NCBI RefSeq assembly: GCF_055900595.2
Contig: NZ_CM148325.1
Length of the DNA stretch: 64,000 nucleotides
Reading direction: 5' to 3' (one strand)
In this document: positions 1 through 64,000 of the stretch, one piece after another
How the letters are laid out: each line of letters opens with the position of its first letter
Numbering within the stretch: position 1 is the first letter of the stretch
Notes under the pieces: generated by a model
What the model saw: only the letters and a program-made list of their open reading frames with translations
What the model was told of the DNA's origin: nothing
Databases searched by the model: none
Position numbers and translations under genes: made by a program

Positions 1-1330
<1,330 letters not shown>

Positions 1331-1336
1331 TAATAA

Positions 1337-2635
<1,299 letters not shown>

Positions 2636-2644
2636 GCAATCAAT

Positions 2645-2674
2645 GTCGGATGCGGCGCGAGCGCCTTATCCGAC
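2645..2674. repeat. REP-type palindromic element between lacY and lacA
   Basis: Palindrome gtcggatgcggcgcgagcgccttatccgac, REP-like. Confidence 0.6.
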
Positions 2675-2700
2675 CAACATATCAGGACGGAATGATCAAA

Positions 2701-3312
2701 ATGAACATGTCGATGACAGAAAGAATAAAAGCAGGAAAGCTATTTACCGATATGTGCGAAGGCTTACCTGAAAAAAGACTTCGTGGGAAAACATTAATGT
2801 ATGAGTTTAATCACTCGCATCCAGCGGAAGTTGAAAAAAGAGAAAGCCTGCTTAAAGAAATGTTTGCCACGGTAGGGGAAAACGCCTGGGTTGAACCACC
2901 TGTCTATTTCTCTTACGGCTCCAACATCCATATAGGCCGCAATTTTTATGCAAATTTCAATTTAACCATTGTCGATGATTACACGGTAACGATCGGTGAT
3001 AACGTACTGGTTGCCCCCAACGTTACCATTTCCGTTACGGGACACCCTGTACACCATGAATTAAGAAAAAACGGAGAGATGTACTCTTTTGCGATAACGA
3101 TTGGTAATAACGTCTGGATCGGCAGCCATGTGGTCATTAATCCAGGCGTCACCATCGGGGATAATTCTGTTATTGGCGCGGGAAGTGTCGTCACAAAAGA
3201 CATTCCACCAAACGTCGTAGCTGCTGGCATTCCTTGTCGGGTTATTCGCGAAATAAACGATCGGGATAAGCAATATTATTTCAAAGATTTTAAAGTTGAA
3301 TCGTCAGTTTAA
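2701..3312 (+). CDS. lacA: galactoside O-acetyltransferase, 203 aa
   Basis: ATG at 2701 (MNMSMTERIKAGK...), hexapeptide-repeat acetyltransferase; the ORF-track start at 2650 is an upstream in-frame extension. Confidence 0.93.
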   Translation: MNMSMTERIKAGKLFTDMCEGLPEKRLRGKTLMYEFNHSHPAEVEKRESLLKEMFATVGENAWVEPPVYFSYGSNIHIGRNFYANFNLTIVDDYTVTIGDNVLVAPNVTISVTGHPVHHELRKNGEMYSFAITIGNNVWIGSHVVINPGVTIGDNSVIGAGSVVTKDIPPNVVAAGIPCRVIREINDRDKQYYFKDFKVESSV

Positions 3313-3324
3313 ATAAGCAAAATT

Positions 3325-3395
3325 GCCTGATGCGCTCCGCTTATCAGGCCTATAAGTTCAGTGATCTACGTAGGCCGCATCCGGCGTAAACAAAG
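3325..3395. repeat. REP pair (BIME) between lacA and cynX
   Basis: gcctgatgcgctccgcttatcaggcctat ... gtaggccgcatccggcg, inverted REP copies. Confidence 0.7.
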
Positions 3396-3414
3396 CGCAG
3401 GAACGAGCGTCGCA

Positions 3415-4569
3415 TCATGCCTCTTTGACCCACAGCTGCGGAAAACGTGCTGGTGCAAAACGCAGGGTTATGATCATCAGCCCAACGACGCACAGCGCAT
3501 GAAACGCCCAGTCCATCAGGTAATTGCCACTGATACTACGCAGCACACCAGAAAACCACGGAGCAAGCCCGGCAATGATAAAACCGATCCCCTGCATAAA
3601 CGCCACCAGTTTGCCAGCAATAGCGGGTTGCGCAGAGTGATCGAGCGCCAGCAGCAAACAGAGCGGAAATGCGACACCCAGACCTAACCCACACACCATT
3701 GCCCACAATACCGGCAATTGCAGCGGCAGCCAGATAAAGCCGCAGAAACCCACCAGTTGTAACGCCAGTGCCAGCATTAATAGTTTGCGCCGATCCTGAT
3801 GGCGAGCCATAGCAGGCATCAGCAATGCCCCTGCGGCTTGACCAAGCGTCATCAACGCCAGCAAGGAACCGCTGTACTGCGTGCTGGCACCGATCTCAAT
3901 ATAGAAGGCGGGTAACCAGGCAATCAGACTGGCGTAACCGCCGTTAATCAGACCGAAGTAAACACCCAGCGTCCAGGCGCGGGGAGTGAAGACTACGCGA
4001 ACCGGAGTGGTTGTTGTCTTGTGGGAAGATACGACCTCGCGGGAGCTTTGCCACCACCAGGCAAAGAGCGCAATAATGGCAGGCAGCGCCCACCAGGCGA
4101 GAGTCTGGAACCAAATCTCGCTGTGTTGAACTAACCAGGGCGTCAGGGCGGCACCAAGTCCACCGCCGCCCATCAGAGCCGCAGACCACAGCCCCATCAC
4201 CAGTGGCGTGCGCTGCTGAAACCGCCGTTTAATCACCGAAGGCATCACCGCCTGAATGATGCCGACCCCCACTCCACCGAGCAGTGCGCTGCTAAGCAGC
4301 AGCACACTTTGAGGGTAAAGCTCTCGCATCAATGCGCCGACGGCTATCAACAACAAACTGATGGCGACGCTGCGACGTTCGCTGACATGCTGATGAAGCC
4401 AGCTTCCGACCAGCGCCAGCCCGCCCATGGTGACCACCGGCAGAGCGGTCAACAGGGCAGCCACGCTAAAGCTCATTCCGCTCGCCTGGCGCAATTGCGG
4501 TAGCAGTGGCCCGACGGAGGTGAGCAGTGGTCGCATATTAAGACCAATCAGCACCAGAACCAGCAGCAT
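3415..4569 (-). CDS. cynX: cyanate transporter (MFS), 384 aa
   Basis: Hydrophobic ORF; N-terminus MLLVLVLIGLNMRPLL matches CynX; ATG at 4569 chosen over ORF-track start 4596. Confidence 0.9.
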   Translation of the reverse strand: MLLVLVLIGLNMRPLLTSVGPLLPQLRQASGMSFSVAALLTALPVVTMGGLALVGSWLHQHVSERRSVAISLLLIAVGALMRELYPQSVLLLSSALLGGVGVGIIQAVMPSVIKRRFQQRTPLVMGLWSAALMGGGGLGAALTPWLVQHSEIWFQTLAWWALPAIIALFAWWWQSSREVVSSHKTTTTPVRVVFTPRAWTLGVYFGLINGGYASLIAWLPAFYIEIGASTQYSGSLLALMTLGQAAGALLMPAMARHQDRRKLLMLALALQLVGFCGFIWLPLQLPVLWAMVCGLGLGVAFPLCLLLALDHSAQPAIAGKLVAFMQGIGFIIAGLAPWFSGVLRSISGNYLMDWAFHALCVVGLMIITLRFAPARFPQLWVKEA

Positions 4570-4601
4570 CGTGAACGTCTTTTGATGGTCGCGCATGGCT
4601 G

Positions 4602-5090
<489 letters not shown>

Positions 5091-5102
5091 TTAAAAATAA
5101 GG

Positions 5103-5762
5103 TTACGCTGCGGCCGGCTGGCGTAGCGGTATGGCACAAACGCAAGGATTAGCGGCCAGTGGCACAAACTGGCGGGTTGCGCCGTCAAAGGCTGCGATAC
5201 TTCCGCTTTCAATGTCGTAGACCCAGCCGTGCAGAGCGATCCGCCCCTCTTCGAGCGCCAGGCGCACCGATGGATGAGTTTGCAAATTAGCCAACTGAGC
5301 AATGACGTTTTCACGTACCATCGCCGCAGCTTTTGACGCTAAATCGGAATGCGGGCGCGCCTCATTAACGACGCGAGCTGAATCGGCATAACGCAGCCAG
5401 TGGGAAACAGCTGGCATATGGTCCATGCACTGACAGCTGGCAATGGCAGTCATCGCGCCACAGTTGGAATGACCGCAAATCACAATGTCAGATACCCGAA
5501 GCGCAGCGACGGCATACTCCACCGAAGCAGAAACGCCACCAGGTTCCGGTCCGTAGGAAGGGACGATATTGCCCGCGTTGCGAATCACGAACAGATCGCT
5601 AGGTTCGCGTTGCGTCACCAGCTCAGGGACCAGACGGCTGTCGGAGCAGGAGATAAAAAGTGTGCGCGGGCTTTGCTGTGTCGCCAGCTGTTTAAACAAG
5701 GCTTCCCGCTTCGGAAATGCCTCGCGCTGGAATTTAAGGAATCCATCAATAATCTCTTTCAC
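5103..5762 (-). CDS. cynT: beta-class carbonic anhydrase, 219 aa
   Basis: [16 protein letters not shown]...; CSDSR and HSNCG motifs; GTG start at 5762. Confidence 0.93.
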
Positions 5763-5871
5763 CGTTAACCTCTGTCTGTCTCTGGAATGAGAGGCAGACT
5801 ACTCGCCGATTGCCATAAGGTAAAAGACTCATTTATGATTAGTTCTATTGGATTTACTTATAGGTTGGCGA

Positions 5872-6771
5872 ATGCTCTCTCGACATATCAATTACTTTCT
5901 TGCCGTGGCTGAACATGGCAGCTTCACCCGTGCCGCCAGTGCGTTGCATATCTCCCAGCCTGCGCTTTCCCAGCAGATTCGCCAGTTAGAAGAGAGTTTG
6001 GGCGTACCGCTGTTTGACCGTAGCGGGCGAACGATTCGTCTCACCGATGCGGGAGAAGTCTGGCGACAGTACGCCAGCCGTGCGTTACAGGAACTGGGGG
6101 CGGGTAAACGGGCGATTCATGATGTTGCCGATTTGACGCGAGGATCGCTGCGCATCGCCGTCACCCCCACCTTCACGAGCTACTTTATCGGCCCTTTAAT
6201 GGCGGATTTCTATGCGCGTTATCCCGGCATCACGCTCCAGCTACAGGAAATGTCACAGGAGAAAATCGAAGATCTGCTTTGCCGCGACGAGCTGGATGTT
6301 GGGATTGCCTTCGCGCCGGTGCATTCGCCGGAACTGGAGGCAATACCTTTACTGACAGAAAGTTTAGCGTTAGTCGTGGCGCAACATCATCCACTGGCAG
6401 CCCATGAACAGGTGGCGTTGAGTCGCTTGCATGATGAAAAACTGGTACTGCTCAGCGCGGAATTTGCCACCAGAGAGCAAATTGACCACTACTGCGAGAA
6501 AGCGGGGCTACATCCACAGGTGGTGATAGAGGCGAACTCAATTAGCGCAGTTCTGGCGCTGATTCGCCGCACTTCCCTTTCCACATTGTTGCCAGCAGCG
6601 ATTGCCACACAACATGACGGGCTTAAAGCTATTTCTCTTGCCCCACCGTTACTGGAGAGAACGGCGGTTTTGTTGCGGCGGAAAAATAGCGGGCAGACAG
6701 CCGCCGCAAAGGCATTTTTGCAAATGGCGTTGGATGAATGTGCGGTTGTTGGCGGGAATGAATCACGGTAG
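5872..6771 (+). CDS. cynR: LysR-family activator of the cyn operon, 299 aa
   Basis: Divergent from cynT; LysR HTH N-terminus [43 protein letters not shown] at 5872 inside ORF 5848..6771. Confidence 0.92.
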
Positions 6772-6799
6772 CCGCTGACACAGGTCAGCGGCTGGAATT

Positions 6800-6865
6800 G
6801 CCTGATGCGCGACGCTTATCAGGCCTACGAGTTCAGTGCAAGGCGTTCAAGCCGCATCCGGCATA
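6800..6865. repeat. REP element(s) between cynR and codA
   Basis: gcctgatgcgcgacgcttatcaggcctac and gccgcatccggc motifs. Confidence 0.6.
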
Positions 6866-6891
6866 AACTACGCTCGCTGCAACCCAGCCGA

Positions 6892-8175
6892 TTACCGTTT
6901 GTAATCGATGGCTTCCGGCTGCTCCAGATACACGGTGGTTTGTGCCGGTTGCGTGGTGGCAATCACCTTACCACCACGTACCGAATAGCGTACCGGAACC
7001 TGACGGCGCAGCGCATCAAACCCATTTTCAGCCGGCAGGATAATCAGGTTAGCGCTGTTTCCGGCGACTATGCCGTAATCCTGCAAATTCAACGTCCTGG
7101 CGCTATGGTGGGTGATTAAATTCAGGCCGTCGTTAATCTGCCCGTAGCCCATCAACTGACAAACATGCAGCCCCATATGCAGCACTTGCAGCATATTCGC
7201 CGTTCCCAGTGGATACCACGGATCGAAGACATCATCGTGACCAAAGCAGACGTTAATGCCGGACTCCAGCATCTCTTTAACGCGCGTAATACCGCGACGT
7301 TTTGGATACGTATCGAAACGCCCTTGTAGATGAATATTGACCAGCGGGTTGGCGACAAAGTTAATACCGGACATTTTCAGCAAACGGAACAGGCGCGAGG
7401 TATACGCCCCGTTATAGGAGTGCATTGCCGTGGTGTGGCTGGCGGTGACTCGCGCGCCCATGCCTTCACGGTGAGCCAGGGCGGCAACGGTTTCGACAAA
7501 GCGCGACTGTTCGTCATCGATCTCATCACAGTGAACATCGATGAGACGGTCGTATTTTTGCGCCAGGGCGAAGGTTTTATGCAGCGACTCCACGCCATAT
7601 TCACGGGTAAATTCAAAATGCGGAATCGCCCCCACTACGTCAGCCCCTAAGCGTAACGCCTCTTCCAGCAACGCTTCACCGTTGGGATACGACAAAATCC
7701 CTTCCTGCGGGAAGGCGACGATTTGCAGATCAATCCACGGCGCGACTTCCTGCTTCACTTCCAGCATCGCTTTTAGCGCAGTCAGGGTTGCATCCGAAAC
7801 ATCGACATGGGTACGCACATGCTGAATGCCGTTGGCAATCTGCCATTTCAGCGTTTGCCATGCGCGTTGTTTCACATCGTCATGGGTTAATAACGCTTTG
7901 CGCTCGGCCCAGCGTTCAATGCCTTCAAACAGCGTGCCGGACTGATTCCAGTTCGGTTGCCCGGCGGTTTGCGTGGTATCCAGGTGAATATGCGGCTCCA
8001 CAAACGGCGGTAAAACTAAACCTTGCTCGGCATCCAGGCTGTTTTCTGTTACGGGCATCACGCCGGATTGCGCATCAATGGCGCTGATTTTTCCGTCCTG
8101 CAGATGAATCTGCCACAGCCCCTCTTTGCCAGGTAACCGGGCGTTAATAATTGTTTGTAAAGCGTTATTCGACAC
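6892..8175 (-). CDS. codA: cytosine deaminase, 427 aa
   Basis: [16 protein letters not shown]... amidohydrolase fold; GTG start at 8175 preceded by GGAGG; overlaps the codB 3' end. Confidence 0.93.
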
Positions 8176-9424
8176 TGTTAGCCTCCACATGCGTCATTGC
8201 TGCTGTCGTTTTACGATTCAAAATCGGGTTAAGGATCAGATAGCTCAGCGCACCACCTAATACCGCGTTGACAGGAACAATACCCGGTAACCAGTGGCCT
8301 GCGGCAATCCCCAGCGCGACCGCCAGAATCGCCACCCAATTGACACTCATCATACGCGTGGTCGCAAAGTGCTCATAGCGGCGACGGTTCATCAGATAGT
8401 CGGCGATGATCACGCCACCCACCGGAGGAATAGCAGCCGAAAGGAAGGTTAGCCAGCCGACAAAATTGTTATACAGCCATAGTGCGCAGACCGTGCCGAT
8501 AATACCGTTGATTACTGAAAGAGTTTTGCTCGACATACCGGTAATGTTGGCGAAACCTAAACCCGACGCATAGAGTGCGTTATCGTTGGTGGTCCAGATA
8601 TTCAGCCCCAGCACCACAATCGCAGGCAGCAGCAGGCCCTGAGCAATCATCACATCAGAGATATCCGCCATCCCCAGTGCTGCAGCGCCCGCTGCACCGA
8701 AAATAAACATCAACGAGTTGCCGAGGAAAAAGGCCACCATCGCCACCAGCACCGCCAGTTTGGCATTGCGACCAAAGCGGACAAAGTCAGCGGTGAGCGT
8801 GCCCGCGCTGATAAATGACCCCACAACCAGCGCCAGCGCGACATTGAAATCTAACGGTTGTGCGGGAACGACCGCTTTTAATGCGTCCAGGCCGCCCATG
8901 CCGTTAACGGCCAGCCACACGGAATAACCGCCAAGACAGGCGATAGCCGGAACCGCAATCACCGAAAGAACTGTCAGCGCCGAAATGCCAAAGAAGACGG
9001 TGACGGTCATCAGTAAACCGGAAACGGCAATCAGCAAATTAATATCCAGCCCGGTTGCCTTGCCCACCGGAATAGCAAACATCGCCACGCCAACGCCAAA
9101 CCAGCCAACCTGAGTGCCGCCCAGCAGCAGTGAAGGCAACCATGAGCCTTTAACACCAAACGAGAAGCGAGCAAGAAGATGAGTGGTCAGGCCGGTTTTT
9201 GCGCCAATGTAACCAAGAAATGAAGTGTAAATACCGAGGAGAAGATTACCGATGAGGACTGCGAGGAAGAAATCATGATAGCTAAGACCGGTTCCGAGAG
9301 TGCCGCCGGTCCACATACTGGCGGAAAAGAAGGTTAATCCCAGCATGACGAACGTCAATGCCAATACCCCTTTCCGCGCCGACTGCGGGACTGGCCCCTG
9401 GCTAAAGTTGTTATCTTGCGACAC
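8165..9424 (-). CDS. codB: cytosine permease (NCS1 family), 419 aa
   Basis: 419-aa polytopic membrane [32 protein letters not shown]...; upstream of codA in the same operon. Confidence 0.93.
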
Positions 9425-9589
9425 GAAATTCCCCCTTTTTGCTGTTTGAAACCCAAAAAATCCGCCGCATTCTATTCATCTGAAGATAAAAAGCAATCGT
9501 TTTCGTGGGGGAATATATTTTTTATATGAATGAGTGCAAAAAGGTGGGGGAAAAATTATCGGTGTAAAAACAGTGGGTAGGCATAATAA

Positions 9590-9655
9590 GACGCGGTAAG
9601 CGTCGCATCAGGCATCGGCGCATGGTGTCGGATGCGCCACACGACACATCCGACA
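9590..9655. repeat. REP-like palindromic elements between codB and prpE
   Basis: cgcggtaagcgtcgcatcaggc and gtgtcggatgcgccacacgacacatccgaca palindromes. Confidence 0.5.
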
Positions 9656-9660
9656 ATACC

Positions 9661-11547
9661 TTACTCTTCCATCGCCTGGCGGATCTGATCCAACGACGCA
9701 GGATCATCAATAGTCGTCAGATCTCCCGGATCGCGTCCTTCACAAATCGCCTGGATCGTGCGGCGCAGCATTTTTCCGGATCGCGTTTTCGGTAATTGCG
9801 AGACAAACCAGACGTGCGCCGGGCGACCAAAGTTGCCAATCTGGCTGTCTACCAGCGCCATAATCGCCTTCTCTTGCGAGTGCGCCACCTCACGGTCTTC
9901 AAGACTGTCGCTTTCTTTCGGAATGACAAACGCCACCGCCACCTGCCCTTTCAGCGCATCTTTCACCCCAACCACCGCCACTTCAGCAACGTCCGGATGA
10001 CTGGAGATACTCTCTTCAATCTCGCGTGTGCCAAGCCGATGCCCGGCAACATTAATCACATCGTCAGTGCGCCCGAGAATAAAGTGATAACCGTCAGCAT
10101 CGCGGATGCCCCAGTCAAAGGTGGCGTACACCGGACGGGAAAACAGCGACCAGTACGTCTTCACAAAACGGTCGTCGTCGCCCCAGATGGTCTGAATACA
10201 GCCCGGCGGCAATGGCCCTTCCACCACCAACATCCCTTTCTCATTGACGCCGCACGGTTCGCCGGTGACTTCATTGAGCAACTGCACGTTGTATCCATAC
10301 ATCGGCACGCCGGGGCTTCCCAGACGTGTCGGCCTGTCGTCCAGACCGCGAGCAATCGCCATAATCGGCCAGCCGGATTCGGTCTGCCAGTAGTTGTCGA
10401 TGACCGGCACATCCAGCGTATTGCTCACCCAACTGGCAGTCGGCTCATCCAGCGGTTCTCCCGCCAGATAGAGCACTTCCAGCGACGAGAGATCGTGTTT
10501 GCGAATTTCAGCGGTAGGGAATTTTTTCAGCACGCGGATGGCGGTCGGCGCTGAGAACATCCGGCTCACCTGATATTTCTCGACGATTTTCCACCACACA
10601 CCGCAGTCAGGATAAGTCGGCAATCCTTCGTAAACGATAGTCGCCATCCCCGCCAGCAGCGGCGCGTAGACGATATACGAATGCCCAACTACCCAGCCGA
10701 TATCCGACGCACAGAAGAACACACCGCCCGCTTTACCGCCAAAAATGGTGTCCATTGAGGTCGCCAGCGCCACCGCATAACCGCCGACGTCACGCTGTAC
10801 ACCTTTTGGTTTGCCGGTCGTGCCGGAGGTGTAGAGAATGCAGGAGGTTTCGTTGGATTCCAGCCACGCCACCGGTACCCGCGCACCGATGTGTTGATGG
10901 CGCAACGACGCGAAATCGACATCCCGCCCGCTGACGCGCGCCATTTTCGCCAGCCCGCGATCCACCAGCAAAACATGGCGCGGTTGATGCTGCGCCTGGC
11001 TTATCGCATCGTCGAGCAATTTTTTATAGGGAATGATTTTGCCACCGCGCGCTCCGGCATCTGCCGAGACAATCAGCACCGGTTTAGCGTCATCAATCCG
11101 CGCAGCCACGCTGTGCGAGGCAAATCCACCAAACACTACCGAGTGAATAGCGCCAATGCGCGCGCAGGCCAGCAGGGTAATATGCGCTTCGGCAATCATC
11201 GGCATATACACCAGCACCCGATCGCCACGCCGTACGCCCAGTGAGCGCAGCATTGACGCCACCGCGTTCACTTCGTCATGCAACTGGCGAAAGGTAAAGA
11301 TGCGCTCTTCTTCTGTTTCCGAAGAGACGGCAATTAATGCCAGCGCCTCTGGCTGTTTCTCCAGCCAGCGGTCGATGGCGTTGTGGCACAAATTGGTTCG
11401 GCCTTCACAAAACCAACGGGCAAACGGCGGATTGCTGTGATCGAGCGTTTGCGTAAAGGGCGTCTGCCAGTCAATACGCCGGGCCTGCTCGGCCCAGAAT
11501 TGCTCCGGTTCGTTAATCGAACGCTGATAAAATTCGCTAAAAGACAT
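9661..11547 (-). CDS. prpE: propionyl-CoA synthetase (acyl-CoA synthetase family), 628 aa
   Basis: 628-aa AMP-forming acyl-CoA synthetase (YTSGTTGKPKG motif); last gene of prpBCDE. Confidence 0.94.
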   Translation of the reverse strand: MSFSEFYQRSINEPEQFWAEQARRIDWQTPFTQTLDHSNPPFARWFCEGRTNLCHNAIDRWLEKQPEALALIAVSSETEEERIFTFRQLHDEVNAVASMLRSLGVRRGDRVLVYMPMIAEAHITLLACARIGAIHSVVFGGFASHSVAARIDDAKPVLIVSADAGARGGKIIPYKKLLDDAISQAQHQPRHVLLVDRGLAKMARVSGRDVDFASLRHQHIGARVPVAWLESNETSCILYTSGTTGKPKGVQRDVGGYAVALATSMDTIFGGKAGGVFFCASDIGWVVGHSYIVYAPLLAGMATIVYEGLPTYPDCGVWWKIVEKYQVSRMFSAPTAIRVLKKFPTAEIRKHDLSSLEVLYLAGEPLDEPTASWVSNTLDVPVIDNYWQTESGWPIMAIARGLDDRPTRLGSPGVPMYGYNVQLLNEVTGEPCGVNEKGMLVVEGPLPPGCIQTIWGDDDRFVKTYWSLFSRPVYATFDWGIRDADGYHFILGRTDDVINVAGHRLGTREIEESISSHPDVAEVAVVGVKDALKGQVAVAFVIPKESDSLEDREVAHSQEKAIMALVDSQIGNFGRPAHVWFVSQLPKTRSGKMLRRTIQAICEGRDPGDLTTIDDPASLDQIRQAMEE

Positions 11548-11586
11548 AATGCTCTCCTGTTGAACTTACGCCTTACCGCCGTTTAC

Positions 11587-13038
11587 TTAAATGACGTACA
11601 GGTCGAGATACTCATTGACCGGCATCTGTTCCAGGCGAGCTCTGTCGAGAGAAACCTCCAGAATGCGCTGCTGTTGGCGAGTCGGGAACTGGCGCGCGAG
11701 ATTGATTTTGAATTTATCCACCAGTTTTGGAATACCATCCTGACGGCGGCGAGCATGACCAATTGGGTACTCCACCACCACTTCTTCAAATCGCGTGCCG
11801 TCGGTGAACTCAAGGGTTATGGCATTGGCGATGGCGCGTTTTTCCGGGTCGTGGTAGTCAGCGGTAAATGCCGGATCTTCAAAGCAATTGATCTTCTCGC
11901 GCAGGGCGTCGATGCGTTTATCTTGCGCAACGTTGTCTTCGTAATCTGCCGCCGTTAAGCGCCCGAATAACAGCGGGATCGCCACCATGTACTGAATGCA
12001 GTGGTCGCGGTCAGCCGGGTTATTGAGCGGCCCTTTTTTGTCGATGATGCGAATACAGGCTTCGTGGGTGCGAATGGTCACTTTTTCGATATCCGCCGCC
12101 GTTTTGCCTGCTGCCTGCATCTGTTCATAGAGCGTCATCGCCGCTTCAACTGCCGTCTGAGAGTGGAACTCCGCCGGGAAGGAGATTTTGAACAGCACAT
12201 TCTCCATGACGTAAGAACCGTACGGACGCTGGAAGCGGAACGATTCACCTTTAAAGGAGACGTCGTAGAAGCCCCATACCGGCGCGGTCAGGGCTGACGG
12301 GTAACCCATTTCGCCCGTTTTCGCCATCAGTGCCAGACGTACCGCGCGGGACGTGGCATCGCCCGCCGCCCAGGATTTACGCGTGCCGGTGTTCGGCGCA
12401 TGGCGATAGGTGCGCAGCGACTGACCGTCCACCCACGCCAGCGAAACAGCGTTGAGAATTTCCTCGCGGGTCAGGCCAAGCATTTCGGCGACCACGGCGG
12501 TGGAAGCCACTTTCACTAACAGAACGTGGTCGAGGCCAACGCGGTTAAAGGAGTTTTCCAGCGCGATGCAGCCCTGAATTTCATGGGCTTTGATCATTCC
12601 GGTTAGCACCTGTTTCATGGTCAACGGCGCTTTGCCGCTGGCGACCGCGTTGCGCGAAAGCCAGTCCGCCGTTGCCAGAATGCCGCCGAGGTTGTCGGAA
12701 GGATGGCCCCACTCCGCCGCCAGCCAGGTATCGTTGAAATCGAGCCAGCGGATCATCGCGCCAATGTTAAATGCCGCCTGGACGGGGTCGAGCTGGAACT
12801 GAGTTCCGGGAACGCGCACGCCGTTAGGTACGACGATGCCAGGAACAATTGGCCCCAGCAGTTTTTTACAGGCCGGGTATTCGAGAGCTTCAAGACCGCA
12901 GCCGAGGGTGTCGAGCAGGCAGTAATGTGCGGTGTCGTAGGCTACTTTGGAGCTAATTTCGTAGTTCATGACGTAATCGACAATATCAATAATTTCGCGG
13001 TCGAATTCCGGGCGGATGTTGTTGATTTGAGCTGACAT
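11587..13038 (-). CDS. prpD: 2-methylcitrate dehydratase, 483 aa
   Basis: 483-aa [26 protein letters not shown]...; MmgE/PrpD family; operon position. Confidence 0.94.
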
Positions 13039-13071
13039 TGGGTACGTTTCCTTCTTGTTATTCGTAGAGGT

Positions 13072-14241
13072 TTACTGGCGCTTATCCAGCGCGACAAACT
13101 GGCGGTCTTCAGGGCCAACATAATTGGCGGAAGGACGGATAATTTTGTTGTCCTGACGTTGTTCGATAATGTGCGCCGCCCAGCCGGTGACGCGGGCGAT
13201 AACAAACAGTGGCGTGAACATCTCGGTGGGAACGCCCATCATGTTGTAGGAAACAGCGGAGAACCAGTCGAGATTGGGAAACATTTTTTTGCTCTCCCAC
13301 ATCACCGTTTCCAGGCGATCGGCGATGTTGTACATCTTCAGCGAGCCGCCTTCCTGCGAGAGCTGCTTCGCCACACGTTTGATCACCTGATGACGCGGGT
13401 CGGCGATGGTATAAACCGGATGGCCAAAACCAATCACCACTTCTTTGTTTTCAACCCGCTTGCGGATATCGGCTTCGGCTTCGTCCGGCGTTTCGTAGCG
13501 TTGCTGGATCTCCAGCGACACTTCATTCGCCCCGCCGTGCTTCGGCCCGCGCAGTGCACCAATCGCGCCAATAATCGCGGAATACATATCAGAGCCGGTG
13601 CCCGCAATCACCCGGCTGGTAAAGGTGGAGGCGTTAAACTCGTGTTCGGCGTACAGCACCAGCGAAATATGCATCGCCTTTTCCCAGCTTTGCGACGGCT
13701 TTTCGCCATGCAGCAGATGCAGGAAGTGACCGCCGATGGAATCGTCATCGGTTTCCGGCTGGATGCGTTCGCCGTTGTGGCTGTAGTGATACCAGTAGAG
13801 AAGAATCGAGCTCAGCGACGCTAATAATTTGTCGGCAATATCCCGCGCGCCAGAGACGGTATGCCCCTCTTTTTCTGGCAGCGTGCAGCCGAGCGCGGAA
13901 ACGCCGGTGCGCATGACATCCATCGGATGCGACGCCGCTGGTAAGGCTTCCAGCACGGTACGCACGTTAGCCGGTAAACCGCGCAGGGCTTTCAGTTTTG
14001 TTTTGTAGGCGGCGAGTTCGTCACGGGTCGGCAGTTTGCCGTGGATCAGCAGATGCGCCACTTCTTCAAATTCGCAATGTTCCGCCAGGTCAAGAATATC
14101 GTAGCCGCGGTAATGCAGGTCATTGCCACTTTTACCCACGGTGCAGAGCGCCGTATTGCCCGCCGGAACGCCAGAAAGTGCCACAGATTTTTTCGGTTTA
14201 ATGACATGGGTACTGTTTTGCAGGATCGTTGTGTCGCTCAT
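13072..14241 (-). CDS. prpC: 2-methylcitrate synthase, 389 aa
   Basis: Citrate synthase family [56 protein letters not shown]... Confidence 0.94.
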
Positions 14242-14285
14242 GTTGTCCTCGTCATTTGTAGGGTCGAGATATTTTTCGTTGTGTT

Positions 14286-15176
14286 TTATTTCGTCTGGCT
14301 ACGGGCAAACAGGTCGTCGAGCTTTTCTTCGTACTGGTAGTAGTTAATGCTTTCATACAGCTCGTTGCGGGTCTGCATGGTGTCGATGACGCTTTTCTGC
14401 GTGCCTTCCTGGCGCAGGACGTTGTAGACATGTTCAGCGGCGCGGTTCATTGCGCGGAAAGCAGAAAGGGGATACAGCGCCATTGCGACATGGGCGCTGC
14501 GTAATTCGTCGGTGGTAAACAGCGGCGTGGCACCAAATTCAGTAATGTTGGCAAGGATCGGCACCTGCACCGCATCGGCAAACTGGCGGTACATGGCGAG
14601 TTCGGTAATTGCTTCCGGGAACAACATCTCGGCACCCGCTTCAACATAGGCCTGCGCACGCTCGATCGCCGCATCCAGCCCCTCTACCGCCAGCGCATCG
14701 GTGCGCGCCATGATCACAAAATCAGGATCGGTTTTCGCATCCACCGCCGCGCGGATCCGATCCACCATCTCTTCTTTCGAGACGATCGCTTTGTTCGGGC
14801 GATGACCGCAGCGTTTTGCTCCAACCTGATCTTCAATATGTAAGCCCGCCGCACCGGCTTTAATCATCGATTTCACGGTGCGGGCAACGTTAAAGGCCGA
14901 AGAGCCAAAACCGATATCCGCATCCACCAGCAGCGGCAGCGAGCAGACGTCGGTGATACGACGAATATCAGTCAACACATCATCAAGAGTAGAAATACCG
15001 AGATCCGGCAACCCCAGCGAACCTGCCGCCACACCACCGCCGGAGAGATAAATCGCCTGATATCCGGCACGCTGCGCCAGCAGCGCATGGTTGGCGTTAA
15101 TGGTGCCGACAATCTGCAATGGATTTTCTTTAGACAGTGCAGCGCGAAACGCTTTACCTGGAGAGTGTAGAGACAT
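14286..15176 (-). CDS. prpB: 2-methylisocitrate lyase, 296 aa
   Basis: Isocitrate lyase/PEP mutase family ORF; first gene of the prp operon, downstream of a sigma54 promoter. Confidence 0.94.
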
Positions 15177-15223
15177 AGCCCATCCTTTGTTATCAACTTG
15201 TTATTTACGTTGATAAACTCAAA

Positions 15224-15239
15224 GCAAGGGGTGTGCCAC
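15224..15239 (-). promoter_or_regulatory. sigma54 (-24/-12) promoter of prpBCDE
   Basis: Minus strand reads TGGCAC-ACCCC-TTGC-TTT, matching TGGCAC-N5-TTGCW; about 48 nt upstream of the prpB ATG; divergent sigma54 activator prpR adjacent. Confidence 0.8.
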
Positions 15240-15312
15240 AATTACCTGGATGAAATTAAATGTTATATTTCAATTTGTTATAGATAAAGCCATGAAGTAA
15301 TCCGCAAATATG

Positions 15313-15371
15313 CGTTTCAGTTAACGTTTCAGGCAATGTTTCACTGCGTTTCATTGCAACAATTATGAAAC
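15313..15371. promoter_or_regulatory. Putative PrpR enhancer (UAS): phased GTTTCA repeats ending in a GTTTCAT-N10-ATGAAAC palindrome
   Basis: Four (C/T)GTTTCA copies at about 12-bp spacing; 7-bp inverted repeat at about 15348..15371; lies 75-150 bp upstream of the sigma54 promoter. Confidence 0.55.
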
Positions 15372-15414
15372 AAGACTAAACCCAATATTCGGTTTCTTAA
15401 CTTTGCGGTGCGCT

Positions 15415-17001
15415 ATGGCACATCCACCACGGCTGAATGACGACAAACCGGTTATCTGGACGGTATCTGTAACGCGGCTGTTCGAGCTGTTTCGCGATAT
15501 CAGTCTCGAGTTTGATCACCTGGCGAATATCACCCCTATTCAGCTTGGCTTTGAAAAAGCGGTGACCTACATCCGCAAAAAACTGGCCAGCGAACGCTGC
15601 GACGCCATCATTGCCGCTGGCTCTAACGGTGCGTACCTGAAAAGCCGCCTGTCGGTACCGGTGATTCTGATAAAACCGAGTGGCTACGATGTGTTACAGG
15701 CGCTGGCAAAAGCCGGAAAACTCACCTCTTCTATCGGCGTTGTCACCTATCAGGAAACCATTCCGGCACTGGTAGCGTTTCAAAAAACCTTTAATTTGCG
15801 CCTCGACCAACGTAGCTACATTACCGAAGAAGACGCACGCGGGCAGATTAACGAGCTAAAAGCTAACGGCACCGAAGCGGTGGTCGGTGCGGGGCTGATT
15901 ACCGATCTGGCAGAAGAAGCCGGAATGACCGGAATTTTTATTTATTCCGCCGCCACCGTGCGCCAGGCGTTCAGCGATGCGCTGGATATGACGCGCATGT
16001 CGTTACGCCATAACACTCACGATGCCACCCGCAACGCCCTGCGTACTCGTTACGTGCTGGGCGATATGCTCGGTCAATCACCACAGATGGAACAGGTACG
16101 GCAGACTATTTTGCTGTATGCCCGCTCCAGTGCGGCGGTGTTGATTGAAGGGGAAACGGGGACGGGCAAAGAGCTGGCGGCCCAGGCGATTCATCGGGAA
16201 TATTTTGCCCGCCACGATGCGCGACAGGGCAAAAAGTCGCATCCGTTTGTTGCCGTCAACTGCGGGGCGATTGCTGAATCTCTGCTGGAAGCGGAGCTGT
16301 TTGGCTATGAGGAAGGAGCGTTTACCGGCTCGCGACGCGGAGGACGCGCCGGGCTGTTTGAAATCGCCCACGGTGGCACGCTGTTTCTTGACGAGATAGG
16401 CGAAATGCCGCTGCCGTTGCAGACCCGGCTACTGCGGGTGCTGGAAGAAAAAGAGGTCACTCGCGTCGGCGGGCATCAGCCTGTTCCGGTGGATGTGCGG
16501 GTTATTAGCGCCACTCACTGCAATCTCGAAGAGGATATGCAGCAAGGGCGTTTTCGCCGTGATCTGTTTTATCGACTGAGTATTTTGCGTCTGCAATTGC
16601 CGCCGCTACGCGAGCGGGTGGCGGATATTCTGCCGCTGGCGGAAAGCTTTTTGAAAGTGTCACTGGCGGCACTTACTGCGCCTTTTTCTTCCGCGTTACG
16701 TCAGGGATTACAGGCAAGTGAAACTGTGCTATTGCGCTACAACTGGCCGGGAAATATTCGTGAACTGCGCAATATGATGGAACGACTGGCGCTATTTTTA
16801 AGTGTGGAACCAACGCCGGATTTAACGCCGCAATTTTTGCAGTTGCTACTGCCGGAACTGGCGCGCGAGTCGGAGGAAACTCCCGCTCCACGTTTACTGA
16901 CGCCACAACAGGCACTGGAGAAATTTAATGGCGATAAAACTGCCGCGGCCAATTATTTAGGTATCAGCCGAACGACATTCTGGCGGCGGCTGAAAAACTG
17001 A
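15415..17001 (+). CDS. prpR: sigma54-dependent transcriptional activator of the prp operon, 528 aa
   Basis: AAA+ sigma54-interaction domain ([13 protein letters not shown] motifs) and C-terminal HTH; ATG at 15415 ([15 protein letters not shown]) inside ORF 15403..17001. Confidence 0.93.
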
Positions 17002-17004
17002 AAT

Positions 17005-17040
17005 GCCGAATCCAGCGCGAACGCCTTATCCGGCATAAAT
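17005..17040. repeat. REP element downstream of prpR
   Basis: tgccgaatccagcgcgaacgccttatccggca. Confidence 0.5.
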
Positions 17041-17098
17041 TTCAATAGATGATCACCGATAAACTTACGCATCGGGCATGTTTACATGGGGTGCAGAA

Positions 17099-17374
17099 TT
17101 ATTTCTTCTTATAAATATTTGCCGTGCCGTGGATCTTATTGTCAGTTTGACCAGAGGTCAGCACCAACACATCTGCCCCTTTTTCATCCGCTTTTTTGAT
17201 CAGATCTTCTTTCGCATCTGCAGTCGACATTTCATTACTGGTTGAAATATCACCTATTTTTTCGTACTGCGATGCAACTTTTTCAAATTCCGCTTTGGTC
17301 ATTAATTCTGCGGCATAAACGTTGGTAACGGCAAACGCTAACGCACCGATTAACATTTTAGAGATTATTTTCAT
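17099..17374 (-). CDS. yahO: small periplasmic DUF1471-family protein, 91 aa
   Basis: Signal peptide [23 protein letters not shown] followed by a small soluble domain; position next to prpR as in K-12. Confidence 0.85.
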
Positions 17375-17558
17375 ATTACGGCTCCAGAGTTGTTATCAAA
17401 CTATCACCCACCCATATTATTGGGTTGATTAATAATTAGTTCAGTCAGGGCATAAACGCCAGTAACCGGAAATAAGACACTTTGTGATCTCTCTCGCATC
17501 CGATTACTTTTTGTAGAAATATGATGAAGTTACTTCACTTATTTATGGATCAAATCAC

Positions 17559-18191
17559 ATGGATCCCTTGCACGCCGTTTACCTGACCGTAGGACTGTTC
17601 GTGATGACTTTTTTTAATCCGGGAGCCAATCTTTTTGTGGTGGTACAAACCAGCCTGGCTTCCGGTCGACGCGCAGGAGTGCTGACCGGGTTGGGCGTGG
17701 CACTGGGCGATGCGTTTTATTCCGGGTTGGGTTTGTATGGTCTTGCGACACTCATTACGCAGTGTGAGGAGATTTTTTCGCTTATCAGAATCGTAGGCGG
17801 CGCTTATCTCTTATGGTTTGCGTGGTGCAGCATGCGCCGCCAGTCAACACCGCAAATAAGCACACTACAACAACCGATTAGCGCCCCCTGGTATGTCTTT
17901 TTTCGCCGTGGATTAATTACCGATCTCTCTAATCCACAGACCGTTTTATTTTTTATCAGTATTTTCTCAGTAACGTTAAATGCTGAAACACCAACTTGGG
18001 CACGTTTAATGGCCTGGACGGGAATTGTGTTCGCATCAATTATCTGGCGAGTCTTTCTTAGTCAGGCGTTTTCTTTGCCCGCTGTGCGTCGTGCTTATGG
18101 GCGTATGCAACGCGTTGCCAGTCGGGTTATTGGTGCAATTATTGGTGTATTCGCGCTACGCCTGATTTACGAAGGAGTAACACAGCGGTGA
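17559..18191 (+). CDS. yahN: LysE/RhtB-family amino-acid exporter-like membrane protein
   Basis: 210-aa hydrophobic ORF; an upstream ATG pair at 17521 is out of frame and hits a stop after 21 codons. Confidence 0.85.
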   Translation: MDPLHAVYLTVGLFVMTFFNPGANLFVVVQTSLASGRRAGVLTGLGVALGDAFYSGLGLYGLATLITQCEEIFSLIRIVGGAYLLWFAWCSMRRQSTPQISTLQQPISAPWYVFFRRGLITDLSNPQTVLFFISIFSVTLNAETPTWARLMAWTGIVFASIIWRVFLSQAFSLPAVRRAYGRMQRVASRVIGAIIGVFALRLIYEGVTQR

Positions 18192-18316
18192 GCAGATAAT
18201 TTACTCTCTACGTAATCAACCTGATTTGCCGAATCCCGCTCATCGGCGATGATACCCCCCGTAATGCGTGGTCCTTATTTCCGATAAGTTTACTTGAGTC
18301 TTTAGCTTCCCATTTC

Positions 18317-18346
18317 AGCCCACTCTCCCCTGTGTGGGCTTTTTTC
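18317..18346 (+). terminator. Rho-independent terminator about 125 nt downstream of yahN
   Basis: agcccac-tctcccctgt-gtgggct hairpin followed by TTTTTTC. Confidence 0.7.
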
Positions 18347-18437
18347 ATTTGTCTGCTTCAGTGAGTAGCTGGCCATGCTCCATCCACTCTGCAAGGATGA
18401 TAATAAGAGGATCTGATTCAGAAGAGTTTTGAAAAAT

Positions 18438-18518
18438 TGGACCGCCATCGAGGCCTCGAACCCCGTACCATACAACAATCCTGGTTGTCGTCTGCTCTTC
18501 CTGATGAGCTAATGGCGG
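18438..18518 (-). ncRNA. tRNA-like element (degenerate; possible pseudo-tRNA or integration scar)
   Basis: Minus strand: perfect 7-bp acceptor stem CCGCCAT/ATGGCGG, D-arm GCTC-ATCAGGAA-GAGC, T-arm CGGGG-TTCGAGG-CCTCG, discriminator T then CCA; anticodon arm non-canonical (loop CAGGATT, no U33) with 4 extra nt before it. Confidence 0.45.
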
Positions 18519-18820
18519 TTTGTGATATGAGCCTTACAGCATATTGTCTGTCAGGCTTGAGTGCGATGCGTAAGATACAGAAAAGACCCCACACAAACAT
18601 GATGGAATTATGATTTTTTTCATATGAATGTCAACCAACACATTCATAAAACACTCGCACAAGTTCACTTTTTAAGCAACATGACGCCGATCACAACAAA
18701 ATATCGGCGAAAAAGGAGGGTAAATGCCATTTGACGTAGAGATAAGCAGATGAAATGATTACCCGCTTTGCGATTCACTCTCTGATGGAATAACAAATTG
18801 GAGATGGAAAAGTTTCTAAA

Positions 18821-19636
18821 CTAAAGAGTGTAGCGTATTTTAACGTGCTTATTTACAGGATAATATTTGTCACCTAATTCCTGCACTCTATTAGATACCC
18901 ATTGATTTAATCGTGCATCATCTCTGTATGTTTTCACGTTCAGAACGGAGAGCAATAACATCACTAGCGATTCAGGAAAAACAGGGTAAATATTTTTTAA
19001 GTGCAATAATAATTCATACGCAAGCGCCTGCTTAATAGGTGCGTCTGCATCCGGAATGCGCGACATTTCGCGAAGCCATTTTTCTACATGCTCACATTCT
19101 TTCCCTTCACGGAAAAGTCTCAACAAAGGCATATGGTGCTCAAGAAGAATGCATTTGCAATCTGTTCGTACTGAATCGATAAACTGCACTAATTTCTTAA
19201 GTCCGGTGAAGCGTCCGGCATGGATATTCTCTTTAATATCAAGAAACACGTCATCCTGATCATATACCCAAACGGTCCCTTTTTGATTTTCAAGTATCCG
19301 AAAAACAAACTTAATCGGGTAATCAGGGTAATCCACCCAGTCATAAACTCCAGGGAAATCATTAAACTGCACATTTATGGTAAGCGCATTGTCGGCTGCC
19401 CACTCGCAATCTCGTACGGCAGCCATGAGATAAATGAGTTTATCATCATCGACTAAATCATCACGACAATCATAAGGATAATCATAGTATTGTTTAATCA
19501 AAACCTTGAATATATCGACACAAGAAACCAGTGTACTTCTGATATCTTCAGGTAACTGATTGTTTTTAAACGTATTGTGTACGCTTTGTTTCGTATATAG
19601 CAACAAATTATTGTGCGGCGCTTTTAATGGTATCAT
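18821..19636 (-). CDS. yahL: uncharacterised protein, 271 aa, in an AT-rich segment
   Basis: Long ORF with clear ATG in a visibly AT-rich stretch; position between yahN and yahK. Confidence 0.75.
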   Translation of the reverse strand: MIPLKAPHNNLLLYTKQSVHNTFKNNQLPEDIRSTLVSCVDIFKVLIKQYYDYPYDCRDDLVDDDKLIYLMAAVRDCEWAADNALTINVQFNDFPGVYDWVDYPDYPIKFVFRILENQKGTVWVYDQDDVFLDIKENIHAGRFTGLKKLVQFIDSVRTDCKCILLEHHMPLLRLFREGKECEHVEKWLREMSRIPDADAPIKQALAYELLLHLKNIYPVFPESLVMLLLSVLNVKTYRDDARLNQWVSNRVQELGDKYYPVNKHVKIRYTL

Positions 19637-19878
19637 TGCGATCTCTCTTAAATAAAAATAAACGTCGCAGATAATAAAGCCCTGATTAAACCAGGCACTA
19701 TCAGAAATCGCTCATAACTAACGAGTGAAGTATTGTGTACTGGAGGGAGTTATTTTAACAATTTGAATTTACGTTATAGGTTTTACCGCTACTTTGATAT
19801 TATTTCGCTCTCCTTAACTAAAAAGTTAAGTGGAGAGCGAAGTTAATATGTTAAACCACAGGGTATTTATTAATTGTT

Positions 19879-20928
19879 TCAGTCTGTTAGTGTGCGATTA
19901 TCGATAACAAAACGATATTTCACATCTCCTCGCAGCATTCGCTCATAGGCTTCATTAATTTGATCGGCCCGAATCATCTCTATATCAGCCACGATGCCAT
20001 GTTCGGCGCAAAAATCGAGCATCTCCTGTGTTTCTGGAATGCCGCCAATCATAGAGCCGGCTATCGCGCGGCGTTTCATGATCAGGTTGAAAACTTCCGG
20101 CGATTTATGCGGTGTCGCAGGCGCACCAACCAGCGTCATGGTGCCATCGCGCTTCAGCAAGGTGGTAAAATCGTCGAGATTATGTGGCGCAGCTACGGTA
20201 TTCAAAATGAAATCGAAACTCTTCACATGAGCCGCCATCTCATCGGCATTGCGCGAGTTAACAACTTCATCGGCCCCAAGGGCTTTTGCCGCTTCGCGTT
20301 TTGACTCAGACGTGGTAAACGCCACTACATGCGCCCCCATCGAGTGGGCCAGCTTTATCCCCATATGCCCCAGACCGCCAATGCCGACCACTCCCACTTT
20401 TTTACCCGGCCCGGCCTGCCAGTGACGCAGCGGCGAGTACGTGGTGATCCCTGCACACAATAAAGGCGCCACCGCCGCCAGTTGCGCTTGCGGGTGACGA
20501 ATACGCAGAACATATCGCTCGTGAACGACAATCTGTTGTGAGTAGCCGCCCAGCGTATGGCCCGGTTCGTCCGGCGTCGGCGAGTTATAGGTGCCGGTCA
20601 TGTGATCACAGTAGTTTTCCAGCCCGTCTTCACACTCTTCGCAATGTTTACAACTGTCGACAATGCAGCCGACACCGACCAGATCGCCCGGCGCATATTT
20701 TTCTACCTGATCACCAACGGCTACCACGCGCCCTACAATTTCATGGCCCGGCACGCAGGGATAAACCGTCCCCGCCCACTCGGAACGGACCTGGTGGATA
20801 TCGGAATGGCAGACGCCACAGTAAGCGATTTCAATTTTGACATCATGCGGTCCCGGTTCACGCCGGGTAATATCCATCGGTTCCAGCGGTTGTTTAGCGG
20901 AATATGCACCAACAGCTTTGATCTTCAT
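19879..20928 (-). CDS. yahK: zinc-dependent alcohol dehydrogenase family aldehyde reductase, 349 aa
   Basis: MDR/ADH motifs (GVCHSD, GHEIVG, GIGGLGH); 349 aa. Confidence 0.9.
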   Translation of the reverse strand: MKIKAVGAYSAKQPLEPMDITRREPGPHDVKIEIAYCGVCHSDIHQVRSEWAGTVYPCVPGHEIVGRVVAVGDQVEKYAPGDLVGVGCIVDSCKHCEECEDGLENYCDHMTGTYNSPTPDEPGHTLGGYSQQIVVHERYVLRIRHPQAQLAAVAPLLCAGITTYSPLRHWQAGPGKKVGVVGIGGLGHMGIKLAHSMGAHVVAFTTSESKREAAKALGADEVVNSRNADEMAAHVKSFDFILNTVAAPHNLDDFTTLLKRDGTMTLVGAPATPHKSPEVFNLIMKRRAIAGSMIGGIPETQEMLDFCAEHGIVADIEMIRADQINEAYERMLRGDVKYRFVIDNRTLTD

Positions 20929-21014
20929 TGTGTTTACTCCTGATTAGCTATATGTATTTGGCGATGACTGAAATGCCATCGCAGCAAAACGCGTCCATTG
21001 AATATAGCCAATAT

Positions 21015-21971
21015 TTAAACCACCCGATCCAGTCCCAACATGCCGCGAGCCTGAATGAAACAGAGCAGCAACGTTCCCCATAAGGCCATCGTCAGGTAGG
21101 GGCTTATCCCGAGAATATTGAAGCCGCTTTCAATAATTTGCAGAAGAAACAGCGCCAGCACCATACCAATTATCCGCCCGCTGCCGCCGTCCGGATTAAC
21201 CCCGCCGAGTACTGCCGCGAGGATTGACACCAGCAAGTACGATTCGCCATAAGAGGCCTTAGCCGAGTTGAGTTTCGACATCATCAAAAATGCCGCTACC
21301 GCACAAAGCAAGGCGGAAATGACATACACCCATATCAGCACCCGACGCGTGTTAATACCGGAGTAAAGTGTTGCTCGTTCGTTAGAACCAATCAGATAAA
21401 TGGATTTACCGAGCGGCGTTTTCTCCAGCAATATCCACAGCCCCAGCGCCACTGCGGTAAACAACCACATCGGTAGCGGAATACCGAACCACTGTGCATG
21501 ATTCAACCACAGCACCCATGAGGGATAATTGGCAATGGCGCTACCGCCTGTCACCAGAATATTTACCCCTTTGAGCAACGTCATCATCCCAAGCGTTGCA
21601 AGAATTGGCGACACTCGAATACCGGCAATCAATACGCCATTACATAAACCAATTATCACCGCCGCACCAGCGCCCGCCAGCAGCGTAGCGACAACCGTAG
21701 TAATACCCGGCGGATACTGAGTCGCCACCCACGCCATCACCAGTGAACAGGCGTTAGCGGTAGCAATAATTGACAAGTTAATGCCGCCACAAAGCATGGT
21801 CACCGCCATAGCCAACGCCAGAATGCCCAGCACGGGCATTTGCGAAGCGACAGACTGGAAGTTACTTATCGACCAGAAAATCTCCGGCATAGTAATGCTG
21901 AACGCGGCAACAGTTAGCACCAGCAGGCCGATCAAATAAAACTCAACGTTATTACGCCACGATTTTTTCAT
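21015..21971 (-). CDS. sugar ABC transporter permease (CUT2 family, RbsC/LsrD-like)
   Basis: Polytopic membrane ORF; ATG at 21971 overlaps the stop of the upstream permease (ATGA coupling); ORF-track start 22001 is a GTG extension. Confidence 0.8.
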   Translation of the reverse strand: MKKSWRNNVEFYLIGLLVLTVAAFSITMPEIFWSISNFQSVASQMPVLGILALAMAVTMLCGGINLSIIATANACSLVMAWVATQYPPGITTVVATLLAGAGAAVIIGLCNGVLIAGIRVSPILATLGMMTLLKGVNILVTGGSAIANYPSWVLWLNHAQWFGIPLPMWLFTAVALGLWILLEKTPLGKSIYLIGSNERATLYSGINTRRVLIWVYVISALLCAVAAFLMMSKLNSAKASYGESYLLVSILAAVLGGVNPDGGSGRIIGMVLALFLLQIIESGFNILGISPYLTMALWGTLLLCFIQARGMLGLDRVV

Positions 21972-22939
21972 AGCAGACTCCGGTTCTGATGCTGACTCCA
22001 CGCCGTGGCGCTAATGCTGGCAACGATGATGATGCCTGTGATCAATGTTTGCCAGTAAGACGAGACTCCCAATAAATTTAGCCCGTTTTGCATCACTGCC
22101 AACAACACCACGCCGAGCAAAGTACCGGTTAACGTGCCGCGCCCGCCGAGCAAACTAGTGCCGCCAAGCACCACCGCAGCCAGTACTGTCAGCTCATAAC
22201 CCAGAAGAGAATCGGGGGCGACAGTCATCACCGTCCACGACTGCACTACACCCGCAGCACCAGACATCAATCCCATATAGCCGTAAACGAAAAGTTGCAG
22301 TTTCAGCACGCTAAAGCCGATGCGACTGGCTGATTCACGGTTCCCGCCAAGGGCATAAATTTTGCGCCCTACACTGGTGAAATTCATGATAAACGCTGTC
22401 AGCAGCACCACCGTAATCATGGCGATCAGCGGCAGACCAAGGCCATAGTCATAGCCGTCAGCATCGGTGTACTTGAACAACATTACCCCCTGCTCAAACC
22501 ACGGCGGAAAGTCGTACAGCCACACACCTTTACTCAACCATAACAGCAGGCCATAGAAAATATTCAGCGTCGAAATGGTGATGATGATAGAAGGCACCCG
22601 TAGGCGATTAACCAGTAAGGCGTTTATTAAGCCAAGTAAAATGCCGATGCCGCCCGCCAGGGCAAACGCGACAGCAAAGTTGCCACCCATTTTTTGTAGC
22701 AACAGCACCATGCCGTATTGCGCAATGATGGTCATTGCCGGAAACGAAATATCAATTCCACCGGAAATTAACACCACAAACAAACCACAGGCGAGAATAG
22801 TCAACATGGCATAGTTATTGGCGAGATCGTACAAATTACCGAATGTCAGAAACTCGTCGCTGCGCCAGGCAAGGCCAACAAACAGCACTATAATCAGTAA
22901 TGCCAGCCAGAATTCATGGCGTTTTTTCAGTTCAGCCAT
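21968..22939 (-). CDS. sugar ABC transporter permease (CUT2 family, RbsC/LsrC-like), 323 aa
   Basis: Polytopic membrane ORF; start overlaps the ATPase stop. Confidence 0.85.
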   Translation of the reverse strand: MAELKKRHEFWLALLIIVLFVGLAWRSDEFLTFGNLYDLANNYAMLTILACGLFVVLISGGIDISFPAMTIIAQYGMVLLLQKMGGNFAVAFALAGGIGILLGLINALLVNRLRVPSIIITISTLNIFYGLLLWLSKGVWLYDFPPWFEQGVMLFKYTDADGYDYGLGLPLIAMITVVLLTAFIMNFTSVGRKIYALGGNRESASRIGFSVLKLQLFVYGYMGLMSGAAGVVQSWTVMTVAPDSLLGYELTVLAAVVLGGTSLLGGRGTLTGTLLGVVLLAVMQNGLNLLGVSSYWQTLITGIIIVASISATAWSQHQNRSLL

Positions 22940-24416
22940 TTACCACCTCCGCAATCCTGGCCTGAGAACTGCTGTCAGGCAGGAAGCTATGGGTGATCTG
23001 ACCTTTTTGCATTACCAAAATCCGGTGGCTTTGATACCACGCTTCTTCAATTTCATCGCAGATCATCAATACCGCAATGCCATGAGCCGCCAGATCGCTG
23101 ATAATGCCGTATATTCCTGCTTTGTTGGCGATATCAACACCGACAGTCGGGCTATCGAGAATCAACAGTCGTGGCCCAATCGCCAGCCATTTGGCGATCG
23201 ATACTCGCTGCGCGTTACCCCCGGAAAGCGTATTCACCGGGAGATGTGGGTCAGAGACTTTGATGGTCAATGCCTTAATTAGCCTGTCCACCAGGTCACG
23301 CACTTTAGCTTCACTCAGAAAGCCGAAGCGATCTTTTACCTTGTGAAAAACAGTGCTAATGATGTTGTCTTCAATAGATTGCGCCATCACCAAACCGCGC
23401 GACATGCGATCTTCCGAAACATAACCAATACCGTGGCGGATGGCGTCCTGGTTACTATGCAGTGTAACCGGCTGACCGTTGATGAGGATCTCACCAGCAT
23501 CCGGTCGGGTCATACCAAACAGACTCAGACATAATTCCGTGCGCCCCGCACCAAGCAGGCCAACAATCGACACCACTTCGCCCGCTTCCACCCGCAAGTT
23601 AATATTTTGATATTCCCCATGACGACTTAAATTACGCACCTCCAGCACTGGGGTGCTGGATTTTCCCTGCCACAACTCTCGCACCTGATATTCAAACTCC
23701 TGGCCGGTCATCAGGAAACCGAGTTGTTTTGTGGTCATCTCTGCAGCCGGAAAGGTCCCGACCAGCTCACCATCTTTCAACACTGAAATACGGTCGGAAA
23801 CTTCCATCACCTCTTCCAGACGATGACTGACGAAGACCACGCAGATCCCGCGTTCCCGCAATTGATGCACCACCTGTAATAACCCTTGCACTTCCTGATG
23901 GGTCAGCGAAGCGGTTGGTTCATCCATCACGATCAACCGTGCGTCCTGCGCCAGTGCACGGCAAATTGCCACCAGCTGACAGCGGGCAATTGAAAGCTCA
24001 GAAACGAGCGTATCCAGTGGCAATGTGACGTTAATACTGGTCATTGCCGCCTGCGCCACCTCACGCAGACGACGTCGGTTAACAAACAGTCCGTGGTGAT
24101 AGTGATTCACGGCGATATTCTCCCAGACACTCAGGTTAGGAAATAAAGAGAGGTCCTGATAAATCACCTGAATCCCCTGCGCCACCGAAGCGGCGGGTGT
24201 CAGCTTTGACCAGTTTTTCCCACCAAGCGTAATTTCCGCCCCCTCATCCGGGCGATAAACACCGGACATAATTTTAATCAACGTCGATTTACCACAGCCG
24301 TTTTGCCCGGCAAGGCAGTGCACCTCACCCGACATAAAGTCGAGAGAAACATCGCGCAGCGCTCGCGTGGCATGAAACGTTTTGTTGATATGACGAAGGG
24401 AAAGGAAGGTTTCCAT
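22932..24416 (-). CDS. sugar ABC transporter ATP-binding protein with duplicated ABC domains (RbsA/LsrA-like)
   Basis: Walker A GQNGCGKST, signature LSGGNAQR and a second ABC domain; ATG at 24416 (METFLSLRH...) preferred over the TTG at 24431. Confidence 0.85.
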   Translation of the reverse strand: METFLSLRHINKTFHATRALRDVSLDFMSGEVHCLAGQNGCGKSTLIKIMSGVYRPDEGAEITLGGKNWSKLTPAASVAQGIQVIYQDLSLFPNLSVWENIAVNHYHHGLFVNRRRLREVAQAAMTSINVTLPLDTLVSELSIARCQLVAICRALAQDARLIVMDEPTASLTHQEVQGLLQVVHQLRERGICVVFVSHRLEEVMEVSDRISVLKDGELVGTFPAAEMTTKQLGFLMTGQEFEYQVRELWQGKSSTPVLEVRNLSRHGEYQNINLRVEAGEVVSIVGLLGAGRTELCLSLFGMTRPDAGEILINGQPVTLHSNQDAIRHGIGYVSEDRMSRGLVMAQSIEDNIISTVFHKVKDRFGFLSEAKVRDLVDRLIKALTIKVSDPHLPVNTLSGGNAQRVSIAKWLAIGPRLLILDSPTVGVDIANKAGIYGIISDLAAHGIAVLMICDEIEEAWYQSHRILVMQKGQITHSFLPDSSSQARIAEVVNG

Positions 24417-24464
24417 AGCATCCCCTGGCAATAAGAATCGGGGCTTTCGCCCCGAAGAAATGGA

Positions 24465-25451
24465 TTAATAAAGTGAGTCAATATTGTCTTTGTTGACCAG
24501 TAATACCTTATGGAAACGGATAATTCGCTTATCCATATCTACGTCGGCCTTACCGAGATTCTCCATTTCTAATCCAGGTTTGATCTCTTCACCCTTCAGC
24601 AACGTGCTGGCGACGGCCGCGAGTGCGTAACCTGCAGAGGCCGGATCGTAAGTAATCCCTTCGGTGATATCACCACTTTTAATCAATGATGCCGCCTGTG
24701 AAGGGATCATCATGCCATAGACTGCGACTTTATTTTTCGCCCGTTTCTCTTTCACCGCACGTCCCGCGCCAATCGGACCGTTTGAACCAAAGGAGACAAC
24801 CGCTTTCAAGTCAGGATAGGTTTTCATCAGGTCCAGTGTGGTACGACGTGAGTCATCCACACTCTCGGCAACCGGCATGCGGCGGGTAACTTCATGCATA
24901 TCCGGGTAATGCTCTTTCTGGTATTTCACCAGCAAGTCAGCCCATAAGTTATGCTGCGGCACGGTCAAACTACCCACATAAATCACATAGCCGCCCTTGC
25001 CACCCATGCGTTTCGCCATATGTTCAACATATTCAGCGGCAAATTTTTCGTTATCAATGATTTCGATATCCCAGTTAGCACTTGGCTGACCGGGGGATTC
25101 GTTGGTCAGAACCACAATTCCGGCATCTCGCGCTTTTTTGAATACCGGTTCTAGCACGTTGGCATCGTTTGGCACGATAGTAATTGCGTTAACCTTACGA
25201 GCGATTAAATCCTCAATAATTTTAACCTGTTGCGGAGCATCAGTACTTGAAGGTCCCACCTGTGACGCATTAACCCCAAAGGCTTTACCTGCCTCGACCA
25301 CACCTTCGCCCATGCGATTAAACCACGGCATACCATCGACTTTAGAGATATTCACCACGACTTTTTCCGCTGCCTGGAGCGGCGAGGAAATTAGCGCAGC
25401 GCCTAATAACAGCGAAGACACCATATTGATAACAAAACGTTTATTCATCAT
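24465..25451 (-). CDS. periplasmic sugar-binding protein (RbsB/LsrB-like), 328 aa
   Basis: Signal peptide MMNKRFVINMVSSLLLGAALISSPLQAAE; type I periplasmic-binding-protein fold; C-terminal NKDNID motif resembles LsrB as recalled. Confidence 0.8.
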   Translation of the reverse strand: MMNKRFVINMVSSLLLGAALISSPLQAAEKVVVNISKVDGMPWFNRMGEGVVEAGKAFGVNASQVGPSSTDAPQQVKIIEDLIARKVNAITIVPNDANVLEPVFKKARDAGIVVLTNESPGQPSANWDIEIIDNEKFAAEYVEHMAKRMGGKGGYVIYVGSLTVPQHNLWADLLVKYQKEHYPDMHEVTRRMPVAESVDDSRRTTLDLMKTYPDLKAVVSFGSNGPIGAGRAVKEKRAKNKVAVYGMMIPSQAASLIKSGDITEGITYDPASAGYALAAVASTLLKGEEIKPGLEMENLGKADVDMDKRIIRFHKVLLVNKDNIDSLY

Positions 25452-25701
25452 TTCAGCCTCATTGCAGGGTAGTCAGGAAGTGTTCGCCCAAATTAGCGCG
25501 CTGGAGAGAATAAGAATTTTCGAATATTTTTATGCAGAATAAACAGCCCTATTTCAGGCAGCTATTAAAAATTTGGTTATAAATATGGACAAAACGGGCA
25601 GTAACAATAAGTGTGACAATCATCACGTAAAAAATAGCAAAATAAACAAAATTAGCGATACTTTATGTTTATGAGCTTATTTCGCGTAGAAAAATAGTTA
25701 T

Positions 25702-26112
25702 CTACACAATGTCAATAAGGGCATATTCTTCAAAGATAACGTCCATTTCGGGTGAATAGCATCCTTCTGCCTGGAAAAAACGACGGTGTTCATTACGCCA
25801 ATATTCAAGACTGAGGTCACCTTCACCTTCCTTACGGGCAAGCTCCGCGGTGACATCAGAAAAGCGCAGTAAATGCAGGCCAATAACTCTGATAACACAT
25901 ACAGGCTCACCACGGCTATTTTCTACAATCTTATACTCACCAATCATCGGAAATGCGTTGTCTTCAATACATCCCGCCAGCGAACCACAGGAAGCTGTTT
26001 TAACACCAGTCGCAATCAACGTTGCGAGGTGATCGGCCAACGCTTCTGAATCGCCAAAAGTACAAAAGGAAGCATGGGGATATTTTTGTGAGATTTTTTC
26101 TTTTATGGTCAT
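25702..26112 (-). CDS. ASCH-domain-like small protein
   Basis: ORF 25702..26145; ATG at 26112 (MTIKEKISQ...) or GTG at 26145; assignment by sequence resemblance only. Confidence 0.5.
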   Translation of the reverse strand: MTIKEKISQKYPHASFCTFGDSEALADHLATLIATGVKTASCGSLAGCIEDNAFPMIGEYKIVENSRGEPVCVIRVIGLHLLRFSDVTAELARKEGEGDLSLEYWRNEHRRFFQAEGCYSPEMDVIFEEYALIDIV

Positions 26113-26408
26113 GAGAATATTTTCGCGATTACGGAAAAAAATCACATCTTAATTACTGTTGATAACCATCAGCAAGAGGATCATTGGTTTTTCTATGTTT
26201 AATCTTTTTTATCCGAAGCAGGTCACATTTATGGCTTGATAAATACCTTTGTTAAAACTCACTTTTGTGTATTTCTCTCAAATAATCCCCTGGAAATTAT
26301 GCCGGGAGATTATAAAGTTCAGGATCATTCATTAACAAACCATTCCCGCCCCACTCCCTGGGGCTTAAATCTCTTACTATTCACCGTTGCAGGCGTTTCA
26401 AATTCGTA

Positions 26409-27791
26409 TCAACCTGCCACACTCCCCCACACCATTTGCCCTTTATGGAACGTTGCGGTTCTCGGCGAGATACGCGCCACCGCCTCGGCGGAACAGGAGG
26501 CGTCCACCAGCACAAAGCTGGCGTCATCCTGCGCTTTAGGCCAGACGCGCTCGCCTTTTTCGTTGAGCGGCAATACATCACCAGTGGCTAAAAACAGCGA
26601 GCGGGACAAATTCTGTTCGTTAGGACGAATATAGAGCTGCGCGTACAGATTGGCTTTTTCCAGCATGTCGCCCAGGCCGTAAGGCGACCAGTGGTCGATA
26701 ACGCTGTCGGTGCCGGTCATCACTTTTACGCCTTTGTCGTGCAGCTGTTTGAGCGGCATATGCAACGTGCCAATCGGCACCGTCGAGGCGATCGAGATTT
26801 GCTGCGCCGCCATCCGGTTCGCCAGTTCATCTACTTGTTGCTCGTTGAGGGTAGCCAGCGCAAAGGCGTGGCTGATGGTCAGCTTGCCTTTTAGCTGCGG
26901 CGTTTTCTCCACTGTTTCAACCATATAATTGATGGCTGCCACGCCCGCCGGAGTGGTTTCGTGCAGATGAATATCGACGCCTTTGTCGTAGTCCAGCGCA
27001 ATCTGGAACATGGTGTCGAGGGATTTTTCCATCGCGCCATCAACACTGGTCGGGTCCAGCCCGCCGACGTAATGCGCGCCTGCCTGCATTGCTTCACGCA
27101 TCAAGGGTTCCGATTTCGACAGCAGCAAACCGTGCTGCGGGAAGGCGACGATTTCACACTCGAAGCCCGCCTGACGTCGCGCCAGCACCGCCTGCAAATT
27201 TTGCAGATTTTTCAGGCCGGAAACCGGTTCGATATTGCAGTGGCTGCGGGCAATGGTGGTGCCTTTCGACTGCAATAAATCGATCAGTTTTTCTGCCCGC
27301 TCCTGCGTGTAGGGTTGCAGTTCCGGCAGCATTTTTTGCTCGAGTTTGATCATGTCCTGGATAGTGGTGCCTGCCGGGCGATTGAGCGAGCGCCACGGCC
27401 CACCGTAAAAGGTTTTGTCGAGATGAATATGCATGTCGCGGGTGGTGGGCAGCATCAGCTTACCGCCAGCGTCATAGTGCGGCAGCGTGGCGTCCGGATG
27501 CTGCTTGTTCTCGCGCAGCGCGACAATTTTGCCGTCCTGAATCTCCACGGTCTGGCGCGCCGTGCGGGTCTGCACCGCCACGCCATTTTCATAGTCAAAA
27601 CCGGTTTCCAGCAGCACGTTGTCGAGATAGTAGTGCGGGTCAGTGATTTTCATGGTGTTATTCGCGTCGCAGTGGGTGGTGCCAGAGACCTCCGCATGGG
27701 CGAATGGCACAGAGGTACCAAACAGCGCGGCGGCGGTGACCATCTTACCGCTCTGGCTCAAAAACTCACGACGGCTATTGTTTTCTTTCAT
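26409..27791 (-). CDS. yahJ: Tat-signal amidohydrolase/deaminase family protein, 460 aa
   Basis: N-terminal twin-arginine motif SRREFLSQSGKMVTAAALFG; metal-dependent amidohydrolase fold. Confidence 0.85.
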   Translation of the reverse strand: MKENNSRREFLSQSGKMVTAAALFGTSVPFAHAEVSGTTHCDANNTMKITDPHYYLDNVLLETGFDYENGVAVQTRTARQTVEIQDGKIVALRENKQHPDATLPHYDAGGKLMLPTTRDMHIHLDKTFYGGPWRSLNRPAGTTIQDMIKLEQKMLPELQPYTQERAEKLIDLLQSKGTTIARSHCNIEPVSGLKNLQNLQAVLARRQAGFECEIVAFPQHGLLLSKSEPLMREAMQAGAHYVGGLDPTSVDGAMEKSLDTMFQIALDYDKGVDIHLHETTPAGVAAINYMVETVEKTPQLKGKLTISHAFALATLNEQQVDELANRMAAQQISIASTVPIGTLHMPLKQLHDKGVKVMTGTDSVIDHWSPYGLGDMLEKANLYAQLYIRPNEQNLSRSLFLATGDVLPLNEKGERVWPKAQDDASFVLVDASCSAEAVARISPRTATFHKGQMVWGSVAG

Positions 27792-27800
27792 CTTACGTCC

Positions 27801-28751
27801 TTACGTTTTAATAATATGGGTGCCCGTCTCGCCACGCAGCGCCGCGGGCAGGCATTCCGGCGTGGTGATAATCACTTCTTTGCCGCCCTGTTCTAAAAAT
27901 GTCAGGCTGGCGATGATTTTTGGCAACATGCTGCCAGGCGGGAAATGCCCTTCCTGCATATAGCGGGTCATGGTGGCAATATCCACCCGATCCAGCGCCT
28001 GCTGCTGCGGTTTGCCAAAATGAATACAGACTTTTTCCACGCCGGTGGTGATCACCAGAATGTCGGCGTGAATTTCGCGGGCCAGCAGCGCGGTGGAGAG
28101 ATCTTTGTCGATAACCGCGTCCACGCTTTGGTAATCTCCCGCGTCAGTACGCACCACCGGAATTCCGCCACCGCCCGCACCAATCACCACAAACCCTTGT
28201 TGGATCAGCGCTTTAATGGCAGGTGCTTCAACAATACGTTTCGGTTCCGGCGAGGCGACCACGCGGCGATAGCCGCGTCCGGCATCTTCAACAAAACGCC
28301 AGTCAGGGTTTGCCTTTTGTAATTCGTTACGCTGGCTTTCACTGAAGAATGCGCCAATGGGCTTGGTGGGGTGAGCAAACCCCGGATCGTTTTTATCCAC
28401 TTCCACCTGAGTCACCACAGTGACGGCTTTTTTCTCGCCGTGGCGCGCCAGCCGATTGTTCAGCGCCTGTTGGATCAAGTAGCCAATGCCGCCTTGCGTA
28501 TCTGCCACACAGTTCGCCAGCGGCGTTAAGGGCAGCCCTTCGCGCTCGTGGGCAATCTCCGCACGGCGTAGATCCAGCCCAACCTGCGGCCCGTTGCCGT
28601 GGGTCAGCACAATGTCGTAATCGGAAGCCAGCATTTCCAGCACCGTCTCGGCGACGGCCTTCACCGCCTCCGCCTGATGCTCAATCGACTGGCTGGCGTT
28701 ATCTTTGATAATGCTGTTGCCACCAATGGCAACGACCACAAGTTCTTTCAT
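27801..28751 (-). CDS. yahI: carbamate kinase-like protein, 316 aa
   Basis: Amino-acid kinase family N-terminus MKELVVVAIGGNSI... Confidence 0.85.
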   Translation of the reverse strand: MKELVVVAIGGNSIIKDNASQSIEHQAEAVKAVAETVLEMLASDYDIVLTHGNGPQVGLDLRRAEIAHEREGLPLTPLANCVADTQGGIGYLIQQALNNRLARHGEKKAVTVVTQVEVDKNDPGFAHPTKPIGAFFSESQRNELQKANPDWRFVEDAGRGYRRVVASPEPKRIVEAPAIKALIQQGFVVIGAGGGGIPVVRTDAGDYQSVDAVIDKDLSTALLAREIHADILVITTGVEKVCIHFGKPQQQALDRVDIATMTRYMQEGHFPPGSMLPKIIASLTFLEQGGKEVIITTPECLPAALRGETGTHIIKT

Positions 28752-28789
28752 GTTGTTATGTCCGCTACAGAGGGTGATGGGGTTATGAC

Positions 28790-29160
28790 CAACGCCAGAC
28801 AGCCTGATGCGCTACGCTTATCAGGCCTACAGATTCTTGTGCCATTCGTAGGCCGGATAAGGCGTCCACGCCGCATCCGGCAATGGTGACAAATGCCTGA
28901 TGCGCTACGCTTATCAGGCCTACAGATTCTCGCGCCACTCGTAGGCCGGATAAGGCGTTCACGCCACAACCGGCAATGGTGACAAATGCCTGATGCGCTA
29001 CGCTTATCAGGCCTACAGATTCTTGCGCCACTCGTAGGCTGGATAAGGCGTTCACGCCGCATCCGGCAATCGTGACAAATGCCTGATGCGCTACGCTTAT
29101 CAGGCCTACAGATTCTTGCGCCACTCGTAGGCCGGATAAGGCGTTCACGCCGCATCCGGC
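28790..29160. repeat. Tandem BIME/REP array, 4 copies of a 93-bp unit
   Basis: gcctgatgcgctacgcttatcaggcctac recurs at 28802, 28895, 28988 and 29081, each followed by an inverted REP gtaggccggataaggcgttcacgccgcatccggc; ORF 28748..29263 across it is a translation artefact. Confidence 0.9.
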
Positions 29161-29183
29161 AGAGACAACGCGCACTTTGCAGG

Positions 29184-30602
29184 TCAGACACCGTAACGTT
29201 CGCACCAGCCAAGAATGGCTTTTTCGAAGCAGGCGAATGGTGGATGCACAATGCCCGCGCCAATCATGCCGACGCCCGCATCTTTATGGGCAATGGCGGT
29301 GTTGATCACCGGCAGAATGCCACTGCTACCCACGCGGGTGATGTCGATTGCCGTCGGCACACCCATAAAACCGAGCAGCGGAATGGTCACGTTGGGGTTT
29401 TCGCCGAGAGTGATTTCGCGCATCTGACGGGAGAAATCGATAGCCTCTTCCACCGTACCGCCCACCAGCGCGACGATTGCAGGCGCGGTCGCCATCGCAA
29501 ATCCACCAATGCCGTAGGTTTCGGTGATGGCGCTGTCGCCAATATCCAGCCCCGAATCTTCCGGCTTATAACCGGCAAACATCGGGCCGATGACCTGTTG
29601 CGCCGGGCCGGTAAACCACTGCCCCGGCAGGCCGCTGACTCGCAGGCCGAACTCGACACCGTTACGCGCCATGGTGGTCACCACGGTGCTGTATTCAATG
29701 CCGTGCGCCGCATCCATCGCTGCTTTACACATTGCCATCCACGTCGGGCCGGAGAAGTAATCGCTGCTGGCGACAAACTCAAACACTTCACGCTGTTGCT
29801 CGACAGAATAGCCCGCCTGAATAATCCCCGGCGTCAGCGCCTGAATCAGCAGCGTCGTCCCGGCGTTATTGCGGTTATGGCATTCATCTCCCATATGCAG
29901 CGCCTGCGCCAGCATTAAGCGCAGATCGATTTCGCCGATAATTTTCATCGCGTCGCGCAGCATGGGCCCCTGCACATCGCGCATCCAGTTGAGGCGGTCA
30001 ATCACGCTCTGATCGTTGGCACCCATACGCAAAATCTTCGCCATCTGCTCGCTCATATTGGTGTAAGCGATGTTGCCGTAGGTTTTGTTTTTCACGATGT
30101 GCATAAACATCGAGGCCGAGGTAACACCCGCCATCGAACCCACGCAGTCGTGCTCGTGGCACGGCGAGAAGGTGATCTCCCCGGAAGCCGCCAGTTCGGC
30201 CGCCTCGTCGAGATCTTTCGCCAGCCCTTCGAACACCAGCGCCCCGGTGACCGCGCCTTTCATAGCGCCGCACATTTTTTCCCAGGTCACTGGTGGCCCG
30301 GCGTGAAGAATGGTTTTCGCCGTCATGCCAGGCACCACGTTAATCGCCTGATCAAAACCAATCAGCACCGGATGCGACTGGATAATGCGTTCCAGCGCCT
30401 GCTGGTTAGCGGCGGCGATTTTGTCTGCCAGCGGCGAATCGGCAATGTTGTCCAGCGCCTGCACCACCTGCATATTGCCCTGCCCCGGCGGCGTCCAGTC
30501 GAGTTGGGTCACTTCTACATGCTGCTTTTTCAGATCATCGCTAAACATGGCGATGCCGACGTTAATAACGTTCAACGGTTGGCTAAACAGTGACGGACTC
30601 AT
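29184..30602 (-). CDS. yahG: DUF1116-family protein, 472 aa
   Basis: ATG overlaps the yahF stop (ATGA); paralog of ylbE-type proteins. Confidence 0.85.
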   Translation of the reverse strand: MSPSLFSQPLNVINVGIAMFSDDLKKQHVEVTQLDWTPPGQGNMQVVQALDNIADSPLADKIAAANQQALERIIQSHPVLIGFDQAINVVPGMTAKTILHAGPPVTWEKMCGAMKGAVTGALVFEGLAKDLDEAAELAASGEITFSPCHEHDCVGSMAGVTSASMFMHIVKNKTYGNIAYTNMSEQMAKILRMGANDQSVIDRLNWMRDVQGPMLRDAMKIIGEIDLRLMLAQALHMGDECHNRNNAGTTLLIQALTPGIIQAGYSVEQQREVFEFVASSDYFSGPTWMAMCKAAMDAAHGIEYSTVVTTMARNGVEFGLRVSGLPGQWFTGPAQQVIGPMFAGYKPEDSGLDIGDSAITETYGIGGFAMATAPAIVALVGGTVEEAIDFSRQMREITLGENPNVTIPLLGFMGVPTAIDITRVGSSGILPVINTAIAHKDAGVGMIGAGIVHPPFACFEKAILGWCERYGV

Positions 30603-32149
30603 CAGGCTTCCTCCCCTTTGCAGATAAATTCACGCGCCAGCAATCCGGTGTTGGTGCTACTGCTCGCCAGAATCACTCCGGCATCAAGCAGCATCTGGCT
30701 TTGTTGTGCTAACGATGGCGTATCGAGATCGGTACCCAGCACATAGGCGAGAATGATCAACTCGCGGCCTTCGGCGGCAGCGATCGCTTTCGCTTCTTTG
30801 ATCGCCTTGATGGTGGAACCGACCGGATCTTCATGCGATCCAAATCCGAGCACAAAATCCATCACGATCACCGCCACTTCTGGATCACGTGCTTCTTCGA
30901 TCAAGCGACTGATGCGATTGGTCGGGTCAATCATTGGATGCGGCTTGCCGTTGGTGAAGTCGTCATCGCCAAAGTCGAGGAAGGTATGTTTGATGCTGCG
31001 GTTGATATCTTGCAGGCGGAATTCAGGATCGGGCTGGATGTTGCTGTAGACATCGCCGTGTTTTTCCATCACTGCGAACATGGTTTCGTCGCACAGTGTG
31101 CCGCCGCAGAACAGGCCACGAATGTATTTCTGCTGCGGTTGCAGGCGAGCGCGCACATCCGCAATCAACGGCTGGTTCAGGGTATGCAGGTCGAGATGTT
31201 CTTGTTTCACGCCGGAGAGCATCACCGCTTTCAGTGCCGCCTCTTTGCTGCCGCGAGCAAACTGTAGCCCCTGCTCATCCACTGGCGTTTCGCCACGACC
31301 GAGGAAGCAGACCACCACCGGCTTGCGGCAGGCGCGTGCGCGTTCCAGCACTTTGCGGGCCACCGCAGGCGCAGGCGGTTTGGAGATAAGTACAATGATT
31401 TCAGTTTGCGGATCGTTTTCCAGCATCCCGATAGCGTCGAGCATCATCAGGCCGCCGATTTTCTCGCTCAGGTCGCGCCCGCCGGTGCCAATCAGTTGCG
31501 AAACGCCGCCGCCAAATTCATGAATACGGACGCTCAGTTCCTGGCTACCGGTGCCGGATGCGCCAACAATACCGATGTTGCCGCGACGCACAGCGTTACC
31601 AAAGCAGAGCGCCGCGCCGTTGATAATCGCCGTGCCGCAGTCTGGCCCCATCATCAGCAGCCCTTTTTCGTGGGCCAGTTGCTTGAGCGCCAGTTCATCT
31701 TCAACTGAGACGTTATCGGAAAACAGCATCACGTTAAGATCGTTTTGCAGCGCCTGACGCGCTTCGCGAGCGGCAAACAGACCGTTGACCGAAATCACTG
31801 CCAGGTTACTTTCCGGGATATGCTTTTTGGCGCTGGCAATAGTGGCGTAACGCGCCTCGTGCGAGCCACTTTGCGCTTTGCTGTTGAACAGTTCTTCAAT
31901 CTCCACCAGCAACTGCTCGTTGTCTGCGCCCGCTTTGCCGTTGATGACAATCATCAGGTCGCCGTTTTTCGCCTGCTCCAGCTCCGGCGTCAGCAGCCCT
32001 AAATTCTTCAGCACGCCTTTGTTCATTTCGGTCGCCATCGCCACAAATGCCTGCTCGACGCCGTCGAGTTTATTTGCACGCGTGGAGATAGACATCAGCG
32101 AGACAGAATCAAAATAGGTATTCGGTTTAATGACTATTTTAACTGACAT
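30602..32149 (-). CDS. yahF: FdrA-like CoA-binding protein (succinyl-CoA synthetase alpha-like fold), 515 aa
   Basis: 515-aa ORF resembling FdrA; translationally coupled to yahG. Confidence 0.85.
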   Translation of the reverse strand: MSVKIVIKPNTYFDSVSLMSISTRANKLDGVEQAFVAMATEMNKGVLKNLGLLTPELEQAKNGDLMIVINGKAGADNEQLLVEIEELFNSKAQSGSHEARYATIASAKKHIPESNLAVISVNGLFAAREARQALQNDLNVMLFSDNVSVEDELALKQLAHEKGLLMMGPDCGTAIINGAALCFGNAVRRGNIGIVGASGTGSQELSVRIHEFGGGVSQLIGTGGRDLSEKIGGLMMLDAIGMLENDPQTEIIVLISKPPAPAVARKVLERARACRKPVVVCFLGRGETPVDEQGLQFARGSKEAALKAVMLSGVKQEHLDLHTLNQPLIADVRARLQPQQKYIRGLFCGGTLCDETMFAVMEKHGDVYSNIQPDPEFRLQDINRSIKHTFLDFGDDDFTNGKPHPMIDPTNRISRLIEEARDPEVAVIVMDFVLGFGSHEDPVGSTIKAIKEAKAIAAAEGRELIILAYVLGTDLDTPSLAQQSQMLLDAGVILASSSTNTGLLAREFICKGEEA

Positions 32150-33002
32150 AATTCCCTCCGTAGGTTTGGCTCAGCGCACAACCATCGGCCATGCCATACA
32201 GCATGTCGCAGCCGGAACTGGAGCCAATATGTTTAATTTTTTCTATTGCCTGAGTTGCGTTCCCAGGTATGTCATAAATAATGTTATGAATAAAACGATG
32301 AATATTTTCCCGGCAGCGTTGTTGTAATGCGGCTTCCAGCGTTATGGCACTTAATAACGTGGTATTATTTCTGCCGCGTTGCAGACCGAGATAAAATTCC
32401 TCTTTGTATTTTTCCGCCGGATGCCCGGGAATAAATAAAATAAGCGCCAGACCTGTTAAATAATCGTCGGCTGATGGCGTAAGGCCAATCCCTAACCCCA
32501 TCATACTGACGACCGCTGAGGCGATATTTTGTTTATCGTTTACTGCCTGAATAACTGCCCGTCGTTTAATATGTAATTCTTTATTTAACGCCTGATAAAA
32601 CGGATTATCGCCACAATAATTAAACAGGGTTTCATTTTCCCCCAGGTGTTGATGAATAATGTCGTGCCACTGTTGCCAGGCGATAAGGTGAAAATTTTCA
32701 GCGGTCATTTGCAAAGCGGGGGACAGCCAACGCTGGCAATGACTCATCTCTATATGAAGATGTTGACCAACCGTAATACCTTGATCATCAAACTGAACCT
32801 TATCACCATGACGGAACAGACCATCAAAGTGAGTGAGTGCCAACCGACAACTGTTTGGCGCATTGTCGTACTCTTCACAAAGCAGTGTCAGCAACTGCTG
32901 GCGAGCCGGGATTGCGATATTTACCGCTCTGGCAAAGACCTGTTCAACTTGTCCTTGCCCCCGCTGCGCCAGAAAATCAGCATCCGCAGTTAGCGCCCAC
33001 AC
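32139..33002 (-). CDS. yahE: DUF2877-family protein, 287 aa
   Basis: 287-aa ORF with GTG start at 33002; overlaps the yahF start by 11 nt. Confidence 0.8.
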   Translation of the reverse strand: MWALTADADFLAQRGQGQVEQVFARAVNIAIPARQQLLTLLCEEYDNAPNSCRLALTHFDGLFRHGDKVQFDDQGITVGQHLHIEMSHCQRWLSPALQMTAENFHLIAWQQWHDIIHQHLGENETLFNYCGDNPFYQALNKELHIKRRAVIQAVNDKQNIASAVVSMMGLGIGLTPSADDYLTGLALILFIPGHPAEKYKEEFYLGLQRGRNNTTLLSAITLEAALQQRCRENIHRFIHNIIYDIPGNATQAIEKIKHIGSSSGCDMLYGMADGCALSQTYGGNYVS

Positions 33003-33041
33003 ACACCGTCTTTCTGGTGTGTTGATAGCAAACCTCCCGGT

Positions 33042-33647
33042 TTATGCGCCTGCGGCAATCAGCAACTGAGCAATCTCTTCAAAGCCCCGTTCCCGCGCCA
33101 GTTCCAGCGGCGTTTTGCCATATTTGTCGGTCAGATGCGGGCTGGCACCGTGCTCCAGCAATAACTGGACAATCGCCTGCTGTTTAATCCCGCCATCGTT
33201 AAGCACAATCGCTTCCAGTAGCGGCGTCCAGCCAACATGGTTGGTCTGGTTAACGTTAATATCCGTATGCGCCAAAAGCTCTTTTACAATACTTAAATGG
33301 CCTTTTTCACAGGCAGGCGTCAGGCCGACACCGCCGAAACGGGTTACACAATTAAGGTCTGGTTTAGCCGGTAAAATAATTCGTAGTAGCGTTAAATCAC
33401 CGTTCAGGCAACTCATTAAAAAAGGATTTAAACAGGTCTGGTCTTGTTTATTAATATCCGCACCGGCATCAATTAACGCCTGAACGCAAGCATATTGCTG
33501 ATATAAACTTGCCAGCGTAATTGCCGTTTTCCCCTGGCGATCGCAGGTATTTATATCTACCCCCAGAGCAAGGCAGGTTTTTACTTTATCGATATCACCC
33601 TGTTGTGCAGCCAATAAATAATCGGCAGGTAGATTTTTTATACTCAT
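33042..33647 (-). CDS. yahD: ankyrin-repeat protein, 201 aa
   Basis: Ankyrin repeats visible (GADINKQD..., TPLLEAIVLNDGG..., HGASPHLTDKYGKTPLELA); ATG at 33647. Confidence 0.85.
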   Translation of the reverse strand: MSIKNLPADYLLAAQQGDIDKVKTCLALGVDINTCDRQGKTAITLASLYQQYACVQALIDAGADINKQDQTCLNPFLMSCLNGDLTLLRIILPAKPDLNCVTRFGGVGLTPACEKGHLSIVKELLAHTDINVNQTNHVGWTPLLEAIVLNDGGIKQQAIVQLLLEHGASPHLTDKYGKTPLELARERGFEEIAQLLIAAGA

Positions 33648-33904
33648 TAACATTCCCCTGTTTTTTGTGGCTGTTTTCGATGAATTGAGAATAGCAACGA
33701 TAATCTGATAAAAGAACCCGCTTAAATTTAATTCGCCGTATTTCGCCTTTTTGTTGAATGATGTTCAACAATCTTTTCGCAGTGTGCGGTAGTGCAATAT
33801 TTGTTTCTTTGACCCGATACCCTTTCACTCAATCAGGTTTTATTTCTCTATAGTCTGCACATGTAAGAGTAGCTTTCGTCCATGTCTAACCAGAGGGGAA
33901 CAAG

Positions 33905-34402
33905 ATGAACGGACTCACGGCAACGGGTATAACCGTCGGTATTTGTGCAGGGCTTTGGCAGTTAGTGTCTTCACATGTCGGGCTCTCTCAGGGATGGGAA
34001 TTATTAGGAACCATTGGCTTCGTCGCCTTTTGCAGTTTTTATGCCGCAGGCGGCGGTAAATCGGGGTTTATCAGAAGCCTGGCGGTTAATTATTCCGGGA
34101 TGGTGTGGGCGTTTTTCGCCGCGCTGGCTTCCGGTTGGCTGGCCTCGGTGAGTGGGCTTTCCGTGTTCTGGGCAAGCGTGATGACTACCGTGCCTTTCTC
34201 AGCTGTAGTGGTCTGGCAAGGGCGTTTCTGGTTACTGTCATTCATTCCCGGAGGCTTTCTCGGCATGACGCTGTTTTTTGCCAGCGGGATGAACTGGACG
34301 GTGACATTACTGGGTTTTCTGGCGGGTAACTGCGTGGGAATAATTTCAGAATATGGCGGACAAAAATTAAGCGAAGCGACGACTAAACGCGACGGGTATT
34401 AA
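33905..34402 (+). CDS. yahC: small inner-membrane protein, 165 aa
   Basis: Hydrophobic 165-aa ORF divergent from yahD. Confidence 0.8.
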   Translation: MNGLTATGITVGICAGLWQLVSSHVGLSQGWELLGTIGFVAFCSFYAAGGGKSGFIRSLAVNYSGMVWAFFAALASGWLASVSGLSVFWASVMTTVPFSAVVVWQGRFWLLSFIPGGFLGMTLFFASGMNWTVTLLGFLAGNCVGIISEYGGQKLSEATTKRDGY

Positions 34403-34493
34403 AAGTTATTCAAAAATGATTATCTATCTTTAACCGATACCTCTACAGTCATAGCTGGAGAAATTCATAGTAGATAATGGCGGGAATGGTTTA

Positions 34494-35426
34494 ATGAACT
34501 CAATTTTTACCGAAGAGAATCTGTTGGCATTTACTACCGCTGCGCGTTTTAGCAGCTTCAGTAAAGCGGCAGACGAGTTGGGTTTAACCACTTCCGCCAT
34601 TAGCTACACCATCAAGCGAATGGAAACAGGGCTGGATGTGGTGCTGTTCACTCGCAGTACCCGCAGCATTGAGTTAACGGAGTCCGGGCGTTATTTTTTC
34701 CGCAAAGCTACCGACCTGCTGAATGATTTTCACGCCATCAAACGCAGCATCGATACTATTTCGCAGGGCATAGAAGCGCGTGTGCGTATTTGTATTAATC
34801 AGCTGCTTTATACGCCCAAACACACCGCACGCTTATTACAGGTACTGAAAAAGCAATTTCCAACCTGCCAGATTACCGTCACCACCGAAGTGTATAATGG
34901 CGTCTGGGATGCGATTATTAATAATCAGGCGAATATCGCTATCGGCGCACCCGACACGCTGCTGGACGGCGGCGGCATTGATTACACGGAGATTGGCGCG
35001 ATTCGCTGGGCTTTTGCTATCGCCCCGGATCACCCGTTAGCCTTTGTGCCGGAACCCATCGCCGAAAGCCAACTGCGTCTCTATCCTAATATCATGGTGG
35101 AAGACACCGCGCATACGATTAATAAAAAAGTGGGCTGGTTGCTGCATGGGCAGGAGTCGATTCTGGTGCCAGATTTCAACACCAAATGTCAGTGCCAGAT
35201 TTTAGGCGAAGGAATTGGTTTTTTGCCGGATTACATGGTCCGTGAGGCGATGGCGCAATCCCTGCTGGTTACCCGACAAATCCATAATCCGCGCCAGGAT
35301 TCACGCATGTTACTGGCGACCCAGCACTCTGCCACCGGTCAGGTGACGCAGTGGATTAAAAAACAATTTTCGCCAAATGGCATATTAACGGGGATCTATC
35401 AGGATTTACTGCATCGGGAGAATTAA
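34494..35426 (+). CDS. yahB: LysR-family transcriptional regulator, 310 aa
   Basis: LysR HTH N-terminus (FTTAARFSSFSKAADELGLTTSAISYTIKRME); 310 aa. Confidence 0.88.
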   Translation: MNSIFTEENLLAFTTAARFSSFSKAADELGLTTSAISYTIKRMETGLDVVLFTRSTRSIELTESGRYFFRKATDLLNDFHAIKRSIDTISQGIEARVRICINQLLYTPKHTARLLQVLKKQFPTCQITVTTEVYNGVWDAIINNQANIAIGAPDTLLDGGGIDYTEIGAIRWAFAIAPDHPLAFVPEPIAESQLRLYPNIMVEDTAHTINKKVGWLLHGQESILVPDFNTKCQCQILGEGIGFLPDYMVREAMAQSLLVTRQIHNPRQDSRMLLATQHSATGQVTQWIKKQFSPNGILTGIYQDLLHREN

Positions 35427-35467
35427 TCGCTGCCAACCTCCCGATGCGCTGTGAATAGCGGTTTACA

Positions 35468-36556
35468 TCAACCACCTGCTTTCATTACCCATTCAGAGAT
35501 AAATTTATTACCCGGTACCGGCGGAGAGTACAAATAGCCCTGCAAAAAGTGTACGCCTTTACCAATCATTAAATCCGCCTGTTCCTGAGTTTCTACCCCT
35601 TCCGCCACAATACTCAGACCAGGCTTACGCGCCAGTTCGACAATATTGTCCACAATATGACCGGAGATTTCGTCAACACTCGCCATTTGCACAAACGACT
35701 TGTCAATTTTAATAAAATCGACCGGAAACGCCTGCAGATAACGATAGGTCGCATAACCCGTACCAAAGTCATCCAGCGCAAAGGTAATGTTGTGCTGATG
35801 AAGGCTGTCAAATATCGCTCTGGCTTCTGGCGTTACCGGAATGGGGTTGCGTTCCGTTAGCTCAAGAACCAGCTTGATTTTATCGTTACCTAATTTCTTG
35901 ACCAGGTTCAGACACTCTTTTTCAAATCCTGCGGCCAAAAAACATCCTGCCGAGACGTTGATTCCAATATGGAAATTATCCGGCAGCAAATGTTTTACTG
36001 GCATCAGAATATCCGCAGTCTGTTTCATCAGCTGGCGAGTCATTATGACAATAAGACCGGATGACTCCGCCAGAGGAATAAACTGATCCGGTGGGATAAT
36101 TCCCGTTTGCGGATGTTCCCAGCGGACAAGCACTTCACAGCCCGTCAGTACCCCAGTCTGCGCGCAGAAAACCGGTTGGATCCACGGTTTGAATTCGTGA
36201 TTTTCCAACGCCAGACTGATGGCTTCAGGCGTGACGATATGGTGATAGTGATTATCATTAATATATTTGTGACTATTATTACCCGTGGCGGATATGATCT
36301 CCGGATTGTACTGAAAGAAAATATCCCGCCAGAAAGTAATATCGCTCTGAATCCCCAGTTTCTCAAAGAGCTGTTTCTTTTGATGTGAAATGGTCTTTGC
36401 ACTGCGATTTCTGTACTGTGATATTTCTGTTACAGACATTCCCTGCATCAGCAGCTTGAGTAGCAGTCGTTCTTTCTCGGATACGCTACCAGGCAATGAC
36501 AAATGAACCGTTGTACCGAACTCTTGCAGAAAAACACGAAAATCACATGAATTCAT
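35468..36556 (-). CDS. pdeL: c-di-GMP phosphodiesterase with N-terminal LuxR-type HTH and EAL domain, 362 aa
   Basis: LuxR-type HTH followed by an EAL domain (ELTE motif); ATG at 36556 (MNSCDFRVFLQEFG). Confidence 0.9.
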   Translation of the reverse strand: MNSCDFRVFLQEFGTTVHLSLPGSVSEKERLLLKLLMQGMSVTEISQYRNRSAKTISHQKKQLFEKLGIQSDITFWRDIFFQYNPEIISATGNNSHKYINDNHYHHIVTPEAISLALENHEFKPWIQPVFCAQTGVLTGCEVLVRWEHPQTGIIPPDQFIPLAESSGLIVIMTRQLMKQTADILMPVKHLLPDNFHIGINVSAGCFLAAGFEKECLNLVKKLGNDKIKLVLELTERNPIPVTPEARAIFDSLHQHNITFALDDFGTGYATYRYLQAFPVDFIKIDKSFVQMASVDEISGHIVDNIVELARKPGLSIVAEGVETQEQADLMIGKGVHFLQGYLYSPPVPGNKFISEWVMKAGG

Positions 36557-37431
36557 GAACACACCTTTTATCTTTTATCGCTGTTCAGTATGAGTGATTA
36601 CCTGTGGATTCCTGAGCACACATAAGGGGTAACCATAAACATTAGCGATGCCATACGTATAACATCCCACATCACTATCAAGAAGATTATCTTTACCTCT
36701 GATGCTCGCTCAAAAACAGTTACGCTAAATACCTTAAAAAGGTAATCACAAGTCAAACTCAGGAGATAATCACGCAAGAATGCAATATTAAAATTCAGAT
36801 ACTCATTTTTGGTAATAAAGAAGTAGTTGGACTATTTCGATATTTATAATTTCCCACTACGTATTGACGCCCATTCATGAGTAAAGGCGCATTATATGAA
36901 TTTAACAATCCAGATCAACTGAAAATACCTCAACCTCATAAACACATAGCGTCAACATTCAATGACATAATGAGTAAAGATGTTGGTTATGCATACACGT
37001 CATTACTCTATGCCAATCCCTTAACAACCTGCTTTTTAAGACTGAATCCATTCAGCAATAGATAGCCAACATTATAACAATGACAATAAAAACAATATTT
37101 AAAACAATCAATAAAATATCAGACACAAACAATTAAACCTTAAACAACAAACAGTTACATTGATTTTAGTTGATTTGCGCTATGCGTTCCCCATGAATAA
37201 AGCGTCATTTCAAATTAGCACCAATATTTACATTAAATAAGACTAAGCTTATTGAACATTCACAACAGTCCAAACGTAGTGTTTGGGCTTCAATAGTTCT
37301 TTTCTTTTTTATTATCTGTTGCCTGGCAATCATCAATCGATACTAAGGGCTTAACTGTACAGATATAACGTATCAAGAGGTAAGAGAAACCGCGCCATAT
37401 GCAGACATGGCGCGGTTTTATGCAATAACAA

Positions 37432-39465
37432 TCACGCGTCCGGGAACATCACGCTATGGCCCGGCGCTTCACGATGGAGATGGATAAAGTTAAGGTGCCG
37501 CTCGTACTGGTCGAGAATATCGGTGATCACCTGCTCTTTGCTGTAGTCCATCAGGTCGTTACCCTGGCTGCCTTCTAACAGGAAGGTTTCCAGCCGGTAG
37601 TAGGTCGATTTACCGCTACGTGCGCGGTAGGTAAAGCCCGGCACCGAATATTGCTGCGGCCAAATCTGATAGACAAAGTTTTGCTCTTCGCCCATATGCA
37701 CCAGCAAATCCAGATGCCCCAGATGTTCGCCCTCTTCCGGCGGCAGGCTTTTTAGCTCGACGTACGCACCGCGCAACCGCAGTTCCTGCGCCACTTCTTC
37801 CATTGCCGGATAACAGACGGTTTCCATCATCTGTTTGGTGTAACGCGTGCCCGGATAATTCATCAGGCGCGAGAGACGTTTTTTCCAGCTCAGGCGATCC
37901 TGAAGCCCCAGCGGTCGCGGTGCGGTATCACGGTTGGCACTTTCACGGCGGTAATCTTCTACCTTCAGAGATTTATACAATCCCGCCATCACGAAGAAAA
38001 TCACAAAGCTGAACGGCAGCCCCATGATTACCGTGGTGTTTTGCAGCGCGGATATCCCGTTGGTCATTAACATACCGAGCGTCAGCAGACCAATGGCAAC
38101 CGACCAGAAGACACGCAGCCAGCCCGGCGCGTCGCTGTTGATATCTTTAAGCTGCGAGGTGAAATTCCCCAGCACCAGCGCGCCGGAGTCCGCCGAGGTC
38201 ACATAAAACAGCAGGCCAGTAATGGTGGCCACGGAGGCGCTAAAGGTAAATGCCGGATACTGCGCCAGCAGGCTGTAGAAGCCGCGCTCCGGATGGACCA
38301 TCGCTTCCTCGGCAAATGCCGCGCCGCCGTGGATGATTTCATACAGCGCGCTATTGCCGAATACCGAGAGCCATAACAGCGTGAAGGTAAACGGAATAAT
38401 CAACGTCCCCAGTACGAACTGGCGAATGGTGCGCCCACGCGAGATACGCGCCAGGAACAGGCCAACAAACGGCGACCAGGCTACCCACCATGCCCAGAAA
38501 AAGAGCGTCCAGTTATTCATCCACTCAACCGGGCGGTCAAAGGCGAAACTGTTGAGCGTCATGCCCATAAAGCGATTCACATAGTCGCCGACGTTCAGCA
38601 CCAGCGCATTGAGCAGGAACGAGGTGTCGCCCATAAACAGCACGAACAGAATCAGCCCCAGCGCCAGTGCGACGTTGAGTTCAGACAATACGCGAATGCC
38701 TTTGTCGACACCAGATGTCACCGAGATAGTCGCGATGATTACCGACAGCGCGATCAGCACCGCTTTCGCCGCCATTGAATCCGGGATATCAAACAGTACG
38801 CTCAGGCCATAGTTAAGCTGCACCACGCCAATGCCGAGCGTGGTGGCAATCCCGAAGATGGTGCCGATCACCGCTGCAATATCCACCGAGTGACCAATCG
38901 GCCCGTTAATCCGTTTACCGAAAATCGGATACAGCGCCGAGCGGATGGTGAGCGGCAAATTATAACGATAGCTGAAGTATCCGAGCGCCATGCCCATCAG
39001 CGCATACATCGACCAGCCCGTTAAGCCGTAGTGAAACAGCGTCCAGACCATCGCCTGACGCGCGGCCTCAATCGTCTGACCCGCGCCTTCCGGCGGCTGC
39101 ATATACTGCGTTACCGGTTCGGCTACGGAGAAGAACATCAGGTCGATACCGATCCCGGCGGCAAACAGCATCGCCGCCCAGCTCAGCAGGCTGAACTCAG
39201 GCTTAGACTGCTCGGGCCCGAGTTTCACCGAACCAAAGCGCGAACAGGCAATGCAGACCACAAAGACAATATAGAGCGTTGCCGCTAACAGATAGTACCA
39301 ACCAAAAGTTTTAGAAACCCAGTCCAGCGTGCGGCCAATCCACAGAGCCGAGAAGTCGCGAAACAGGATCGTTGTCAGGGAAAACAACAAAATCAGTCCG
39401 GCGGAAGTATAAAACACCACCGGATTGATTTTGTCCTTTTCCCTGCTGTGCGAAAGGTCTGTCAT
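37432..39465 (-). CDS. betT: choline transporter (BCCT family), 677 aa
   Basis: 677-aa polytopic ORF with a long cytoplasmic C-terminus; divergent from betIBA. Confidence 0.93.
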   Translation of the reverse strand: MTDLSHSREKDKINPVVFYTSAGLILLFSLTTILFRDFSALWIGRTLDWVSKTFGWYYLLAATLYIVFVVCIACSRFGSVKLGPEQSKPEFSLLSWAAMLFAAGIGIDLMFFSVAEPVTQYMQPPEGAGQTIEAARQAMVWTLFHYGLTGWSMYALMGMALGYFSYRYNLPLTIRSALYPIFGKRINGPIGHSVDIAAVIGTIFGIATTLGIGVVQLNYGLSVLFDIPDSMAAKAVLIALSVIIATISVTSGVDKGIRVLSELNVALALGLILFVLFMGDTSFLLNALVLNVGDYVNRFMGMTLNSFAFDRPVEWMNNWTLFFWAWWVAWSPFVGLFLARISRGRTIRQFVLGTLIIPFTFTLLWLSVFGNSALYEIIHGGAAFAEEAMVHPERGFYSLLAQYPAFTFSASVATITGLLFYVTSADSGALVLGNFTSQLKDINSDAPGWLRVFWSVAIGLLTLGMLMTNGISALQNTTVIMGLPFSFVIFFVMAGLYKSLKVEDYRRESANRDTAPRPLGLQDRLSWKKRLSRLMNYPGTRYTKQMMETVCYPAMEEVAQELRLRGAYVELKSLPPEEGEHLGHLDLLVHMGEEQNFVYQIWPQQYSVPGFTYRARSGKSTYYRLETFLLEGSQGNDLMDYSKEQVITDILDQYERHLNFIHLHREAPGHSVMFPDA

Positions 39466-39593
39466 CCAGTATCCCCACTGTTATTGTTACCATTTAAAAT
39501 CAAATTAGTAACAATTAAGACACATTTTATATTGAACGTCCAATCAATAACGGCTTTAATAGATTAACAACGCTGATGAATGGAGTGGCAAAA

Positions 39594-40181
39594 ATGCCCA
39601 AATTGGGGATGCAGTCGATCCGGCGCAGACAACTGATCGACGCCACGCTGGAAGCAATAAATGAAGTAGGTATGCACGATGCGACGATCGCGCAGATCGC
39701 CCGCCGGGCGGGCGTTTCCACCGGGATCATTAGCCACTATTTCAAAGATAAAAATGGTCTGCTGGAAGCAACCATGCGTGATATCACCAGCCAGCTGCGT
39801 GACGCGGTCTTGAACCGCTTACACGCGCTACCGGATGGCAGCCCTGAGCAGCGATTACAGGCGATTGTTGACGGAAATTTCGATGAGACTCAGGTCAGTA
39901 ATGCTGCGATGAAAGCCTGGCTGGCGTTTTGGGCCAGCAGTATGCATCAGCCGATGCTTTACCGTTTGCAGCAGGTGAGCAGCCGCCGCTTGTTGTCGAA
40001 TCTGGTGAGCGAATTTCACCGCGAGTTACCGCGCCAACAGGCGCAGGAAGCGGGCTACGGACTTGCCGCGCTGATTGACGGATTATGGCTGCGCGCGGCA
40101 CTGAGCGGCAAACCGCTGGATAAACCTCTCGCACACTCGCTTACCCGTCACTTTATTACTCAGCATTTACCCACCGATTAA
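39594..40181 (+). CDS. betI: TetR-family repressor of the bet regulon, 195 aa
   Basis: TetR HTH ([21 protein letters not shown]); ATG at 39594 ([14 protein letters not shown]) inside ORF 39576..40181. Confidence 0.92.
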
Positions 40182-40194
40182 CCGAGGAGACGTG

Positions 40195-41667
40195 ATGTCC
40201 CGAATGGCAGAACAGCAGCTTTATATACATGGTGGTTATACCTCCGCCACCAGCGGTCGCACCTTCGAGACCATTAACCCGGCCAACGGTAACGTGCTGG
40301 CGACCGTGCAGGCCGCCGGGCGTGAGGATGTCGATCGCGCCGTGAAGAGTGCCCAACAAGGGCAAAAAATCTGGGCGGCGATGACCGCCATGGAACGCTC
40401 GCGCATTCTGCGTCGAGCCGTTGATATTCTGCGCGAATGCAATGACGAACTCGCTAAACTGGAAACCCTCGACACCGGGAAGGCGTATTCAGAAACCTCA
40501 ACCGTCGATATCGTTACCGGCGCGGACGTACTGGAGTACTACGCCGGGCTGATCCCGGCGCTGGAAGGCAGCCAGATCCCGCTACGCGAAACGTCGTTTG
40601 TTTATACCCGCCGTGAACCGCTGGGCGTGGTCGCAGGAATTGGCGCATGGAACTACCCGATTCAGATTGCTTTGTGGAAATCCGCTCCGGCACTGGCCGC
40701 AGGCAACGCGATGATATTCAAACCGAGCGAAGTTACCCCGCTTACCGCGTTAAAGCTGGCTGAAATCTACAGCGAAGCGGGCCTGCCGGACGGCGTATTT
40801 AACGTGCTGCCGGGCGTAGGTGCGGAAACCGGGCAGTATCTGACCGAGCATCCGGGCATTGCCAAAGTGTCATTTACCGGCGGTGTCGCCAGCGGCAAAA
40901 AAGTGATGGCTAACTCGGCGGCTTCCTCCCTGAAAGAAGCGACCATGGAGCTGGGCGGTAAATCACCGCTGATCGTTTTCGACGATGCGGATCTCGATCT
41001 CGCCGCTGATATCGCCATGATGGCGAACTTCTTCAGCTCCGGCCAAGTGTGTACCAACGGCACCCGCGTCTTCGTTCCGGCGAAATGCAAAGCCGCATTT
41101 GAACAAAAGATTCTGGCGCGCGTTGAACGCATTCGCGCGGGCGACGTTTTCGATCCGCAAACCAACTTTGGCCCGCTGGTCAGCTTCCCGCATCGCGATA
41201 ACGTGCTGCGCTATATCGCCAAAGGTAAAGAGGAAGGTGCACGCGTGCTCTGCGGCGGCGATGTGCTGAAGGGTGATGGCTTCGATAACGGCGCATGGGT
41301 TGCTCCGACCGTATTCACCGATTGCCGCGACGAAATGACTATCGTGCGCGAAGAGATCTTCGGCCCAGTGATGTCGCTCCTCACGTATGAGTCTGAAGAC
41401 GAAGTGATTCGCCGCGCCAATGATACCGACTACGGTCTGGCGGCGGGTATCGTCACGGCGGATCTGAACCGCGCGCATCGCGTCATTCATCAGCTGGAAG
41501 CCGGCATTTGCTGGATCAACACCTGGGGAGAATCCCCGGCGGAGATGCCCGTTGGCGGTTACAAACACTCCGGCATTGGCCGCGAGAACGGCGTGATGAC
41601 GCTCCAGAGTTATACCCAAGTGAAGTCCATCCAGGTTGAGATGGCTAAATTCCAGTCCATATTCTAA
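40195..41667 (+). CDS. betB: betaine aldehyde dehydrogenase, 490 aa
   Basis: Aldehyde dehydrogenase family; ATG at 40195 ([15 protein letters not shown]). Confidence 0.94.
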
Positions 41668-41680
41668 CCAGGAGGTTTAT

Positions 41681-43369
41681 TTGCAATTTGACTACATCAT
41701 TATTGGCGCCGGCTCTGCCGGCAACGTCCTCGCGACACGTCTGACTGAAGATCCGAACACTACCGTGCTGCTGCTTGAAGCGGGCGGCCCGGACTATCGC
41801 TTTGACTTCCGTACCCAAATGCCCGCTGCGCTGGCGTTCCCGCTACAGGGTAAACGCTATAACTGGGCGTATGAGACCGAGCCGGAACCGTTTATGAACC
41901 ACCGCCGCATGGAGTGCGGACGCGGTAAGGGGCTTGGTGGATCATCACTGATCAACGGCATGTGTTACATCCGTGGTAACGCGCTGGATCTCGATAACTG
42001 GGCGAAAGAACCCGGTCTGGAGAACTGGAGCTACCTCGACTGCCTGCCCTACTACCGCAAGGCCGAGACGCGCGATGTGGGCGAGAACGACTACCACGGC
42101 GGTGATGGCCCGGTAAGCGTGACCACCTCAAAACCGGGTGTCAATCCGCTGTTTGAAGCAATGATTGAGGCGGGCGTGCAGGCCGGTTATCCGCGCACGG
42201 ACGACCTTAACGGGTATCAGCAGGAAGGTTTCGGCCCGATGGACCGCACCGTCACGCCACAGGGCCGTCGCGCCAGCACCGCGAGGGGTTATCTCGATCA
42301 GGCCAAATCGCGCCCGAACCTGACGATTCGTACTCACGCTATGACCGATCACATCATTTTTGACGGCAAACGCGCGGTGGGCGTCGAGTGGCTGGAAGGC
42401 GACAGCACCATTCCGACCCGCGCGGCGGCGAATAAAGAAGTGCTGTTATGTGCAGGCGCGATTGCCTCACCACAAATCCTGCAACGCTCCGGCGTCGGCA
42501 ACGCTGAACTGCTGGCGGAGTTTGATATTCCGCTGGTGCATGATTTGCCCGGCGTGGGCGAAAATCTTCAGGATCATCTGGAGATGTACCTGCAATACGA
42601 GTGCAAAGAACCGGTTTCCCTCTACCCTGCCCTGCAGTGGTGGAATCAGCCGAAAATCGGTGCGGAGTGGCTGTTTGGCGGCACCGGCGTGGGTGCCAGC
42701 AACCACTTTGAAGCAGGCGGATTTATTCGCAGCCGTGAGGAATTTGCGTGGCCGAATATTCAGTACCATTTCCTGCCAGTGGCGATTAACTATAACGGCT
42801 CGAACGCAGTGAAAGAGCACGGCTTCCAGTGCCATGTCGGATCGATGCGCTCGCCAAGCCGTGGGCATGTGCGGATTAAATCCCGCGACCCGCACCAGCA
42901 TCCGGCGATTCTGTTTAACTACATGTCGCACGAACAGGACTGGCAGGAGTTCCGCGACGCGATTCGCATCACCCGCGAGATCATGCATCAACCGGCGCTG
43001 GATCAATACCGTGGCCGCGAAATCAGCCCCGGCGCGGAATGCCAGACAGATGAGCAGCTCGATGAGTTCGTGCGTAATCACGCCGAAACCGCCTTCCACC
43101 CATGCGGTACGTGCAAAATGGGGTACGACGAGATGTCCGTTGTGGATGGCGAAGGCCGCGTGCACGGGCTGGAAGGATTACGCGTAGTCGATGCGTCAAT
43201 TATGCCGCAGATTATCACCGGCAATCTGAACGCCACGACCATTATGATTGGTGAGAAAATGGCGGATATGATTCGCGGACGAGAAGCGTTGCCGAAGAGT
43301 CTGGCGGCGTATTTTGTGGCGAATGGGATGCCAGTAAGAGCGAAAAAACTGAATCGCGATTTGAACTAA
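41681..43369 (+). CDS. betA: choline dehydrogenase (GMC oxidoreductase), 562 aa as read here
   Basis: GMC family with GAGSAG Rossmann motif at residues 9-14; only start that keeps it is TTG at 41681, 5 nt after AGGAGG. Confidence 0.88.
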
Positions 43370-43565
43370 CGCAGGAACTTATAAGCTTGAGAGTTACCGT
43401 TCTACGATAAGGACCGAATCCTTATATAAAAAACATAGGTAACACTCATGCTTCATATCCAGTATTCATGATGCTGGTTTTTTGCTGATGTTTTTACCAG
43501 AATATTCCTGATACAGACTATTAATTCAAGCTTATCTGCGACAGATTTCATTTTCTGGATATATT

Positions 43566-44076
43566 ATGAGTGACAAATCAAACAGGATATCGATCTGATT
43601 GAAATTTTATTTTATCTGAAGAAAAAGATTCGTGTTATTCTGTTTATTATAGCTGTTTGTATGACAATGGTGCTATTATTTCTGTACATCAATAAAGACA
43701 ATATAAAGCTGAGTTACAGCCTAAAAATAAACCACACAACATCAGGCATACTTGTAAGCTGTGATAGCAATAATAACTTTGCCTGTCAGACCACAATTAC
43801 TGAAGATGTTATTCAGCGAATTACGAGTTTTTTAGACCAGTACTAATGCTAAAAATTGCCTTGTCAAAAAAATGGTAGATGAATACCAACAAAACTCTGG
43901 GCAGTAATAAACAGCATTCTGATAGAGAGTGCCTGTATAAAGCTGAAGTGACAATGACCGGGAAGGGAGCCCGTCTTCAGGAATGGATTCCTGTCTTTTT
44001 CACTGTAAATATCCTGGCATTATTAATGTCAGGATATTTACAGAAGTGCAGCATAACCATGACGGAACGGGGTTAA
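43566..44076 (+). pseudogene. ykgH: Fragmented ORFs at the position expected for ykgH; probable pseudogene
   Basis: ATG at 43566 reaches a stop after 10 codons; further membrane-protein-like fragments 43661..43846 and 43879..44076 in other frames; AT-rich. Confidence 0.3.
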
Positions 44077-44149
44077 GTCAGGTTGTCCTTAACGCTATTC
44101 ACAACCTCGTATACCGCCTTCAGGTTTATGTCCAGACTTCATATCTCTC

Positions 44150-44845
44150 TCAGCAATCCTCAATAATCAGATACACCGCTTTCACCGGACCATGAACCCC
44201 GACGACTTTGATAAGCTCAATGTCCGCCGTTGAACTAGGACCACTGATGATGTTAATACATGACGGCATTCGTTCACCGGCCTGCGCTTTCTGATGCAAT
44301 TTTTCTGCGAGTTGCGCTACACGCGGCAGGATTGTGCTTTTACGCAGGATAAAAAGAGAAGATTCCGGGAGCAAGCTCAATGAACGCCCGCGCCCGGCGG
44401 CGGAAAAAAGAACCACGCCACCCGATTCGGTTAAACCATATTCAGCATATACGACGCCCACTTTAGCCTGCTCTGCTTGTGATATGTTCTCAATACCTTT
44501 CGCCGGATCCCAAACAACGGCATTGCATTCCTGCTGCAAACGTTCGCTAATCCCCAATTCCTCCAGCCTCGTGTCACCGCTAATCACGACCGACTGCTCT
44601 CCCAGCTCTTTACACAGACATATTGCAGCTTCTGCGGCCTGCGCCTCGCTGGTCAGTTCACAGCGCGTCAACATAACATCGCTGGCAAACTGGATAAACG
44701 CGTCACAGCGCTGCTGTTGGTTAAGTTCGGTAAGCCGCTCGTTAGCATAGTTGTTAAGCGGCGCATCTTCTGCTTGCGGTTCAAGTCGCTGCGGGCGACC
44801 CAGTGCCTGAGCAACGTTATTCAAAAATTCGCTCCGATTATCCAT
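44150..44845 (-). CDS. ykgG: LutC-like lactate-utilisation protein, 231 aa
   Basis: ATG at 44845 (MDNRSEFLNNVAQALG...) 8 nt inside the ykgF 3' end; ORF-track 44150..44998 is an upstream extension. Confidence 0.88.
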   Translation of the reverse strand: MDNRSEFLNNVAQALGRPQRLEPQAEDAPLNNYANERLTELNQQQRCDAFIQFASDVMLTRCELTSEAQAAEAAICLCKELGEQSVVISGDTRLEELGISERLQQECNAVVWDPAKGIENISQAEQAKVGVVYAEYGLTESGGVVLFSAAGRGRSLSLLPESSLFILRKSTILPRVAQLAEKLHQKAQAGERMPSCINIISGPSSTADIELIKVVGVHGPVKAVYLIIEDC

Positions 44846-46265
44846 TCTTTTTCTCCTGCGCCTGATGTTTCTTAAACCAACTACGGAAACTCTCTCCGTC
44901 AGCTTCAGGAAGATCGCGTGCTTCCATCCAGTCGCTAATCGCGCCAAATTTGAGTGGTGTTTTGCCGCCATTGATAAACCAGCTTGCCGCATGAGCACCA
45001 GCCATCATCCCGACTTTCCACAATCCTGGATGACTATTGGCATAAGCGAACATTTTTATCGCCCGTTGCTCTGCTTTTGCGGTGATCCCTTTTTCAGCCA
45101 TCACCCGACGATGACGCAAAATCAGTTTTGACAGCGGAATACGCACCGGACACACGCTGTCACAAGCGGTGCATAAAGAGCAGGCGTAGGGTAAATCTTT
45201 AAAATCTTTATAGCCGCCAAGTAACGGGGAAATCACCGCACCAATTGGCCCTGGATAAATAGAGCCATATCCATGACCGCCAATATGGCGATATGCCGGA
45301 CAAGTATTCATACAAGCCCCGCAGCGAATACAGCGCAGCACATCCCGAAATTCAGAAGCCAGCACCTCAGAACGCCCGTTATCGACAATAACCAGATGAA
45401 ACTCTTCAGGACCATCAACGTGCCCCGCTTCGCGCGGTCCTGTCAGCCAGGTGTTGTATCCCGTCAAACGTGCACCAACGGCACTGCGCGCCAGCATGGT
45501 GATCAATACATCTACCTCGGCAAACGTGGGGGCAATACGCTCCATTCCCATCACTGCAATATGCGTTTTAGGCAGCGTGGTACACATTCGCGCATTACCT
45601 TCATTGGTCACCAGGCATACCGAACCGGTCTCTGCCACCGCGAAATTACAGCCGGTAATACCTATTTCAGCACTGAGGAAATCTTCGCGGATTTTTTGCC
45701 GAATGAATAAGGTCATCGCTTCAGGCGTTTCCGGCCCCTCATAGCCCAGACGTTCGTGTAGCACTCGACGGATCTGATGGCGATCTTTATGAATTGCCGG
45801 GACCACAACATGAGAGGGCGGATCTTGATCCAGCTGGAGAATGTATTCACCCAGATCGGTTTCAATCACCTGAATGCCTGCATCCTGCAACACATGATTG
45901 ACACCAATCTCTTCGGTCACCATCGATTTAGATTTCACCACCTTCCGGGCATTTTTGCGTTGGGCGACCTGTAAAATGTAGCGGGTGGCGTCTTCTTTAG
46001 TTTTTGCAAAATAGACGTGACCGCCGTTTTGCGTCACTTTTTCAGAGAGCTGGTACATATAAGCGTCGAGATTACTCAGAACATGATCACGTATCTGGGC
46101 GGCCCGATCGCGCCACTCCTCCCAGTGCCCCAATTCATCGACCATTTTTTGCCGATTTGCCCCAATACGCTGCTGCGCGTTTGCCACCGCTTTGCGCATG
46201 ATCGGATCTTCAATTTGCTGACGGATGCGTGTCTTAAAATCTGTATTACTGGTTTTGATCGACAT
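44838..46265 (-). CDS. ykgF: LutB-like iron-sulfur protein, 475 aa
   Basis: Two 4Fe-4S ferredoxin-type cysteine clusters (CIRCGACMNTCP, CSLCTACDSVCP); 475 aa. Confidence 0.9.
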   Translation of the reverse strand: MSIKTSNTDFKTRIRQQIEDPIMRKAVANAQQRIGANRQKMVDELGHWEEWRDRAAQIRDHVLSNLDAYMYQLSEKVTQNGGHVYFAKTKEDATRYILQVAQRKNARKVVKSKSMVTEEIGVNHVLQDAGIQVIETDLGEYILQLDQDPPSHVVVPAIHKDRHQIRRVLHERLGYEGPETPEAMTLFIRQKIREDFLSAEIGITGCNFAVAETGSVCLVTNEGNARMCTTLPKTHIAVMGMERIAPTFAEVDVLITMLARSAVGARLTGYNTWLTGPREAGHVDGPEEFHLVIVDNGRSEVLASEFRDVLRCIRCGACMNTCPAYRHIGGHGYGSIYPGPIGAVISPLLGGYKDFKDLPYACSLCTACDSVCPVRIPLSKLILRHRRVMAEKGITAKAEQRAIKMFAYANSHPGLWKVGMMAGAHAASWFINGGKTPLKFGAISDWMEARDLPEADGESFRSWFKKHQAQEKKNG

Positions 46266-46275
46266 CTTTATATCC

Positions 46276-46995
46276 TCAGCGGCTCATCAGCACTTCAGCA
46301 ATATGCATCACTTTGACTTTCTGCCCTTCCCGTTGTAATCGTCCACTGATGTTCAGCAGGCAACTCACGTCAGCACCAATTAAATACTCAGGGCGGACTT
46401 CCATCAGGTGCACAACCTTTTCTTTCACCATCTCGCCGGATATTTCGGCCATTTTGACCGAGAACGTGCCGCCAAATCCGCAGCAGGTATCCTGTTCAGC
46501 AAAGGTCAACAGCTCCAGTCCACGCACATTTTTCAGCAGCGTAAGTGGCTCGTCCTTCACCCCCAGCTTACGGGCCAGGCTACAAGATGGGTGATACACC
46601 GCTCTCCCTTGCAAACTGGCACCTACATCGACTACCCCTAATGTATTAACAATAAAAGAGGTGAGATCCTGCATACGCGCGGCAACCTTTTCGGCACGTG
46701 ATGCCCATTCAGGCTCATCCGCCAGATACGTTGGGTAACTTTTTACGGCATAGGTACAGGAGCCAGCCGGTGAAATAATGGGATCGTCGTTATCCTCCAG
46801 TGCGGCGATCAGATTTTTCATCCCTGGAATCGCTTCTTTGATATAACCACTATTGATCGCAGGCTGACCGCAGCATCCCTGTTTCTCCGGGAAATTTACG
46901 CGACAGCCGAGTTTTTCCAGTAGCAGCACGGAGTCTCGTGCCATTCTTGATTTCAGGGCGTCACCAATACAGGTGACAAAGAAATTGACATTCAC
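46276..46995 (-). CDS. ykgE: LutA-like cysteine-rich (CCG-domain) protein, 239 aa
   Basis: Cysteine-rich motifs (CCGQP, CCGFGG); GTG start at 46995. Confidence 0.88.
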   Translation of the reverse strand: MNVNFFVTCIGDALKSRMARDSVLLLEKLGCRVNFPEKQGCCGQPAINSGYIKEAIPGMKNLIAALEDNDDPIISPAGSCTYAVKSYPTYLADEPEWASRAEKVAARMQDLTSFIVNTLGVVDVGASLQGRAVYHPSCSLARKLGVKDEPLTLLKNVRGLELLTFAEQDTCCGFGGTFSVKMAEISGEMVKEKVVHLMEVRPEYLIGADVSCLLNISGRLQREGQKVKVMHIAEVLMSR

Positions 46996-47511
46996 AACTA
47001 ATACTCCATTACTTCATGCCCATTTATGCCCGATGGTTCCCCCACCAGGGGATCAATCATCAATAAATATGGCGTTCTTTTTTAATTGGCTAGCAACATA
47101 CCACCCCTCATTTGTATGACAAATGATAATCTTTCATCCAAACTTCAAATGCAATAACTAATTTTATTTCTTTCGGCATCGCTCACATTTTATAGGGAAA
47201 TCGACGATCATTTTTGGCATAAGAAATTCATTTAAAAAGGCCACATCCCTTATACCTATTCAGAGCTACTTATTCAGGGGTTGTTGAGATATACAATGAT
47301 GGTGTACTAACAAAATCACCGGCAATAATCAGGTATCAAGTAATAGTCGGCATTTTATTTAATTAAAGCAATTTAGTTTGCGTTTTTATTTACATACTGG
47401 GCCAGCATTCTTCAAAAAAACATATAAAACACAGTTGAAAATAGAAATAGTTGAAAGGCTCACAACACCCGGAATGCTGATTATCTTTGCTCCGATTCCT
47501 GGCGGTTTTAT

Positions 47512-59883: not shown

Positions 59884-60810
59884 TTAACTTTCTATTTTTA
59901 CTCTTTTCTCCACCATAAAATCAATAAAAGCACGAACTTTAGAGGGCATTCTCACCCGTGATGAAACATATATATAAAATCCAGAAAATGAAACGGCCCA
60001 ATCCTCAAGAATCGGCTGTAACTTGCCCGCATTGATATGTTCAGCGATTGCAAAATCCAGATGTTGAATGATACCCGTTCCATTCAGCGCCATTCGTATC
60101 ATGCTTTCGTCATCATTAGAAATATACTTACCTGACACCTCTATTTCGAACTCTTCATTACCCCCCACAACATTCGAAAACTCCCATGCTGAGAGTGCAC
60201 CGCTACTTTTATGCCGCAACCGAAGACAATTATGGTTACTCAATTCCTGAGGAGTTTCAGGAATACCGTGTTCTTTTAAATAATCTGGCGATGCCACAGT
60301 AACCAGTTTTATAAGCGGAGAAACAGGAACGGCAGTCATATGCTCATCCAGTCCTTGCTCAAGACGTATGCCCACATCACAGCCGTCCGCAATAATGTTA
60401 GATAAACCGTCATCCATAATGAGTTCTATCTTTGTTTTGGGGTAACGAGTAAGAAACTCGCCAATATGAGGCTCAATAAGCATCCTTGCTGCAACACGGG
60501 AGGAATTTATTCTCAACAGTCCTGTAGGTTCAAGTTGGGTATCACCGACATCTTTCAACGCATCATCAATTTGCCCCAAAGCCGACACCAGCACTTCATA
60601 CAGATGCTGTCCTTCCTCAGTAAGCGACATATTGCGGGTCGTACGGTATATCAGCTTGGTGTTAAGACGTTCCTCAAGAGATTTTAAATTCTGGGACAAT
60701 GCGGCCCGCGTAATACCCATTTCAGAGGCTGCCCTGGAAAAACTGCCGGCACGAACAATCAGCGCAAACCAGGCAAGAGAAGGCAAAATTGAAGGCTCTA
60801 TTTTCATCAT
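59884..60810 (-). CDS. LysR-family transcriptional regulator, about 308 aa
   Basis: LysR HTH; ATG pair at 60810/60807 (MMKIEPSILPSLAWFALIV...); divergent from the hydrolase gene. Confidence 0.8.
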   Translation of the reverse strand: MMKIEPSILPSLAWFALIVRAGSFSRAASEMGITRAALSQNLKSLEERLNTKLIYRTTRNMSLTEEGQHLYEVLVSALGQIDDALKDVGDTQLEPTGLLRINSSRVAARMLIEPHIGEFLTRYPKTKIELIMDDGLSNIIADGCDVGIRLEQGLDEHMTAVPVSPLIKLVTVASPDYLKEHGIPETPQELSNHNCLRLRHKSSGALSAWEFSNVVGGNEEFEIEVSGKYISNDDESMIRMALNGTGIIQHLDFAIAEHINAGKLQPILEDWAVSFSGFYIYVSSRVRMPSKVRAFIDFMVEKRVKIES

Positions 60811-60966
60811 TGTAAACCTTAACTTAACACTGTGATAGATATTAGACCATTGATGATAACCAATACAAGTCATACTATTACGCCGTTCGCGATATGAACA
60901 CGAATGCCAGTTGCGGATAATAGAAATGATATTTAAATCTGTTTAGGCAAATCCCTGGAGCTTGAA

Positions 60967-61887
60967 ATGAAAACGGTTTCGATAAAACACACTTACTGGG
61001 ATATAGCTGCTGATATCTATTTCCCTGACGATTTTAATAGTGAAAAAAAGTATCCTGCCATTATCAGTGCCCATCCAATTGGAAGCTGCAAAGAACAGAC
61101 ATCGGGTAGTGTGTATGGTGCCGCCCTGGCAAAAGCTGGCTTTATCGTCATTGCTTTTGATGCCAGTTTTCAGGGAAGCAGCGGTGGAGAACCGCGTTAT
61201 CTGGAAGATCCAACAATGCGAGTAAAAGACTTCAGCATTGTCGTTGATTACCTTACCACCTTACCTTACGTTGATGCCGGGCGTATTGGTGTACTGGGTA
61301 TTTGTGGTGGAGGTGGATATGCCATTAATGCCGCAATGACAGAACGTCGGATTAAAGCCATTGGTACTGTCACGGGTGCAAACTACGGGCGTCTTATGCG
61401 TGAGGGATTTACAGCGTTTAATCCTATCGGAGCACTCGAAGCAATGGCGCAACAAAGAACAGACGAAGCTAACGGCGCAAAACTTCGCGTAGATGATTTG
61501 CTCCCTTCTTCTCCGGAAGCAGCTCTTGAAGCGGGATTAACAGAAATAGACCTTTTTGAAGCAACAGAATATTATCGTTCACCACGAGGCTGTGCGCCTA
61601 ATGGGGTAAATCGTTCGCTATTTTCACATCAGACTGTTGCCGTGGGCTGGGATGCTTTTCATCTTGCAGAAGTCCTGTTAACTCAACCACTAATGGTTGT
61701 AGTGGGCGATAGAGTGGGCGCTTTTGGTGCCTATCGTGACGGCTGCGAAATTATTGGTCGTGCAGCCTCAAAACATAAAGAGTTGGTCGTGGTTGAAGGT
61801 TATTCACATTACGACCTGTATGATAAGCCAGAACCTGTGAAACAGGCGCTCGATAAATTAATTCCTTTTTATAAAACACATTTGTAA
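60967..61887 (+). CDS. alpha/beta hydrolase (dienelactone hydrolase-like), 306 aa
   Basis: GxCxG nucleophile elbow (GICGGG) and alpha/beta hydrolase pattern. Confidence 0.75.
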   Translation: MKTVSIKHTYWDIAADIYFPDDFNSEKKYPAIISAHPIGSCKEQTSGSVYGAALAKAGFIVIAFDASFQGSSGGEPRYLEDPTMRVKDFSIVVDYLTTLPYVDAGRIGVLGICGGGGYAINAAMTERRIKAIGTVTGANYGRLMREGFTAFNPIGALEAMAQQRTDEANGAKLRVDDLLPSSPEAALEAGLTEIDLFEATEYYRSPRGCAPNGVNRSLFSHQTVAVGWDAFHLAEVLLTQPLMVVVGDRVGAFGAYRDGCEIIGRAASKHKELVVVEGYSHYDLYDKPEPVKQALDKLIPFYKTHL

Positions 61888-62131
61888 TAATCTTACAGGG
61901 AGATTCCTTATCTCCCTGACATTTATCCTTTATTGACTACACAACAATAATGAAATTACTCAAAAAGAAATTTCATTAAAGAAACAAAAAAGCAGTAACT
62001 CAATCATTAAGATTATTAGAAACCCTTTGAAGGGATTATAAATAAAGCCAGAAATCTTGGTTCCAAAGCTGGCAACAACTAACCAGTTAAAACATACGCA
62101 TCAAAATCAGATAAACATTTGAGGTATTGTT

Positions 62132-63274
62132 ATGACAAATAAACACCCATCATTGTTTTCTCCTTTTATGCTGACAGAAAAAATAAAGCTACGTAATCGT
62201 ATCGTTATGGCTCCTATGACAACCTGGTCAGCTAATCCTGATGGAACCATCTCTGAGCAAGAACTCGAATTTTATAAACGTCGCTCACAAAATGTTGGTT
62301 TAGTAATAACAGGATGCACCTATGTCACGCCAAGCGGCATTGGGTTTACTCATGAATTTGCCGCGTATGACGACCGTTTCATTAACAGCCTTGAAAAGTT
62401 AGCTGCTGCAGCCAAAAGTGGCGGTGCTCCGGCTATTTTGCAGATTTTCCACGCCGGTAATAAAGCCATCCCGGAGCTTGTGCCAAATTACGATGTTATT
62501 AGTGCCAGCGCATCAAGCGTAAAATCTGGTGACTTTATGAAGAGAGTGGTACAAAGCAGGGAAATGACTGAAAACGAAATTCAGGAAACCATTAGAGCAT
62601 TCGGAGATGTCACAAAAAGGGCGATTAAAGCAGGTTTTGATGGCGTTGAACTTCATGGTGCGCACGGATTCCTTCTGCAGAATTTCTTCTCCCCTCTATT
62701 TAACCAGCGTAATGACCGATGGGGAGGAGATCTTGAAGGACGTATGCGCTTCCCGCTGGCCGTATTACAGGAAGTAAAAAATGTAGTCTATGAATATGCG
62801 ACAAAGCCCTTTGCCATCGGTTACAGAATATCTCCTGAAGAATCTGTAACAGGGGGTCTGCGGATAGAGGATACTTATAAACTCCTTGATCGGCTCATTT
62901 CATCCGGTATTTCGTATATACATACCTCGCTGGTCAGTATTAACGATAGCTACCCTGTTGAGTCGCCAAATGGCCCCCGAACTATTGAATTGATTTTAGA
63001 TCATATTGCAGGCAGAGTGCCGGTAATCGCCGCAGGTAAAATACGCACACCGTCTCAGGCTCAAGAAGCAATTTCCGCTGGCCTGCCACTTGTTGCAATC
63101 GGTAAAGGGCTGGTAATAAATCCAGAATGGGTGACTTTAGCTGAATCAGGTAGAAGTCATGAAATTCAAACAGCCCTTAATCCACAACGCGTTCCTGAAT
63201 TAACCATTCCGGATAAACTATGGGATCAAATTCAGGCATCGAAAGGAACTGGCTGGTTTCCGTTAATGGATTAA
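62132..63274 (+). CDS. Old Yellow Enzyme family NAD(P)H:flavin oxidoreductase, 380 aa
   Basis: OYE-type TIM barrel (MAPMTTWSA, HGAHGFLLQNFFSP motifs). Confidence 0.8.
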   Translation: MTNKHPSLFSPFMLTEKIKLRNRIVMAPMTTWSANPDGTISEQELEFYKRRSQNVGLVITGCTYVTPSGIGFTHEFAAYDDRFINSLEKLAAAAKSGGAPAILQIFHAGNKAIPELVPNYDVISASASSVKSGDFMKRVVQSREMTENEIQETIRAFGDVTKRAIKAGFDGVELHGAHGFLLQNFFSPLFNQRNDRWGGDLEGRMRFPLAVLQEVKNVVYEYATKPFAIGYRISPEESVTGGLRIEDTYKLLDRLISSGISYIHTSLVSINDSYPVESPNGPRTIELILDHIAGRVPVIAAGKIRTPSQAQEAISAGLPLVAIGKGLVINPEWVTLAESGRSHEIQTALNPQRVPELTIPDKLWDQIQASKGTGWFPLMD

Positions 63275-63746
63275 ATATCTATTACTCTCCCGAGAGTAAA
63301 ACTATCAAACCAATGAGTAACCGATACAGCCTCGCAAATTCTTTCAGATAATTAACCCGTCACTGCGGCACGTTCTCTCATAAGGCGTGCCTGCTGTGTA
63401 ATCCAGTATGTATCCGGCATACTTGACGGTTTAATAGAACTCAATTCCTTTCCCAGGTTACCAACAACGATATCTTGTATAACACCCCAGGAGATACGAC
63501 ATTATGATGAGATGAGGTATGCTCCTCAGCGCCAATCAACGCCAGGGCTGGGCCAGTTTTGAGATCAGACTCATTCCCGGACTGACTTCAGGCGACATAT
63601 ATCAATGACATTGGGGCAATAAAAGATAGCCGATGTAATACATCTATTCAAATTTGTGATACATGTCAAAAAATTGGTTGACCAAACTCGTTATTTATAT
63701 AAGGGCACTTACGAAGTGCACTCTTTTTTAAAGCGAGGAAGTACCA

Positions 63747-63848
63747 ATGAAAGAGAATAAAGTACAGCAAATCAGTCATAAACTGATTAATATCGTTGTT
63801 TTGGTAGCAATTGTAGAATACGCCTATTTATTCCTCCATTTCTATTAA
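63747..63848 (+). CDS. ykgR: 33-aa small hydrophobic protein
   Basis: GAGGAAG SD 5 nt before ATG; MKENKVQQISHKLINIVVLVAIVEYAYLFLHFY; matches my recollection of K-12 YkgR. Confidence 0.6.
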   Translation: MKENKVQQISHKLINIVVLVAIVEYAYLFLHFY

Positions 63849-64000
63849 TAACGGCAATAAACTGTTCATTTCAGCAATATTCAAAAGATGCATCCTCTCC
63901 CTTTTTTTTAAGTAATTATTATATCCGTGGGAGAGGAATACACGCTGTCAGGTAATCAATCAAACTGCGATAAATCATCGGCCAGTAAAGTGGAGATAGC

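Follow-up and report, generated by a model that had tools for sequence, protein, structure and literature searches.

How is prpBCDE switched on from the short gap that separates it from prpR, the divergent gene of its activator, and in what form does that activator meet its binding sites there? The question is raised by a window of 64,000 nucleotides of E. coli (RefSeq assembly GCF_055900595.2, contig NZ_CM148325.1), whose coordinates are used throughout, and in which a first-pass annotation had read a sigma-54 promoter of prpB preceded by phased GTTTCA enhancer repeats.

The prpR–prpBCDE locus and its sigma-54 promoter

The repeats lie within the 238-bp gap between the divergent E. coli prpR and prpBCDE, which has the same length in K-12 MG1655. 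Several E. coli chromosomes share the 401 bp around them at 100% identity, and RefSeq names the genes on either side prpR and prpB. All flanking prp genes are NCBIfam equivalog matches far above cutoff; PrpR scores 1008 bits against NF011953 (cutoff 703) and 886 bits against TIGR02329. The genes and the ribosome-binding site are as follows.

9661–11547: prpE, prpBCDE operon, downstream of prpB (open reading frame list and NCBIfam)
11587–13038: prpD, prpBCDE operon, downstream of prpB (open reading frame list and NCBIfam)
13072–14241: prpC, prpBCDE operon, downstream of prpB (open reading frame list and NCBIfam)
14286–15176, minus strand: prpB, methylisocitrate lyase, first gene of prpBCDE (open reading frame list; NCBIfam equivalogs NF008455/TIGR02317, 561 bits against a cutoff of 353)
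15183–15187, minus strand: Shine-Dalgarno sequence AAGGA, 6 nt 5′ of the prpB ATG (read from the sequence)
15415–17001, plus strand: prpR, sigma-54-dependent activator with a PrpR_N sensor, an AAA+ domain and a C-terminal HTH_8 (NCBIfam NF011953)

Alignment of the gap from ten enteric genera resolves it into three conserved islands, namely the enhancer, the promoter and the leader, with unalignable DNA between them; the AGGA of the prpB Shine-Dalgarno sequence is unchanged in the ten enterics. The alignment of seven Escherichia sequences is invariant at the hexamers, at the sigma-54 element and at the leader repeat, and the differences fall mostly in alignment columns 121–176, which represent the AT-rich spacer. 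As a side observation on the activator, the annotation of E. coli O18 (NZ_CP007275.1) lists prpR as a pseudogene interrupted by an internal stop, and many of the database's PrpR proteins from E. coli (P0078–P0120) are shortened to 423–457 residues and devoid of the HTH domain.

Two features define the promoter.

15238–15224, minus strand: sigma-54 −24/−12 element TGGCACaccccTTGC (equal to TGGCACACCCCTTGC), an exact match to TGGCAC-N5-TTGC
15212, minus strand: predicted prpB transcription start, 12 nt past the C of the −12 GC, placing the ATG at +37 (sigma-54 consensus register)

A near-consensus −24/−12 element had been proposed 48 nt upstream of prpB. The element is indeed present at that distance, with 48 nt from the terminal C of the −12 GC (15224) to the A of the prpB ATG (15176), and it is exact rather than near-consensus, representing the sole zero-mismatch match to TGGCAC-N5-TTGC in the 64 kb. 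Its identity is further supported by published occupancy data. The 17-mer GTGGCACACCCCTTGCT of the window is identical to the motif of K-12 sigma-54 ChIP-seq peak OS01, which was assigned to prpB at a distance of 36 to the gene (PMC4591121 Table 1), in a table where the EcoCyc status of this promoter is given as ‘P’ (predicted). A genomic SELEX peak of the RpoN holoenzyme has also been reported in the prpR–prpB spacer (PMC8743547). For Salmonella, a ChIP-chip site TGGCATAGCCTTTGCTTT and a 45-fold rpoN-dependent expression of prpBCDE have been described (PMC3844500); TGGCATAGCCTTTGCTTT is likewise present in the Salmonella locus fetched here, where it is homologous to the E. coli −24/−12 element. 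With the C of the GC taken as −12, position +1 falls at 15212 and the ATG becomes +37, in agreement with the ‘distance 36’ of the ChIP-seq table (PMC4591121), and prpB transcription is thus predicted to begin near 15212, 36 nt 5′ of the ATG.

The arrangement extends well beyond E. coli. TGGCAY-N5-TTGC is found 46–52 nt 5′ of the prpB ATG, with the ATG at +30 to +40, in 17 of 17 prpR–prpB intergenic sequences drawn from 16 genomes and 15 species (the window, K-12 and 14 fetched loci), which span enterics, Photorhabdus, three beta-proteobacteria and one Xanthomonas.

The enhancer as an array of PrpR half-sites

The DNase I footprint of Salmonella PrpR was reportedly obtained by Palacios & Escalante-Semerena in 2004. 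As quoted in a review table that cites a Salmonella footprint, the PrpR enhancer consensus is the 14-mer CGTTTCATGAAACG (PMC4987338 Table 1). GTTTCA is the half-site of this sequence, and the E. coli gap contains it in the following array.

15313–15372, no strand assigned: PrpR enhancer (UAS), the whole half-site array, −102 to −159 from the predicted start (hexamer scan, repeats and conservation)
15314–15319, plus strand: half-site 1, promoter-proximal, offset 52; TGAAAC in prpB orientation, TGACAC in other enterics
15326–15331, plus strand: half-site 2, offset 40; its Salmonella homologue is the right half of the palindrome CGTTTCA|TGAAACG
15338–15343, plus strand: half-site 3, offset 28; specific to the Escherichia/C. 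rodentium type
15348–15353, plus strand: half-site 4, offset 18; inner arm of the distal dyad
15355–15360, minus strand: degenerate half-site GTTGCA, offset 11; invariant in enterics
15366–15371, minus strand: half-site 5, offset 0; outer arm of the distal dyad, nearest prpR, GTTTCA in prpB orientation

All four of the GTTTCA repeats that had been noticed at about one-helical-turn spacing were recovered, with starts at 15314, 15326, 15338 and 15348 on the plus strand and start-to-start distances of 12, 12 and 10 bp, and a fifth, inverted copy was found at 15366–15371. Read in prpB orientation, the array is GTTTCA-N12-TGAAAC-N4-TGAAAC-N6-TGAAAC-N6-TGAAAC, and the half-site in the form (C/T)GTTTCA occurs in it five times. 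The 7-bp palindrome in which the repeats had been said to end exists as the inverted pair GTTTCAT (15348–15354) and ATGAAAC (15365–15371), but its arms are 10 bp apart rather than contiguous. The position given, 110–150 bp upstream, is approximate only, since the array measures −102 to −159 from the predicted start, 90–147 bp from the −12 element and 138–195 bp from the prpB ATG. Half-site 4 is exact in nine of ten enterics, with TAAAAC in Kluyvera; together with GTTGCA it forms the imperfect palindrome GTTGCAaTGAAAC, at whose place Photorhabdus carries the perfect GTTTCATGAAAC.

Between this enhancer and the prpR start codon lies a near-palindrome, AAACCCAATATTCGGTTT (15378–15395), of which only the GGGTTTAG side is kept in other enterics.

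Whether such a cluster might arise by chance in AT-rich intergenic DNA, or represent a functionless remnant of local tandem duplication, can be judged from its statistics and its conservation. The window's overall count of GTTTCA/TGAAAC hexamers, 40, equals that of shuffled sequence, and five of the 40 are packed into 58 bp (15314–15371). The largest cluster in 300 whole-window shuffles contained three hexamers, and five were reached in none of 20,000 composition-matched shuffles of the intergenic region alone (Poisson expectation about 2e-6). Duplication could be suspected from the common flanks of neighbouring units (CGTTTCAGTTAA/CGTTTCAGGCAA and GTTTCACTGC/GTTTCATTGC). Against both origins, the hexamers show no variation within E. 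coli, unlike the bases of the spacer, and the motif recurs at orthologous loci of distant genera; these conservation data effectively refute a chance or duplication origin, whose probability is considered negligible.

The full 14-mer CGTTTCATGAAACG behaves differently from its half-site. No exact copy exists in the window and none with fewer than three mismatches in the intergenic region, where the best versions (three mismatches each, at 15313–15326 and 15325–15338) are individually no better than chance. Position and half-site thus assign the E. coli enhancer to the same system, yet it fails a strict test for the consensus palindrome. The unit is the half-site Y-GTTTCA-T, present in both orientations, and the palindrome itself is absent in E. 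coli; accordingly, the occupancy of E. coli half-sites rests on homology, and binding of PrpR to each individual one of them is presumed from sequence.

The homology in question is provided by Salmonella, whose array in prpB orientation reads GTTTCA-N12-TGAAAC-N10-cGTTTCATGAAACg-N6-TGACAC and holds the published 14-mer CGTTTCATGAAACG verbatim. Counted from the distal hexamer, the offsets 0, 18, 40 and 52, together with the degenerate GTTGCA at 11, are common to E. coli and Salmonella. Arrays of the Salmonella type are found in C. koseri, C. amalonaticus, C. werkmanii and Pluralibacter, and an array of the E. coli type in C. rodentium. In E. albertii (locus L001:2900–2960), the offset-28 half-site is changed from TGAAAC to TGAAAT, which suggests that the extra Escherichia-specific site is dispensable or weakly selected.

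For a wider comparison, orthologous loci were gathered by a PrpR genome scan, two protein searches and exact-protein look-ups; the genome scan was dominated by generic AAA+ proteins and contributed about 14 true orthologues, Salmonella and other enterics being obtained from the protein searches and look-ups. With a cluster defined as at least three exact hexamers within 70 bp, clusters were found directly upstream of prpR at 16 of 21 PrpR-orthologue loci, from gamma- to beta-proteobacteria, as compared with six clusters in 432 kb around 66 non-orthologous sigma-54 activator genes, which served as control. An Oxalobacteraceae genome carries GTTTCAcGTTTCAatgTGAAAC-N4-TGAAAC-N4-TGAAAC-N5-TGAAAC, which corresponds to a phasing of 10–11 bp. 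From 66 pooled half-sites the extended consensus Y-GTTTCA-T was derived, and the commonest spacings were 18 (forward–reverse), 12 and 10 (reverse–reverse) and 6 (abutting palindrome); the original description of a spacing near one helical turn is a fair one. The C-terminal HTH of PrpR (LGISRTTxWRRLK) is conserved out to beta-proteobacteria and Xanthomonas, which would be consistent with a half-site left unchanged over the same phylogenetic span. Two loci from Janthinobacterium (L004 and L007) encode full-length PrpR orthologues of 59–60% identity in another locus organisation; neither has prpB within 3 kb or a cluster of exact hexamers upstream. Clusters of GTTTCA/TGAAAC (up to five in 70 bp) also occur near non-orthologous activators in a Spirochaete MAG (L022:4796) and a Desulfobacteraceae MAG (L078:2271–2465 and 3940), and these activators may be PrpR-family paralogues with the same DNA specificity.

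Within the species, 5215 of 5216 E. coli records reach 95% identity or more to the window over the 70 bp that span the array, and the UAS stands out as a conserved island in the ten-genus alignment. Across about 5,200 E. coli genomes, the UAS is more strongly constrained than the adjacent spacer.

A further reading holds that the array is mainly the operator of another protein, such as CRP or a Cra-like factor, or the core of a sigma-70 promoter of prpR, rather than a PrpR enhancer. A Cra-type palindrome, TGAAAC|GTTTCA, is a permutation of the same half-sites. The Cra-like reading of TGAAACGTTAAC was rejected, as it matches 9 of 12 positions of the Cra-type consensus, an agreement that chance alone would produce dozens of times in 64 kb. 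For CRP, published accounts state that a CRP site overlaps the PrpR operator, and its mutation abolished PrpR regulation (PMC9452892), and a single CRP site is listed for prpR–prpBCDE, although the region was not recovered by CRP genomic SELEX (PMC3105977). A weighted scan for TGTGA-N6-TCACA returned weak matches, the best cores agreeing at 6–7 of 10 positions. The top match lies over the prpR start codon and the second, at 15308–15329 (6 of 10 core positions), overlaps the UAS; both are unconvincing.

As to the prpR promoter, the array lies only 44–100 bp from the prpR ATG and must therefore overlap that promoter, which fits the annotation of PrpR as a dual regulator; the prpR–prpB region must also carry this divergent promoter. 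A scan of 15100–15500 for sigma-70 promoters and terminators found none. TTGCAA-N17-TAAACC occurs at 15354–15382, inside the distal PrpR dyad, and TTGCAA-N17-TAAAAC in Salmonella and C. koseri. This sequence is a candidate prpR promoter, whose −10 hexamer is without the usual final T and was not called by the consensus scan; its conservation as TTGCAA-N17-TAAAMC inside and next to the distal dyad speaks for a promoter function there. Nevertheless, the hexamer is the half-site of the footprint-derived PrpR consensus, and the cluster accompanies PrpR orthologues as far as beta-proteobacteria, in which the DNA around it bears no relation to that of E. coli. Overlapping extra functions at the array are therefore likely, and an exclusive alternative to PrpR is not; that the array serves mainly another protein or the prpR promoter is regarded as highly improbable.

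The spacer, IHF-like sites and the leader repeat

Promoter and enhancer are joined by DNA of a different character, and a second repeated element lies on the other side of the promoter.

15239–15312, no strand assigned: AT-rich, fast-evolving spacer from promoter to enhancer (alignments)
15268–15280, plus strand: IHF-like site TTTCAATTTGTTA, one mismatch to WATCAANNNNTTR, at about −56 to −68 (consensus scan)
15190–15216, no strand assigned: leader inverted repeat, TTATCAAC (15190–15197), N11 and GTTGATAA (15209–15216), 8/8 complementary

About 50% of the spacer columns are invariant within Escherichia, and the spacer is unalignable between genera. The window's version of 15239–15308 is a rare allele: among 5220 E. 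coli records, 12 reach 95% identity or more to it, and 4977 lie at 80–90%.

Expression of prpBCDE requires IHF (PMC5566544). The site at 15268–15280 is a plausible place for it: all nine specified positions are invariant in the seven Escherichia sequences and two of the four N positions vary, and the site is unalignable in other genera. Its use by IHF is suggested by this pattern and by its position. The sole exact IHF core match in the prpR–prpB region, TATCAACTTGTTA at 15191–15203 on the plus strand, lies downstream of the promoter and includes the promoter-distal arm of the leader repeat; it is one of four exact matches to WATCAANNNNTTR in the 64 kb. Two copies of TCAAnTTGTTAT, at 15191–15203 and 15270–15281, are located 77 bp apart on either side of the sigma-54 promoter.

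The leader repeat had been described as ttatcaac-N11-gttgataa; it is real and fully complementary, with coordinates one base off from those first assigned (15190–15216). It is kept in eight of ten enterics and absent from Salmonella and C. rodentium. Two functions may be envisaged for it, either as a 5′-terminal hairpin of the prpB mRNA that stabilises the transcript or tunes its translation, or as a site in the DNA, across +1, to which IHF or some other protein binds, and a function of this kind is considered possible, though doubtful. A hairpin is favoured by the perfect 8-bp complementary arms, which are retained in most of these enterics while the loop varies. However, the predicted start at 15212 falls inside the first arm, and a repeat that straddles the start is probably not a transcribed hairpin; the fold predicted for the RNA is weak and not significantly stable (−6.8 kcal/mol, z = −1.75), and it is no longer formed by a transcript that begins at 15212. 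The arms also display no compensatory change among the ten enterics, a G-to-A change in Pluralibacter breaks one of them, and the absence of the repeat from Salmonella and C. rodentium weighs in the same direction. A scan of 15000–15600 against Rfam gave one sub-threshold match only, to the eukaryotic element HLE, which was rejected as chance given its 23.9 bits against a gathering score of 60.

The DNA-site version draws on the exact IHF core in the repeat, on the fact that C. rodentium retains the exact IHF consensus there despite losing the other arm, and on the 92% direct repeat that the element forms with the upstream IHF-like site. On the other side, a position downstream of a sigma-54 promoter gives it no role in enhancer looping, and the element abuts the ribosome-binding site, which could explain the conservation.

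Related systems and a model for activation

The closest relative is the prpR–prpBCDE locus of Salmonella enterica, which has the same genes in the same divergent layout, with the GC of the sigma-54 element 47–48 nt 5′ of the ATG as in E. coli. It shares the UAS block, with half-sites at 0, 11 (degenerate), 18, 40 and 52, as well as the requirement for PrpR, sigma-54 and IHF and the 2-methylcitrate signal (PMC4987338, PMC5566544, PMC3844500). The two differ at the promoter-proximal end. Salmonella alone has the perfect palindrome CGTTTCATGAAACG, composed of the half-sites at 34 and 40, and TGACAC at offset 52. In E. coli, attgcc at 34 takes the place of the left half, TGAAAC is added at 28 and a perfect TGAAAC is present at 52, so that four of the five exact half-sites point in the same direction. 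The UAS is also about 25 bp nearer the promoter in E. coli than in Salmonella (−107 versus −132/−144), and E. coli carries the leader inverted repeat that Salmonella lacks. In prpBp of E. coli K-12 (EcoCyc/RegulonDB; PMC4591121, PMC8743547), neither the sigma-54 motif nor any half-site nor the leader repeat differs from the window. Identity to K-12 is about 94.5% over the whole spacer region and 80–90% over 15239–15308, with no functional element affected.

The wider layout recalls other sigma-54 systems. NtrC at glnAp2 and NifA at nifH act from sigma-54 enhancers through IHF-assisted looping. As in prp, their sites lie 100–160 bp upstream of the −24/−12 element with a bendable AT-rich or IHF segment between, and the activators, like PrpR, are AAA+ proteins with a Fis-type C-terminal HTH. 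PrpR differs from the NtrC type in its GTTTCA half-sites, in place of TGCACC-N5-GGTGCA, and in its ligand-binding PrpR_N sensor, in place of a phosphorylated receiver. At norVW, a three-site NorR enhancer with three inverted repeats GT-N7-AC was reportedly described by Tucker et al. in 2010. NorR resembles PrpR in that a ligand-sensing activator is presumed to form its active oligomer on several sites placed close together, but its sites are inverted repeats, whereas the E. coli PrpR array consists mostly of direct repeats of one half-site.

Taken together, the region is, with high confidence, the divergent prpR–prpBCDE control region of E. coli, comprising a sigma-54 promoter and a probably IHF-assisted enhancer of PrpR half-sites. 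The original reading of a prpB sigma-54 promoter with a PrpR enhancer is thereby upheld by gene identities, by the identity of the ChIP-seq motif and by the homology of the half-sites to Salmonella; neither a start in conflict with the −12 element nor PrpR footprints elsewhere were encountered. That the elements are present, non-random and conserved, and that they correspond in position to the Salmonella block holding the footprint-derived consensus, are direct observations, to which the literature adds sigma-54 occupancy, the need for PrpR, IHF and CRP, and 2-methylcitrate as signal.

A sequence of events may be proposed on this basis, in which the standard scheme of enhancer-dependent activation is the best supported. 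Briefly, sigma-54 RNA polymerase would wait as a closed complex on TGGCAC-N5-TTGC (15238–15224), and PrpR activated by 2-methylcitrate would oligomerise on the array of Y-GTTTCA-T half-sites 100–160 bp upstream (15313–15372), where a distance of 10–12 bp between half-sites places them on one face of the helix. IHF would bend the AT-rich spacer, probably at 15268–15280, and bring the AAA+ ring of PrpR onto sigma-54, after which ATP hydrolysis by PrpR would open the promoter and transcription would begin near 15212. The same array would also overlap the divergent prpR promoter.

Much of this is already known, as publications cover the sigma-54 promoter of prpBCDE, the motif bound by PrpR and the need of the promoter for PrpR, IHF and CRP. 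Only mildly new is the observation that the half-sites of E. coli form a same-sense array and that the palindrome commonly cited for PrpR is missing there. It allows a more tentative proposal, which is less likely than not: PrpR may read single Y-GTTTCA-T half-sites, in either orientation and in a 10–12-bp register, rather than a palindrome; Escherichia and C. rodentium may have rewired the promoter-proximal forward–reverse palindrome into a direct array of four reverse half-sites with function kept; and the IHF-consensus element at +1 to +25 could be a second, downstream architectural or repressive site.

In practice, the PprpB cassette serves in propionate biosensors and in the pPro expression vectors, whose combination of PprpB and prpR reportedly goes back to Lee & Keasling in 2005. 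The added value of the present analysis is modest and comparative, and it should be useful for the engineering of PprpB and for the annotation of PrpR regulons. If the proposal is true, the rewiring of half-sites could underlie the reported three-fold weaker, less leaky PprpB of E. coli as compared with that of Salmonella.

Follow-up and report, generated by a model that had tools for sequence, protein, structure and literature searches.

In Escherichia coli, the closest described system is xtpA, which the title of a 2022 paper presents as a leaderless mRNA with a tRNA-like sequence, encoding a peptide which regulates how the sRNA GcvB is expressed (Muto, Goto, Kurita, Ushida, Soma, Himeno, J Biochem 2022;171:459). 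RegulonDB v12 contains XtpA as a newly added small protein and gives Muto et al. 2022 as its reference 25. In the K-12 RefSeq annotation, xtpA (b4845) is a gene of 183 nt located at 345252..345434, and its product is termed "putative transcriptional regulator XtpA". The abstract of the xtpA study is said to describe the sequence as kept in E. coli strains and as similar to a tRNA for arginine that occurs in pathogenicity islands and phages. A deletion mutant is reportedly more sensitive to aminoglycosides, and the tRNA-like element is reportedly presented only as a part of the mRNA.

Other known systems are more distant. The tmRNA (SsrA) resembles xtpA in concept only, by combining a tRNA-like fold and a translated frame in one transcript. 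In tmRNA, however, the two RNA termini (5' and 3') form the fold, with the frame for the tag peptide between them, whereas the xtpA cloverleaf is contiguous and is located inside the ORF. A second case is the chromosomal tRNA-Other of Bacillus cereus, which has a defective anticodon arm and is reportedly linked to antibiotic susceptibility and regulation, but not to decoding. It resembles the xtpA cloverleaf in its chromosomal location, its likeness to a tRNA and the defect of its anticodon arm, but it is unrelated in sequence and organism, and an RNA action at xtpA is what we infer. The K-12 elements ptwF and pawZ are 3' fragments of tRNAs at prophage ends, which were duplicated by integration beside an intact parent tRNA gene. 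They share with the xtpA cloverleaf the derivation from a tRNA and the connection to horizontally acquired DNA; in contrast to them, the xtpA cloverleaf is full-length and has neither a parent copy in the genome nor a repeat partner. Finally, lambdoid and Stx phages carry an ileZ-argN-argO tRNA cluster downstream of Q and ahead of the stx or lysis genes. No paper was returned when the literature was searched for these three tRNA genes in combination.

Here, we analysed a tRNA-like interval within a 64-kb stretch of DNA (64,000 nucleotides), which is referred to as the window. With high confidence, this interval is the known xtpA tRNA-like element and has its origin in an argN-type tRNA gene of phages. 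Since the tRNA-like sequence, its connection with the leaderless xtpA mRNA and a phenotype have been published before and xtpA is already included in K-12 RefSeq and in RegulonDB, the element matters little as a discovery. What goes beyond verifiably published work is the invariance of the cloverleaf across Escherichia in combination with an unconserved reading frame. We consider it quite probable that the interval is the tRNA-like module of xtpA, that it descends from phage argN, that promoter and cloverleaf are under selection, and that the XtpA frame is young. The comparison bears on whether the functional product of xtpA is a peptide or an RNA, and if the RNA is what evolution preserves, the assignment of function at xtpA would change.

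The xtpA locus and its predicted transcript

Over positions 17500-19500, the window is 100% identical to E. coli Z0117EC0005, while most other E. coli reach about 92-95% identity. The locus is arranged in the order yahL - xtpA - yahM - yahN, both in K-12 and in the 100%-identical genome, and the following features are central to the analysis:

18438..18518, minus strand: tRNA-like cloverleaf, 81 nt (ARAGORN, RNAfold, homology to phage argN)
18418..18600, minus strand: xtpA ORF, 60 aa plus stop, orthologue of K-12 b4845
18519..18600, minus strand: 5' segment of the predicted transcript, corresponding to the first 27 xtpA codons, 82 nt, variable
18607..18612, minus strand: -10 hexamer CATAAT of the xtpA promoter (promoter scan)
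18629..18634, minus strand: -35 hexamer TTGACA of the xtpA promoter (promoter scan)

The product of the 60-aa ORF is identical to K-12 XtpA in 58 of 60 residues, with Q19K and Q27K as the only differences, and the DNA of the cloverleaf is 100% identical to the tRNA-like part of K-12 xtpA. Locus, tRNA-like part, promoter and the yahM/yahN neighbours are the same as in K-12 and nothing essential differs; the window represents a divergent E. coli lineage with two Lys/Gln differences and a frameshifted yahM. The original prediction was aware of no annotated tRNA or pseudo-tRNA at this place in K-12. This is correct in so far as neither PGAP nor the K-12 annotation contains a tRNA feature at the cloverleaf, but the locus itself is annotated as xtpA/b4845. 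It had also considered the 60-aa ORF as probably not coding, which is at odds with the annotation of xtpA and the experimental paper from 2022, but in line with the missing conservation of the frame outside of E. coli. This comparative doubt leaves the published evidence for translation in K-12 standing.

The sigma-70 promoter of xtpA (TTGACA-16-CATAAT, 18634..18607, minus strand) matches the consensus at 11 of 12 positions and is kept in all Escherichia lineages that were compared. The end of its -10 hexamer is only 7 nt away from the A of the ATG and the xtpA transcript is therefore predicted to be leaderless, in keeping with what Muto et al. 2022 state in their title. The RNA would begin with the ATG at 18600 or right beside it, and the transcript would comprise the variable 82-nt 5' segment, followed by the 81-nt cloverleaf that ends with CCA. 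In E. coli, xtpA would span both the 5' segment and the cloverleaf in one frame of 60 codons. Two hairpins are predicted for the 5' segment, with support at the wobble level only. A preprint based on massively parallel reporters describes promoter activity upstream of yahM and its repression by IHF, and we infer that the promoter in question is that of xtpA.

The window lacks (at about 18665-18675, minus strand) a stretch of 40 nt that is present directly ahead of the xtpA promoter in K-12 and in most E. coli. In general, the spacer between yahL and xtpA is far more divergent than xtpA itself.

A tRNA-like cloverleaf with an aberrant anticodon arm

The individual elements of the cloverleaf are as follows:

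18512-18518 and 18442-18448, minus strand: acceptor strands, perfect 7 bp, CCGCCAT/ATGGCGG
18494-18509, minus strand: D arm, stem GCTC/GAGC, GG in the loop
18472-18491, minus strand: anticodon-like arm, aberrant
18449-18465, minus strand: T arm, stem CGGGG/CCTCG, loop TTCGAGG
18441, minus strand: discriminator T
18438-18440, minus strand: encoded CCA

Across all 64 kb of the window, ARAGORN makes a single tRNA call, which covers 18438..18518 on the minus strand. The near-complete tRNA fold that had been proposed for this strand was thereby recovered with the same coordinates and arms, and RNAfold likewise produces a cloverleaf. This is the minimum-energy fold of the element alone (-29 kcal/mol, with a modest z of -1.9) and also inside a 301-nt context. 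Several features of a canonical tRNA are present, i.e., the 7-bp acceptor stem, G18 and G19 in the D arm, T54 T55 C56 and the 3' CCA, but the element deviates in the anticodon loop, where U33 and a purine at position 37 are missing, and in the region after the D stem, where a canonical tRNA has a single base (position 26).

ARAGORN assigns the element to tRNA-Ser(GGA) and places the anticodon at position 38, which is abnormal. Its drawing of the anticodon arm shows a 5-bp stem (ACAAC/GTTGT) with the loop CAGGATT, A33 instead of U33 and U37, and five bases between the D stem and the anticodon stem, compared to one in canonical tRNAs. The non-canonical arm of the original prediction, with the same loop, no U33 and extra bases before the stem, is thus reproduced. 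RNAfold places the arm in another register, with a 7-bp stem and a 6-nt loop (CCAGGA). As the anticodon arm is rearranged in both registers, the cloverleaf is a tRNA-like element that cannot decode normally.

The Rfam tRNA model (RF00005) did not match the cloverleaf, neither at the gathering threshold (29 bits) nor at E<=10 in a search of 18300..18700, whereas a true phage argN, serving as positive control, reached 53.6 bits with the same model. A tmRNA was found neither by the ARAGORN tmRNA search nor by Rfam, and the weak Rfam matches at E<=10 around the cloverleaf are terminator-like or AT-rich chance matches. The covariance-model check that had been suggested was therefore negative for tRNA and tmRNA, yet ARAGORN and the phage homology support the element. 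A match by chance is excluded by the homology of the cloverleaf to genuine tRNA genes of phages, with E = 4e-19 to phiP27.

Homology to phage argN genes

The cloverleaf is 76-87% identical to the argN family, which provides the middle tRNA of the phage ileZ-argN-argO cluster, with E values down to 4e-19. The closest matches (82-87%) are to a degenerate 81-nt form in phiP27, mEp460 and the phage-like plasmid pHX138.261ft_1, for which PGAP uses the name "tRNA-OTHER", while the identity to bona fide argN, tRNA-Arg(UCG), is 75-78%. The argN family and the cloverleaf share the acceptor, D and T arms, the discriminator, the CCA and an upstream spacer of about 8 nt, and the degenerate phage form also shares with the cloverleaf the length of 81 nt and the GAGCAGACGACA junction. 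In contrast, the anticodon arm and the variable region of the cloverleaf are unlike both phage forms, and in the alignment the arginine anticodon loop of argN, CTTCGAA with the anticodon UCG, is absent from the cloverleaf. At the level of sequence, these alignments establish the descent of the cloverleaf from an argN-type arginine-tRNA gene of lambdoid/Stx phages, and the homology bears out the earlier proposal that the tRNA-like element was acquired horizontally.

The homology to phages ends about 8 nt upstream of the cloverleaf and at its CCA. When the flanks were compared with phage ileZ, argO and neighbouring DNA, the local alignments were no better than those of shuffled sequence. Thus, unlike phage argN, the cloverleaf is chromosomal, has its own promoter and lacks the ileZ-argO setting of the phage late region; it is a solo, full-length, phage-derived tRNA-like gene segment. 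PHROG and NCBIfam contained no family for YahL, XtpA or YahM.

In IMG/VR, 14 further phage copies were found, which are all of the phiP27 type and always located between ileZ and argO. The middle section of the xtpA type was present in no phage or viral contig examined, including these 14 copies. The degenerate phage copies also show signs of decay: half of them have a mismatch in the T stem, and the T loop is disrupted in mEp460, whereas the chromosomal cloverleaf is invariant. In many lambdoid phages, the degenerate 81-nt argN copy is missed by ARAGORN and by most annotations, while the flanking ileZ and argO are intact.

Conservation of the cloverleaf across Escherichia

Of 5426 complete E. 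coli genomes, 5168 contain the cloverleaf, and in 4821 of these 5168 its 81 nt are 100% identical to the window. The median is one place per genome, with two to three places in a few genomes. Identity also extends beyond E. coli, since all 81 positions are the same in the window, K-12, E. albertii, Escherichia sp. E1V33, Escherichia sp. MOD1-EC5350 and SCPM-O-B-8794, the latter being a separate GTDB species representative. For comparison, the identity of yahN to K-12 is 83-87% in the non-coli Escherichia lineages and 95% in the window.

At the species level, 29 of 82 columns are variable in the 5' segment and 68 of 80 in the trailer, but only 1 of 48 in the part of the cloverleaf outside of the search pattern (Fisher p = 3e-6 against the 5' segment and 2e-22 against the trailer); these lineages were retrieved partly via the cloverleaf itself, by an exact 33-nt pattern or by protein similarity, and strongly diverged copies would escape. 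A set of 127 sequences that was retrieved by the promoter only is free of this bias, although it contains almost only E. coli, and here segregating sites amount to 34/82 in the 5' segment, 4/81 in the cloverleaf and 93/106 downstream.

The commonest variant of the cloverleaf, found in the O157 lineage, changes a G.U pair of the T stem into G-C. As this substitution is also synonymous in xtpA, it does not separate RNA constraints from coding constraints. Of the other variants, two affect the terminal CCA, one is probably a sequencing error and one is an IS1 insertion. The latter is located within the T loop of the cloverleaf in E. coli DETEC-S792 (NZ_CP116067.1), where no yahL is annotated between yahK and the cloverleaf, and it indicates that the cloverleaf is dispensable, at least in this strain. 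The suggestion to compare the stems across Escherichia for conservation with compensatory changes was thus borne out in its first part, because the stems are invariant, but not in its second: compensatory double substitutions were absent from the cloverleaf stems across the Escherichia lineages aligned. Evidence from covariation is not available precisely because the cloverleaf is invariant.

Reading frame versus RNA

In contrast to the cloverleaf, the reading frame of xtpA has a mixed record. It is intact, with 57-60 aa, in approximately 90% of the sampled E. coli sequences. Codon 4, however, is TGG in E. coli, AAG in E1V33 and the stop codon TAG in E. albertii, SCPM-O-B-8794 and MOD1-EC5350. 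In the first 27 codons, replacements dominate over synonymous changes relative to K-12, with nonsynonymous to synonymous ratios of 10:2 in E1V33, 7:1 in E. albertii and 6:3 in SCPM-O-B-8794. In 8 E. coli-like contigs, two of which have lengths of 329 kb and 2.2 Mb, a deletion of 1 nt leads to a product of 21 aa, and this frameshifted E. coli lineage has no canonical in-frame restart; the cloverleaf is intact in 8 of 8. The C-terminal tail of XtpA beyond the cloverleaf also varies between lineages. In the cloverleaf portion of xtpA, not a single synonymous change was observed in 27 codons, even in lineages in which yahN is 13-17% divergent.

These data bear on the strongest rival explanation, according to which the interval matters only as the 3' half of xtpA, with the tRNA shape as a historical leftover. 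It is in line with the annotation of xtpA, the GcvB-regulating peptide named in the title of Muto et al. 2022, the intact frame in most E. coli and the synonymous nature of the O157 substitution. We nevertheless regard a role in coding only as unlikely, because it does not account for the lack of synonymous changes in the cloverleaf codons, the replacements and the TAG codon in the first half of the ORF, the frameshift and the variable C-terminal tail. The cloverleaf is invariant and its promoter conserved while the frame is broken or replaced, which suggests, with moderate confidence, that the promoter and the RNA cloverleaf are what selection maintains, and not the peptide. The cloverleaf most likely acts as an RNA. 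It may be recognised by tRNA-handling enzymes, such as RNase P, those for 3' trimming and CCA enzymes, which would result in a stable tRNA mimic; alternatively, it may be a structural module that sets the fate of the transcript. In this view, the long XtpA frame appears to have been added only lately in the E. coli lineage, as an overprint on the cloverleaf RNA. The peptide function that was reported in K-12 may be additional to the RNA role.

Going further, we tentatively propose, with somewhat less than even confidence, that the selected unit is an Escherichia-wide, phage-derived gene for a tRNA-mimic RNA, and that XtpA is a recent overprint of the E. coli lineage that arose when an ancestral TAG of codon 4 changed to TGG. 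If an RNA gene with a late overprint is indeed present, the GcvB and aminoglycoside phenotype could be caused wholly or partly by the RNA, E. coli would gain a domesticated phage tRNA as a non-decoding RNA, and xtpA would provide a clean case of a new protein gene arising over such a domesticated phage tRNA.

Less probable readings of the interval

The position of the element had been interpreted as that expected for an integration scar or a pseudo-tRNA. A neutral pseudo-tRNA or a scar left by a phage or island would fit to the origin of the cloverleaf from a phage tRNA gene, to the AT-rich surroundings and to the variable gene content. This reading is nonetheless very improbable. A decaying relic is contradicted by a cloverleaf that is identical across Escherichia species in which yahN differs by 13-17%, and by the comparison with the degenerate phage copies, which do decay. 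A scar is contradicted by the full length of the element, which is not a 3' fragment, and by its median of one place per genome. The direct repeat of the 3' half that had been anticipated was not found, and a repeat of the 3' end was likewise absent from the 64-kb window. Integrase or prophage genes are not annotated nearby, where the neighbours are yahN, yahM, yahL and yahK, and the flanks contain no relic of ileZ or argO. A remnant of a prophage late region was rejected as well, because candidate ileZ/argO relics in the flanks score no better than shuffled sequence.

Hardly more can be said for a recombination or attB site, in which the cloverleaf would be kept or homogenised by exchange with phage argN copies; its chances appear equally slim. 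The main observation in its favour is the metagenome contig OHAE01014166.1 (2385 nt), which contains the 3' end of yahL, the xtpA promoter, the 5' segment and the first ~22 nt of the cloverleaf and then continues, inside the cloverleaf, with a phage argN-type tRNA, argO and phage late-region DNA. We do not take this contig as evidence for recombination, because it is short and its join, in a shared stretch of ~24 nt, is typical of an assembly chimera. The two to three cloverleaf places in a few genomes could also be cited for exchange, but the median of one place per genome speaks against it. Since the xtpA-type middle section was found in no phage or viral contig, phages are not the source of a homogenisation.

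A working, decoding tRNA-Ser with the anticodon GGA has a negligible probability despite the ARAGORN call, the intact acceptor, D and T arms, the encoded CCA and the tRNA-like conservation, because the Rfam tRNA model gives no match at E<=10, the anticodon arm has, depending on the register, a 7-nt loop with A33 and U37 or a loop of only 6 nt, five bases instead of one separate the D and anticodon stems, PGAP annotates no tRNA and the cloverleaf lacks a long variable arm, which is the main serine identity element of tRNA-Ser.

Neighbourhood and synteny

The cloverleaf has only one constant neighbour. In the window, the cloverleaf is surrounded by yahO, yahN (plus strand), a frameshifted yahM-like ORF, yahL and yahK, in which the cloverleaf, located between the yahM-like ORF and yahL, and all genes after yahN are on the minus strand. 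The features next to the cloverleaf are:

18208..18448, minus strand: yahM-like ORF, frameshifted, with its ATG inside the 3' acceptor strand of the cloverleaf
18317..18346, plus strand: GC-rich hairpin with a T-run, seen in the sequence about 126 nt past the yahN stop codon
18821..19636, minus strand: yahL, AT-rich (GC 0.34-0.41)

The yahM-like ORF has indels relative to K-12 and is annotated by PGAP as a frameshifted pseudogene in the 100%-identical genome. As yahM is also frameshifted in a B2 strain, shortened in O157 and not called between the cloverleaf and yahN in E. albertii and MOD1-EC5350, it is probably not a conserved gene. The hairpin at 18317..18346 is probably the terminator of yahN; it has no U-tail on the xtpA strand, its sole Rfam similarity is to a generic terminator hairpin, and it is kept in most of the lineages compared. 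The segment of ~125 nt from the yahN stop to this hairpin (18192-18346, plus strand) is also well conserved in most lineages, including E. albertii.

The original description of the cloverleaf as lying between a strong terminator and the AT-rich yahL is accurate for the window, where both are present, but the adjacency to yahL is incidental: yahL is absent in the B2 strain, in E. albertii and in MOD1-EC5350, and all three contain the cloverleaf. As E. albertii and MOD1-EC5350 also have neither yahK nor yahM called at the locus, the constant synteny is reduced to the cloverleaf and yahN. Upstream of the cloverleaf, MOD1-EC5350 has a gene for a SNF2-family helicase and E. albertii one for a yahJ-like amidohydrolase.

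Several minor observations concern the wider region. The genome is a divergent E. coli lineage here: the segment from yahN to yahK (17358-21086) is approximately 93-95% identical to K-12, and only 17 of the genomes matched, among 5,426 searched, are at least 99% identical over the 2-kb query. Between yahK and yahJ, the window contains ~5 kb of extra DNA compared with K-12 (~21090-26350), and in the 100%-identical genome yahK is adjoined by genes for ABC-transporter permeases. Further downstream, at 28851-28920, 28944-29013 and 29037-29106 on the plus strand, there are three tandem Rfam matches to naRNA4 (RF02564), a nucleoid-associated ncRNA or REP-type repeat, with 70-76 bits and thus above the gathering score.

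Follow-up and report, generated by a model that had tools for sequence, protein, structure and literature searches.

yahL of Escherichia coli as a probable old, H-NS-silenced accessory gene in a variable chromosomal slot beside a phage-related tRNA-like gene

The DNA analyzed here, a stretch of 64,000 nucleotides referred to below as the window, carries on its minus strand an intact open reading frame of 816 bp, yahL (18821-19636), whose predicted product of 271 amino acids would be an acidic, Asp-rich, soluble orphan protein. Asp accounts for 26 of the 271 residues and is densest in DYPYDCRDDLVDDDK (residues 52-66); the protein has a pI of 5.9, a mass of about 32 kDa, and no transmembrane segment, and its first ~29 residues are polar, with no acidic residue among them. 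Across positions 18600-19880, the GC content is 0.370, the minimum among all 1281-bp segments of the 64 kb (mean 0.502, sd 0.053; 0.08th percentile), and a sliding profile gives 0.35-0.42 over 18400-19999 versus 0.51-0.59 in prpR and yahK. Within yahL itself, GC is 0.384, with 0.51, 0.27, and 0.37 at the first, second, and third codon positions. The initial annotation had judged this segment to be visibly AT-rich and yahL to encode a 271-residue, Asp-rich protein with no recognizable motif. Both statements hold: the calculated GC is the lowest in the window rather than uniform with the flanks, the reading frame is confirmed, and no family matches the protein in Pfam, NCBIfam, PADLOC, or PHROGs.

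YahL of K-12 (b0326) aligns with the window protein over 271 of 271 residues at 87% amino acid identity (E 9e-161; 90% at the nucleotide level) without a single indel, and the order yahK - yahL - tRNA-like/yahM - yahN is the same in the window and in K-12. By this full-length similarity and synteny, the window gene is the known yahL. The K-12 protein is an uncharacterized member of the y-ome and has been reported as a "conserved signature protein" of E. coli and Shigella (PMC11057252). In two independent comparisons, dN/dS for yahL is 0.198 and 0.194, compared with 0.01-0.07 for its neighbors, and dS is 0.31 and 0.61, compared with 0.16-0.25 and 0.27-0.65 for the flanking genes; in the comparison with the lineage designated L008, yahN and yahK have dS values of 0.62-0.65. 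The 271-residue frame is intact in three lineages, with the same length and no indels at 76-87% amino acid identity. These values mark yahL as a genuine, fast-evolving gene under purifying but relaxed selection, and with a dS equal to that of the flanks, its acquisition is old.

To the left of yahL lies a tRNA-like gene (18438-18518, minus strand, detected by ARAGORN), as the initial annotation had recognized. The acceptor arm, D arm, T arm, and terminal CCA of a tRNA are retained in this element, but a 7-bp stem closed by a 6-nt loop takes the place of the anticodon arm. Rfam does not recognize it as a tRNA even with the cutoff relaxed to E<=10, so that it does not qualify as a bona fide tRNA. 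Not one substitution separates the window, K-12, B2, L008, E. albertii, and the Zorya lineage described below, and this complete identity is retained across lineages whose synonymous divergence reaches 0.6-0.7. A near-consensus sigma-70 promoter for the tRNA-like/yahM transcript (TTGACA-16-CATAAT, 11/12; 18607-18634, minus strand) is located at the left edge of the variable slot. Its core, hexamers and spacer together, is identical in the window, K-12, B2, L008, and the Zorya lineage and has two spacer differences in E. albertii, and the yahM promoter has been reported to be active in K-12 (10.1101/2025.05.13.653802). The element derives from the phage argN tRNA, has a promoter of its own, and occurs unchanged in every Escherichia lineage sampled. 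The yahM remnant (18208-18448, minus strand) is highly conserved in nucleotides, but its frame is broken here and in L008. The 81-residue frame of K-12 is disrupted by indels in the window, which agrees with the earlier remark that no intact yahM is present, and PGAP calls yahM "frameshifted" in a genome that is 99.9% identical. Inside this remnant lies the intrinsic terminator of yahN (18318-18345, plus strand; GCCCAC...GTGGGC followed by T6), which folds with -13.7 kcal/mol, gives a match of terminator type, and is conserved in the lineages compared.

On the opposite side, 38-75 nt past the yahK stop codon (19879-19881), there is a hairpin on the minus strand (19804-19841) with a 16-bp stem and a 2-nt bulge. 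The initial annotation had placed a near-perfect hairpin at about 19793-19845; the structure is real, while its exact span is narrower and its stem is interrupted by the bulge. This stable stem-loop, situated directly after a gene, folds with a dG of -21 to -25 kcal/mol (z -4.8 to -7.5), and none of 200 shuffled sequences is as stable. The U-tract of an intrinsic terminator is absent 3' of the stem, which continues into AUAAUAUCAAAG when read on the minus strand and into GUUAAUAUG when read on the plus strand. The minus-strand fold is kept through G-U pairs in L008 and E. albertii, while the plus-strand fold is lost. Four lineages preserve this strand-specific fold, one of them E. albertii, where yahL is missing. 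The hairpin thus seems to be older than yahL, and it is conserved as RNA on the yahK sense strand, where it is probably a 3'-end terminator or stabilizer of the yahK transcript. A consensus scan also picks out, about 45 nt upstream of the yahL ATG, a small terminator-like candidate in the 5' leader (19681-19695, minus strand), consisting of a hairpin and a T-rich tail.

Between these two anchors, the content of the chromosome varies. E. albertii and the lineages L019 and L021 cease to match the window at 18649-18652, and for E. albertii homology resumes at 19799; these breaks define a yahL cassette at 18653-19798. In E. albertii, the anchors enclose an unrelated filler of 88 bp, without yahL and without similarity to it, while in a sister Escherichia lineage a JukA-like protein and a Zorya I system (ZorA1/B1/C1/D1) replace yahL. 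Among 5426 complete E. coli genomes, 4014 (~74%) carry yahL. An identical junction, with the junction query fully covered, is found in 1073 genomes (about one fifth), among them ST131 and Nissle 1917, and the identity is >=99% in 1055 of the 1073. The equivalent of the missing 835 bp (18808-19642) comprises exactly the yahL ORF and its ribosome-binding site. ST131 and Nissle 1917 belong to phylogroup B2. The foreign or accessory nature that had been supposed is thus supported: yahL is confined to genomes deposited as E. coli, both E. albertii and the sister lineage lack it, and it has been removed by a deletion that 1073 genomes share. The initial annotation had named uniform GC together with universal conservation of yahL as the outcome that would speak against its reading, and neither was found. 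With AT content above that of its flanks and a restricted, patchy distribution, yahL has the marks of a xenogeneic gene.

How the cassette arrived is another matter. No terminal direct or inverted repeats are present at its ends, no integrase or other mobility gene or remnant lies among the ORFs between yahN and yahK, as would be expected of an island, and the 25-nt 3' end of the tRNA-like element occurs once in the 64 kb, even with 3 mismatches allowed, rather than as a direct repeat. Since mobility signatures are lacking, transfer can be argued only from distribution and composition. Searches of the literature on the intergenic regions of the locus and on argN-like tRNA-like elements found nothing.

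Searches covering 5.8 billion clusters and 1.84 billion representatives returned YahL proteins only from genomes deposited as E. coli, together with one paralogue, and the species representatives of GTDB contain only 2 yahL loci. The paralogue, P0024, is 26% identical over the full length (E 1.3e-11) and has conserved motifs in common with YahL. It sits at the edge of an island unrelated to the yahL locus, which encodes an IatC/intimin-like adhesin, a SicA-like chaperone, an SseC-like translocator, a SipD-like tip protein, and a HilA/EilA regulator (628 bits versus a cutoff of 589). No similarity was detected between the flanking DNAs of the two loci, a search seeded with P0024 recovered only P0024 itself, and its DNA is found in 0 of the 5426 complete E. 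coli genomes. A second candidate, P0010, was rejected as a separate homologue, being a frameshifted assembly of ordinary yahL. Family searches were unproductive. The best Pfam match is DUF2931 at E 0.35, NCBIfam and PHROGs give no family, no PADLOC model of a defense protein matches at E<=1, tblastn against 50,697 phage records finds nothing at E<=1, and a profile search of PDB sequences finds nothing at E<=10. Kinship among the signature proteins YahL, YdjO, and YjfZ was considered, and for DUF2686 (YjfZ/YjiC) it was rejected: the Pfam scan has no DUF2686 match, and BLASTP against the neighboring YjiC-like protein gives E 2.2. AlphaFold models reach a pLDDT of 52.9 with a 4-sequence alignment and 49.2 with a 17-sequence alignment. 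With Foldseek, the model retrieves only YahL itself from AFDB50 (TM 0.34; next match E 0.2), and the best match in the PDB has E 0.15 and TM 0.20. Models of this quality do not justify the assignment of a fold.

The initial annotation had also proposed that this DNA is silenced by H-NS, and published K-12 data bear this out. The K-12 gene is in the "H-NS bound" list, and the bound regions 344355-344451 and 344531-345085 fall within yahL when the coordinates are taken as U00096.2 (PMC8894471), a choice backed by the 776-bp offset seen and by the list of H-NS-bound genes. In a Δhns strain, yahL RNA rises ~21-fold (logFC 4.39, P 8.7e-21), ranking about 36th by fold change (PMC8894471). However, the database criteria of the same source put yahL among the genes "not horizontally acquired," which counts against transfer (PMC8894471). 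Expression is below 1 ppm (PMC5053530), and in vitro, RNA polymerase holoenzymes bind within yahL (PMC5493296). In the window, consensus scanning finds two matches of 9/10 to the high-affinity H-NS motif TCGATAAATT, one at 19176-19185 (plus strand) and the other at 19509-19518 (minus strand). Such matches, with at most one mismatch, number 8 in the 64 kb, with 2 of them inside the 816-bp ORF; this is no more than suggestive. A consensus scan for promoter-like sites gave 6, compared with 5.5 expected, so there is no enrichment, and cappable-seq lists of start sites from wild type and Δhns include no clear yahL start among the matches listed. The K-12 allele is only 90% identical at the nucleotide level to the window allele, to which silencing would apply by extension. 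Transposon data have been reported to suggest that disruption of yahL affects fitness despite its negligible expression, a result that fits poorly with a dispensable, silent gene.

Taken together, these results have led to a model that we consider likely: the yahL cassette is an old accessory, H-NS-silenced orphan gene at a site of the Escherichia chromosome that is prone to recombination. This slot is bounded by the yahK 3'-end hairpin on one side and by the promoter of the tRNA-like gene derived from phage argN on the other. Because the DNA is ~62% AT, H-NS would coat the yahL ORF and, as in K-12, hold transcription near zero. If it is silenced in this way, yahL would contribute little under laboratory conditions and could therefore be lost, as happened in the clade of ST131 and Nissle 1917 through a single 835-bp deletion. 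The cassette itself would have come from an unsampled donor by horizontal transfer rather than by de novo origin. As a working guess, YahL may be a conditionally expressed accessory factor, related to defense or secretion, rather than a housekeeping enzyme. On the whole, yahL is a known and ordinary orphan gene silenced by H-NS.

A bolder version of the model is unlikely. In this version, yahL is the E. coli cargo of an undescribed, Escherichia-wide hot spot whose left anchor is the invariant, promoter-driven RNA gene of argN origin, YahL is a silenced defense protein or secreted effector with a new fold, and the tRNA-like RNA is itself functional. This version draws on the Zorya I system and JukA-like protein that fill the sister slots and on the position of the sole YahL paralogue at the border of a type III translocator island (eip/EilA).

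The functional part of this idea can be considered by itself. That YahL is an effector restrained by H-NS, such as a substrate of ETT2/eip type III secretion, or a single-gene anti-phage factor, is improbable. The paralogue does border the eip/EilA island with its adhesin, chaperone, translocator, tip protein, and regulator genes, the sister lineage does place Zorya I and a JukA-like protein in the same slot, and the polar N-terminus of ~29 residues without acidic residues is compatible with it. However, the argument is one of guilt by association, drawn from one rare paralogue that none of the 5426 complete genomes carries; no effector or defense match is found in PADLOC, NCBIfam, or Pfam, neither a T3SS chaperone nor a defense partner lies beside yahL, and the slot of E. 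albertii lacks the gene.

It is still less probable that yahL is a nonfunctional ORF, decaying junk DNA that H-NS renders harmless. In favor of this, expression is <1 ppm, loss from 1073 genomes is apparently tolerated, and neither a family nor a fold was detected; in addition, constraint on yahL is 4-8 times more relaxed than that on the neighboring genes. Yet a dN/dS of ~0.2 in both comparisons is well below 1, and the frame has remained intact, equal in length and free of indels, at 76-87% identity. The GC1>GC3>GC2 pattern is typical of coding sequence, and both the full-length 26% paralogue with its conserved motifs and the reported transposon fitness effect also weigh against decay.

The classical explanation for DNA next to a tRNA gene, and the one implied by the initial annotation, is a tRNA-targeted genomic island, in which an insertion borne by an integrase leaves a tRNA-like scar with yahL as its cargo. 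The element does adjoin the segment, and its homology to the argN tRNA of Stx and lambdoid phages indicates that phage DNA did reach the locus. However, what was taken for a scar is a full-length element that ends in CCA, has its own near-consensus sigma-70 promoter, and is invariant throughout the genus. Furthermore, the slot lies on the 5', promoter side of the element, without an integrase, a remnant of one, terminal repeats, or a duplicate of the 3' end, and YahL has no phage homologue either by tblastn (E<=1) or in PHROGs. The island model is thus largely refuted and very improbable. Finally, yahL might have been born de novo out of AT-rich DNA between genes, on the stem of E. coli once E. 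albertii had diverged. This might explain why homologues are confined to genomes deposited as E. coli, why the anchors are no more than 88 bp apart in E. albertii, and why AlphaFold confidence is low. It is the hardest to credit, since the 26% full-length paralogue in an unrelated island without flanking similarity points to a family older and more mobile than birth at a single locus would allow, the E. albertii filler has no similarity to yahL, and a de novo ORF of recent origin would hardly be expected to reach 816 bp.

An old, silenced accessory gene thus accounts best for the locus, and this reading has practical consequences. The gene has been proposed as a universal qPCR marker for E. 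coli and Shigella, yet it is missing from about one quarter of complete genomes; moreover, the published primers and probe mismatch divergent alleles such as that of the window, here at 3, 2, and 2 positions. The locus, a single gene whose limits are defined and which is naturally present, absent, or replaced, provides a clean natural example of xenogeneic silencing, and the slot with its invariant tRNA-like anchor may serve as a landmark for accessory and defense cargo in Escherichia genomes. Because yahL is among the least-known genes of E. coli, there is little risk that an established function has been overlooked.

The locus can be compared with several known systems. Like YahL of K-12, the window protein is 271 residues long and is encoded between yahK and yahM/yahN; it differs in being a divergent allele, matched at >=99% identity in only 18 records and named "hypothetical protein" by PGAP. 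With H-NS-silenced genes such as bgl, the hdeAB/gadE island, yagM, and ecpR, it shares an AT content ~12 points above the genome mean, H-NS across the ORF, strong derepression in Δhns K-12, negligible basal expression, and binding of RNA polymerase within the gene in vitro. Unlike these, yahL is a single gene of 1.1 kb without operon partners, a known counter-silencer, or mobility genes, and it has no homologue in any other genus. The tRNA-like element has the acceptor stem, D arm, T arm, and CCA end in common with argN, the tRNA-Arg(UCG) of the ileZ-argN-argO cluster of Stx and lambdoid phages, at 76-87% identity, highest for the noncanonical variants in phiP27, mEp460, and a plasmid-borne phage fragment. 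It differs from argN by a 4-nt insertion in the D arm, by the replaced anticodon arm and the absence of an Rfam tRNA call, and by being chromosomal, solitary, and invariant. Finally, as in accessory and defense hot spots between core genes, the lineages share a left breakpoint (~18650) while the contents vary. YahL, unlike the cargo of defense hot spots, matches no defense model, and one of the anchors here is a tRNA-like gene of phage derivation that does not vary among lineages, the slot lying toward its promoter.

The window holds the Escherichia prp/yah region: prpB (14286-15176, minus strand), prpR (15403-17001, plus), yahO (17099-17374, minus), yahN (17559-18191, plus), a broken yahM (about 18208-18448, minus), a tRNA-like element (18438-18518, minus), yahL (18821-19636, minus), yahK (19879-20928, minus), and, past yahK, a sugar ABC transporter. 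The source genome is a member of a divergent lineage. A 1.75-kb region has at least 99% identity to only 10 records and 90-95% identity to 5150 records, and dS between the window and K-12 is 0.23 over prpR, yahO, and yahN. By the same measure, K-12 and B2 are sisters (0.13), and the window lineage comes next (about 0.22); a deeper-branching yahL-positive clade, L008 (about 0.40), and a sister lineage bearing Zorya I, here the Zorya lineage (about 0.45), both lie outside these three, and E. albertii is the outgroup (0.57-0.68). Just past prpR there is also a weak Rfam match to naRNA4/CssrE (REP-like; 16962-17035, minus), whose 25.7 bits fall below the gathering score of 59.5.

The initial annotation described an AT-rich segment encoding a 271-aa YahL with an acidic, Asp-rich stretch, and both descriptions are accurate. 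A GC profile in 1281-bp windows gives 0.370 at 18600-19880, the minimum of the 64 kb (mean 0.502, sd 0.053). The protein, 271 aa with a pI of 5.9, is Asp-rich at residues 52-66, and its sequence contains no signal peptide or membrane segment. Its frame of 271 codons is unbroken and indel-free in the window, K-12, and L008, with amino acid identities to the window protein of 87% for K-12 and 76% for L008. Nei-Gojobori estimates of dN/dS are 0.198 versus K-12 and 0.194 versus L008, compared to 0.01-0.07 for the neighbours prpB, prpR, yahO, yahN, and yahK, so that yahL is under purifying selection, 4-8 times more relaxed than that acting around it. Furthermore, yahL dS (0.31 and 0.61, respectively) is at the level of the flanks, so that the gene must have been passed down vertically along with the DNA around it from a time before the split of these three lineages, and any horizontal transfer is ancient. 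Elsewhere in the window, at about 35701-37880, AT-richness nearly reaches that of yahL (minimum GC 0.372, 1281-bp windows).

The proposal that this is accessory, H-NS-silenced DNA also proved right, given the lowest GC, a patchy presence, and H-NS binding and Δhns derepression of the K-12 orthologue. When K-12 wild type and Δhns are compared, yahL has a log fold change of 4.39 (P 8.7e-21) and ranks about 36th, alongside the classic H-NS targets hdeAB, gadE, bglG, and ecpR; yahM is unchanged (0.72) [Forrest et al. 2022 supplements, PMC8894471]. The Figure 1b source data of that study place yahL under 'H-NS bound', and its table gives bound regions at 344355-344451 and 344531-345085 (PMC8894471). 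In the genome version behind these regions (U00096.2), yahL lies at about 344176-344991, because yahM ends at 344873 in a K-12 RefSeq record and at 345649 in a different paper with the older coordinates, an offset of 776 bp. Other published observations agree with this: YahL expression has been given as <1 ppm (PMC5053530), and in genomic SELEX, RNA polymerase holoenzymes bind within yahL, with peaks between 5.6 and 27.1 (PMC5493296). Of the eight sites in the window that nearly match the H-NS motif TCGATAAATT, two are inside the 816-bp yahL ORF, and by extension from K-12, silencing would reach the window's divergent allele as well.

Comparison with the contexts of yahN orthologues from other Escherichia species defines a variable slot between the hairpin at the yahK 3' end and the promoter of the tRNA-like element, filled in the window by the yahL cassette (18653-19798). 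In E. albertii, homology runs from yahN via the tRNA-like element and its promoter to 18652, gives way to 88 unrelated bases in place of the yahL segment, and picks up again at the hairpin (19799-19851) and at 34 bp left over from the yahK 3' end, beyond which lies yahJ. In the Zorya lineage (L019-L025), homology ends at the same point (18649-18651), after which come ZorD, ZorC, ZorB, and ZorA (PADLOC ZorA1/B1/C1/D1, E down to 0), a 621-aa JukA-like protein, and then yahJ; this complete Zorya type I system with its JukA-like companion occupies the place of yahK and yahL at L023 4524-15027 and at five further loci (L019-L021, L024, L025). Together with the left breakpoint shared with E. coli, this points to the slot as a probable defence-island hot spot. 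Both the tRNA-like element and the rest of this arrangement are missing from Citrobacter. Thus yahL occurs in E. coli, the window lineage, and L008 but in neither the Zorya lineage nor E. albertii. This is most simply explained by a gain after the E. albertii split, replacement in the Zorya lineage, and deletion in the clade that contains ST131 and Nissle 1917, with loss in E. albertii as a possible alternative to later gain.

Variation extends beyond the slot. The transporter operon past yahK (21015-24431) is found in the window lineage and B2 strains, versus just a 75-bp permease remnant ahead of yahJ in K-12 (L002 6911-6985), so that the locus varies on its yahK-distal side too. A second variable site, between yahO and yahN, contains an unannotated 208-aa ORF in E. 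albertii (L017 5163-5789) and an 878-aa ORF in the Zorya lineage (L023 16115-18751), neither with a PADLOC match.

Within E. coli, 4014 of 5426 complete genomes carry yahL at a coverage of at least 80%, and about 26%, among them ST131 and Nissle 1917, are without it. A 140-bp query across the deletion junction, taken from a strain without yahL, has full-coverage matches in 1073 genomes, of which 1055 reach at least 99% identity, and the carriers include O25b:H4-ST131 and Nissle 1917, both of phylogroup B2. Alignment to the yahL-less strain places the deletion, 835 bp, at the window equivalent of 18808-19642; it takes out precisely the RBS, the yahL ORF, and 13 nt past the stop codon, and is bracketed by the short imperfect repeats CTTTCTGAACTAAA and CTCTCTTAAATAAA. 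One junction common to so many genomes points to one deletion in a shared ancestor, not to repeated losses. The primers and probe of the published yahL qPCR assay (PMC11057252) have two mismatches to the window allele at 18937-18958, two at 19008-19029, and three at 19030-19048. Given these mismatches and the absence of the gene from about 26% of complete genomes, this marker is not universal.

The initial annotation also saw a tRNA-like scar next to yahL, implying a mobile island, and was wrong on both counts. The slot boundaries contain no integrase, no terminal repeat, and no duplicate of the tRNA 3' end. The element has the acceptor stem, D arm, T arm, and CCA end of argN, the tRNA-Arg(UCG) of the ileZ-argN-argO cluster of Stx and lambdoid phages; a 7-bp stem with a 6-nt loop replaces the anticodon arm, and Rfam does not class it as a tRNA. 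Its nearest relatives, at 82-87% identity, are non-canonical variants in phiP27, mEp460, and a plasmid-borne phage fragment. It is derived from the phage argN tRNA, with a rebuilt anticodon arm. The element has no substitutions among the window, K-12, B2, L008, E. albertii, and the Zorya lineage, compared with 12-30% difference in the flanks. About 90 nt upstream is a near-consensus sigma-70 promoter (TTGACA-16-CATAAT, 18634-18607, minus), identical in the same set except for two spacer differences in E. albertii. The element therefore looks less like a scar than like a functional, undescribed RNA gene.

The observation that no intact yahM is present was correct: the K-12 81-aa frame is interrupted in the window, frameshifts break it in L008, and PGAP labels it 'frameshifted' in a genome 99.9% identical to the window. 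Nevertheless, the nucleotides of the remnant (18208-18448, minus) are almost invariant despite the broken ORF, in part because the yahN terminator lies there on the plus strand (18318-18345). The remaining conservation may reflect an RNA-level role of the transcript from the tRNA-like promoter. An active, IHF-repressed yahM promoter has been reported in K-12, coordinates not given (10.1101/2025.05.13.653802).

On the other side of the slot, the near-perfect hairpin claimed downstream of yahK was found at 19804-19841, with a 16-bp stem and a 2-nt bulge. Its 41-nt core folds at about -21 kcal/mol (z -7.5), and none of the shuffled sequences gives as stable a fold. It is kept in E. coli and recognisable in L008 and in yahL-less E. 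albertii, where it adjoins the yahK remnant, which shows that it predates yahL. On the minus strand, the sense of yahK, it folds at -21.3 kcal/mol in the window and K-12, -19.6 in the B2 allele, -17.5 in L008, and -17.6 in E. albertii; plus-strand values are -20.9, -8.8, and -13.2 for window/K-12, L008, and E. albertii. Substitutions in the divergent lineages result in G-U pairing on the minus strand but C-A mismatches in the plus-strand fold, an asymmetry suggestive, from five sequences, of a function for the RNA at the yahK transcript's 3' end. As it has no U-tract, the hairpin is not a canonical intrinsic terminator; 3'-end protection or weak termination would be its most likely role.

As initially stated, YahL has no recognisable motif, with no match in Pfam, NCBIfam, PADLOC, or PHROGs; no relatives were found in phages by tblastn or among PDB sequences by profile search. 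Searches of 5.8 billion protein clusters, and of 1.84 billion representatives by exhaustive HMMER, returned homologues only from genomes deposited as E. coli, with one rare paralogue, P0024, standing apart. Two AlphaFold models are poor (pLDDT 52.9 and 49.2); both predict N-terminal helices, a sheet of 4-5 strands around residues 74-133, and helices bundled at the C terminus, and fold searches with them recovered only YahL itself, so that no fold could be assigned.

P0024 is the sole lead on function. It has 275 aa, four members, and 26% identity to YahL over its full length (E 1.3e-11), and is found in 0 of 5426 complete genomes. Its gene (L005 8001-8828, 30% GC) lies at the edge of an island adjoining iadA-yjiG. 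The eip-like island that it borders (L009 2489-16998) is present in a small number of genomes submitted as E. coli. Its products are an adhesin of the IatC/intimin type, a chaperone and a translocator resembling SicA and SseC, respectively, a SipD-like tip protein, and a HilA/EilA regulator (628 bits versus a cutoff of 589). This island, together with the Zorya and JukA-like genes in the sister slot, would by association only make YahL defence- or secretion-related, a reading that we consider improbable. yahL is itself a known, annotated orphan gene, and the finding is an ordinary one that the literature already covers; as far as could be found, what is new relative to it is the defined slot, the single-event 835-bp deletion, the estimate of selection, and the invariant, argN-derived RNA gene alongside.

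Follow-up and report, generated by a model that had tools for sequence, protein, structure and literature searches.

The closest described counterpart of the locus studied here is the Aau transporter of EHEC (Z0415-Z0419, O-island 17; Cottam et al., Nat Commun 2024 and 2025). Its ligand was first given as L-arabinose (2024), an assignment since revised once, to D-ribulose (2025). Activity of the aau promoter is lost in a delta-araC strain and L-arabinose is the only inducer; an aau deletion strain grows on L-arabinose without a defect, and over-expression of Aau gives an araE mutant a modest gain in growth (PMC11127945). The binding protein AauA has a Kd of ~2 µM for D-ribulose and ~598 µM for L-arabinose, its crystal structure holds D-ribulose, and the imported D-ribulose is phosphorylated by AraB and then enters the pentose phosphate pathway (PMC12307932). 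In published RNA-seq of EHEC with L-arabinose, Z0415 was 26-fold and Z0417 43-fold up. A homologous CUT2 transporter, ~60% identical and importing the same sugar, is encoded by the Rbl locus of Citrobacter rodentium (ROD_24811-61; PMC12307932), and a Klebsiella pneumoniae binding protein is available as a structural-genomics entry (3D02) whose deposited name states neither ligand nor function.

The window, a stretch of 64,000 nucleotides, contains yahK (start at 20928) and yahJ (stop at 26409) separated by 5480 bp, versus 376 bp in K-12 and BL21. The first-pass annotation had given these distances as ~5.5 kb and ~0.5 kb. Within the spacer lie five intact genes, all on the minus strand, which is also the orientation of the yah genes. 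Four of them encode the transporter and are the Aau system described in EHEC (Z0415-9, "O-island 17"). The transporter, initially treated as uncharacterised, is already known rather than new: it has a name and a crystal structure, and tests in mice have been published. O157:H7 FRIK804 has the identical layout (SBP-ATPase-permease-permease between yahJ/ASCH and yahK), and the segment shares 97.7% nucleotide identity with O157:H7. Our overall reading, to which we assign a probability of about 0.88, is that the segment comprises the aau locus (aauABCD) and an unrelated ASCH gene, that aau is under PBAD-like AraC/CRP control and that the K-12 spacer arose by deletions. The features of the segment are as follows:

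21015..21971, minus strand: aauD, permease (profile matches; ATGA overlap with aauC)
21968..22939, minus strand: aauC, permease (NCBIfam matches to AraH and RbsC permeases)
22932..24416, minus strand: aauB, ATPase with two fused nucleotide-binding domains, 494 aa, intact (AraG, YtfR, XylG and RbsA models)
24438..24455, minus strand: GC-rich hairpin, TCGGGGCGAAAGCCCCGA then TTCTTATT, in the 48-nt aauA-aauB spacer (terminator-like match)
24465..25451, minus strand: aauA, periplasmic D-ribulose-binding protein (phmmer against PDB; ligand residues conserved)
25536..25541, minus strand: candidate -10 hexamer TATTCT (conserved column TAyyCT in the orthologue alignment)
25563..25600, minus strand: AraC operator-like direct repeat (I1-spacer-I2 layout as in K-12 PBAD; predicted binding)
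25612..25627, minus strand: CRP-like site CGTGATGATTGTCACA (9/10 match to TGTGA-N6-TCACA; predicted function)
25702..26112, minus strand: ASCH-domain gene, 136 aa (Pfam PF04266)
26309..26338, minus strand: sigma-70-like promoter TTGTTA-18-TATAAT upstream of the ASCH gene (consensus match 10/12)

AauA has a Sec signal peptide at about residues 1-27, with cleavage between ...LQA and AEK. In a phmmer search of PDB, it matched the crystallised AauA itself (9I1M_A, E 2.7e-213, 325/328 identical, full length), and Klebsiella 3D02 matched at E 4e-188; the LsrB structures, with which a comparison had been suggested at first pass, are distant (E ~1e-23). All six D-ribulose-contacting residues are kept (K37, W43, E118, H167, E196 and S223, numbered as in PMC12307932), and none of the three substitutions (S23A, D200V and E297Q, window to 9I1M) falls at a ligand position. 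AauA is a periplasmic binding protein of the ribose/LsrB type (Peripla_BP_4 class), matching RhaS, LsrB, AlsB, RbsB and XylF models and structures; the score against the NCBIfam RhaS equivalog is 136.9 bits with a cut-off of 342, and Peripla_BP_4 is recorded for the aauA-homologous gene in L088. AauB aligns over its full length to the AraG, YtfR, XylG and RbsA models, with every score below the equivalog cut-off, and matches single-domain ATPase models in two separate stretches; its ATG at 24416 is preceded by an AGGGGA Shine-Dalgarno sequence. AauC and AauD both match RbsC, AraH and LsrC/D (BPD_transp_2-type permease) models. All parts of the complete CUT2-type importer recognised at first pass (binding protein, tandem-domain ATPase, two permeases) were found, and by these matches the aau segment is a CUT2 (TC 3.A.1.2) monosaccharide ABC importer. 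The ATGA overlaps described there hold for the aauC/aauD junction only: the aauC start overlaps the aauB end by 8 nt (ATGGCTGA), and aauA and aauB are 48 nt apart. The hairpin between the latter two could possibly serve as a partial terminator or an mRNA stabiliser. As the first-pass annotation had also stated, the segment lacks a dedicated regulator, there being no regulator ORF within it in the ORF list of the window.

The region upstream of aauA resembles an arabinose promoter. The CRP-like site lies 11 nt upstream of an AraC I1-like half-site (TGCCCGTTTTGTCCATA, 25600-25584), which is followed by the spacer TTTA and an I2-like half-site (TAACCAAATTTTTAATA, 25579-25563), and the candidate -10 hexamer begins 21 nt past I2. 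K-12 PBAD has the same order of CRP site, I1, 4-nt spacer, I2 and weak -10 (TAnnnT; TACTGT in PBAD). The I1 B-box TCCATA is identical in the two, while the inter-site spacer of PBAD is AGAT, the A-boxes of aau are TGCC (I1) and TAAC (I2) versus TAGC in PBAD, the gap from CRP site to I1 is 11 nt versus 13 nt, and that from I2 to the -10 is 21 nt versus 20 nt. A strict two-half-site AraC search gave no match, because I2 is degenerate and I1 fits TAGC-N7-TCCATA at no more than 8/10 positions. The motif [TC]CCAT[AG]-N4-NAGC was found upstream of aauA orthologues at 32/38 Enterobacterales/Aeromonas loci, but at 0/20 Pasteurellaceae/Vibrio loci and at 0/20 Rbl-type loci, the latter differing in this from aau. 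The CRP-like site and its 11-nt spacing are conserved at the orthologous loci of Klebsiella, Franconibacter, Mangrovibacter, Symbiopectobacterium and Aeromonas, and the layout CRP-11 nt-I1-4 nt-I2-21 nt-TATTCT is conserved across genera, with the rest of the spacer not conserved. From the sequence and this cross-genus conservation we infer that aau has a PBAD-like control region with AraC and CRP positioned as above. From Klebsiella to Yersinia, aau orthologues are preceded by conserved predicted AraC/CRP operators.

According to the resulting model, L-arabinose-bound AraC and cAMP-CRP would activate the PBAD-like promoter upstream of aauA. AauA would capture alpha-D-ribulose in the periplasm and hand it to the AauC/AauD permease pair, with the AauB tandem ATPase providing the power, and the L-ribulokinase AraB would then phosphorylate cytoplasmic D-ribulose for entry into the pentose phosphate pathway. 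The steps from capture onwards and the dependence on AraC are experimental in EHEC and can be carried over to the window because of the near-identity of the two loci and the intact reading frames.

In the original 2024 reading, from which the name derives, Aau is chiefly an accessory L-arabinose importer. Induction by L-arabinose only, via AraC, and the gain of the araE mutant speak for it (PMC11127945), but the two Kd values and the D-ribulose in the crystal structure (PMC12307932) speak against it, as does the normal growth of the deletion strain on L-arabinose (PMC11127945); we regard this reading as unlikely. An Lsr-type autoinducer-2 importer is suggested by the RefSeq product name ('autoinducer 2 ABC transporter substrate-binding protein') and by the presence of LsrB structures among the distant matches. 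However, AauA reaches only 110.8 bits against the NCBIfam LsrB equivalog (cut-off 384), the ORF list and annotation place none of lsrK, lsrR, lsrF and lsrG next to aau, and the solved AauA structure carries D-ribulose, which makes autoinducer-2 a most improbable substrate. We also find it very improbable that aau belongs functionally to the yah cluster, as the first-pass annotation had speculated, either through co-transcription with yahK or by importing a substrate of YahJ, YahI or YahK. The orientation is shared, and transcription could physically run on into yahK to some extent, because the 86-bp gap between aauD and yahK contains no terminator-like site. Yet aau appears to have its own conserved AraC/CRP-like control region, D-ribulose is metabolised via AraB (PMC11127945, PMC12307932), and orthologous cassettes of other genera have no yah neighbours. 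Moreover, yahK and Z0420 are missing from the EHEC L-arabinose differential-expression tables, although the RNA-seq strain has a polar aauB nonsense mutation, and the genomes without aau (52%) still have both yahK and yahJ in unchanged form.

A genome was scored as carrying the segment when 80% or more of it was covered at this locus. Of the complete E. coli genomes (n=5426), 2211 carry it, and its absence from K-12, as initially proposed, is evident from the 376-bp spacer. It had also been described as inserted between yahK and yahJ, which the K-12-type spacer contradicts by holding relics of both aauD and the ASCH gene. The spacers of K-12, BL21 and Nissle match the window up to 21086, at 25680-25749 and from 26348 onward; aauD persists in them as its 3′-terminal 72 bp and the ASCH gene as its 3′-terminal 48 bp (25702-25749). 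Across K-12-type genomes the aauD relic measures 72-75 bp from the 3′ end of the gene (21015 to about 21089), and the RefSeq records of BL21 and Nissle annotate a 75-bp pseudogene fragment there. Translation of the retained fragments gives ALWGTLLLCFIQARGMLGLDRVV and EMDIIFEEYALIDVV, each ending in a stop, and these AauD and ASCH C-termini are conserved in orthologues from unrelated contexts in other genera. Since the spacer keeps an in-frame aauD 3′ end with its stop as well as the ASCH 3′ end, K-12 represents the deleted state and the window the older one. The 376-bp spacer arose by two deletions:

~21090..25603, no strand: deletion 1, K-12-type, most of aauD, aauC, aauB, aauA, the core promoter and the AraC half-sites (spacer alignment)
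25750..26347, no strand: deletion 2, K-12-type, the 5′ 88% of the ASCH gene and the upstream region, with 24 nt of unmatched sequence instead

The left junction of deletion 1 is sharp (21086-21092). The right one is set by a retained diverged CRP half-site ('ATCACACTTA') and is accurate to tens of bp; the alignment there is weak (z ~2.3 versus shuffles), and its placement is strengthened by Escherichia sp. E2593. This unclassified strain, whose yahK is ~10% diverged, has an intermediate allele with the ASCH gene intact, aau deleted and the same aauD-relic junction as E. coli strains of phylogroups A and B2. The spread of the segment, which the first-pass annotation had proposed to define, is 41% of the 5426 genomes with the full locus and 52% with both deletions; in numbers, the K-12-type spacer is found in 2803 genomes versus 2211-2213 for the full locus, and the sequence lost in deletion 2 in 2213, as many as the aau segment.

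Both Aau papers (Cottam et al. 2024, 2025) state horizontal acquisition, and a recent genomic island ('O-island 17' / 'pathogenicity island') inserted into an empty K-12-like yahJ-yahK spacer would fit the absence from K-12, the occurrence of the aauABCD cassette in unrelated contexts in other genera and the lower divergence between window and O157:H7 in aau (~2%) than in flanking yahJ and yahK (4-5%). The lack of AauA orthologues in representative genomes of other Escherichia species points the same way. Against this, the 'empty' site has in-frame 3′ relics of two segment genes, which insertion cannot create, and the E2593 allele combines an intact ASCH gene with the aauD relic. The segment also lacks genes for an integrase or a transposase, annotation shows no tRNA gene in or beside it, a search for direct or inverted flanking repeats found none, and the G+C content of aau (48-54%) is typical of E. 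coli. Recent insertion is therefore a very doubtful explanation, and we favour deletion. The E. coli lineage may still have gained the locus at an earlier time and lost it again later, because no AauA orthologue was seen in the other Escherichia representatives. That the presence or absence of aau is an old polymorphism from a single ancient deletion, and not island gain, is an idea we offer tentatively, based on the aauD-relic junction shared by phylogroups A and B2 and E2593; if true, and taken with the predicted operators conserved in other genera, it would make AraC-controlled D-ribulose scavenging an ancestral enterobacterial trait rather than an EHEC-specific 'hijack', with long-term selection or recombination maintaining the variation.

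The ASCH-like gene recognised upstream of the transporter at first pass is genuine: its product matches Pfam PF04266 (E 8.6e-22, residues 27-133) and the PDB entries 1T62 and 3S9X, the latter deposited as 'ASCH domain' (E 4.4e-17), and has no match among NCBIfam models. The sigma-70-like match before this gene is the best promoter-like match of the region and lies within the part deleted in K-12. Homologues of 136 aa are spread across Enterobacterales. These comparisons indicate that the gene is separate from aau, being an older neighbour of yahJ that is unlinked to aau in other genera. The protein is most likely a small amidohydrolase. It shares the PF04266 fold family with YqfB-type and other ASCH amidohydrolases (N4-acetylcytidine / N4-acylcytosine hydrolases) and has, as judged by eye, a Lys-Thr pair in the conserved N-terminal motif GVKTAS; unlike the YqfB type, it falls into the 'YhfF' subgroup of 136-aa proteins, with 1T62 and 3S9X as the nearest structures. 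Neither Cottam et al. 2024 nor 2025 describes the separateness of the ASCH gene, the PBAD-like control region or deletion rather than insertion.

Collectively, the locus corresponds to Aau of EHEC in position, gene order and neighbours, and its AauA is 99% identical with all ligand residues shared. It differs in that aauB is intact (1485 nt, equal to the O157:H7 annotation), whereas an internal stop interrupts the gene in EDL933/TUV93-0-type O157 strains, and in that the strain is not O157, the 100% match of the segment being a canine isolate. The Klebsiella binding protein 3D02 is 91% identical to AauA, and its four-gene operon has the aau gene set and retains the CRP and AraC-like sites, but it lies in a different neighbourhood without ASCH, yahJ and yahK. 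The Rbl-type group of AauA homologues, for example in Citrobacter amalonaticus, is 58-61% identical. Unlike the Rbl operon, which has its own kinase and isomerase and responds to D-ribulose, the aau operon consists of four transporter genes only, with no kinase or isomerase gene in the ORF list and annotation, and depends on AraC and AraB.

The window carries, in order on the E. coli chromosome, prpR, yahO, yahN, yahL, yahK, five extra genes, yahJ, yahI and yahG, with the yah genes and the five extra genes all on the minus strand. The start of yahK (20928) and the stop of yahJ (26409) are 5480 bp apart, and the same spacer measures 376 bp in K-12 and BL21, confirming the first-pass annotation in placing a sugar-type ABC transporter and an ASCH-like gene between the two. 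A canine isolate, Z0117EC0005, is 100% identical to the window. The five genes are as follows:

21015-21971, minus strand: aauD, membrane permease gene 2
21968-22939, minus strand: aauC, membrane permease gene 1
22932-24416, minus strand: aauB, ATPase gene (494 aa, two fused nucleotide-binding domains)
24465-25451, minus strand: aauA, periplasmic substrate-binding protein gene
25702-26112, minus strand: ASCH-domain gene (136 aa; Pfam PF04266, E = 8.6e-22)

All four aauABCD reading frames are intact. In NCBIfam the four proteins group with the ribose/arabinose/xylose/Lsr (CUT2) importers, and none of the four reaches a named equivalog cut-off. The ATGA overlaps claimed earlier hold for aauC/aauD only: aauB and aauC overlap by 8 nt, and aauA and aauB are separated by a 48-nt gap containing a GC-rich hairpin. 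The segment encodes no regulator, as the first-pass annotation had stated, and 20700-26600 gave no Rfam match. For the 100%-identical strain, the RefSeq model of aauB begins at a Met inside the ORF and gives 467 aa, this Met lying 8 residues ahead of Walker A (window 24335-24431; 8033-9436 in that strain's locus, L001). This start looks too short, since a 494-codon gene is annotated in O157:H7 and alignments with family models begin at residues 5-10 of the longer ORF.

The window binding protein is identical at 325 of 328 residues to PDB 9I1M, the AauA entry of Cottam et al., Nat Commun 2025 (PMC12307932). The locus is the Aau ("accessory L-arabinose uptake") system of EHEC, Z0415-Z0419 on O-island 17, first reported by Cottam et al., Nat Commun 2024 (PMC11127945). 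An O157:H7 genome is arranged likewise, from yahJ through ASCH, the binding protein, the ATPase and the two permeases to yahK, at 97.7% nucleotide identity to the window. L-arabinose is the only inducer of the aau promoter, which is dead in a ΔaraC strain (PMC11127945), and raises aau transcripts 26- to 43-fold in EHEC (PMC11127945 Supplementary Data 1). In streptomycin-treated mice, an aau deletion mutant was out-competed ~100-fold. AauA binds D-ribulose with a Kd of ~2 µM versus ~598 µM for L-arabinose, and alpha-D-ribulose in the crystal is contacted by K37, W43, E118, H167, E196 and S223 (PMC12307932), all six of which are present in the window protein. The same paper (PMC12307932) describes D-ribulose uptake as occurring only with L-arabinose present, the imported sugar being phosphorylated by AraB. 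Aau is thus a documented gut-colonisation fitness factor of EHEC, and recognising the locus avoids its re-discovery. The identification also sets right a misleading RefSeq name for the product, "autoinducer 2 ABC transporter substrate-binding protein". This is a misnomer, as the protein reaches 110.8 bits with the LsrB model, whose cut-off is 384. A literature search returned no paper on 3D02, a Klebsiella periplasmic protein structure.

The aauB internal stop is present in many O157 strains. In O157:H7 FRIK804 (L089 4346-5830) the annotation lists aauB as a pseudogene that contains an internal stop, in agreement with a published remark on TUV93-0; many O157:H7 strains may therefore lack a working Aau transporter. 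Separately, a 4.7-kb contig from a MAG labelled Bacteroidales bacterium (SFEK01000152.1, L006) encodes proteins 99-100% identical to E. coli aauABCD and is almost certainly mis-binned E. coli DNA.

The segment had been described as inserted between yahK and yahJ. Aligned to the window, the spacers of K-12, BL21 and Nissle 1917 fall into three collinear blocks:

up to 21086: yahK start, 86-bp spacer and last 72 bp of aauD
25680-25749: 3'-terminal 48 bp of the ASCH gene and the next 22 bp
from 26348 onward: third block

Both gene fragments translate in frame to a stop codon, the aauD piece as ALWGTLLLCFIQARGMLGLDRVV and the ASCH piece as EMDIIFEEYALIDVV. The C-terminus of the former is kept in AauD orthologues of Klebsiella, Franconibacter and Mangrovibacter, and that of the latter in ASCH proteins of other genera, in both cases in unrelated genomic contexts. 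This conservation makes the K-12 fragments genuine relics of genes rather than sequence picked up by an arriving cassette. RefSeq already annotates a 75-bp pseudogene fragment at the position of the aauD relic in BL21 and Nissle. In Escherichia sp. E2593, an intact ASCH gene is followed by ~57 nt and then by the same aauD relic and yahK; this allele is intermediate between the full and the doubly deleted locus. It also makes the 63-nt K-12 filler interpretable: aligned directly with the ASCH-aauA spacer the filler gives a marginal score (z ~2.3), and only through its alignment with the E2593 spacer can it be read as a diverged remnant of that spacer, extending to the CRP half-site ATCACACTTA. 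Roughly 21090-25603 was therefore lost in deletion 1, and with it the AraC half-sites, the core promoter, all of aauABC and the greater part of aauD. Deletion 2 covers 25750-26347, which holds most of the ASCH gene together with the sequence upstream of it. A second K-12 filler of 24 nt matches nothing.

Among 5426 complete E. coli genomes, 2211-2213 (41%) carry the full segment, 2803 (52%) the K-12-type doubly deleted spacer and about 7% neither state; the two deleted pieces are nearly always co-present or co-absent. In these genomes, each search also placed between 2 and 11 of its matches to the segment or the K-12-type spacer on plasmid-labelled records. A search for direct or inverted repeats flanking the segment found none, and there are no mobility genes within it. 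The G+C content of aau is ordinary (48-54%), and the ASCH gene and the spacers on both its sides are AT-rich (39-42%). Taken together, the in-frame relics, the intermediate allele, the lack of repeats and mobility genes and the ordinary aau composition indicate that "inserted" has the wrong polarity at the E. coli time-scale. An older acquisition of aau by the E. coli lineage is possible: we found no AauA orthologue among the representative genomes searched for other Escherichia species, and the cassette occupies different chromosomal places in other genera. At the E. coli level, the label of a horizontally acquired pathogenicity island is unjustified, since laboratory strains and many commensals carry the deletions and still bear relics. 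The deletion polarity and the intermediate allele are one addition of the present analysis.

The surrounding region has further alleles. Tried as outgroups, E2593 and L088, another comparison locus, are ~95% identical to K-12 across yahG-yahJ, about as distant as the window, which argues for a mosaic locus. Comparing window 26409-30602 and 19879-20928 with four loci (L004, L086, L088 and L089), we found 4-5% nucleotide difference in yahG, yahI, yahJ and yahK (yahI about 7%) among the window strain, K-12 and O157:H7, and only about 2% in the aau genes between the window strain and O157:H7. The yah region seems unusually polymorphic or mosaic within E. coli. In E. coli SCPM-O-B-8794 (L034 8300-9010), the GTDB representative of the species, ~130 nt separate a 3' remnant of the ASCH gene from the terminal part of an EAL-domain gene, probably pdeL/yahA; this fourth allele has therefore lost yahB-yahJ and most of the ASCH gene, with the aau promoter and aauABCD-yahK intact. 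YahL is only 87% (BL21) and 76% (SCPM-O-B-8794) identical in protein sequence between E. coli strains, with no match found in the Nissle locus, and yahM is annotated as frameshifted in the window strain (window 18200-19640; L001 3309-3549). Between yahI and yahG (28802-29161, the 'yahH' region), a 93-nt unit containing REP/BIME-like palindromes is present in 3.9 tandem copies, and the array gives rise on both strands to long spurious ORFs that encode repeated peptides. The N-terminus of YahJ, a cytosine-deaminase-like amidohydrolase, reads MKENNSRREFLSQSGKMVTAAALFGTSVPFAHA (27700-27791, minus strand); its twin-arginine motif SRREFL precedes a hydrophobic stretch and AHA, an arrangement suggestive of Tat export to the periplasm.

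The 250-bp spacer upstream of aauA contains a candidate control region:

25627-25612, minus strand: CRP-like site CGTGATGATTGTCACA
25600-25584, minus strand: I1-like AraC half-site TGCCCGTTTTGTCCATA
25579-25563, minus strand: I2-like AraC half-site TAACCAAATTTTTAATA
25541-25536, minus strand: candidate -10, TATTCT, 21 nt after the I2-like half-site

The predicted transcription start is near 25529 (about ±3). The CRP-like and I1-like sites are 11 nt apart and TTTA separates the half-sites; the K-12 araBAD promoter (PBAD) has a CRP site, 13 nt, I1 TAGCATTTTTATCCATA, AGAT, I2 TAGCGGATCCTACCTGA, 20 nt and TACTGT. A strict AraC search, allowing up to 3 mismatches to a two-half-site consensus, gave no hit in the window because the E. 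coli I2 is too degenerate, so we turned to cross-genus footprinting and aligned the DNA upstream of the closest orthologues, those of Klebsiella, Franconibacter, Mangrovibacter, Symbiopectobacterium and Aeromonas. In these five genera the CRP, I1, I2 and -10 blocks stand out as conserved against surrounding DNA that could not be aligned, and the CRP-I1 spacing is 11 nt throughout; I2 starts with the canonical TAGC in most of them and with CAGC in Mangrovibacter. A compact motif, [TC]CCAT[AG]-N4-NAGC (chance expectation ~0.006 per 400-nt spacer), precedes the orthologue at 32 of 38 Enterobacterales/Aeromonas loci (at least 74% protein identity), at 0 of 20 Pasteurellaceae/Vibrio loci and at 0 of 20 loci of the C. 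rodentium-type D-ribulose locus Rbl (58-61% identity). Control of this kind explains why the segment can do without a regulator of its own, and we infer that AraC and CRP bind at the predicted bases. The conservation of these sites suggests that AraC control of the transporter is old and widespread in Enterobacterales rather than peculiar to EHEC. Since the Aau papers (PMC11127945 and PMC12307932) neither map AraC sites nor mention CRP, this operator prediction is a second addition, and a concrete target for mutagenesis.

It had also been proposed that the transporter is co-transcribed with the yah operon or supplies its substrate. Neither idea found support: aau has its own control region, its orthologues in other genera sit in contexts that all differ, with no conserved partner (kinase, regulator, ASCH or yah genes), and yahJ and yahK persist in genomes without aau. 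Neither yahK nor Z0420 is among the L-arabinose differential-expression table entries of an EHEC strain with an aauB nonsense mutation. In that strain the fold-change drops from 43 (Z0417) to 7 (Z0418), so polarity could hide read-through, and the 86 bp before yahK contain no terminator-like site; low-level read-through into yahK is possible where the operon is intact.

The remaining gene encodes a protein of the 136-aa "YhfF" subgroup of ASCH proteins, common in Enterobacterales, with 1T62 and 3S9X as its nearest structures. Those ASCH enzymes that have been characterised, YqfB among them, hydrolyse N4-acetylcytidine and N4-acylcytosines (PMC6972931; 2026 bioRxiv preprint). The best sigma-70-like match of the region (26338-26309) lies upstream of this gene, which stands beside yahJ without aau in E2593, was not found linked to aau in other genera, and is lost with aau retained in the GTDB representative. 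It is therefore a unit separate from Aau, the third addition made here. On gene order only, it is most likely Z0414, which rises 3.7-fold with L-arabinose in EHEC although it lies upstream of the AraC-dependent promoter (PMC11127945 Supplementary Data 1); a general cAMP-CRP effect is the sole explanation we offer. Collectively, the deletion polarity, the predicted operators and the distinction between the ASCH gene and the transporter refine a system that is already known and well characterised, and do not describe a new kind of system.

Follow-up and report, generated by a model that had tools for sequence, protein, structure and literature searches.

The yahD-yahJ operon of Escherichia coli probably serves to gain ATP and ammonia from a urea-like compound, in a reaction whose nature and direction we infer. 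We give slightly better than even odds (roughly 0.55) to the full scheme, in which the operon represents a Yah-type orthogroup of AllFGH-class phosphorolytic carbamoyltransferases coupled to carbamate kinase. YahF and YahG, with YahE and YahD as partner subunits, would move the carbamoyl group from a ureide (an N-carbamoyl compound or N-acylurea) onto phosphate, and YahI would use carbamoyl phosphate and ADP to give ATP, NH3 and CO2. The ureide would be imported by a UraA-fold permease in most lineages or by an allantoin-permease-like NCS1 carrier and, in Escherichia, by something else, possibly YahC. In Enterobacterales, YahJ would make or trim it in the periplasm, and YahB would activate the operon from a conserved palindrome upstream of yahD. 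What the analysis shows is homology, synteny and conservation, along with catalytic residues and an export signal that are intact. In the literature, the Yah proteins are counted among the y-ome genes.

The yah locus

The window, a stretch of 64,000 nt, contains the yahD-yahJ locus of E. coli; NZ_CP098223.1, in which RefSeq annotates the same genes, matches it at 100% identity over positions 26000-36000. Open reading frames and RefSeq agree on yahD-E-F-G-I-J, all on the minus strand between 26409 and 33647 (Table 1), with yahC and yahB co-directional on the plus strand, divergent from yahD. The preliminary description had given this layout, and profile matches confirm the domain contents it assigned to YahD, E, F, G, I and J. 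Its overlapping or tight junctions hold for four of five, D-E (39-nt gap), E/F (11-nt overlap), F/G (1-nt overlap) and I-J (9-nt gap), but not for G-I, where 432 nt are filled by repeats. For yahD we use the start chosen by RefSeq; the mechanical reading frame begins two codons earlier, at 33653.

Table 1. Features of the yah locus, in positions of the window.
Feature	Positions	Strand	Description	Basis
yahJ	26409..27791	-	Tat-signal amidohydrolase, cytosine-deaminase/AtzC type	
yahI	27801..28751	-	carbamate-kinase family protein	
REP/BIME array	28802..29161	.	fills yahG-yahI gap	TRF, Rfam
yahG	29184..30602	-	AllG-family subunit	
yahF	30602..32149	-	AllF/FdrA-family subunit	
yahE	32139..33002	-	AllH-family subunit; GTG start	
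yahD	33042..33647	-	ankyrin-repeat protein, 201 aa; first gene of operon	ORF, RefSeq
upstream region of yahD	33686..33796	-	conserved, candidate regulatory	phylogenetic footprint
yahC	33905..34402	+	DUF1097 small membrane protein	ORF, RefSeq
yahB	34494..35426	+	LysR-type regulator	

A proposed transferase related to AllFGH

YahF carries the Pfam domains CoA_binding and Ligase_CoA, similar to those of succinyl-CoA synthetase alpha, scores 490.6 bits against NCBIfam FdrA (cut-off 433), and matches AllF (39% identity, E 8e-103) and the FdrA structure 3dmy (E 8.8e-83). YahG, the most conserved component, matches Pfam AllG (PF06545, formerly DUF1116; E 6e-89), AllG itself (45% identity, E 1e-119) and PDB 3clq (E 3.5e-196). 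YahE, the fastest-evolving one, belongs to PF11392 (formerly DUF2877, now AllH) and is 25% identical to AllH (E 5e-10). The paralogy to fdrA-ylbE-ylbF put forward in the preliminary description, which a lack of homology would have refuted, is therefore real for all three proteins. A 2024 paper demonstrates biochemically that AllFGH is an oxamic transcarbamylase (PMC11326118).

Residues 2-53 of YahG align with residues 504-554 of AllF (E 7e-7), and on this alignment a module of ~50-55 aa is the N-terminus of YahG in the Yah system and the C-terminus of AllF in the All system. F and G also occur fused in nature, in at least ten proteins of ~1000 aa. We propose a YahF-YahG complex because of the 1-nt gene overlap, these fusions and the switching of the module between F and G. 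YahE is dispensable in some lineages, its gene missing from 25 of 78 species loci; this loss counts against our scheme, since AllH is required for full oxamic transcarbamylase activity.

The two Pfam domains of YahF, its RefSeq product name ('acyl-CoA synthetase FdrA') and the original argument of the CanOE authors for FdrA would make it an acyl-CoA synthetase or other CoA-dependent enzyme, in a cluster not meant for carbamoyl transfer. We consider this very improbable. [quoted passage not shown] Also, the GHAGA phosphohistidine loop found in succinyl-CoA synthetase alpha is missing from YahF at the aligned position, and the cluster includes a carbamate kinase gene in most lineages examined, the Enterococcus-type and Trichococcus loci being the exceptions.

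A separate orthogroup with an ankyrin partner

Across Proteobacteria and Firmicutes, identity among YahG orthologues is 68-99%, as opposed to 45% to AllG; E. coli YahG is 77-79% identical to its Brevibacillus and Janthinobacterium counterparts (68-79% across Firmicutes and Betaproteobacteria), and the orthologues form a single 50%-identity cluster among 3364 family representatives. By these measures, Yah is a separate, tightly conserved and widely distributed orthogroup.

The ankyrin protein, presented previously as an unusual addition, belongs instead to the conserved core of this orthogroup in different phyla. The yahD gene is syntenic with E-F-G in 78 enterobacterial or Aeromonas loci and lies beside them also in Janthinobacterium, Aeromonas, Brevibacillus and Trichococcus, while in Paenibacillus and Peribacillus its counterpart is an Ank+TPR-like protein encoded after the G gene. 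An ankyrin partner is near-universal in Yah-type loci, missing only from the Enterococcus-type locus. We propose that YahD is a dedicated fourth component of the Yah-type carbamoyltransferase, in which it would act as a subunit.

Proposed kinase and deaminase

YahI scores 648 bits against the carbamate kinase subfamily PRK12352 (cut-off 266) and is 38% identical to AllK/YbcF (E 1e-57). Against the arcC equivalog TIGR00746 it reaches 348.7 bits, just below the cut-off of 358.25, and this counts against our scheme.

YahJ scores 717 bits against PRK06846, and its nearest solved structures are the AtzC-like 6nbo and 2qt3, and CodA, whose metal and catalytic residues it keeps (H121, H123, Q219, H275, E278, H308 and D362). 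Its twin-arginine motif reads SRREFL, with the twin arginine kept in the 17 orthologues examined, and the protein appears among the Tat substrates without an assigned function in PMC7549933. This amidohydrolase had also been regarded as an unusual addition, a view that does not survive comparison: a YahJ-type amidohydrolase is a recurrent accessory, encoded after the kinase gene in 71/71 enterobacterial loci and with homologues in the Trichococcus and Peribacillus loci, and in Brevibacillus and Paenibacillus a non-homologous CDA-fold deaminase is found. We propose that YahJ is a Tat-exported periplasmic aminohydrolase that would prepare the substrate by hydrolytic deamination.

Regulator, carrier and mobile copies

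The best NCBIfam matches of YahB are AllS (265.6 bits, below the cut-off of 372) and PunR. AllS, which activates the allantoin/oxamate branch, has its closest paralogue in YahB (38% identity, E 1e-71), whose gene points away from yahD in each of the 75 loci that include this flank. Upstream of yahD lie a dyad, TGC-N6-GCA (33785-33796), a perfect palindrome with 9-bp arms, ATTGTTGAA-N4-TTCAACAAT (33750-33772; one occurrence in the window versus 0.02 expected), and GTTGCTATTCTCA (33686-33698), which resembles an extended -10. This footprint is kept from Escherichia to Providencia, Zophobihabitans and Aeromonas. A scan for consensus sigma-70 sites found no promoter in 33686-33796, and we propose this region as a candidate YahB operator with an activator-dependent promoter.

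In most lineages a UraA-fold permease gene lies between yahG and yahI; Escherichia is devoid of it and has yahC instead. The two genes never occur together: of 71 species loci, 55 carry the permease and the remaining 16 yahC. The permease has no Pfam match, and its predicted model adopts a UraA/SVCT/SLC26 fold; anion carriers share this fold, so the cargo need not be 'nucleobase-like'. The carrier of Brevibacillus and Paenibacillus scores best as an allantoin permease. In the window, a 93-nt REP/BIME unit is repeated 3.9 times in the yahG-yahI gap (TRF), with Rfam naRNA4 matches at 28851-29106 and the phantom ORF yahH inside the array; according to the y-ome paper, REP sites fill yahH (PMC11551758). 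Both the REP-filled gap and the missing permease had been passed over in the preliminary description. Together, the loss of the permease and the mid-operon array in the chromosomal E. coli operon count against our scheme.

A kit made of a LysR gene and the series Ank-E-F-G-permease-CK occurs in Aeromonas, Janthinobacterium and 55 enterobacterial species, and a second, complete, IS-flanked module is present in 141 of 5426 E. coli genomes, where it is mostly plasmid-borne. The mobile kit provides regulator, carrier, transferase and kinase without any other enzyme, so the imported compound itself should be the carbamoyl donor. No ring-opening enzyme is conserved in the kit, which counts against our scheme: a nucleobase-like substrate would need to be a ready-made ureide.

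These additional copies fit the view that the chromosomal operon of Escherichia is a cryptic remnant that has lost its carrier gene, gained a REP array and no longer serves any pathway, the functional versions being those of other genera and plasmids. Indeed, tblastn recovered no remnant of the permease, and the sole reported phenotype is a weak competitive defect of a yahJ deletion (CI 0.70). Still, decay is quite improbable: the six reading frames are intact in the window and in K-12, at least 80% of the 10-kb region is present in 4586 of 5426 E. coli genomes, conservation extends to the promoter footprints, and yahC is found exactly where the permease is missing. The yah genes are under purifying selection as judged from E. 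albertii, whose locus shares ~91% nucleotide identity with that of E. coli but 97-99% protein identity for YahD, F, G, I and J (93% for YahE).

The substrate

Alternatively, Yah could be a second oxamate carbamoyltransferase, catalyzing the same reaction as AllFGH-AllK on free oxalurate supplied from outside, as might arise from oxidised purines or parabanate, to give oxamate and ATP. Yah and All share the three-subunit family and the kinase, a minimal mobile kit suits a ready-made acylurea such as oxalurate, and the fold predicted for the permease is also that of anion carriers, including an oxalate-binding SLC26 protein. Moreover, the Enterococcus-type protein 3clq is Yah-like, and oxalurate fermentation through an oxamic transcarbamylase was reported for enterococci in the 1980s. 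We nevertheless hold this alternative to be possible but unlikely. Yah proteins are only 25-45% identical to those of All, versus 68-99% among Yah orthologues across phyla; both systems coexist, each with its own regulator; and the conserved deaminases and ankyrin partner would have no role in it. In PMC11326118, K-12 strains deleted for allF, allG or allFGH have the oxamate-forming step blocked and make no oxamate in spite of an intact yah, which argues against oxalurate as the Yah substrate. Lack of yah expression could by itself account for this outcome. Our preferred reading is an acylurea or N-carbamoyl compound different from the oxalurate formed in allantoin breakdown.

Comparison with known systems

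The closest known system, allFGHK of E. coli, has three protein families in common with yah (PMC11326118, PMC9843812), as well as a carbamate kinase, an AllS-like LysR regulator and translational coupling of F and G; both would make ATP through carbamoyl phosphate. They differ in sequence (25-45% identity) and gene order (E-F-G in yah, F-G-H in all), and yah is located outside the allantoin genes, has a near-universal ankyrin partner and is linked to genes for a carrier and a deaminase. Nor does yah replace allFGH in the K-12 deletion strains.

The arginine and agmatine deiminase pathways (arcABCD, aguBDAC) share with yah an overall plan of four parts, an iminohydrolase, a carbamoyltransferase, a carbamate kinase and a carrier, and obtain ATP and ammonia from a nitrogen-rich compound, the outcome that we propose here. 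Their parts are however non-homologous: the Yah transferase does not have the ATCase/OTCase fold, and the hydrolase is a predicted periplasmic member of the amidohydrolase superfamily. Within that superfamily, YahJ belongs to the same subtype as AtzC (N-isopropylammelide isopropylaminohydrolase) and CodA (cytosine/isoguanine deaminase), with the HxH, Gln, His(+Glu), His and Asp conserved, but is only 23% identical to CodA, does not conserve its Asp314 and, unlike both, has a Tat signal and a predicted periplasmic location. The third carbamate-kinase-linked cluster of E. coli, ygeW-yqeA, likewise combines an uncharacterised carbamoyltransferase-like protein with a carbamate kinase paralogue and is suspected to act in purine-related catabolism (PMC4016543, PMC3423039), but the fold of YgeW is that of classical transcarbamylases, with no relation to YahEFG.

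Finally, genes of the same enzyme class lie beside acylurea-pathway genes elsewhere. The triuret/biuret genes trtA/biuH adjoin allFGHK in comammox Nitrospira MAGs (PMC12625717), and in one further cluster (L092) an AtzD/TrzD-family gene takes the AllH position with AllF-AllG. These uncharacterised genes belong to other subfamilies (at most 48% identity to YahG) and have other neighbours; no ankyrin partner occurs in L092 or is listed for the comammox contigs (PMC12625717). Their position beside acylurea-pathway genes supports a general role of this enzyme class on acylureas.

Results

The yah operon belongs to the same family as the allFGHK genes of E. coli. From deletion strains and purified proteins, Kim and Kim (2024; PMC11326118) identified AllF, AllG and AllH as the oxamic transcarbamylase; AllK is a catabolic carbamate kinase (PMC9843812). 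YahE is a member of Pfam family PF11392 (formerly DUF2877, now AllH; E 3.5e-28) and YahG of PF06545 (formerly DUF1116, now AllG; E 6e-89), and YahF, with CoA_binding and Ligase_CoA domains, scores above the FdrA cut-off in NCBIfam, a collection without models for YahE, YahG and YahC. By BLASTP against K-12, YahF is 39% identical to AllF (E 8e-103), YahG 45% to AllG (E 1e-119) and YahE 25% to AllH (E 5e-10). The preliminary description had taken YahE, YahF and YahG for paralogs of the fdrA-ylbE-ylbF family genes, and this is borne out by these comparisons and by HMM searches with DUF2877, FdrA and DUF1116, all three of which matched. The likeness extends to YahI and AllK of K-12 (38%, E 1e-57) and to YahB and AllS (38%, E 1e-71), the latter indicating that the regulator was duplicated along with the enzymes. 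Judged by Pfam and NCBIfam, BLASTP to K-12 proteins and precomputed Pfam on orthologues, Yah has the three co-encoded subunits of the AllFGH class, from the AllF (HMA_AllF_N, CoA_binding and Ligase_CoA), AllG and AllH families. It also has a catabolic carbamate kinase gene within the operon, yahI; orthology to AllF, AllG and AllH and a place in the allantoin regulon are lacking. YahI clearly passes the subfamily model PRK12352 (648 bits) and scores 348.7 bits on the arcC equivalog TIGR00746, against a cut-off of 358.25. Its gene is syntenic in 76 of the best 80 loci by tblastn, which make up our synteny table and from which all counts on 71, 78 and 80 loci are drawn.

YahG is 88% identical to its relative in Aeromonas, 79% in Janthinobacterium, 77% in Brevibacillus and Paenibacillus and about 68-70% to the uncharacterised PDB entry 3clq, versus 45% to AllG of its own species. 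Among 3364 family representatives (50% clustering), a single full-length one, at 76%, exceeds 50% identity to YahG; the other matches above that level are truncated or partial sequences, and the next full-length relatives stand at 50% or less. By these identities, Yah is a separate, tightly conserved orthogroup. Relatives are encoded by 475 species in a pattern scan of 100,044 species genomes. This separateness speaks against Yah being a second oxamate transcarbamylase, the enzyme that interconverts oxalurate plus phosphate with oxamate plus carbamoyl phosphate, as do its distinct accessory genes and its failure to replace allFGH in K-12, where strains without allF, allG or allFGH are reported to make no oxamate although they carry yah (PMC11326118). 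A lack of yah expression would explain this failure equally well, so that a substrate other than oxalurate is suggested rather than proven; a second oxamate transcarbamylase nevertheless seems to us unlikely.

The common enterobacterial order in the best 80 loci is a divergent yahB, then yahD-yahE-yahF-yahG-permease-yahI-yahJ. Aeromonas allosaccharophila and Janthinobacterium have the core kit without yahJ, and in Firmicutes PucR-family regulators replace the LysR type. The ankyrin protein YahD, first described as an unusual addition, proves to be nothing of the kind: it accompanies E, F and G in every group examined except the Enterococcus-type locus, and is thus a core partner. In Paenibacillus and Peribacillus its gene follows the G gene, and the product has a C-terminal extension and no Pfam call. 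These proteins of 381-397 aa had been considered as carriers, which we rejected when BLAST identified them as extended YahD homologues (35-37% identity, E about 1e-40). The Enterococcus-type locus (L088, 7362-12379) encodes the exact 3clq sequence; in that assembly its AllG-type gene is split (77 + 384 aa), its AllH-type gene encodes a short product (230 aa), ankyrin and kinase genes are missing from the neighbourhood, and next comes an unannotated membrane protein of 393 aa with 68% identity to one of Trichococcus.

The permease encoded between yahG and yahI in most lineages is a 517-aa membrane protein. It has no Pfam or NCBIfam match, even with 40 homologues scanned one by one, and no sequence match in the PDB; source databases name it 'xanthine permease' or 'AGZA family', the former from source annotations only. 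Its AF2 model (pLDDT 83) matches SVCT1, BicA, SLC26, UraA, AZG and UapA with probability 1.0 and a TM score of about 0.5, giving it a predicted UraA/SVCT1/SLC26/AZG fold of the 7+7 TM inverted-repeat class. Since proteins of this fold transport either nucleobases and ascorbate or small anions, it does not settle the substrate class. The carrier of Brevibacillus and Paenibacillus is of the NCS1 family, with an allantoin permease as best model at a score below cut-off. Escherichia, Pseudocitrobacter, Kluyvera, Raoultella and their relatives have no permease and carry yahC (DUF1097) between yahB and yahD. Among the 71 species loci drawn from the best 80, 16 have only yahC and 55 only the permease, none having both or neither. 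The yahC group looks like one clade, so the swap was probably a single event, which makes it weak evidence that YahC took over transport.

Several observations link F and G beyond the overlap of their genes. At least ten cluster representatives are natural fusions of about 1000-1095 aa, F then G (P0132, P0134, P0136-P0138, P0141, P0144, P0148, P0186 and P0203), in which the G part starts at the position of YahG residues 4-13. Moreover, the stretch 2-53 of YahG aligns with 504-554 of AllF (E 7e-7), so that a small module has crossed the gene boundary between the two systems. From their sequences, F and G thus appear to be a unit. The phosphohistidine loop of succinyl-CoA synthetase is absent from YahF at the aligned position; a conserved G-K/R-P-H-P-M-I-D-P motif common to YahF and AllF is a candidate in its place. 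Despite the names of the YahF domains, that Yah should carry out CoA-ligase chemistry is in our opinion very improbable.

YahE is the fastest-evolving component (35-96% identity versus 86-99% for YahG in the best 80 loci), and its AF2 model (pLDDT 93.5) returned no solved structural relative. Its gene is absent from 25 of 78 species loci among the best 80, the rest of the operon being intact: Enterobacter, Leclercia, Lelliottia, Silvania, Huaxiibacter, one Serratia and Aeromonas cavernicola (loci L036, L038, L039, L042-L044, L046-L055, L057-L062, L064, L069 and L084). In the Enterobacter/Leclercia/Lelliottia group, yahD and yahF are then about 150 nt apart (for example L052, 7649-9995). In the All system, the deletion results of PMC11326118 give 1.2 mM oxamate still left after loss of allH, and its Table 3 gives 7% of wild-type oxamate when only allFG is returned to the triple deletion and 16% with only allGH. 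Together with the natural yahE losses, this residual oxamate suggests that the H/E subunit is not an absolute requirement, and it opens the possibility that Yah subunits might cross-assemble with those of All.

The hydrolase YahJ follows the kinase in all 71 assessable enterobacterial and Aeromonas loci of the best 80. Among solved structures, AtzC-type enzymes and cytosine deaminase come nearest to it, and it has every metal and catalytic position of this mononuclear amidohydrolase type (HxH, a strand-5 His with an acidic residue three on, a strand-6 His, a strand-8 Asp and a substrate-contacting Gln): H121, H123, Q219, H275, E278, H308 and D362 align with H61, H63, Q156, H214, E217, H246 and D313 of CodA in the numbering of its published structures. 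These positions are invariant in nine aligned sequences except E278, which is Asp in four Firmicutes homologues. YahJ is not CodA proper, however: Ser363 stands where CodA has its substrate-binding Asp314, and on cytosine deaminase models it scores 72-104 bits, where the cut-offs are 403-483. The Trichococcus and Peribacillus clusters contain cytoplasmic homologues of YahJ (36-44% identity), and an unrelated CDA-fold deaminase takes YahJ's place in Brevibacillus and Paenibacillus. That deaminases recur without being homologous speaks for a hydrolytic deamination step in the pathway. The YahJ N-terminus, MKENNSRREFLSQSGKMVTAAALFGTSVPFAHA, has the S/T-R-R-x-F-L motif, hydrophobic stretch and AxA cleavage site of a Tat signal, and the twin-arginine motif (two conserved Arg, then x-F-L/I) is kept in 17/17 orthologue N-termini examined, so that export by Tat is predicted. 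YahJ is among listed E. coli Tat substrates, and in a mouse model of ExPEC the loss of yahJ slightly reduced competitiveness (CI 0.70; PMC7549933).

Features of the yah locus and of the second module
Feature	Position	Strand	Remark
yahJ	26409-27791	minus	
yahI	27801-28751	minus	
REP/BIME array	28802-29161		93-nt unit, 3.9 copies; fills the yahG-yahI gap
yahG	29184-30602	minus	
yahF	30602-32149	minus	
yahE	32139-33002	minus	
yahD	33042-33647	minus	
Palindrome ATTGTTGAA-N4-TTCAACAAT	33750-33772		perfect; conserved footprint upstream of yahD
TGC-N6-GCA dyad	upstream of yahD		conserved footprint
Extended -10-like element	upstream of yahD		conserved footprint
yahC	33905-34402	plus	co-directional with yahB, divergent from yahD
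yahB	34494-35426	plus	divergent from yahD
Second module	L093, 3143-11576		plasmid pMTY1886_IncF
Second module	L094		chromosomal island

RefSeq annotates the same yah genes, and K-12 has the same operon. The overlapping or tightly spaced junctions noted at first hold for D-E (39-nt gap), E/F (11-nt overlap), F/G (1-nt overlap) and I-J (9-nt gap), but not for G-I, where a 432-nt gap had gone unmentioned. Three above-threshold Rfam naRNA4 matches in this gap (28851-29106, plus strand, opposite to the operon) are REP units, and the RefSeq 'hypothetical protein' at 28783-29148 (minus), yahH in K-12, is a phantom ORF of translated REP repeats, in line with the y-ome paper, which has yahH 'filled with REP sites' (PMC11551758). 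We found no permease remnant in the gap. The window is E. coli DNA. Its stretch 26000-36000 is 100% identical to that of a canine E. coli isolate, and at least 80% of it is found in 4586 of 5426 complete E. coli genomes; that the Escherichia operon is a cryptic remnant is, we believe, quite unlikely.

The locus is flanked by pdeL/betT and, at its other end, by yahK. In K-12, yahK directly follows yahJ; here the two are separated by the interval 21015-26145, with an ASCH-domain gene (25702-26145) and four genes for a sugar-type ABC transporter (a RhaS/LsrB-like binding protein, an ATPase and two permeases). Compared with a Pseudocitrobacter locus (L010), the DNA from 26417 to about 32300 (the yahE 3' end through yahJ, REP units included) is 94-98% identical, whereas on the 32300-34400 side yahE, yahD and yahC are 60-77% identical, and yahB is 81%. 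At this break the GC content steps from 56-59% to 45-49%; identity to E. albertii stays at about 91% throughout the operon. Such a mosaic implies that the two genera recently exchanged the yahF-yahJ segment.

The footprints upstream of yahD are conserved from Escherichia to Aeromonas, and the palindrome occurs once in the window against 0.02 expected. A scan for consensus sigma-70 promoters found none upstream of yahD, and the same scan found no minus-strand terminator within the operon. Footprints without a consensus promoter would fit an activator-dependent one.

A second, complete module (LysR / Ank-E-F-G-permease-CK, where CK is the carbamate kinase and the permease has the UraA fold, without yahJ) is present in 141 of 5426 E. 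coli genomes. It has IS elements at its flanks, and plasmids carry 105 of its 150 copies. Its proteins share 92-96% identity with their Citrobacter counterparts, and it recurs at 99% identity or more in about 70 PLSDB plasmids, most of the matching plasmids being predicted conjugative; hosts include human, pig and chicken. Since this mobile unit encodes the transferase and kinase as its only enzymes, the carbamoyl donor would most simply be the very compound that is imported.

Discussion

The best-supported model, to which we give a probability of roughly 0.55, is that Yah is a ureide-to-ATP module. YahDEFG would phosphorolyse a ureide to carbamoyl phosphate, from which YahI would form ATP; YahJ would prepare the substrate in the periplasm and YahB would activate the operon. 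A more elaborate version, taken jointly with all its steps, is possible but tentative: Yah would be a fourth 'deiminase-type' pathway of substrate-level phosphorylation, with all parts unrelated to the arginine and agmatine systems. Here an amino- or guanidino-heterocycle, for which oxidation products of purines or pyrimidines and compounds resembling creatinine or a triazine are candidates, would be converted to a ureide in the periplasm by an iminohydrolase of the CodA/AtzC type. A four-component carbamoyltransferase with the ankyrin protein as an integral part would phosphorolyse this ureide to feed the carbamate kinase, and conjugative plasmids would spread the module as a trait that favours fitness in the gut.

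The wider family offers some context for a ureide substrate. In a metagenomic contig (L092, 7614-11428), a cyanuric-acid-hydrolase/barbiturase-family gene lies directly upstream of AllF-like and AllG-like genes, the latter product being 48% identical to YahG. It occupies the usual AllH-family position, and we considered it as a disguised AllH; it has no sequence similarity to AllH and is a genuine PF09663 member (E 3e-103). In comammox MAGs, allFGHK adjoins triuret and biuret genes (PMC12625717), and with the metagenomic cluster this makes the AllFGH class as a whole seem to act on acylureas. After its Yah-type cluster, Trichococcus collinsii encodes a 422-aa protein with three tandem RidA/YjgF (PF01042) domains (L089, 12971-14239), and single-domain RidA genes lie near PucR regulators in Brevibacillus (L003, 2297-2677) and Trichococcus (L089, 1533-1910). 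The AtzD fold is described as three concatenated YjgF-like units (PMC3758960), which may be relevant to the triple-RidA protein. A table of the APEC O1 tkt1 island (PMC3349570) names yahE, yahF and yahG with a carbamate kinase, an isochorismatase-family hydrolase and a permease; on these gene names, the E. coli pan-genome would hold at least four AllFGH-class modules.

Since databases already contain the yah locus with its family assignments, the paralogy is no novelty. The literature searched assigns no function to any yah gene, and the papers on AllFGH, AllK and allF regulation make no mention of yah. Nor did we find in that literature a Yah-type variant defined as having an ankyrin partner, a carrier and deaminase linked to Yah, the loss of the carrier with gain of yahC in Escherichia, the yahE-less lineages or a complete plasmid-borne copy. 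If the ureide-to-ATP model is true, the E. coli y-ome genes from yahB to yahJ would gain a role, and a transcarbamylase family recognised only in 2024 would gain a second substrate class. The model would also provide a rare case of a bacterial metabolic enzyme with an ankyrin-repeat protein as its constant partner, and would explain why IncF plasmids spread a seven-gene version among E. coli from humans, pigs and poultry.

The closest known counterpart is the All system, which lies beside allDCE and is controlled by AllS and ArcA, whereas Yah is outside the allantoin regulon and has the paralogue YahB as its regulator. Yah proteins share 25-45% identity with AllF, AllG and AllH, in contrast to 68-99% within their own orthogroup.

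Follow-up and report, generated by a model that had tools for sequence, protein, structure and literature searches.

The 432-nt gap between yahG and yahI in the window (the whole 64,000-nucleotide stretch of DNA analysed here) is occupied by a tandem repeat, and it raises the question of what kind of element this repeat is, whether the long open reading frames that run through it belong to a gene, and what the repeat does to the genes on either side. The explanation that we consider likely overall combines the identification of the array as the BIME-2 known in K-12 as REP23 with a mechanism in which its hairpins act as a barrier in the messenger RNA. The flanking genes were identified through a 100% match to NZ_CP098223 and the annotation of that record; both are encoded on the minus strand, and the array, falling after the yahG stop and before the yahI start, is extragenic.

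Tandem Repeats Finder reports a single array at 28802-29161 (period 93, 3.9 copies, 95% matches, 0% indels, score 664), and a repeat search finds 174-nt copies, three in number, which lie in register at a spacing of 93 nt with 94-100% identity. When the array is written out it resolves into four units. In each of them a 17-nt linker separates a z2-type REP from an inverted y-type REP, after which comes a linker of 12 nt; because this second linker is missing from the final unit, the length of the array is 4x93-12 = 360 bp. The four tandem 93-bp units proposed in a reading made from the sequence only are thus confirmed by Tandem Repeats Finder, by the in-register repeat search and by the unit dissection; the span given in that reading, 28790-29160, does hold the array, but it starts 12 nt too early and ends 1 nt short.

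A pattern search detects the z2-type REP GCCTGATGCGCTACGCTTATCAGGCCTAC as an exact match in all four of its copies and the inverted y-type REP GTAGGCCGGATAAGGCGTTCACGCCGCATCCGGCA in four copies with 0-2 mismatches, against a chance expectation of 0 for either REP in dinucleotide-preserving shuffles of the window. The eight elements are 29 and 35 nt long, carry GTAG/CTAC, and each fold into a hairpin with an internal mismatch. The y and z2 elements alternate four times, with GTAG leading in y when the plus strand is read and in z2 when the minus strand is read, so that the earlier proposal of a REP paired with an inverted REP holds for the alternation of orientation but not for the identity of the partner, which is a REP of the other class (y) rather than an inverted copy of the one quoted. 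The repeat search of the array returned no inverted pairs, owing to REP arms that are short and imperfect and to the difference between y and z2; the palindromes are revealed instead by the pattern search and by folding. Comparison of the array with itself and with the REP consensus, either of which might have undone the sequence-only reading, left it standing on both counts, the repeat being tandem and the y and z2 consensus being present. The repeat part of the query matches 8-48 places per genome among the matches listed, with a median of at least 29, in 5,425 of 5,426 genomes. The features of the locus are collected in Table 1.

Table 1. Coordinates of the REP array, its component parts, the reading frames that cross it and the neighbouring genes, in positions of the window.
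Feature	Position	Strand	Evidence and remarks
BIME-2 array, EcoCyc REP23 locus	28802..29161	.	Four 93-bp tandem units, 8 REPs; Tandem Repeats Finder and unit dissection
z2-type REP no. 1, last REP in yah mRNA	28802..28830	-	Exact z2 match; RNA hairpin -11.5 kcal/mol, mRNA sense
z2-type REP no. 2	28895..28923	-	Exact match
z2-type REP no. 3	28988..29016	-	Exact match
z2-type REP no. 4	29081..29109	-	Exact match
y-type REP no. 1	28848..28882	+	1 mismatch to y pattern
y-type REP no. 2, partly decayed	28941..28975	+	2 mismatches; two stem substitutions; unit U3
y-type REP no. 3	29034..29068	+	1 mismatch
y-type REP no. 4, first hairpin on yah transcript, 22 nt past yahG stop	29127..29161	+	0 mismatches; -20.5 kcal/mol, mRNA sense
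17-nt head-to-head linker	28831..28847, 28924-28940, 29017-29033, 29110-29126	.	Unit dissection; resembles 17-nt 'U' spacer of REP325
12-nt tail-to-tail linker ATGGTGACAAAT	28883..28894, 28976-28987, 29069-29080	.	Resembles 'l' linker of REP325/naRNA4
22-nt spacer, yahG stop codon to first REP	29162..29183	-	12 nt in K-12-type alleles
50-nt unique tail, last REP to yahI ATG	28752..28801	-	Contains weak yahI ribosome-binding region
ORF A, artefactual, 140 aa, hydrophobic frame (…AGCGVNALSGLRVAQESVGLISVAHQAFVTI…)	28783..29205	-	RefSeq: 28783-29148 'hypothetical protein' WP_072000926; K-12 equivalent 'YahH'
ORF B, artefactual, 171 aa, basic frame (…CRMRRERLIRPTSGARICRPDKRSASGICHH…)	28748..29263	-	Frame of published EHEC 'X002/YahH'; TGA overlaps yahI ATG (ATGA)
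Rfam RF02564 (naRNA4) matches, three	28851-28920, 28944-29013, 29037-29106	+	Antisense to yah genes; 75.8, 70.0, 71.5 bits against cutoff of 59.5
yahG, DUF1116 / YlbE-AllG family, upstream gene	29184..30602	-	NZ_CP098223 match and annotation
yahI, carbamate kinase family, downstream gene	27801..28751	-	NCBIfam NF009007, 648 bits

REPs are non-autonomous palindromes which are recognised by a REP-associated tyrosine transposase. This enzyme, TnpA-REP, binds the REP that bears GTAG and cuts at CT in the iREP or the linker; the features on which its recognition depends (GTAG and the stem mismatch) are present in the array, and the transposase gene lies outside the window. In the published definitions (PMC3333891) a REP is an imperfect palindrome of 20-40 nt with a conserved GTAG at its 5' foot and a y, z1 or z2 consensus; a BIME-2 joins z2 and y in tandem with short linkers, whereas a BIME-1 contains z1, is present in single copy and has a long L linker, often with an IHF site. 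The same source reports that the copy number of BIME-2 elements differs between strains and that TnpA-REP cleaves and recombines BIMEs in vitro. With y and z2 in inverse orientation, 3.9 copies of 93 bp and linkers of 17 and 12 nt, the array bears out the suggestion of a BIME in which REPs of alternating orientation are joined, and under these definitions it is specifically a BIME-2. A BIME-1 is likewise made up of a y REP and an inverted z-type REP, but the z-type REP found here is z2 (29 nt), the units are in tandem, the linkers are only 12 and 17 nt, and neither the strict nor the relaxed IHF consensus (WATCAANNNNTTR, WATCARNNNNTTR) has a match on either strand of the gap. The BIME-1/IHF assignment is rejected on these grounds; IHF, whose binding the earlier reading named as something to check, is a feature of BIME-1.

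The array is almost certainly a BIME-2 of alternating y and z2 palindromes in the yahG-yahI gap that corresponds to REP23 of K-12. The authors of EcoCyc describe yahH as 'filled with REP23 sites' (PMC11551758), and the REP23 / 'yahH' (b0322) locus of K-12 MG1655 has both flanking genes and the y/z2 units in common with the present one, with 4 units in a 421-nt gap. The two alleles differ in that the spacer after yahG is 22 nt here rather than 12 nt, in that all four inner linkers are 17 nt in the present 432-nt gap, and in the sequence of the flanking genes, which are ~95% identical. The element is already known: REPs and BIMEs, their copy-number variation and the REP23/yahH locus are all in the literature and EcoCyc, and the array, though real, is nothing out of the ordinary among the intergenic repeats of E. 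coli.

Whole units of 92/93 bp are gained or lost by the array, and E. coli strains accordingly carry 0-5 of them. Alleles differ by whole units, variants of which are common to different alleles, and the distribution of unit number among 116 sampled E. coli genomes (0 units in 11%, 1 in 43%, 2 in 3%, 3 in 4%, 4 in 32% and 5 in 6%) agrees with the expectation, voiced from the sequence alone, that copy number would vary between strains. With no REP at the junction in ~11% of the sampled strains and a single unit in 43%, a large array cannot be a requirement. The locus itself is carried by 5,048 genomes. Alleles nearly identical to the present one are rare (11-13 of 5,157-5,582 matching records, from 5,426 genomes), and some units in other strains have a 16-nt linker between the REPs, which shifts the reading frame. 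The filler sequence of the REP-less allele was found by megablast in 164 genomes, a count which is a lower bound because diverged fillers exist; spread samples put the share of this allele at ~11%.

Palindromes are present in the gap in every E. coli allele fetched and also, in related genera, at those junctions that lack a gene. In E. coli the allele without REPs retains a 10-bp hairpin with compensatory changes, which suggests that structure is wanted at this junction, and the yahI-proximal 37 nt of the unique tail are conserved in all E. coli alleles fetched, the REP-less one included. E. albertii also has the 22-nt form of the spacer, which seems to be the earlier one. Some REPs in units U2 and U3 of the window's array carry uncompensated stem mutations, and in other genera the same junction holds unrelated palindromes or a whole gene, for a putative transporter. 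The membrane protein that fills the gap in those genera has no sequence match in Pfam, NCBIfam or the PDB; its model has UraA-fold/SLC26-like structural matches, which are tentative because the AlphaFold model is poor (mean pLDDT 54).

The effect that the array is likely to have on expression depends on its position in the transcript. The genes yahD-E-F-G-I-J all run the same way, and the array forms the sole long gap in the series; on their strand, a search from yahG to yahI turned up nothing resembling a sigma-70 promoter or an intrinsic terminator. Both observations support the proposed placement of the array inside the yahD-yahJ operon. Plus-strand matches of these kinds occur only inside yahI, at chance frequency, and the promoter-like one at 28685-28712 agrees at 9/12 positions. 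The energies of the hairpins in the mRNA sense (-20.5 kcal/mol for y and -11.5 kcal/mol for z2) are similar on both strands, and the fold of the RNA of the whole gap, at -186.4 kcal/mol, is more stable than that of shuffled sequences (-160.0 +/- 6.7; z = -3.96). The sense RNA contains no C-rich, G-poor stretch of the kind that would serve as a Rho loading site, as its C/G ratio is 0.93 taken as a whole and exceeds 1.21 in no window of 78 nt.

The minus strand encodes the transcript of the operon yahDEFG-(array)-yahIJ, so that this RNA includes eight stable hairpins in 432 nt of untranslated intercistronic sequence. Such hairpins would be expected to block 3'->5' exonucleolytic decay and so to stabilise the yahDEFG message, and they may also cause a partial, and partly Rho-dependent, attenuation of transcription into yahIJ; the outcome would be an upstream-biased expression whose strength scales with the number of units. 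The precedent is REP325, which stabilises the upstream yjdM mRNA and attenuates the downstream yjdN ~8-10-fold, partly via Rho, in a study (bioRxiv 10.64898/2026.03.23.713779) that also finds tandem gene pairs with a REP to be upstream-biased genome-wide, and that makes no mention of REP23 or yah. The mRNA stabilisation or differential expression suggested from the sequence alone corresponds to what was shown for REP325. By analogy with this case, the likeliest role of the array, one to which we give roughly even chances, is that of a hairpin barrier that would keep the upstream yahDEFG mRNA stable and in part hold back transcription from running on into yahIJ. Counting against it are the opposite orientation of REP325 relative to its transcript, the lack of a Rho-type stretch in the sense RNA, the alleles with no REP or a single unit, and the context-dependent and highly variable effects that the same study stresses for REPs.

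Of the three frames in the gene sense, two stay open through the array, with 0 and 3 stop codons in the gap. The long open reading frames known as 'YahH' are by-products of the repeat, because y and z2 lack stops in two of the sense frames and the period, 93 = 3x31, is a multiple of three, and in the present allele they span the whole array because all four inner linkers are 17 nt. REP325, a homologous array with a 100-bp period which serves as a control, has 6-11 stops in every frame and no long ORF. The ORFs of 171 and 140 aa, this control and the instability of the frame across strains all uphold the view that the repeat peptide is an artefact of a period that is a multiple of three. As annotated, YahH is anything from 53 to 121 aa long, begins at either GTG or ATG and ends at different points; the 106-aa 'putative uncharacterized protein YahH' of K-12 MG1655 is in the repeat phase that RefSeq also chose for the present strain. 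The frame relation of the ORF to yahG changes by allele, and in the K-12-type, B2-type and O157 alleles one open frame runs on, in the yahG frame, from the yahG stop codon. No Pfam family matches the ORF products at or above its gathering score, and the only NCBIfam match above cutoff, to SidA (40.7 bits against 35), is spurious, being the sum of four 13-residue repeat matches. With start, stop, length and frame unconserved and no credible protein family, 'yahH' lacks the properties of a protein-coding gene. An ORF that couples translation into yahI was also considered and rejected: the open stretch varies from 0 to 171 codons across ten alleles and its frame relative to yahG changes, and the ATGA overlap at the yahI start is due to chance, since the TGA is merely part of ATG-AAA.

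It has nevertheless been claimed that a protein is made from the array, which is the observation that would have told against the artefact. Neuhaus et al. 2016 (PMC4765031) reported ribosome footprints on X002/yahH in EHEC EDL933 (RPKM 56, coverage 0.61, RCV 0.64), and on this evidence, together with the two open sense frames and the frame that is continuous with the yahG stop codon in the K-12-type, B2-type and O157 alleles, yahH could be seen as a genuine translated gene in a 'triple function' locus, where either the repeat protein or translation itself matters, for example by suppressing Rho-dependent attenuation; earlier work cited in PMC4765031 found that translation of a BIME abolishes such attenuation there. 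A claim of this sort thus exists in print, but it is weak: the reads were mapped with Bowtie defaults, with no uniqueness filter stated, onto REP-like sequence that recurs at many places per genome, no MS peptide was found, and in O157 the published ORF and the RefSeq 'YahH' occupy different frames of one repeat. The ORF, moreover, is missing where there are 0 units and could not fit into the gaps of 1-unit alleles, which are 142-153 nt long, it is frameshifted by the variation between 16- and 17-nt linkers, and it starts inside the first y hairpin without a Shine-Dalgarno sequence, so that a genuine yahH gene is very improbable. We give equally little credence to a regulatory version of the same idea, in which ribosomes crossing the repeats would open up the hairpins and protect the RNA against Rho, after initiating at an ATG or GTG inside the first y REP or, in the K-12, B2-type and O157 alleles, by reading through the yahG stop into an array that is open in the yahG frame; unit number and the 16/17-nt frameshifts would then form a strain-specific dial on yahIJ, with YahH as a side product or a functional one.

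Of more weight is the possibility that the array is a neutral passenger, a selfish or drifting repeat in a permissive gap (the scar of the transporter gene of other genera) that has no meaningful effect on the yah genes. The range of 0-5 units, the frequency of REP-less and single-unit alleles, the uncompensated stem mutations in U2 and U3, the unrelated palindromes or whole gene at the junction in other genera, and the finding that REP effects are context-dependent and highly variable (bioRxiv 10.64898/2026.03.23.713779) are all compatible with it. Eight stable hairpins in an untranslated intercistronic RNA are, however, unlikely to be inert, given the size of the effect of the homologous REP325, and the REP-less allele conserves a hairpin by compensatory changes; neutrality is accordingly judged rather unlikely. 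It is improbable that the first REP instead down-regulates yahG, with a terminating ribosome stalling and provoking mRNA cleavage and tmRNA tagging (the Liang-Rudd-Deutscher mechanism). REPs less than 16 nt from a stop codon do lower translation of the upstream gene, according to the summary in PMC12306157, and ribosome stalling could occur in K-12-type alleles, whose spacer is 12 nt, but the first REP of the present allele lies 22 nt from the yahG stop, beyond the reported range, so that the effect should not apply, and the 22-nt form, shared with E. albertii, is apparently the older. It is more doubtful still, and indeed barely plausible, that the array is a source of naRNA4-like ncRNAs which bind HU, bridge cruciform DNA and condense the chromosome. 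naRNA4 was defined from REP325 (PMC4550694), to which the present units are homologous, and three matches to RF02564 exceed the gathering score, but all three are on the plus strand, which is antisense to the operon and whose sole promoter-like match is the chance-level one in yahI; the gene-sense strand scores 47-53 bits, below the cutoff of 59.5, and a 2026 study in which the same laboratory was involved found neither measurable nucleoid compaction by REP325/naRNA4 nor a stable HU-cruciform ternary complex.

The locus matters in part for annotation hygiene. 'Protein YahH' or a 'hypothetical protein' is still called on the repeat in many RefSeq E. coli genomes, a different frame through it has entered the literature as a novel translated gene, and the repeat peptide exceeds the cutoff of the unrelated NCBIfam family SidA. 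The natural allelic series at this junction, with its 0-5 units, 12- and 22-nt spacers and 16- and 17-nt linkers, could also be used to test the terminator/stabiliser model of REP arrays.

One of the closest known systems is the yjdM-yjdN array REP325, the source of naRNA1-6. REP325 and REP23 are both tandem arrays of y and z palindromes with similar 12- and 17-nt linkers, placed between co-oriented genes of one operon, but in REP325 the period is 100 bp, there are 5.8 copies, the second palindrome is longer and z1-like, no long ORF is present, and the array lies in the opposite orientation relative to the transcript; its function is known by experiment, whereas that of REP23 is proposed by analogy. 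The naRNA4 match points to a shared repeat family and is no sign of a shared function, because the covariance model is in effect one y-l-z BIME unit. A further parallel is provided by the gyrase cleavage sites mapped by Topo-seq (PMC6379681), which are enriched in BIME-2 elements, mostly at y REPs, and are independent of transcription; the yahG-yahI locus is not named in the text of that study or in its accessible supplements. REP23 shares the y/z2 tandem architecture of generic BIME-2 gyrase sites such as sucC-sucB and tldD-yhdP, and by analogy with these, its use by gyrase being putative, the y REPs of the array are probable gyrase cleavage sites that would act independently of transcription.

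The tandem element in the yahG-yahI gap has every sequence-level feature of a BIME-2. E. coli REPs, classed as y, z1 or z2, are imperfect palindromes of 30-40 nt that carry a GTAG at the foot; a BIME-1 is a lone pair of z1 and y whose long L linker often contains an IHF site, while in a BIME-2 pairs of z2 and y are repeated in tandem, with short linkers and in strain-variable number (PMC3333891, Ton-Hoang et al.). In the window, z2 and y REPs alternate in orientation, with short linkers, in an array that was returned as a single repeat by Tandem Repeats Finder and as three 174-nt copies, in register and 93 nt apart, by a self-repeat search. Each palindrome is present in four copies, those of the first all exact and those of the second with 0-2 mismatches in a pattern search that gave zero matches to either pattern in shuffled sequence; the final unit lacks the 12-nt linker. 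The sequence-only reading had placed four BIME units at 28790-29160, which locates the array correctly but starts 12 nt early and ends 1 nt short, and its tandem structure and BIME label both hold. Its interpretation is supported apart from two points: the second palindrome is of y type, different from the first rather than an inverted copy of it, and IHF, a BIME-1 feature proposed for checking, is not expected here, because the array is a BIME-2 and the IHF consensus is absent from both strands of the gap. By analogy with the class, where sites of gyrase cleavage are over-represented, mainly in y REPs (PMC6379681), gyrase would be the relevant DNA-binding protein; the locus is unnamed in the supplements of that study. 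The element (REP23 of EcoCyc in the K-12 gap; PMC11551758), its phantom ORF and BIME-2 copy-number variation in general are already described. Two more z2-like REPs in the window lie outside any array of the y/z2 unit.

Features of the window around the yahG-yahI array, and parts of the repeat unit
Feature	Coordinates	Strand	Details
yahD	33042-33653	minus	
yahE	32139-33002	minus	
yahF/fdrA	30602-32149	minus	
yahG	29184-30602	minus	
yahI	27801-28751	minus	
yahJ	26409-27791	minus	
Array	28802-29161		period 93, 3.9 copies, 95% matches, no indels, score 664
Palindrome 1 of unit			29 nt; plus-strand reading GCCTGATGCGCTACGCTTATCAGGCCTAC
Linker 1 of unit			17 nt; plus-strand reading AGATTCTTGCGCCACTC
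Palindrome 2 of unit			35 nt; other type, opposite orientation; plus-strand reading GTAGGCCGGATAAGGCGTTCACGCCGCATCCGGCA
Linker 2 of unit			12 nt; plus-strand reading ATGGTGACAAAT
ORF	28748-29263	minus	171 aa
ORF	28783-29205	minus	140 aa
RF02564 matches	28851-28920, 28944-29013, 29037-29106	plus	above gathering score
z2-like REP	3325-3353	plus	2 mismatches
z2-like REP	6800-6828	plus	1 mismatch

The window is E. coli DNA, identical (100%) to strain Z0117EC0005 (NZ_CP098223). The 432-nt yahG-yahI gap is the sole long junction among the yah genes, the others overlapping or spanning at most 39 nt, and the array takes up 360 nt of it, after a 22-nt spacer from the yahG stop and before a 50-nt unique tail that runs to the yahI ATG. 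A simple scan of the gene strand in and near the gap found no sigma-70-like promoter and no intrinsic-terminator-like site, which, with the close junctions, fits but does not prove co-transcription of the six genes. The yahI and yahG DNA is only ~95% identical to that of K-12, a distance about equal to that from E. albertii and E. whittamii (93.6-95.0% identity), and the exact allele is rare. The yah region (26409-33653) is suggested to be a deeply diverged or imported allele, because of this low identity to K-12 and because only 11-13 records among 5,426 genomes match at >=99%. On the 3' side of yahJ (~22300-26100) lie an ASCH-domain gene and a sugar/autoinducer-2-type ABC transporter, where K-12 has yahK and yahL instead. 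Large plasmids also gave matches to one flank at ~95% identity (119 plasmid places), some of them at carbamate kinase genes resembling yahI and others at a DUF1116 gene resembling yahG; judged from these matches, some strains may carry a partial yah cluster copy on a plasmid.

Across the array, two frames of three are open in the gene sense and none on the plus strand. The resulting ORFs arise as by-products, because the palindrome consensus contains no stops and the period is a multiple of three; the sequence-only reading had already derived a long artefactual ORF from the latter. Part of the 140-aa ORF is annotated in RefSeq as a hypothetical protein in the window's strain, and the same repeat phase is annotated as "putative uncharacterized protein YahH" in K-12 (b0322) and also in B2 and O157 genomes, with differing starts (GTG or ATG) and ends and lengths of 53-121 aa. 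The GTG start of the window, K-12 and EC31 falls within the first y hairpin's loop, and no Shine-Dalgarno sequence was found in the 25 nt 5' of it in the window and K-12. Some units in other strains have a linker of 16 nt instead of 17, which gives a 92-bp unit and shifts the frame. REP325, whose units are homologous but have a period of 100 bp, served as a control: every frame of its 657-nt gap contains 6-11 stops, compared with 0 and 3 in the two open sense frames of REP23. Neither ORF matches a real protein family in Pfam or NCBIfam; the peptide of 28783-29148 (minus strand) scores 40.7 bits (cutoff 35) against NF033228 ("cell division inhibitor SidA"), a spurious sum of four 13-residue repeat matches that, being above cutoff, could mislead automatic naming, and K-12 yahH (6770-7090 of the fetched K-12 sequence) scores 32.5 bits.

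The case for a translated product comes from EHEC Ribo-seq, in which "X002 = yahH" (465 nt) was proposed as translated with a ribosome-coverage value of 0.64, against an average of 1.1 for annotated genes; reads were mapped with Bowtie defaults and no stated uniqueness filter, and no peptides were found for X002 (PMC4765031). REP-like sequence occurs at a median of at least 29 places per genome. When rebuilt in an O157 genome, X002 follows a basic frame (MRRERLIRPT…) through three and a half units, then slips into a hydrophobic frame at a 16-nt linker, whereas the RefSeq YahH of the same genome is hydrophobic throughout. The 171-aa frame, whose end is the ATGA at the start of yahI, was considered as a conserved coupling ORF and excluded, since its open stretch varies from 0 to 171 codons among ten alleles and the frame continuing from yahG changes between them. 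A real and regulatory translation of the repeat is poorly supported and rated very improbable.

Copy number was surveyed with a query made of the yahG and yahI flanks only, which finds one place per genome and allows the gap length to be read directly. The flanks matched in 5,048 of 5,426 genomes, both in one place in 4,993, and two independent, evenly spaced samples of chromosomal records agreed closely.

Units per genome in two samples of 58 chromosomal records each
Units	Sample 1	Sample 2	Combined (n=116)
0	7	6	13 (11%)
1	25	25	50 (43%)
2	2	2	4 (3%)
3	1	4	5 (4%)
4	19	18	37 (32%)
5	4	3	7 (6%)

The predicted strain variability is thus borne out, with 0-5 units and no longer allele among the 116 E. 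coli genomes; all seven five-unit records have a 514-nt gap and are O157:H7 wherever a serotype is stated. Gap lengths of representative sequences form whole-unit series (142/235/329/421/514 nt and 153/246/339/432 nt), and the spacer after yahG is of two types, 12 nt (K-12) and 22 nt (the window's strain and E. albertii). Particular unit variants are common to, and duplicated in, different alleles; the three-unit and four-unit B2 alleles, for instance, are set apart by a single internal unit. These comparisons point to slippage or recombination inside the array as the way in which units are gained and lost. In the 315-nt E. albertii gap the two BIME units are separated by an extra copy of the final ~45 nt of yahG and the 22-nt spacer, which indicates a duplication of flank together with unit. 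The zero-unit allele (gap 94-95 nt; 501-594 in L003, 501-595 in L091 and L092, three fetched sequences) is not a simple deletion, since its gap holds a filler of 57 nt in which a 10-bp hairpin of about -20 kcal/mol is preserved by compensatory changes from variant to variant (CCTTCTCCC/GGGAGAAGG vs CCCTTCTCCC/GGGGAGAGGG); the filler was found in at least 164 genomes, in each at this locus.

The junction was also measured at 80 orthologous yahI loci. A gene for a polytopic membrane protein of 512-529 aa separates yahG from yahI in most other genera, among them Enterobacter, the C. freundii group, Serratia, Buttiauxella and Providencia (for example at +12..+1588 of the gap in L043 and 924-2471 in L025); it is highly conserved in most Enterobacterales (L024-L090) and absent in Escherichia, whose gap thus corresponds to the position of a gene present in most relatives. 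Searches of Pfam, NCBIfam and PDB sequences gave no match for the protein. An AlphaFold model of low confidence (mean pLDDT 54) has weak structural matches only, every one of them a 7+7-TM "UraA-fold" transporter (SLC26/BicA/AzgA/UraA; best E = 5.7e-4, TM about 0.35); the protein may be the pathway's substrate permease. At all measured junctions without this gene, hairpin-forming repeats occupy the gap: E. coli-type y/z2 REPs in E. albertii, E. whittamii and Pseudocitrobacter; unrelated palindromes, in some cases with GTAG…CTAC feet of their own, in gaps of 79-195 nt in Kluyvera, Klebsiella and Raoultella (GTAGCCCGGGC…GCCCGGGCTAC pairs and CCCTCTCCC…GGGAGAGGG / GGGTGAGGG elements, among L017-L023, L039, L047, L049, L059 and L065); and a terminator-like hairpin in gaps of 87-88 nt in Citrobacter amalonaticus and a related Citrobacter. 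Repeats particular to a lineage appear to have settled repeatedly at this site.

Among elements that have been studied, the nearest is REP325, between yjdM and yjdN, which in a 2026 preprint did not compact the nucleoid, stabilised the upstream yjdM mRNA and attenuated downstream yjdN about 8-10-fold, with Rho partly responsible; genome-wide, canonical REPs between tandem genes went with upstream-biased expression, and REP effects were context-dependent (10.64898/2026.03.23.713779). By analogy we infer a dual role, in which the array would protect the yahDEFG mRNA and reduce read-through into yahIJ. The predicted fold of the entire gap is far more stable than that of shuffled sequence (z = -3.96), and palindromic, hairpin-forming sequence is kept in every E. 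coli allele fetched and in the gene-less junctions of other genera. Against a strong or Rho-driven effect weigh the lack of any C-rich Rho loading region in the array's sense RNA, the orientation opposite to REP325, the common zero- and one-unit alleles and the context dependence of REP effects. The window's 22-nt spacer lies outside the <16-nt stop-to-REP range for translational down-regulation of the upstream gene (PMC12306157), whereas the 12-nt spacer of K-12 lies inside it.

The likeness to REP325 extends to Rfam RF02564 (naRNA4, a nucleoid-associated ncRNA), a model built from REP325 that matches the array three times. Since the model is effectively one y-linker-z unit, similar BIME units may pass its threshold whether expressed or not. 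The 12-nt and 17-nt linkers of REP23 and REP325 are recognisably similar, and the hairpins are nearly equal in energy on the two strands (y, -20.5 vs -19.5 kcal/mol; z2, -11.5 vs -12.4 kcal/mol), but the orientation of REP23 relative to the transcript is opposite to that of REP325, so that its RF02564 matches are antisense to the yah operon.

Follow-up and report, generated by a model that had tools for sequence, protein, structure and literature searches.

The betT-pdeL spacer and its regulatory elements

We analysed a 64-kb stretch of Escherichia coli DNA (the window) in which pdeL and betT, both on the minus strand, are separated by 875 bp between the pdeL start and the betT stop (36557-37431). 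The pdeL gene is full-length, lies on the same strand as the spacer elements and encodes a LuxR-type HTH and an EAL domain. The spacer is 100% identical to that of strain Z0117EC0005, where RefSeq annotates pdeL and betT on both sides, and the homologous spacer of K-12-type genomes is 92.7% identical overall. The genes and elements of the locus are as follows, with their presence and positions read from the window itself.

35468..36556, minus strand: pdeL (ORF list and RefSeq annotation); its ATG is at 36556, and the spacer abuts it
36557..36884, minus strand: putative pdeL 5' leader of about 330 nt, its length taken from the promoter position
36562-36568, minus strand: pdeL Shine-Dalgarno sequence AAAGGTG, within the conserved end of the leader
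36720-36732: conserved block GTATTTAGCGTAA, a short invariant island
36831-36844: conserved block AATATCGAAATAGT, a short invariant island
36877..37065, plus strand: 62-aa ORF, the only ORF of at least 60 aa in the spacer, judged not to be a gene
36891-36918, minus strand: pdeL sigma-70 promoter TTGATC-16-TATAAT (-35 at 36913-36918, -10 at 36891-36896)
36949..36982, minus strand: conserved blocks CATCTTTACTCATTATGT and GAATGTTGACGC, invariant islands between the Cra box and the promoter
37028-37040, minus strand: CDB, the Cra-dependent PdeL box, CTTAAAAAGCAGG in the window, located with K-12 primers 5028/5036
37041-37055: Cra (FruR) box GCTGAATGGATTCAG, identical to K-12, about 500 bp upstream of the pdeL ATG (-500)
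37052..37126, minus strand: yahV ortholog of 24 codons with a GTG start, product MSDILLIVLNIVFIVIVIMLAIYC, in gap-free codon alignment with K-12 yahV (b4730)
37131..37143, minus strand: conserved block TTAAGGTTTAATT, just upstream of the yahV start
37236-37253: CIB, the Cra-independent PdeL box, AATAAG-N6-CTTATT, located with K-12 EMSA oligos 4991/4997 and a figure legend
37382..37418, minus strand: betT intrinsic terminator, a 14-bp G+C-rich hairpin AAACCGCGCCAUGU...AUAUGGCGCGGUUU followed by UUUCUCUU
37432..39465, minus strand: betT (ORF list and RefSeq annotation)

An initial annotation, made from the letters of the window alone, had described an AT-rich gap of about 870 bp between the two genes, and its coordinates, checked against the ORFs, are exact. 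The GC content of the spacer is 0.344, as against 0.502 for the 64-kb window. No stretch of this size in the 64 kb has a lower GC content, and the value lies in the lowest 0.1% of all 875-bp windows, so the AT-richness is genuine and well beyond chance. Further low-GC stretches, with GC of 0.37-0.38 over 875 bp, occur at 18800-19200, 25426 and 43200-43450.

The betT end of the spacer is occupied by an intrinsic terminator. Its stem begins 13 nt past the betT stop, the U-rich UUUCUCUU follows directly, and the fold reaches -22.7 kcal/mol (z = -5.55), with none of 200 shuffles as good. A simple terminator scan did not list this hairpin; a repeat search of the spacer recovered it as a perfect 12-nt inverted repeat (I4) and found no repeat besides it. 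An Rfam scan of 36000-38000 at E<=1 returned zero matches. Since about 50 bp at the betT end belong to the terminator of betT, not all of the spacer serves pdeL.

As a whole, the spacer is the already known control region of E. coli pdeL (yahA), which has been characterised in K-12. In that strain the entire betT-pdeL spacer is taken as PpdeL (Reinders et al., Jenal lab, bioRxiv 10.1101/2021.10.01.462762) and comprises a Cra box, an adjoining CDB and a distal CIB palindrome that is contested by H-NS, with IHF and Fis sites mentioned between CIB and CDB. According to the same preprint, Cra and PdeL recruit RNA polymerase to PpdeL, and H-NS represses pdeL; other K-12 sources on pdeL control are a review by Hengge (PMC5052742) and Shimada et al. 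(PMC3946193). We placed the K-12 sites on the window by alignment and with the EMSA oligo and mutagenesis primer sequences given in the preprint supplement. Three of the four K-12 sites, namely the Cra box, CIB and the promoter, are present and conserved, whereas the fourth, CDB, is present but diverged, and the order and spacing of the elements are as in K-12. The proposal that the spacer holds nucleoid-protein-bound regulatory DNA for pdeL is thus borne out by the K-12 PpdeL sites and by their conservation here.

The Cra box is the site that was scrambled in the K-12 CB- mutant, and it is covered by EMSA oligo 4695. It is also the top match to the Cra consensus in the entire 64-kb window, with 1 mismatch, and is invariant in all lineages aligned. 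The neighbouring CDB reads CTTAAAAAGCAGG in the window and CTTAATGAGTGGG in K-12, with 9/13 positions identical and 4/13 different, and in the alignment it is not conserved in L006 or L007, the two diverged lineages described below. Because CDB is both altered here and unconserved in other lineages, the strength of PdeL autoregulation may differ quantitatively in the window allele. The distal operator CIB (AATAAGCTTAGTCTTATT in the window) has both half-sites intact and one spacer base unlike K-12, and in K-12 it is overlapped by an H-NS site (10.1101/2021.10.01.462762). When the spacer was searched with the high-affinity H-NS motif TCGATAAATT, 2 matches were obtained at <=2 mismatches, against 2.1 expected from composition. 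As the motif is not enriched beyond composition, H-NS binding is predicted here from the AT content (GC 0.344) and from the K-12 data.

The pdeL promoter ranked at the top of our promoter scan (10/12) and is 100% identical to K-12 and 91-95% identical to the diverged lineages. The scan gave 3 promoter-like matches in the spacer, compared with 4.5 +/- 2.2 expected, and only the one backed by the literature was retained. For this match, genomic SELEX with RpoD holoenzyme reported the TTGATC/TATAAT hexamers for the betT>yahA spacer, together with an H-NS mark (PMC3946193). In addition, the promoter lies within fragment 4695-4283, which was used for RNAP recruitment in K-12, and coincides with the 'P1' mutagenesis primer. 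Judging from the position of the -10 element, pdeL transcription probably starts near 36884. A plus-strand promoter-like match is present at 37080-37108, antisense to yahV.

Conservation and alternative junctions in Escherichia

In a protein-seeded scan of one genome per species, which is limited by its peptide patterns, full-length PdeL was found only in Escherichia. DNA homologous to the upstream region occurs only in E. coli, L006 (Escherichia sp. E1V33) and L007 (strain SCPM-O-B-8794); in E. albertii, E. whittamii and L015 the DNA upstream of pdeL is unrelated to the spacer. Our alignment of 11 sequences includes the two diverged lineages L006 and L007. The spacer is identical to that of L006 and L007 at fractions of 0.73 and 0.71, respectively, and the corresponding pdeL synonymous differences are 0.24 and 0.26, which suggests that the spacer on average drifts neutrally, at the pdeL synonymous rate. 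Three islands are invariant in this alignment: CIB at 37235-37256, the Cra box at 37040-37057 and the promoter at 36884-36927. These islands lend independent support, from comparative data, to the view that the K-12 sites function in the window allele.

Conservation is not confined to the published sites. The blocks CATCTTTACTCATTATGT, GAATGTTGACGC, AATATCGAAATAGT and GTATTTAGCGTAA are likewise invariant islands, and TTAAGGTTTAATT is invariant in all lineages at 12/13 positions; all five match none of the published Cra, PdeL and promoter sites. Since TTAAGGTTTAATT stays invariant even where yahV is broken, it is more likely a protein-binding site than a ribosome-binding site of yahV. Relative to K-12, the stretch from CIB to the promoter is 10-16% diverged. 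Strain 131 (L050) combines a spacer 98.9% identical to that of the window with a pdeL that differs at 12.9% of synonymous sites, a pattern that indicates a recombination mosaic across the pdeL start.

Comparison of gene order showed that the Escherichia betT-pdeL junction comes in two alternative forms among the genomes compared, one with the AT-rich module and one with the autotransporter gene ehaA plus 141 bp. In O157:H7 (L061, NZ_CP038380.1 4327500-4336100) the order is betT, 573 bp, ehaA, 141 bp and pdeL. O157:H7 shares only 42 bp of the spacer, which carry the betT terminator, the one part common to O157-type genomes, where ehaA follows betT; the module with the Cra box, CIB and the promoter is absent. 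In the EAL domain the identity of the O157 PdeL protein is ~100%, whereas residues 1-30 and 61-120 reach only 70-83%. This pattern places the recombination breakpoint inside pdeL, and it suggests that the N-terminal side of PdeL, which binds DNA, is exchanged together with the module upstream of it. The ehaA gene also immediately precedes pdeL in E. whittamii and L015, and remnants of it occur in E. albertii. We considered whether the spacer itself is a remnant of an EhaA pseudogene; a tblastn search of EhaA against the spacer found nothing, and the idea was rejected.

The L006 contig (1-3000) shows a further arrangement, with the pdeL module directly after ykgF/ykgG (lutBC; ykgG = lutC) and the bet operon absent. 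Its homology to the window begins about 62 bp from the betT stop, near 37369, so that the spacer appears to join a terminator piece from the bet side to a module from the pdeL side. Natural isolates also carry insertion sequences in the spacer: IS1 in L005 at about window position 36993, IS1A inside yahV in L057 at about 37085, and IS3 in L056, 87 bp upstream of the pdeL ATG at about 36644. In about 130 records the spacer match is split into two places. According to PMC11335895, H-NS-bound AT-rich DNA attracts transposition, and the insertions fit this behaviour.

yahV, the 62-aa frame and the pdeL leader

The initial annotation had taken the spacer to be non-coding. The regulatory reading stands, but the spacer is not strictly non-coding, as it contains the intact 24-codon yahV at 37052..37126 on the minus strand; the earlier account was essentially right and incomplete, having overlooked yahV and the betT terminator. 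In MG1655, YahV (b4730) was found by chromosomal SPA tagging (VanOrsdel et al. 2018, PMC6001520), and translation of the window-type yahV is predicted from this K-12 detection. The peptide encoded here is a single hydrophobic helix with a GRAVY of 2.7. It is identical to K-12 YahV at 17/24 residues, the differences being C2S, N7I, G15V, A17V, I19M, V21A and I23Y. The exact window sequence is absent from a 15-billion-sequence protein collection, no NCBIfam model matches the window or the K-12 variant, and Pfam gave nothing above the cut-off for the YahV variants. The TGA stop of yahV falls inside the Cra box and is thus held in place by the Cra site.

Annotation of yahV follows the K-12 sequence closely. 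In K-12-type genomes RefSeq places a single gene in the spacer, 'protein YahV', at the same site, and the gene is unannotated in the RefSeq genome identical to the window; two intermediate variants are labelled 'hypothetical protein', so that only the K-12 sequence is named. Of 5,426 complete genomes, 3,720 contain the yahV segment. Around 1,720 of the records are >=95% identical to the window, and in those of them that were sampled yahV is unannotated, whereas the K-12-type records are annotated. According to PMC9976479, yahV occurs in phylogroups A, B1 and C only. Because an intact yahV is passed over in the sampled records of the window type, the reported restriction is probably an annotation artefact.

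Whether the YahV peptide itself matters is a separate question, and the evidence divides. None of the 12 E. coli alleles sampled interrupts the frame; they encode five protein variants, each strongly hydrophobic (GRAVY 2.7-3.1), and a tagged product accumulates in K-12 (PMC6001520). We nevertheless give roughly even odds to the explanation that yahV is no functional gene but a fortuitous frame in T-rich DNA with low-level translation, so that the region is in effect purely regulatory. Changes among the E. coli alleles amount to about 10-11 nonsynonymous and 2 synonymous, and the yahV segment is the least conserved of the spacer, its 57-63% identity to L006 and L007 lying under the neutral expectation. 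Moreover, the ORF is broken in both of these lineages, by a GTA start and a stop at codon 9 in L006 and by a 1-nt deletion leading to a stop at codon 6 in L007, and conservation of yahV does not extend beyond E. coli. Its stop codon is dictated by the overlapping Cra box, and the only Shine-Dalgarno-like sequence, a poor AAGG within the conserved block TTAAGGTTTAATT, is 11 nt from the GTG. Taken over the 12 alleles sampled, the comparative data thus give no evidence of selection on the peptide, and yahV, despite its translation in K-12, looks like an ORF of recent or accidental origin. A type I toxin was also considered, YahV being small and hydrophobic, but nothing was found to back the idea; where the RASTA paper prints 'yahV', yhaV is meant.

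Were the 62-aa ORF a real protein-coding gene, much of the region would be coding DNA instead of regulatory DNA, but we assign this reading a next to negligible probability. The ORF is open in 10/11 of the E. coli alleles examined and is named 'hypothetical protein' in some E. coli GenBank records. However, when its conservation was checked, as the initial annotation had proposed in dismissing it, the frame proved to be broken in the diverged Escherichia lineages, with the start lost and several in-frame stops in L006 and several stops in L007, and it is frameshifted in E. coli A37. It has no Shine-Dalgarno sequence, belongs to no Pfam or NCBIfam family and is unannotated in all RefSeq loci inspected. 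The ORF runs antisense to the promoter, the conserved blocks, the Cra box and the yahV stop, and its conserved stretches coincide with the promoter and the Cra box of the other strand, so that its apparent conservation within E. coli can be ascribed to the regulatory sites there. A 59-aa minus-strand ORF gave nothing above the cut-off in Pfam or NCBIfam. At the RNA level, conservation of the pdeL leader raised a further alternative. Over its final 100 nt (36557-36655) the leader keeps 90-92% identity with lineages that differ by 0.24-0.26 at pdeL synonymous sites, and this could be explained if the leader (36557-36884) were a structured cis-regulatory RNA such as a riboswitch, a thermosensor or an RBS-sequestering helix. 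RNAalifold indeed predicts a long helix that pairs -93..-68 with the Shine-Dalgarno sequence and the AUG, yet across four lineages compensatory change is seen in 0 of the 37 predicted pairs. Folding is not unusual relative to shuffles (z = -1.25 for the whole leader and z = +1.0 for the proximal 129 nt), Rfam offers no match at E<=1, and the conservation is equally explicable by protein-binding DNA (e.g. a downstream H-NS site) or by sRNA or CsrA sites. We consider a structured leader quite improbable and dropped it, given that it folds no better than shuffles and has zero compensatory pairs. The same final 100 nt are much more conserved than the remaining leader, and they matched no known binding site.

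A composite control region and its K-12 counterparts

Taken together, we read the spacer as a composite of the pdeL control region and the betT 3' end signals, operating by the K-12 mechanism in the window allele, and we put the probability of this reading at about 90%. Binding, silencing, the switch and YahV translation are carried over from K-12 to elements whose conservation was established in the window. According to this reading, transcription of betT on the minus strand would end at the strong hairpin terminator, and H-NS would silence the remaining AT-rich module of ~810 bp. Cra, at its box some 500 bp ahead of the pdeL start codon, would let PdeL bind the adjoining CDB, and PdeL would bind the distal CIB as well, 200 bp further up, in competition with H-NS. 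When c-di-GMP is low, tetramers of PdeL presumably span the two boxes and counteract H-NS, and PdeL would recruit RNA polymerase to TTGATC-16-TATAAT. The expected outcome is positive autoregulation and a bistable switch of pdeL, a gene for a c-di-GMP phosphodiesterase that is also a transcription factor. The pdeL mRNA would carry a leader of ~330 nt. Between both PdeL boxes lies yahV, a 24-codon ORF for a hydrophobic peptide, translated in K-12.

As a textbook-style promoter that is silenced by H-NS and activated by Cra and PdeL, the region has little discovery value in itself. Two consequences extend beyond the window. Judging from the records sampled, roughly 1,700 of the about 3,700 complete E. 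coli records with the locus carry an intact yahV that annotation pipelines pass over. Furthermore, because the junction upstream of pdeL exists in two alternatives, the module or ehaA, O157-type strains may fall outside the K-12 model of pdeL bistability. A more speculative possibility, which we hold to be unlikely, is that yahV arose recently, in E. coli alone, as a gene for a small membrane protein and is mechanically coupled to the pdeL switch. As yahV lies between the two PdeL operators with its stop in the Cra box, its transcription or translation could disturb H-NS silencing or be blocked by Cra and PdeL. If such a coupling were true, the many strains with the window allele, which has another YahV and a diverged CDB, may switch at a different threshold.

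The closest known system is PpdeL of K-12, with which the composite control region has in common the locus, the flanking genes, the Cra box, the promoter and, bar one spacer base, the CIB palindrome; it differs in 4/13 positions of CDB, in the 10-16% divergence between CIB and the promoter and in a 1-nt indel in the leader. The yahV of the window agrees with K-12 yahV in position, strand, GTG start, length, frame, the stop in the Cra box and the hydrophobic helix, but differs at 7/24 residues and is the variant that RefSeq leaves unannotated. More broadly, the region appears to resemble bgl and proU in its AT-rich DNA of several hundred bp, its silencing by H-NS, the relief of silencing by an activator and its frequent natural IS insertions. 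Unlike in those systems, the counter-silencer of pdeL would be its own product, the c-di-GMP-sensing 'trigger' phosphodiesterase PdeL, acting with Cra.
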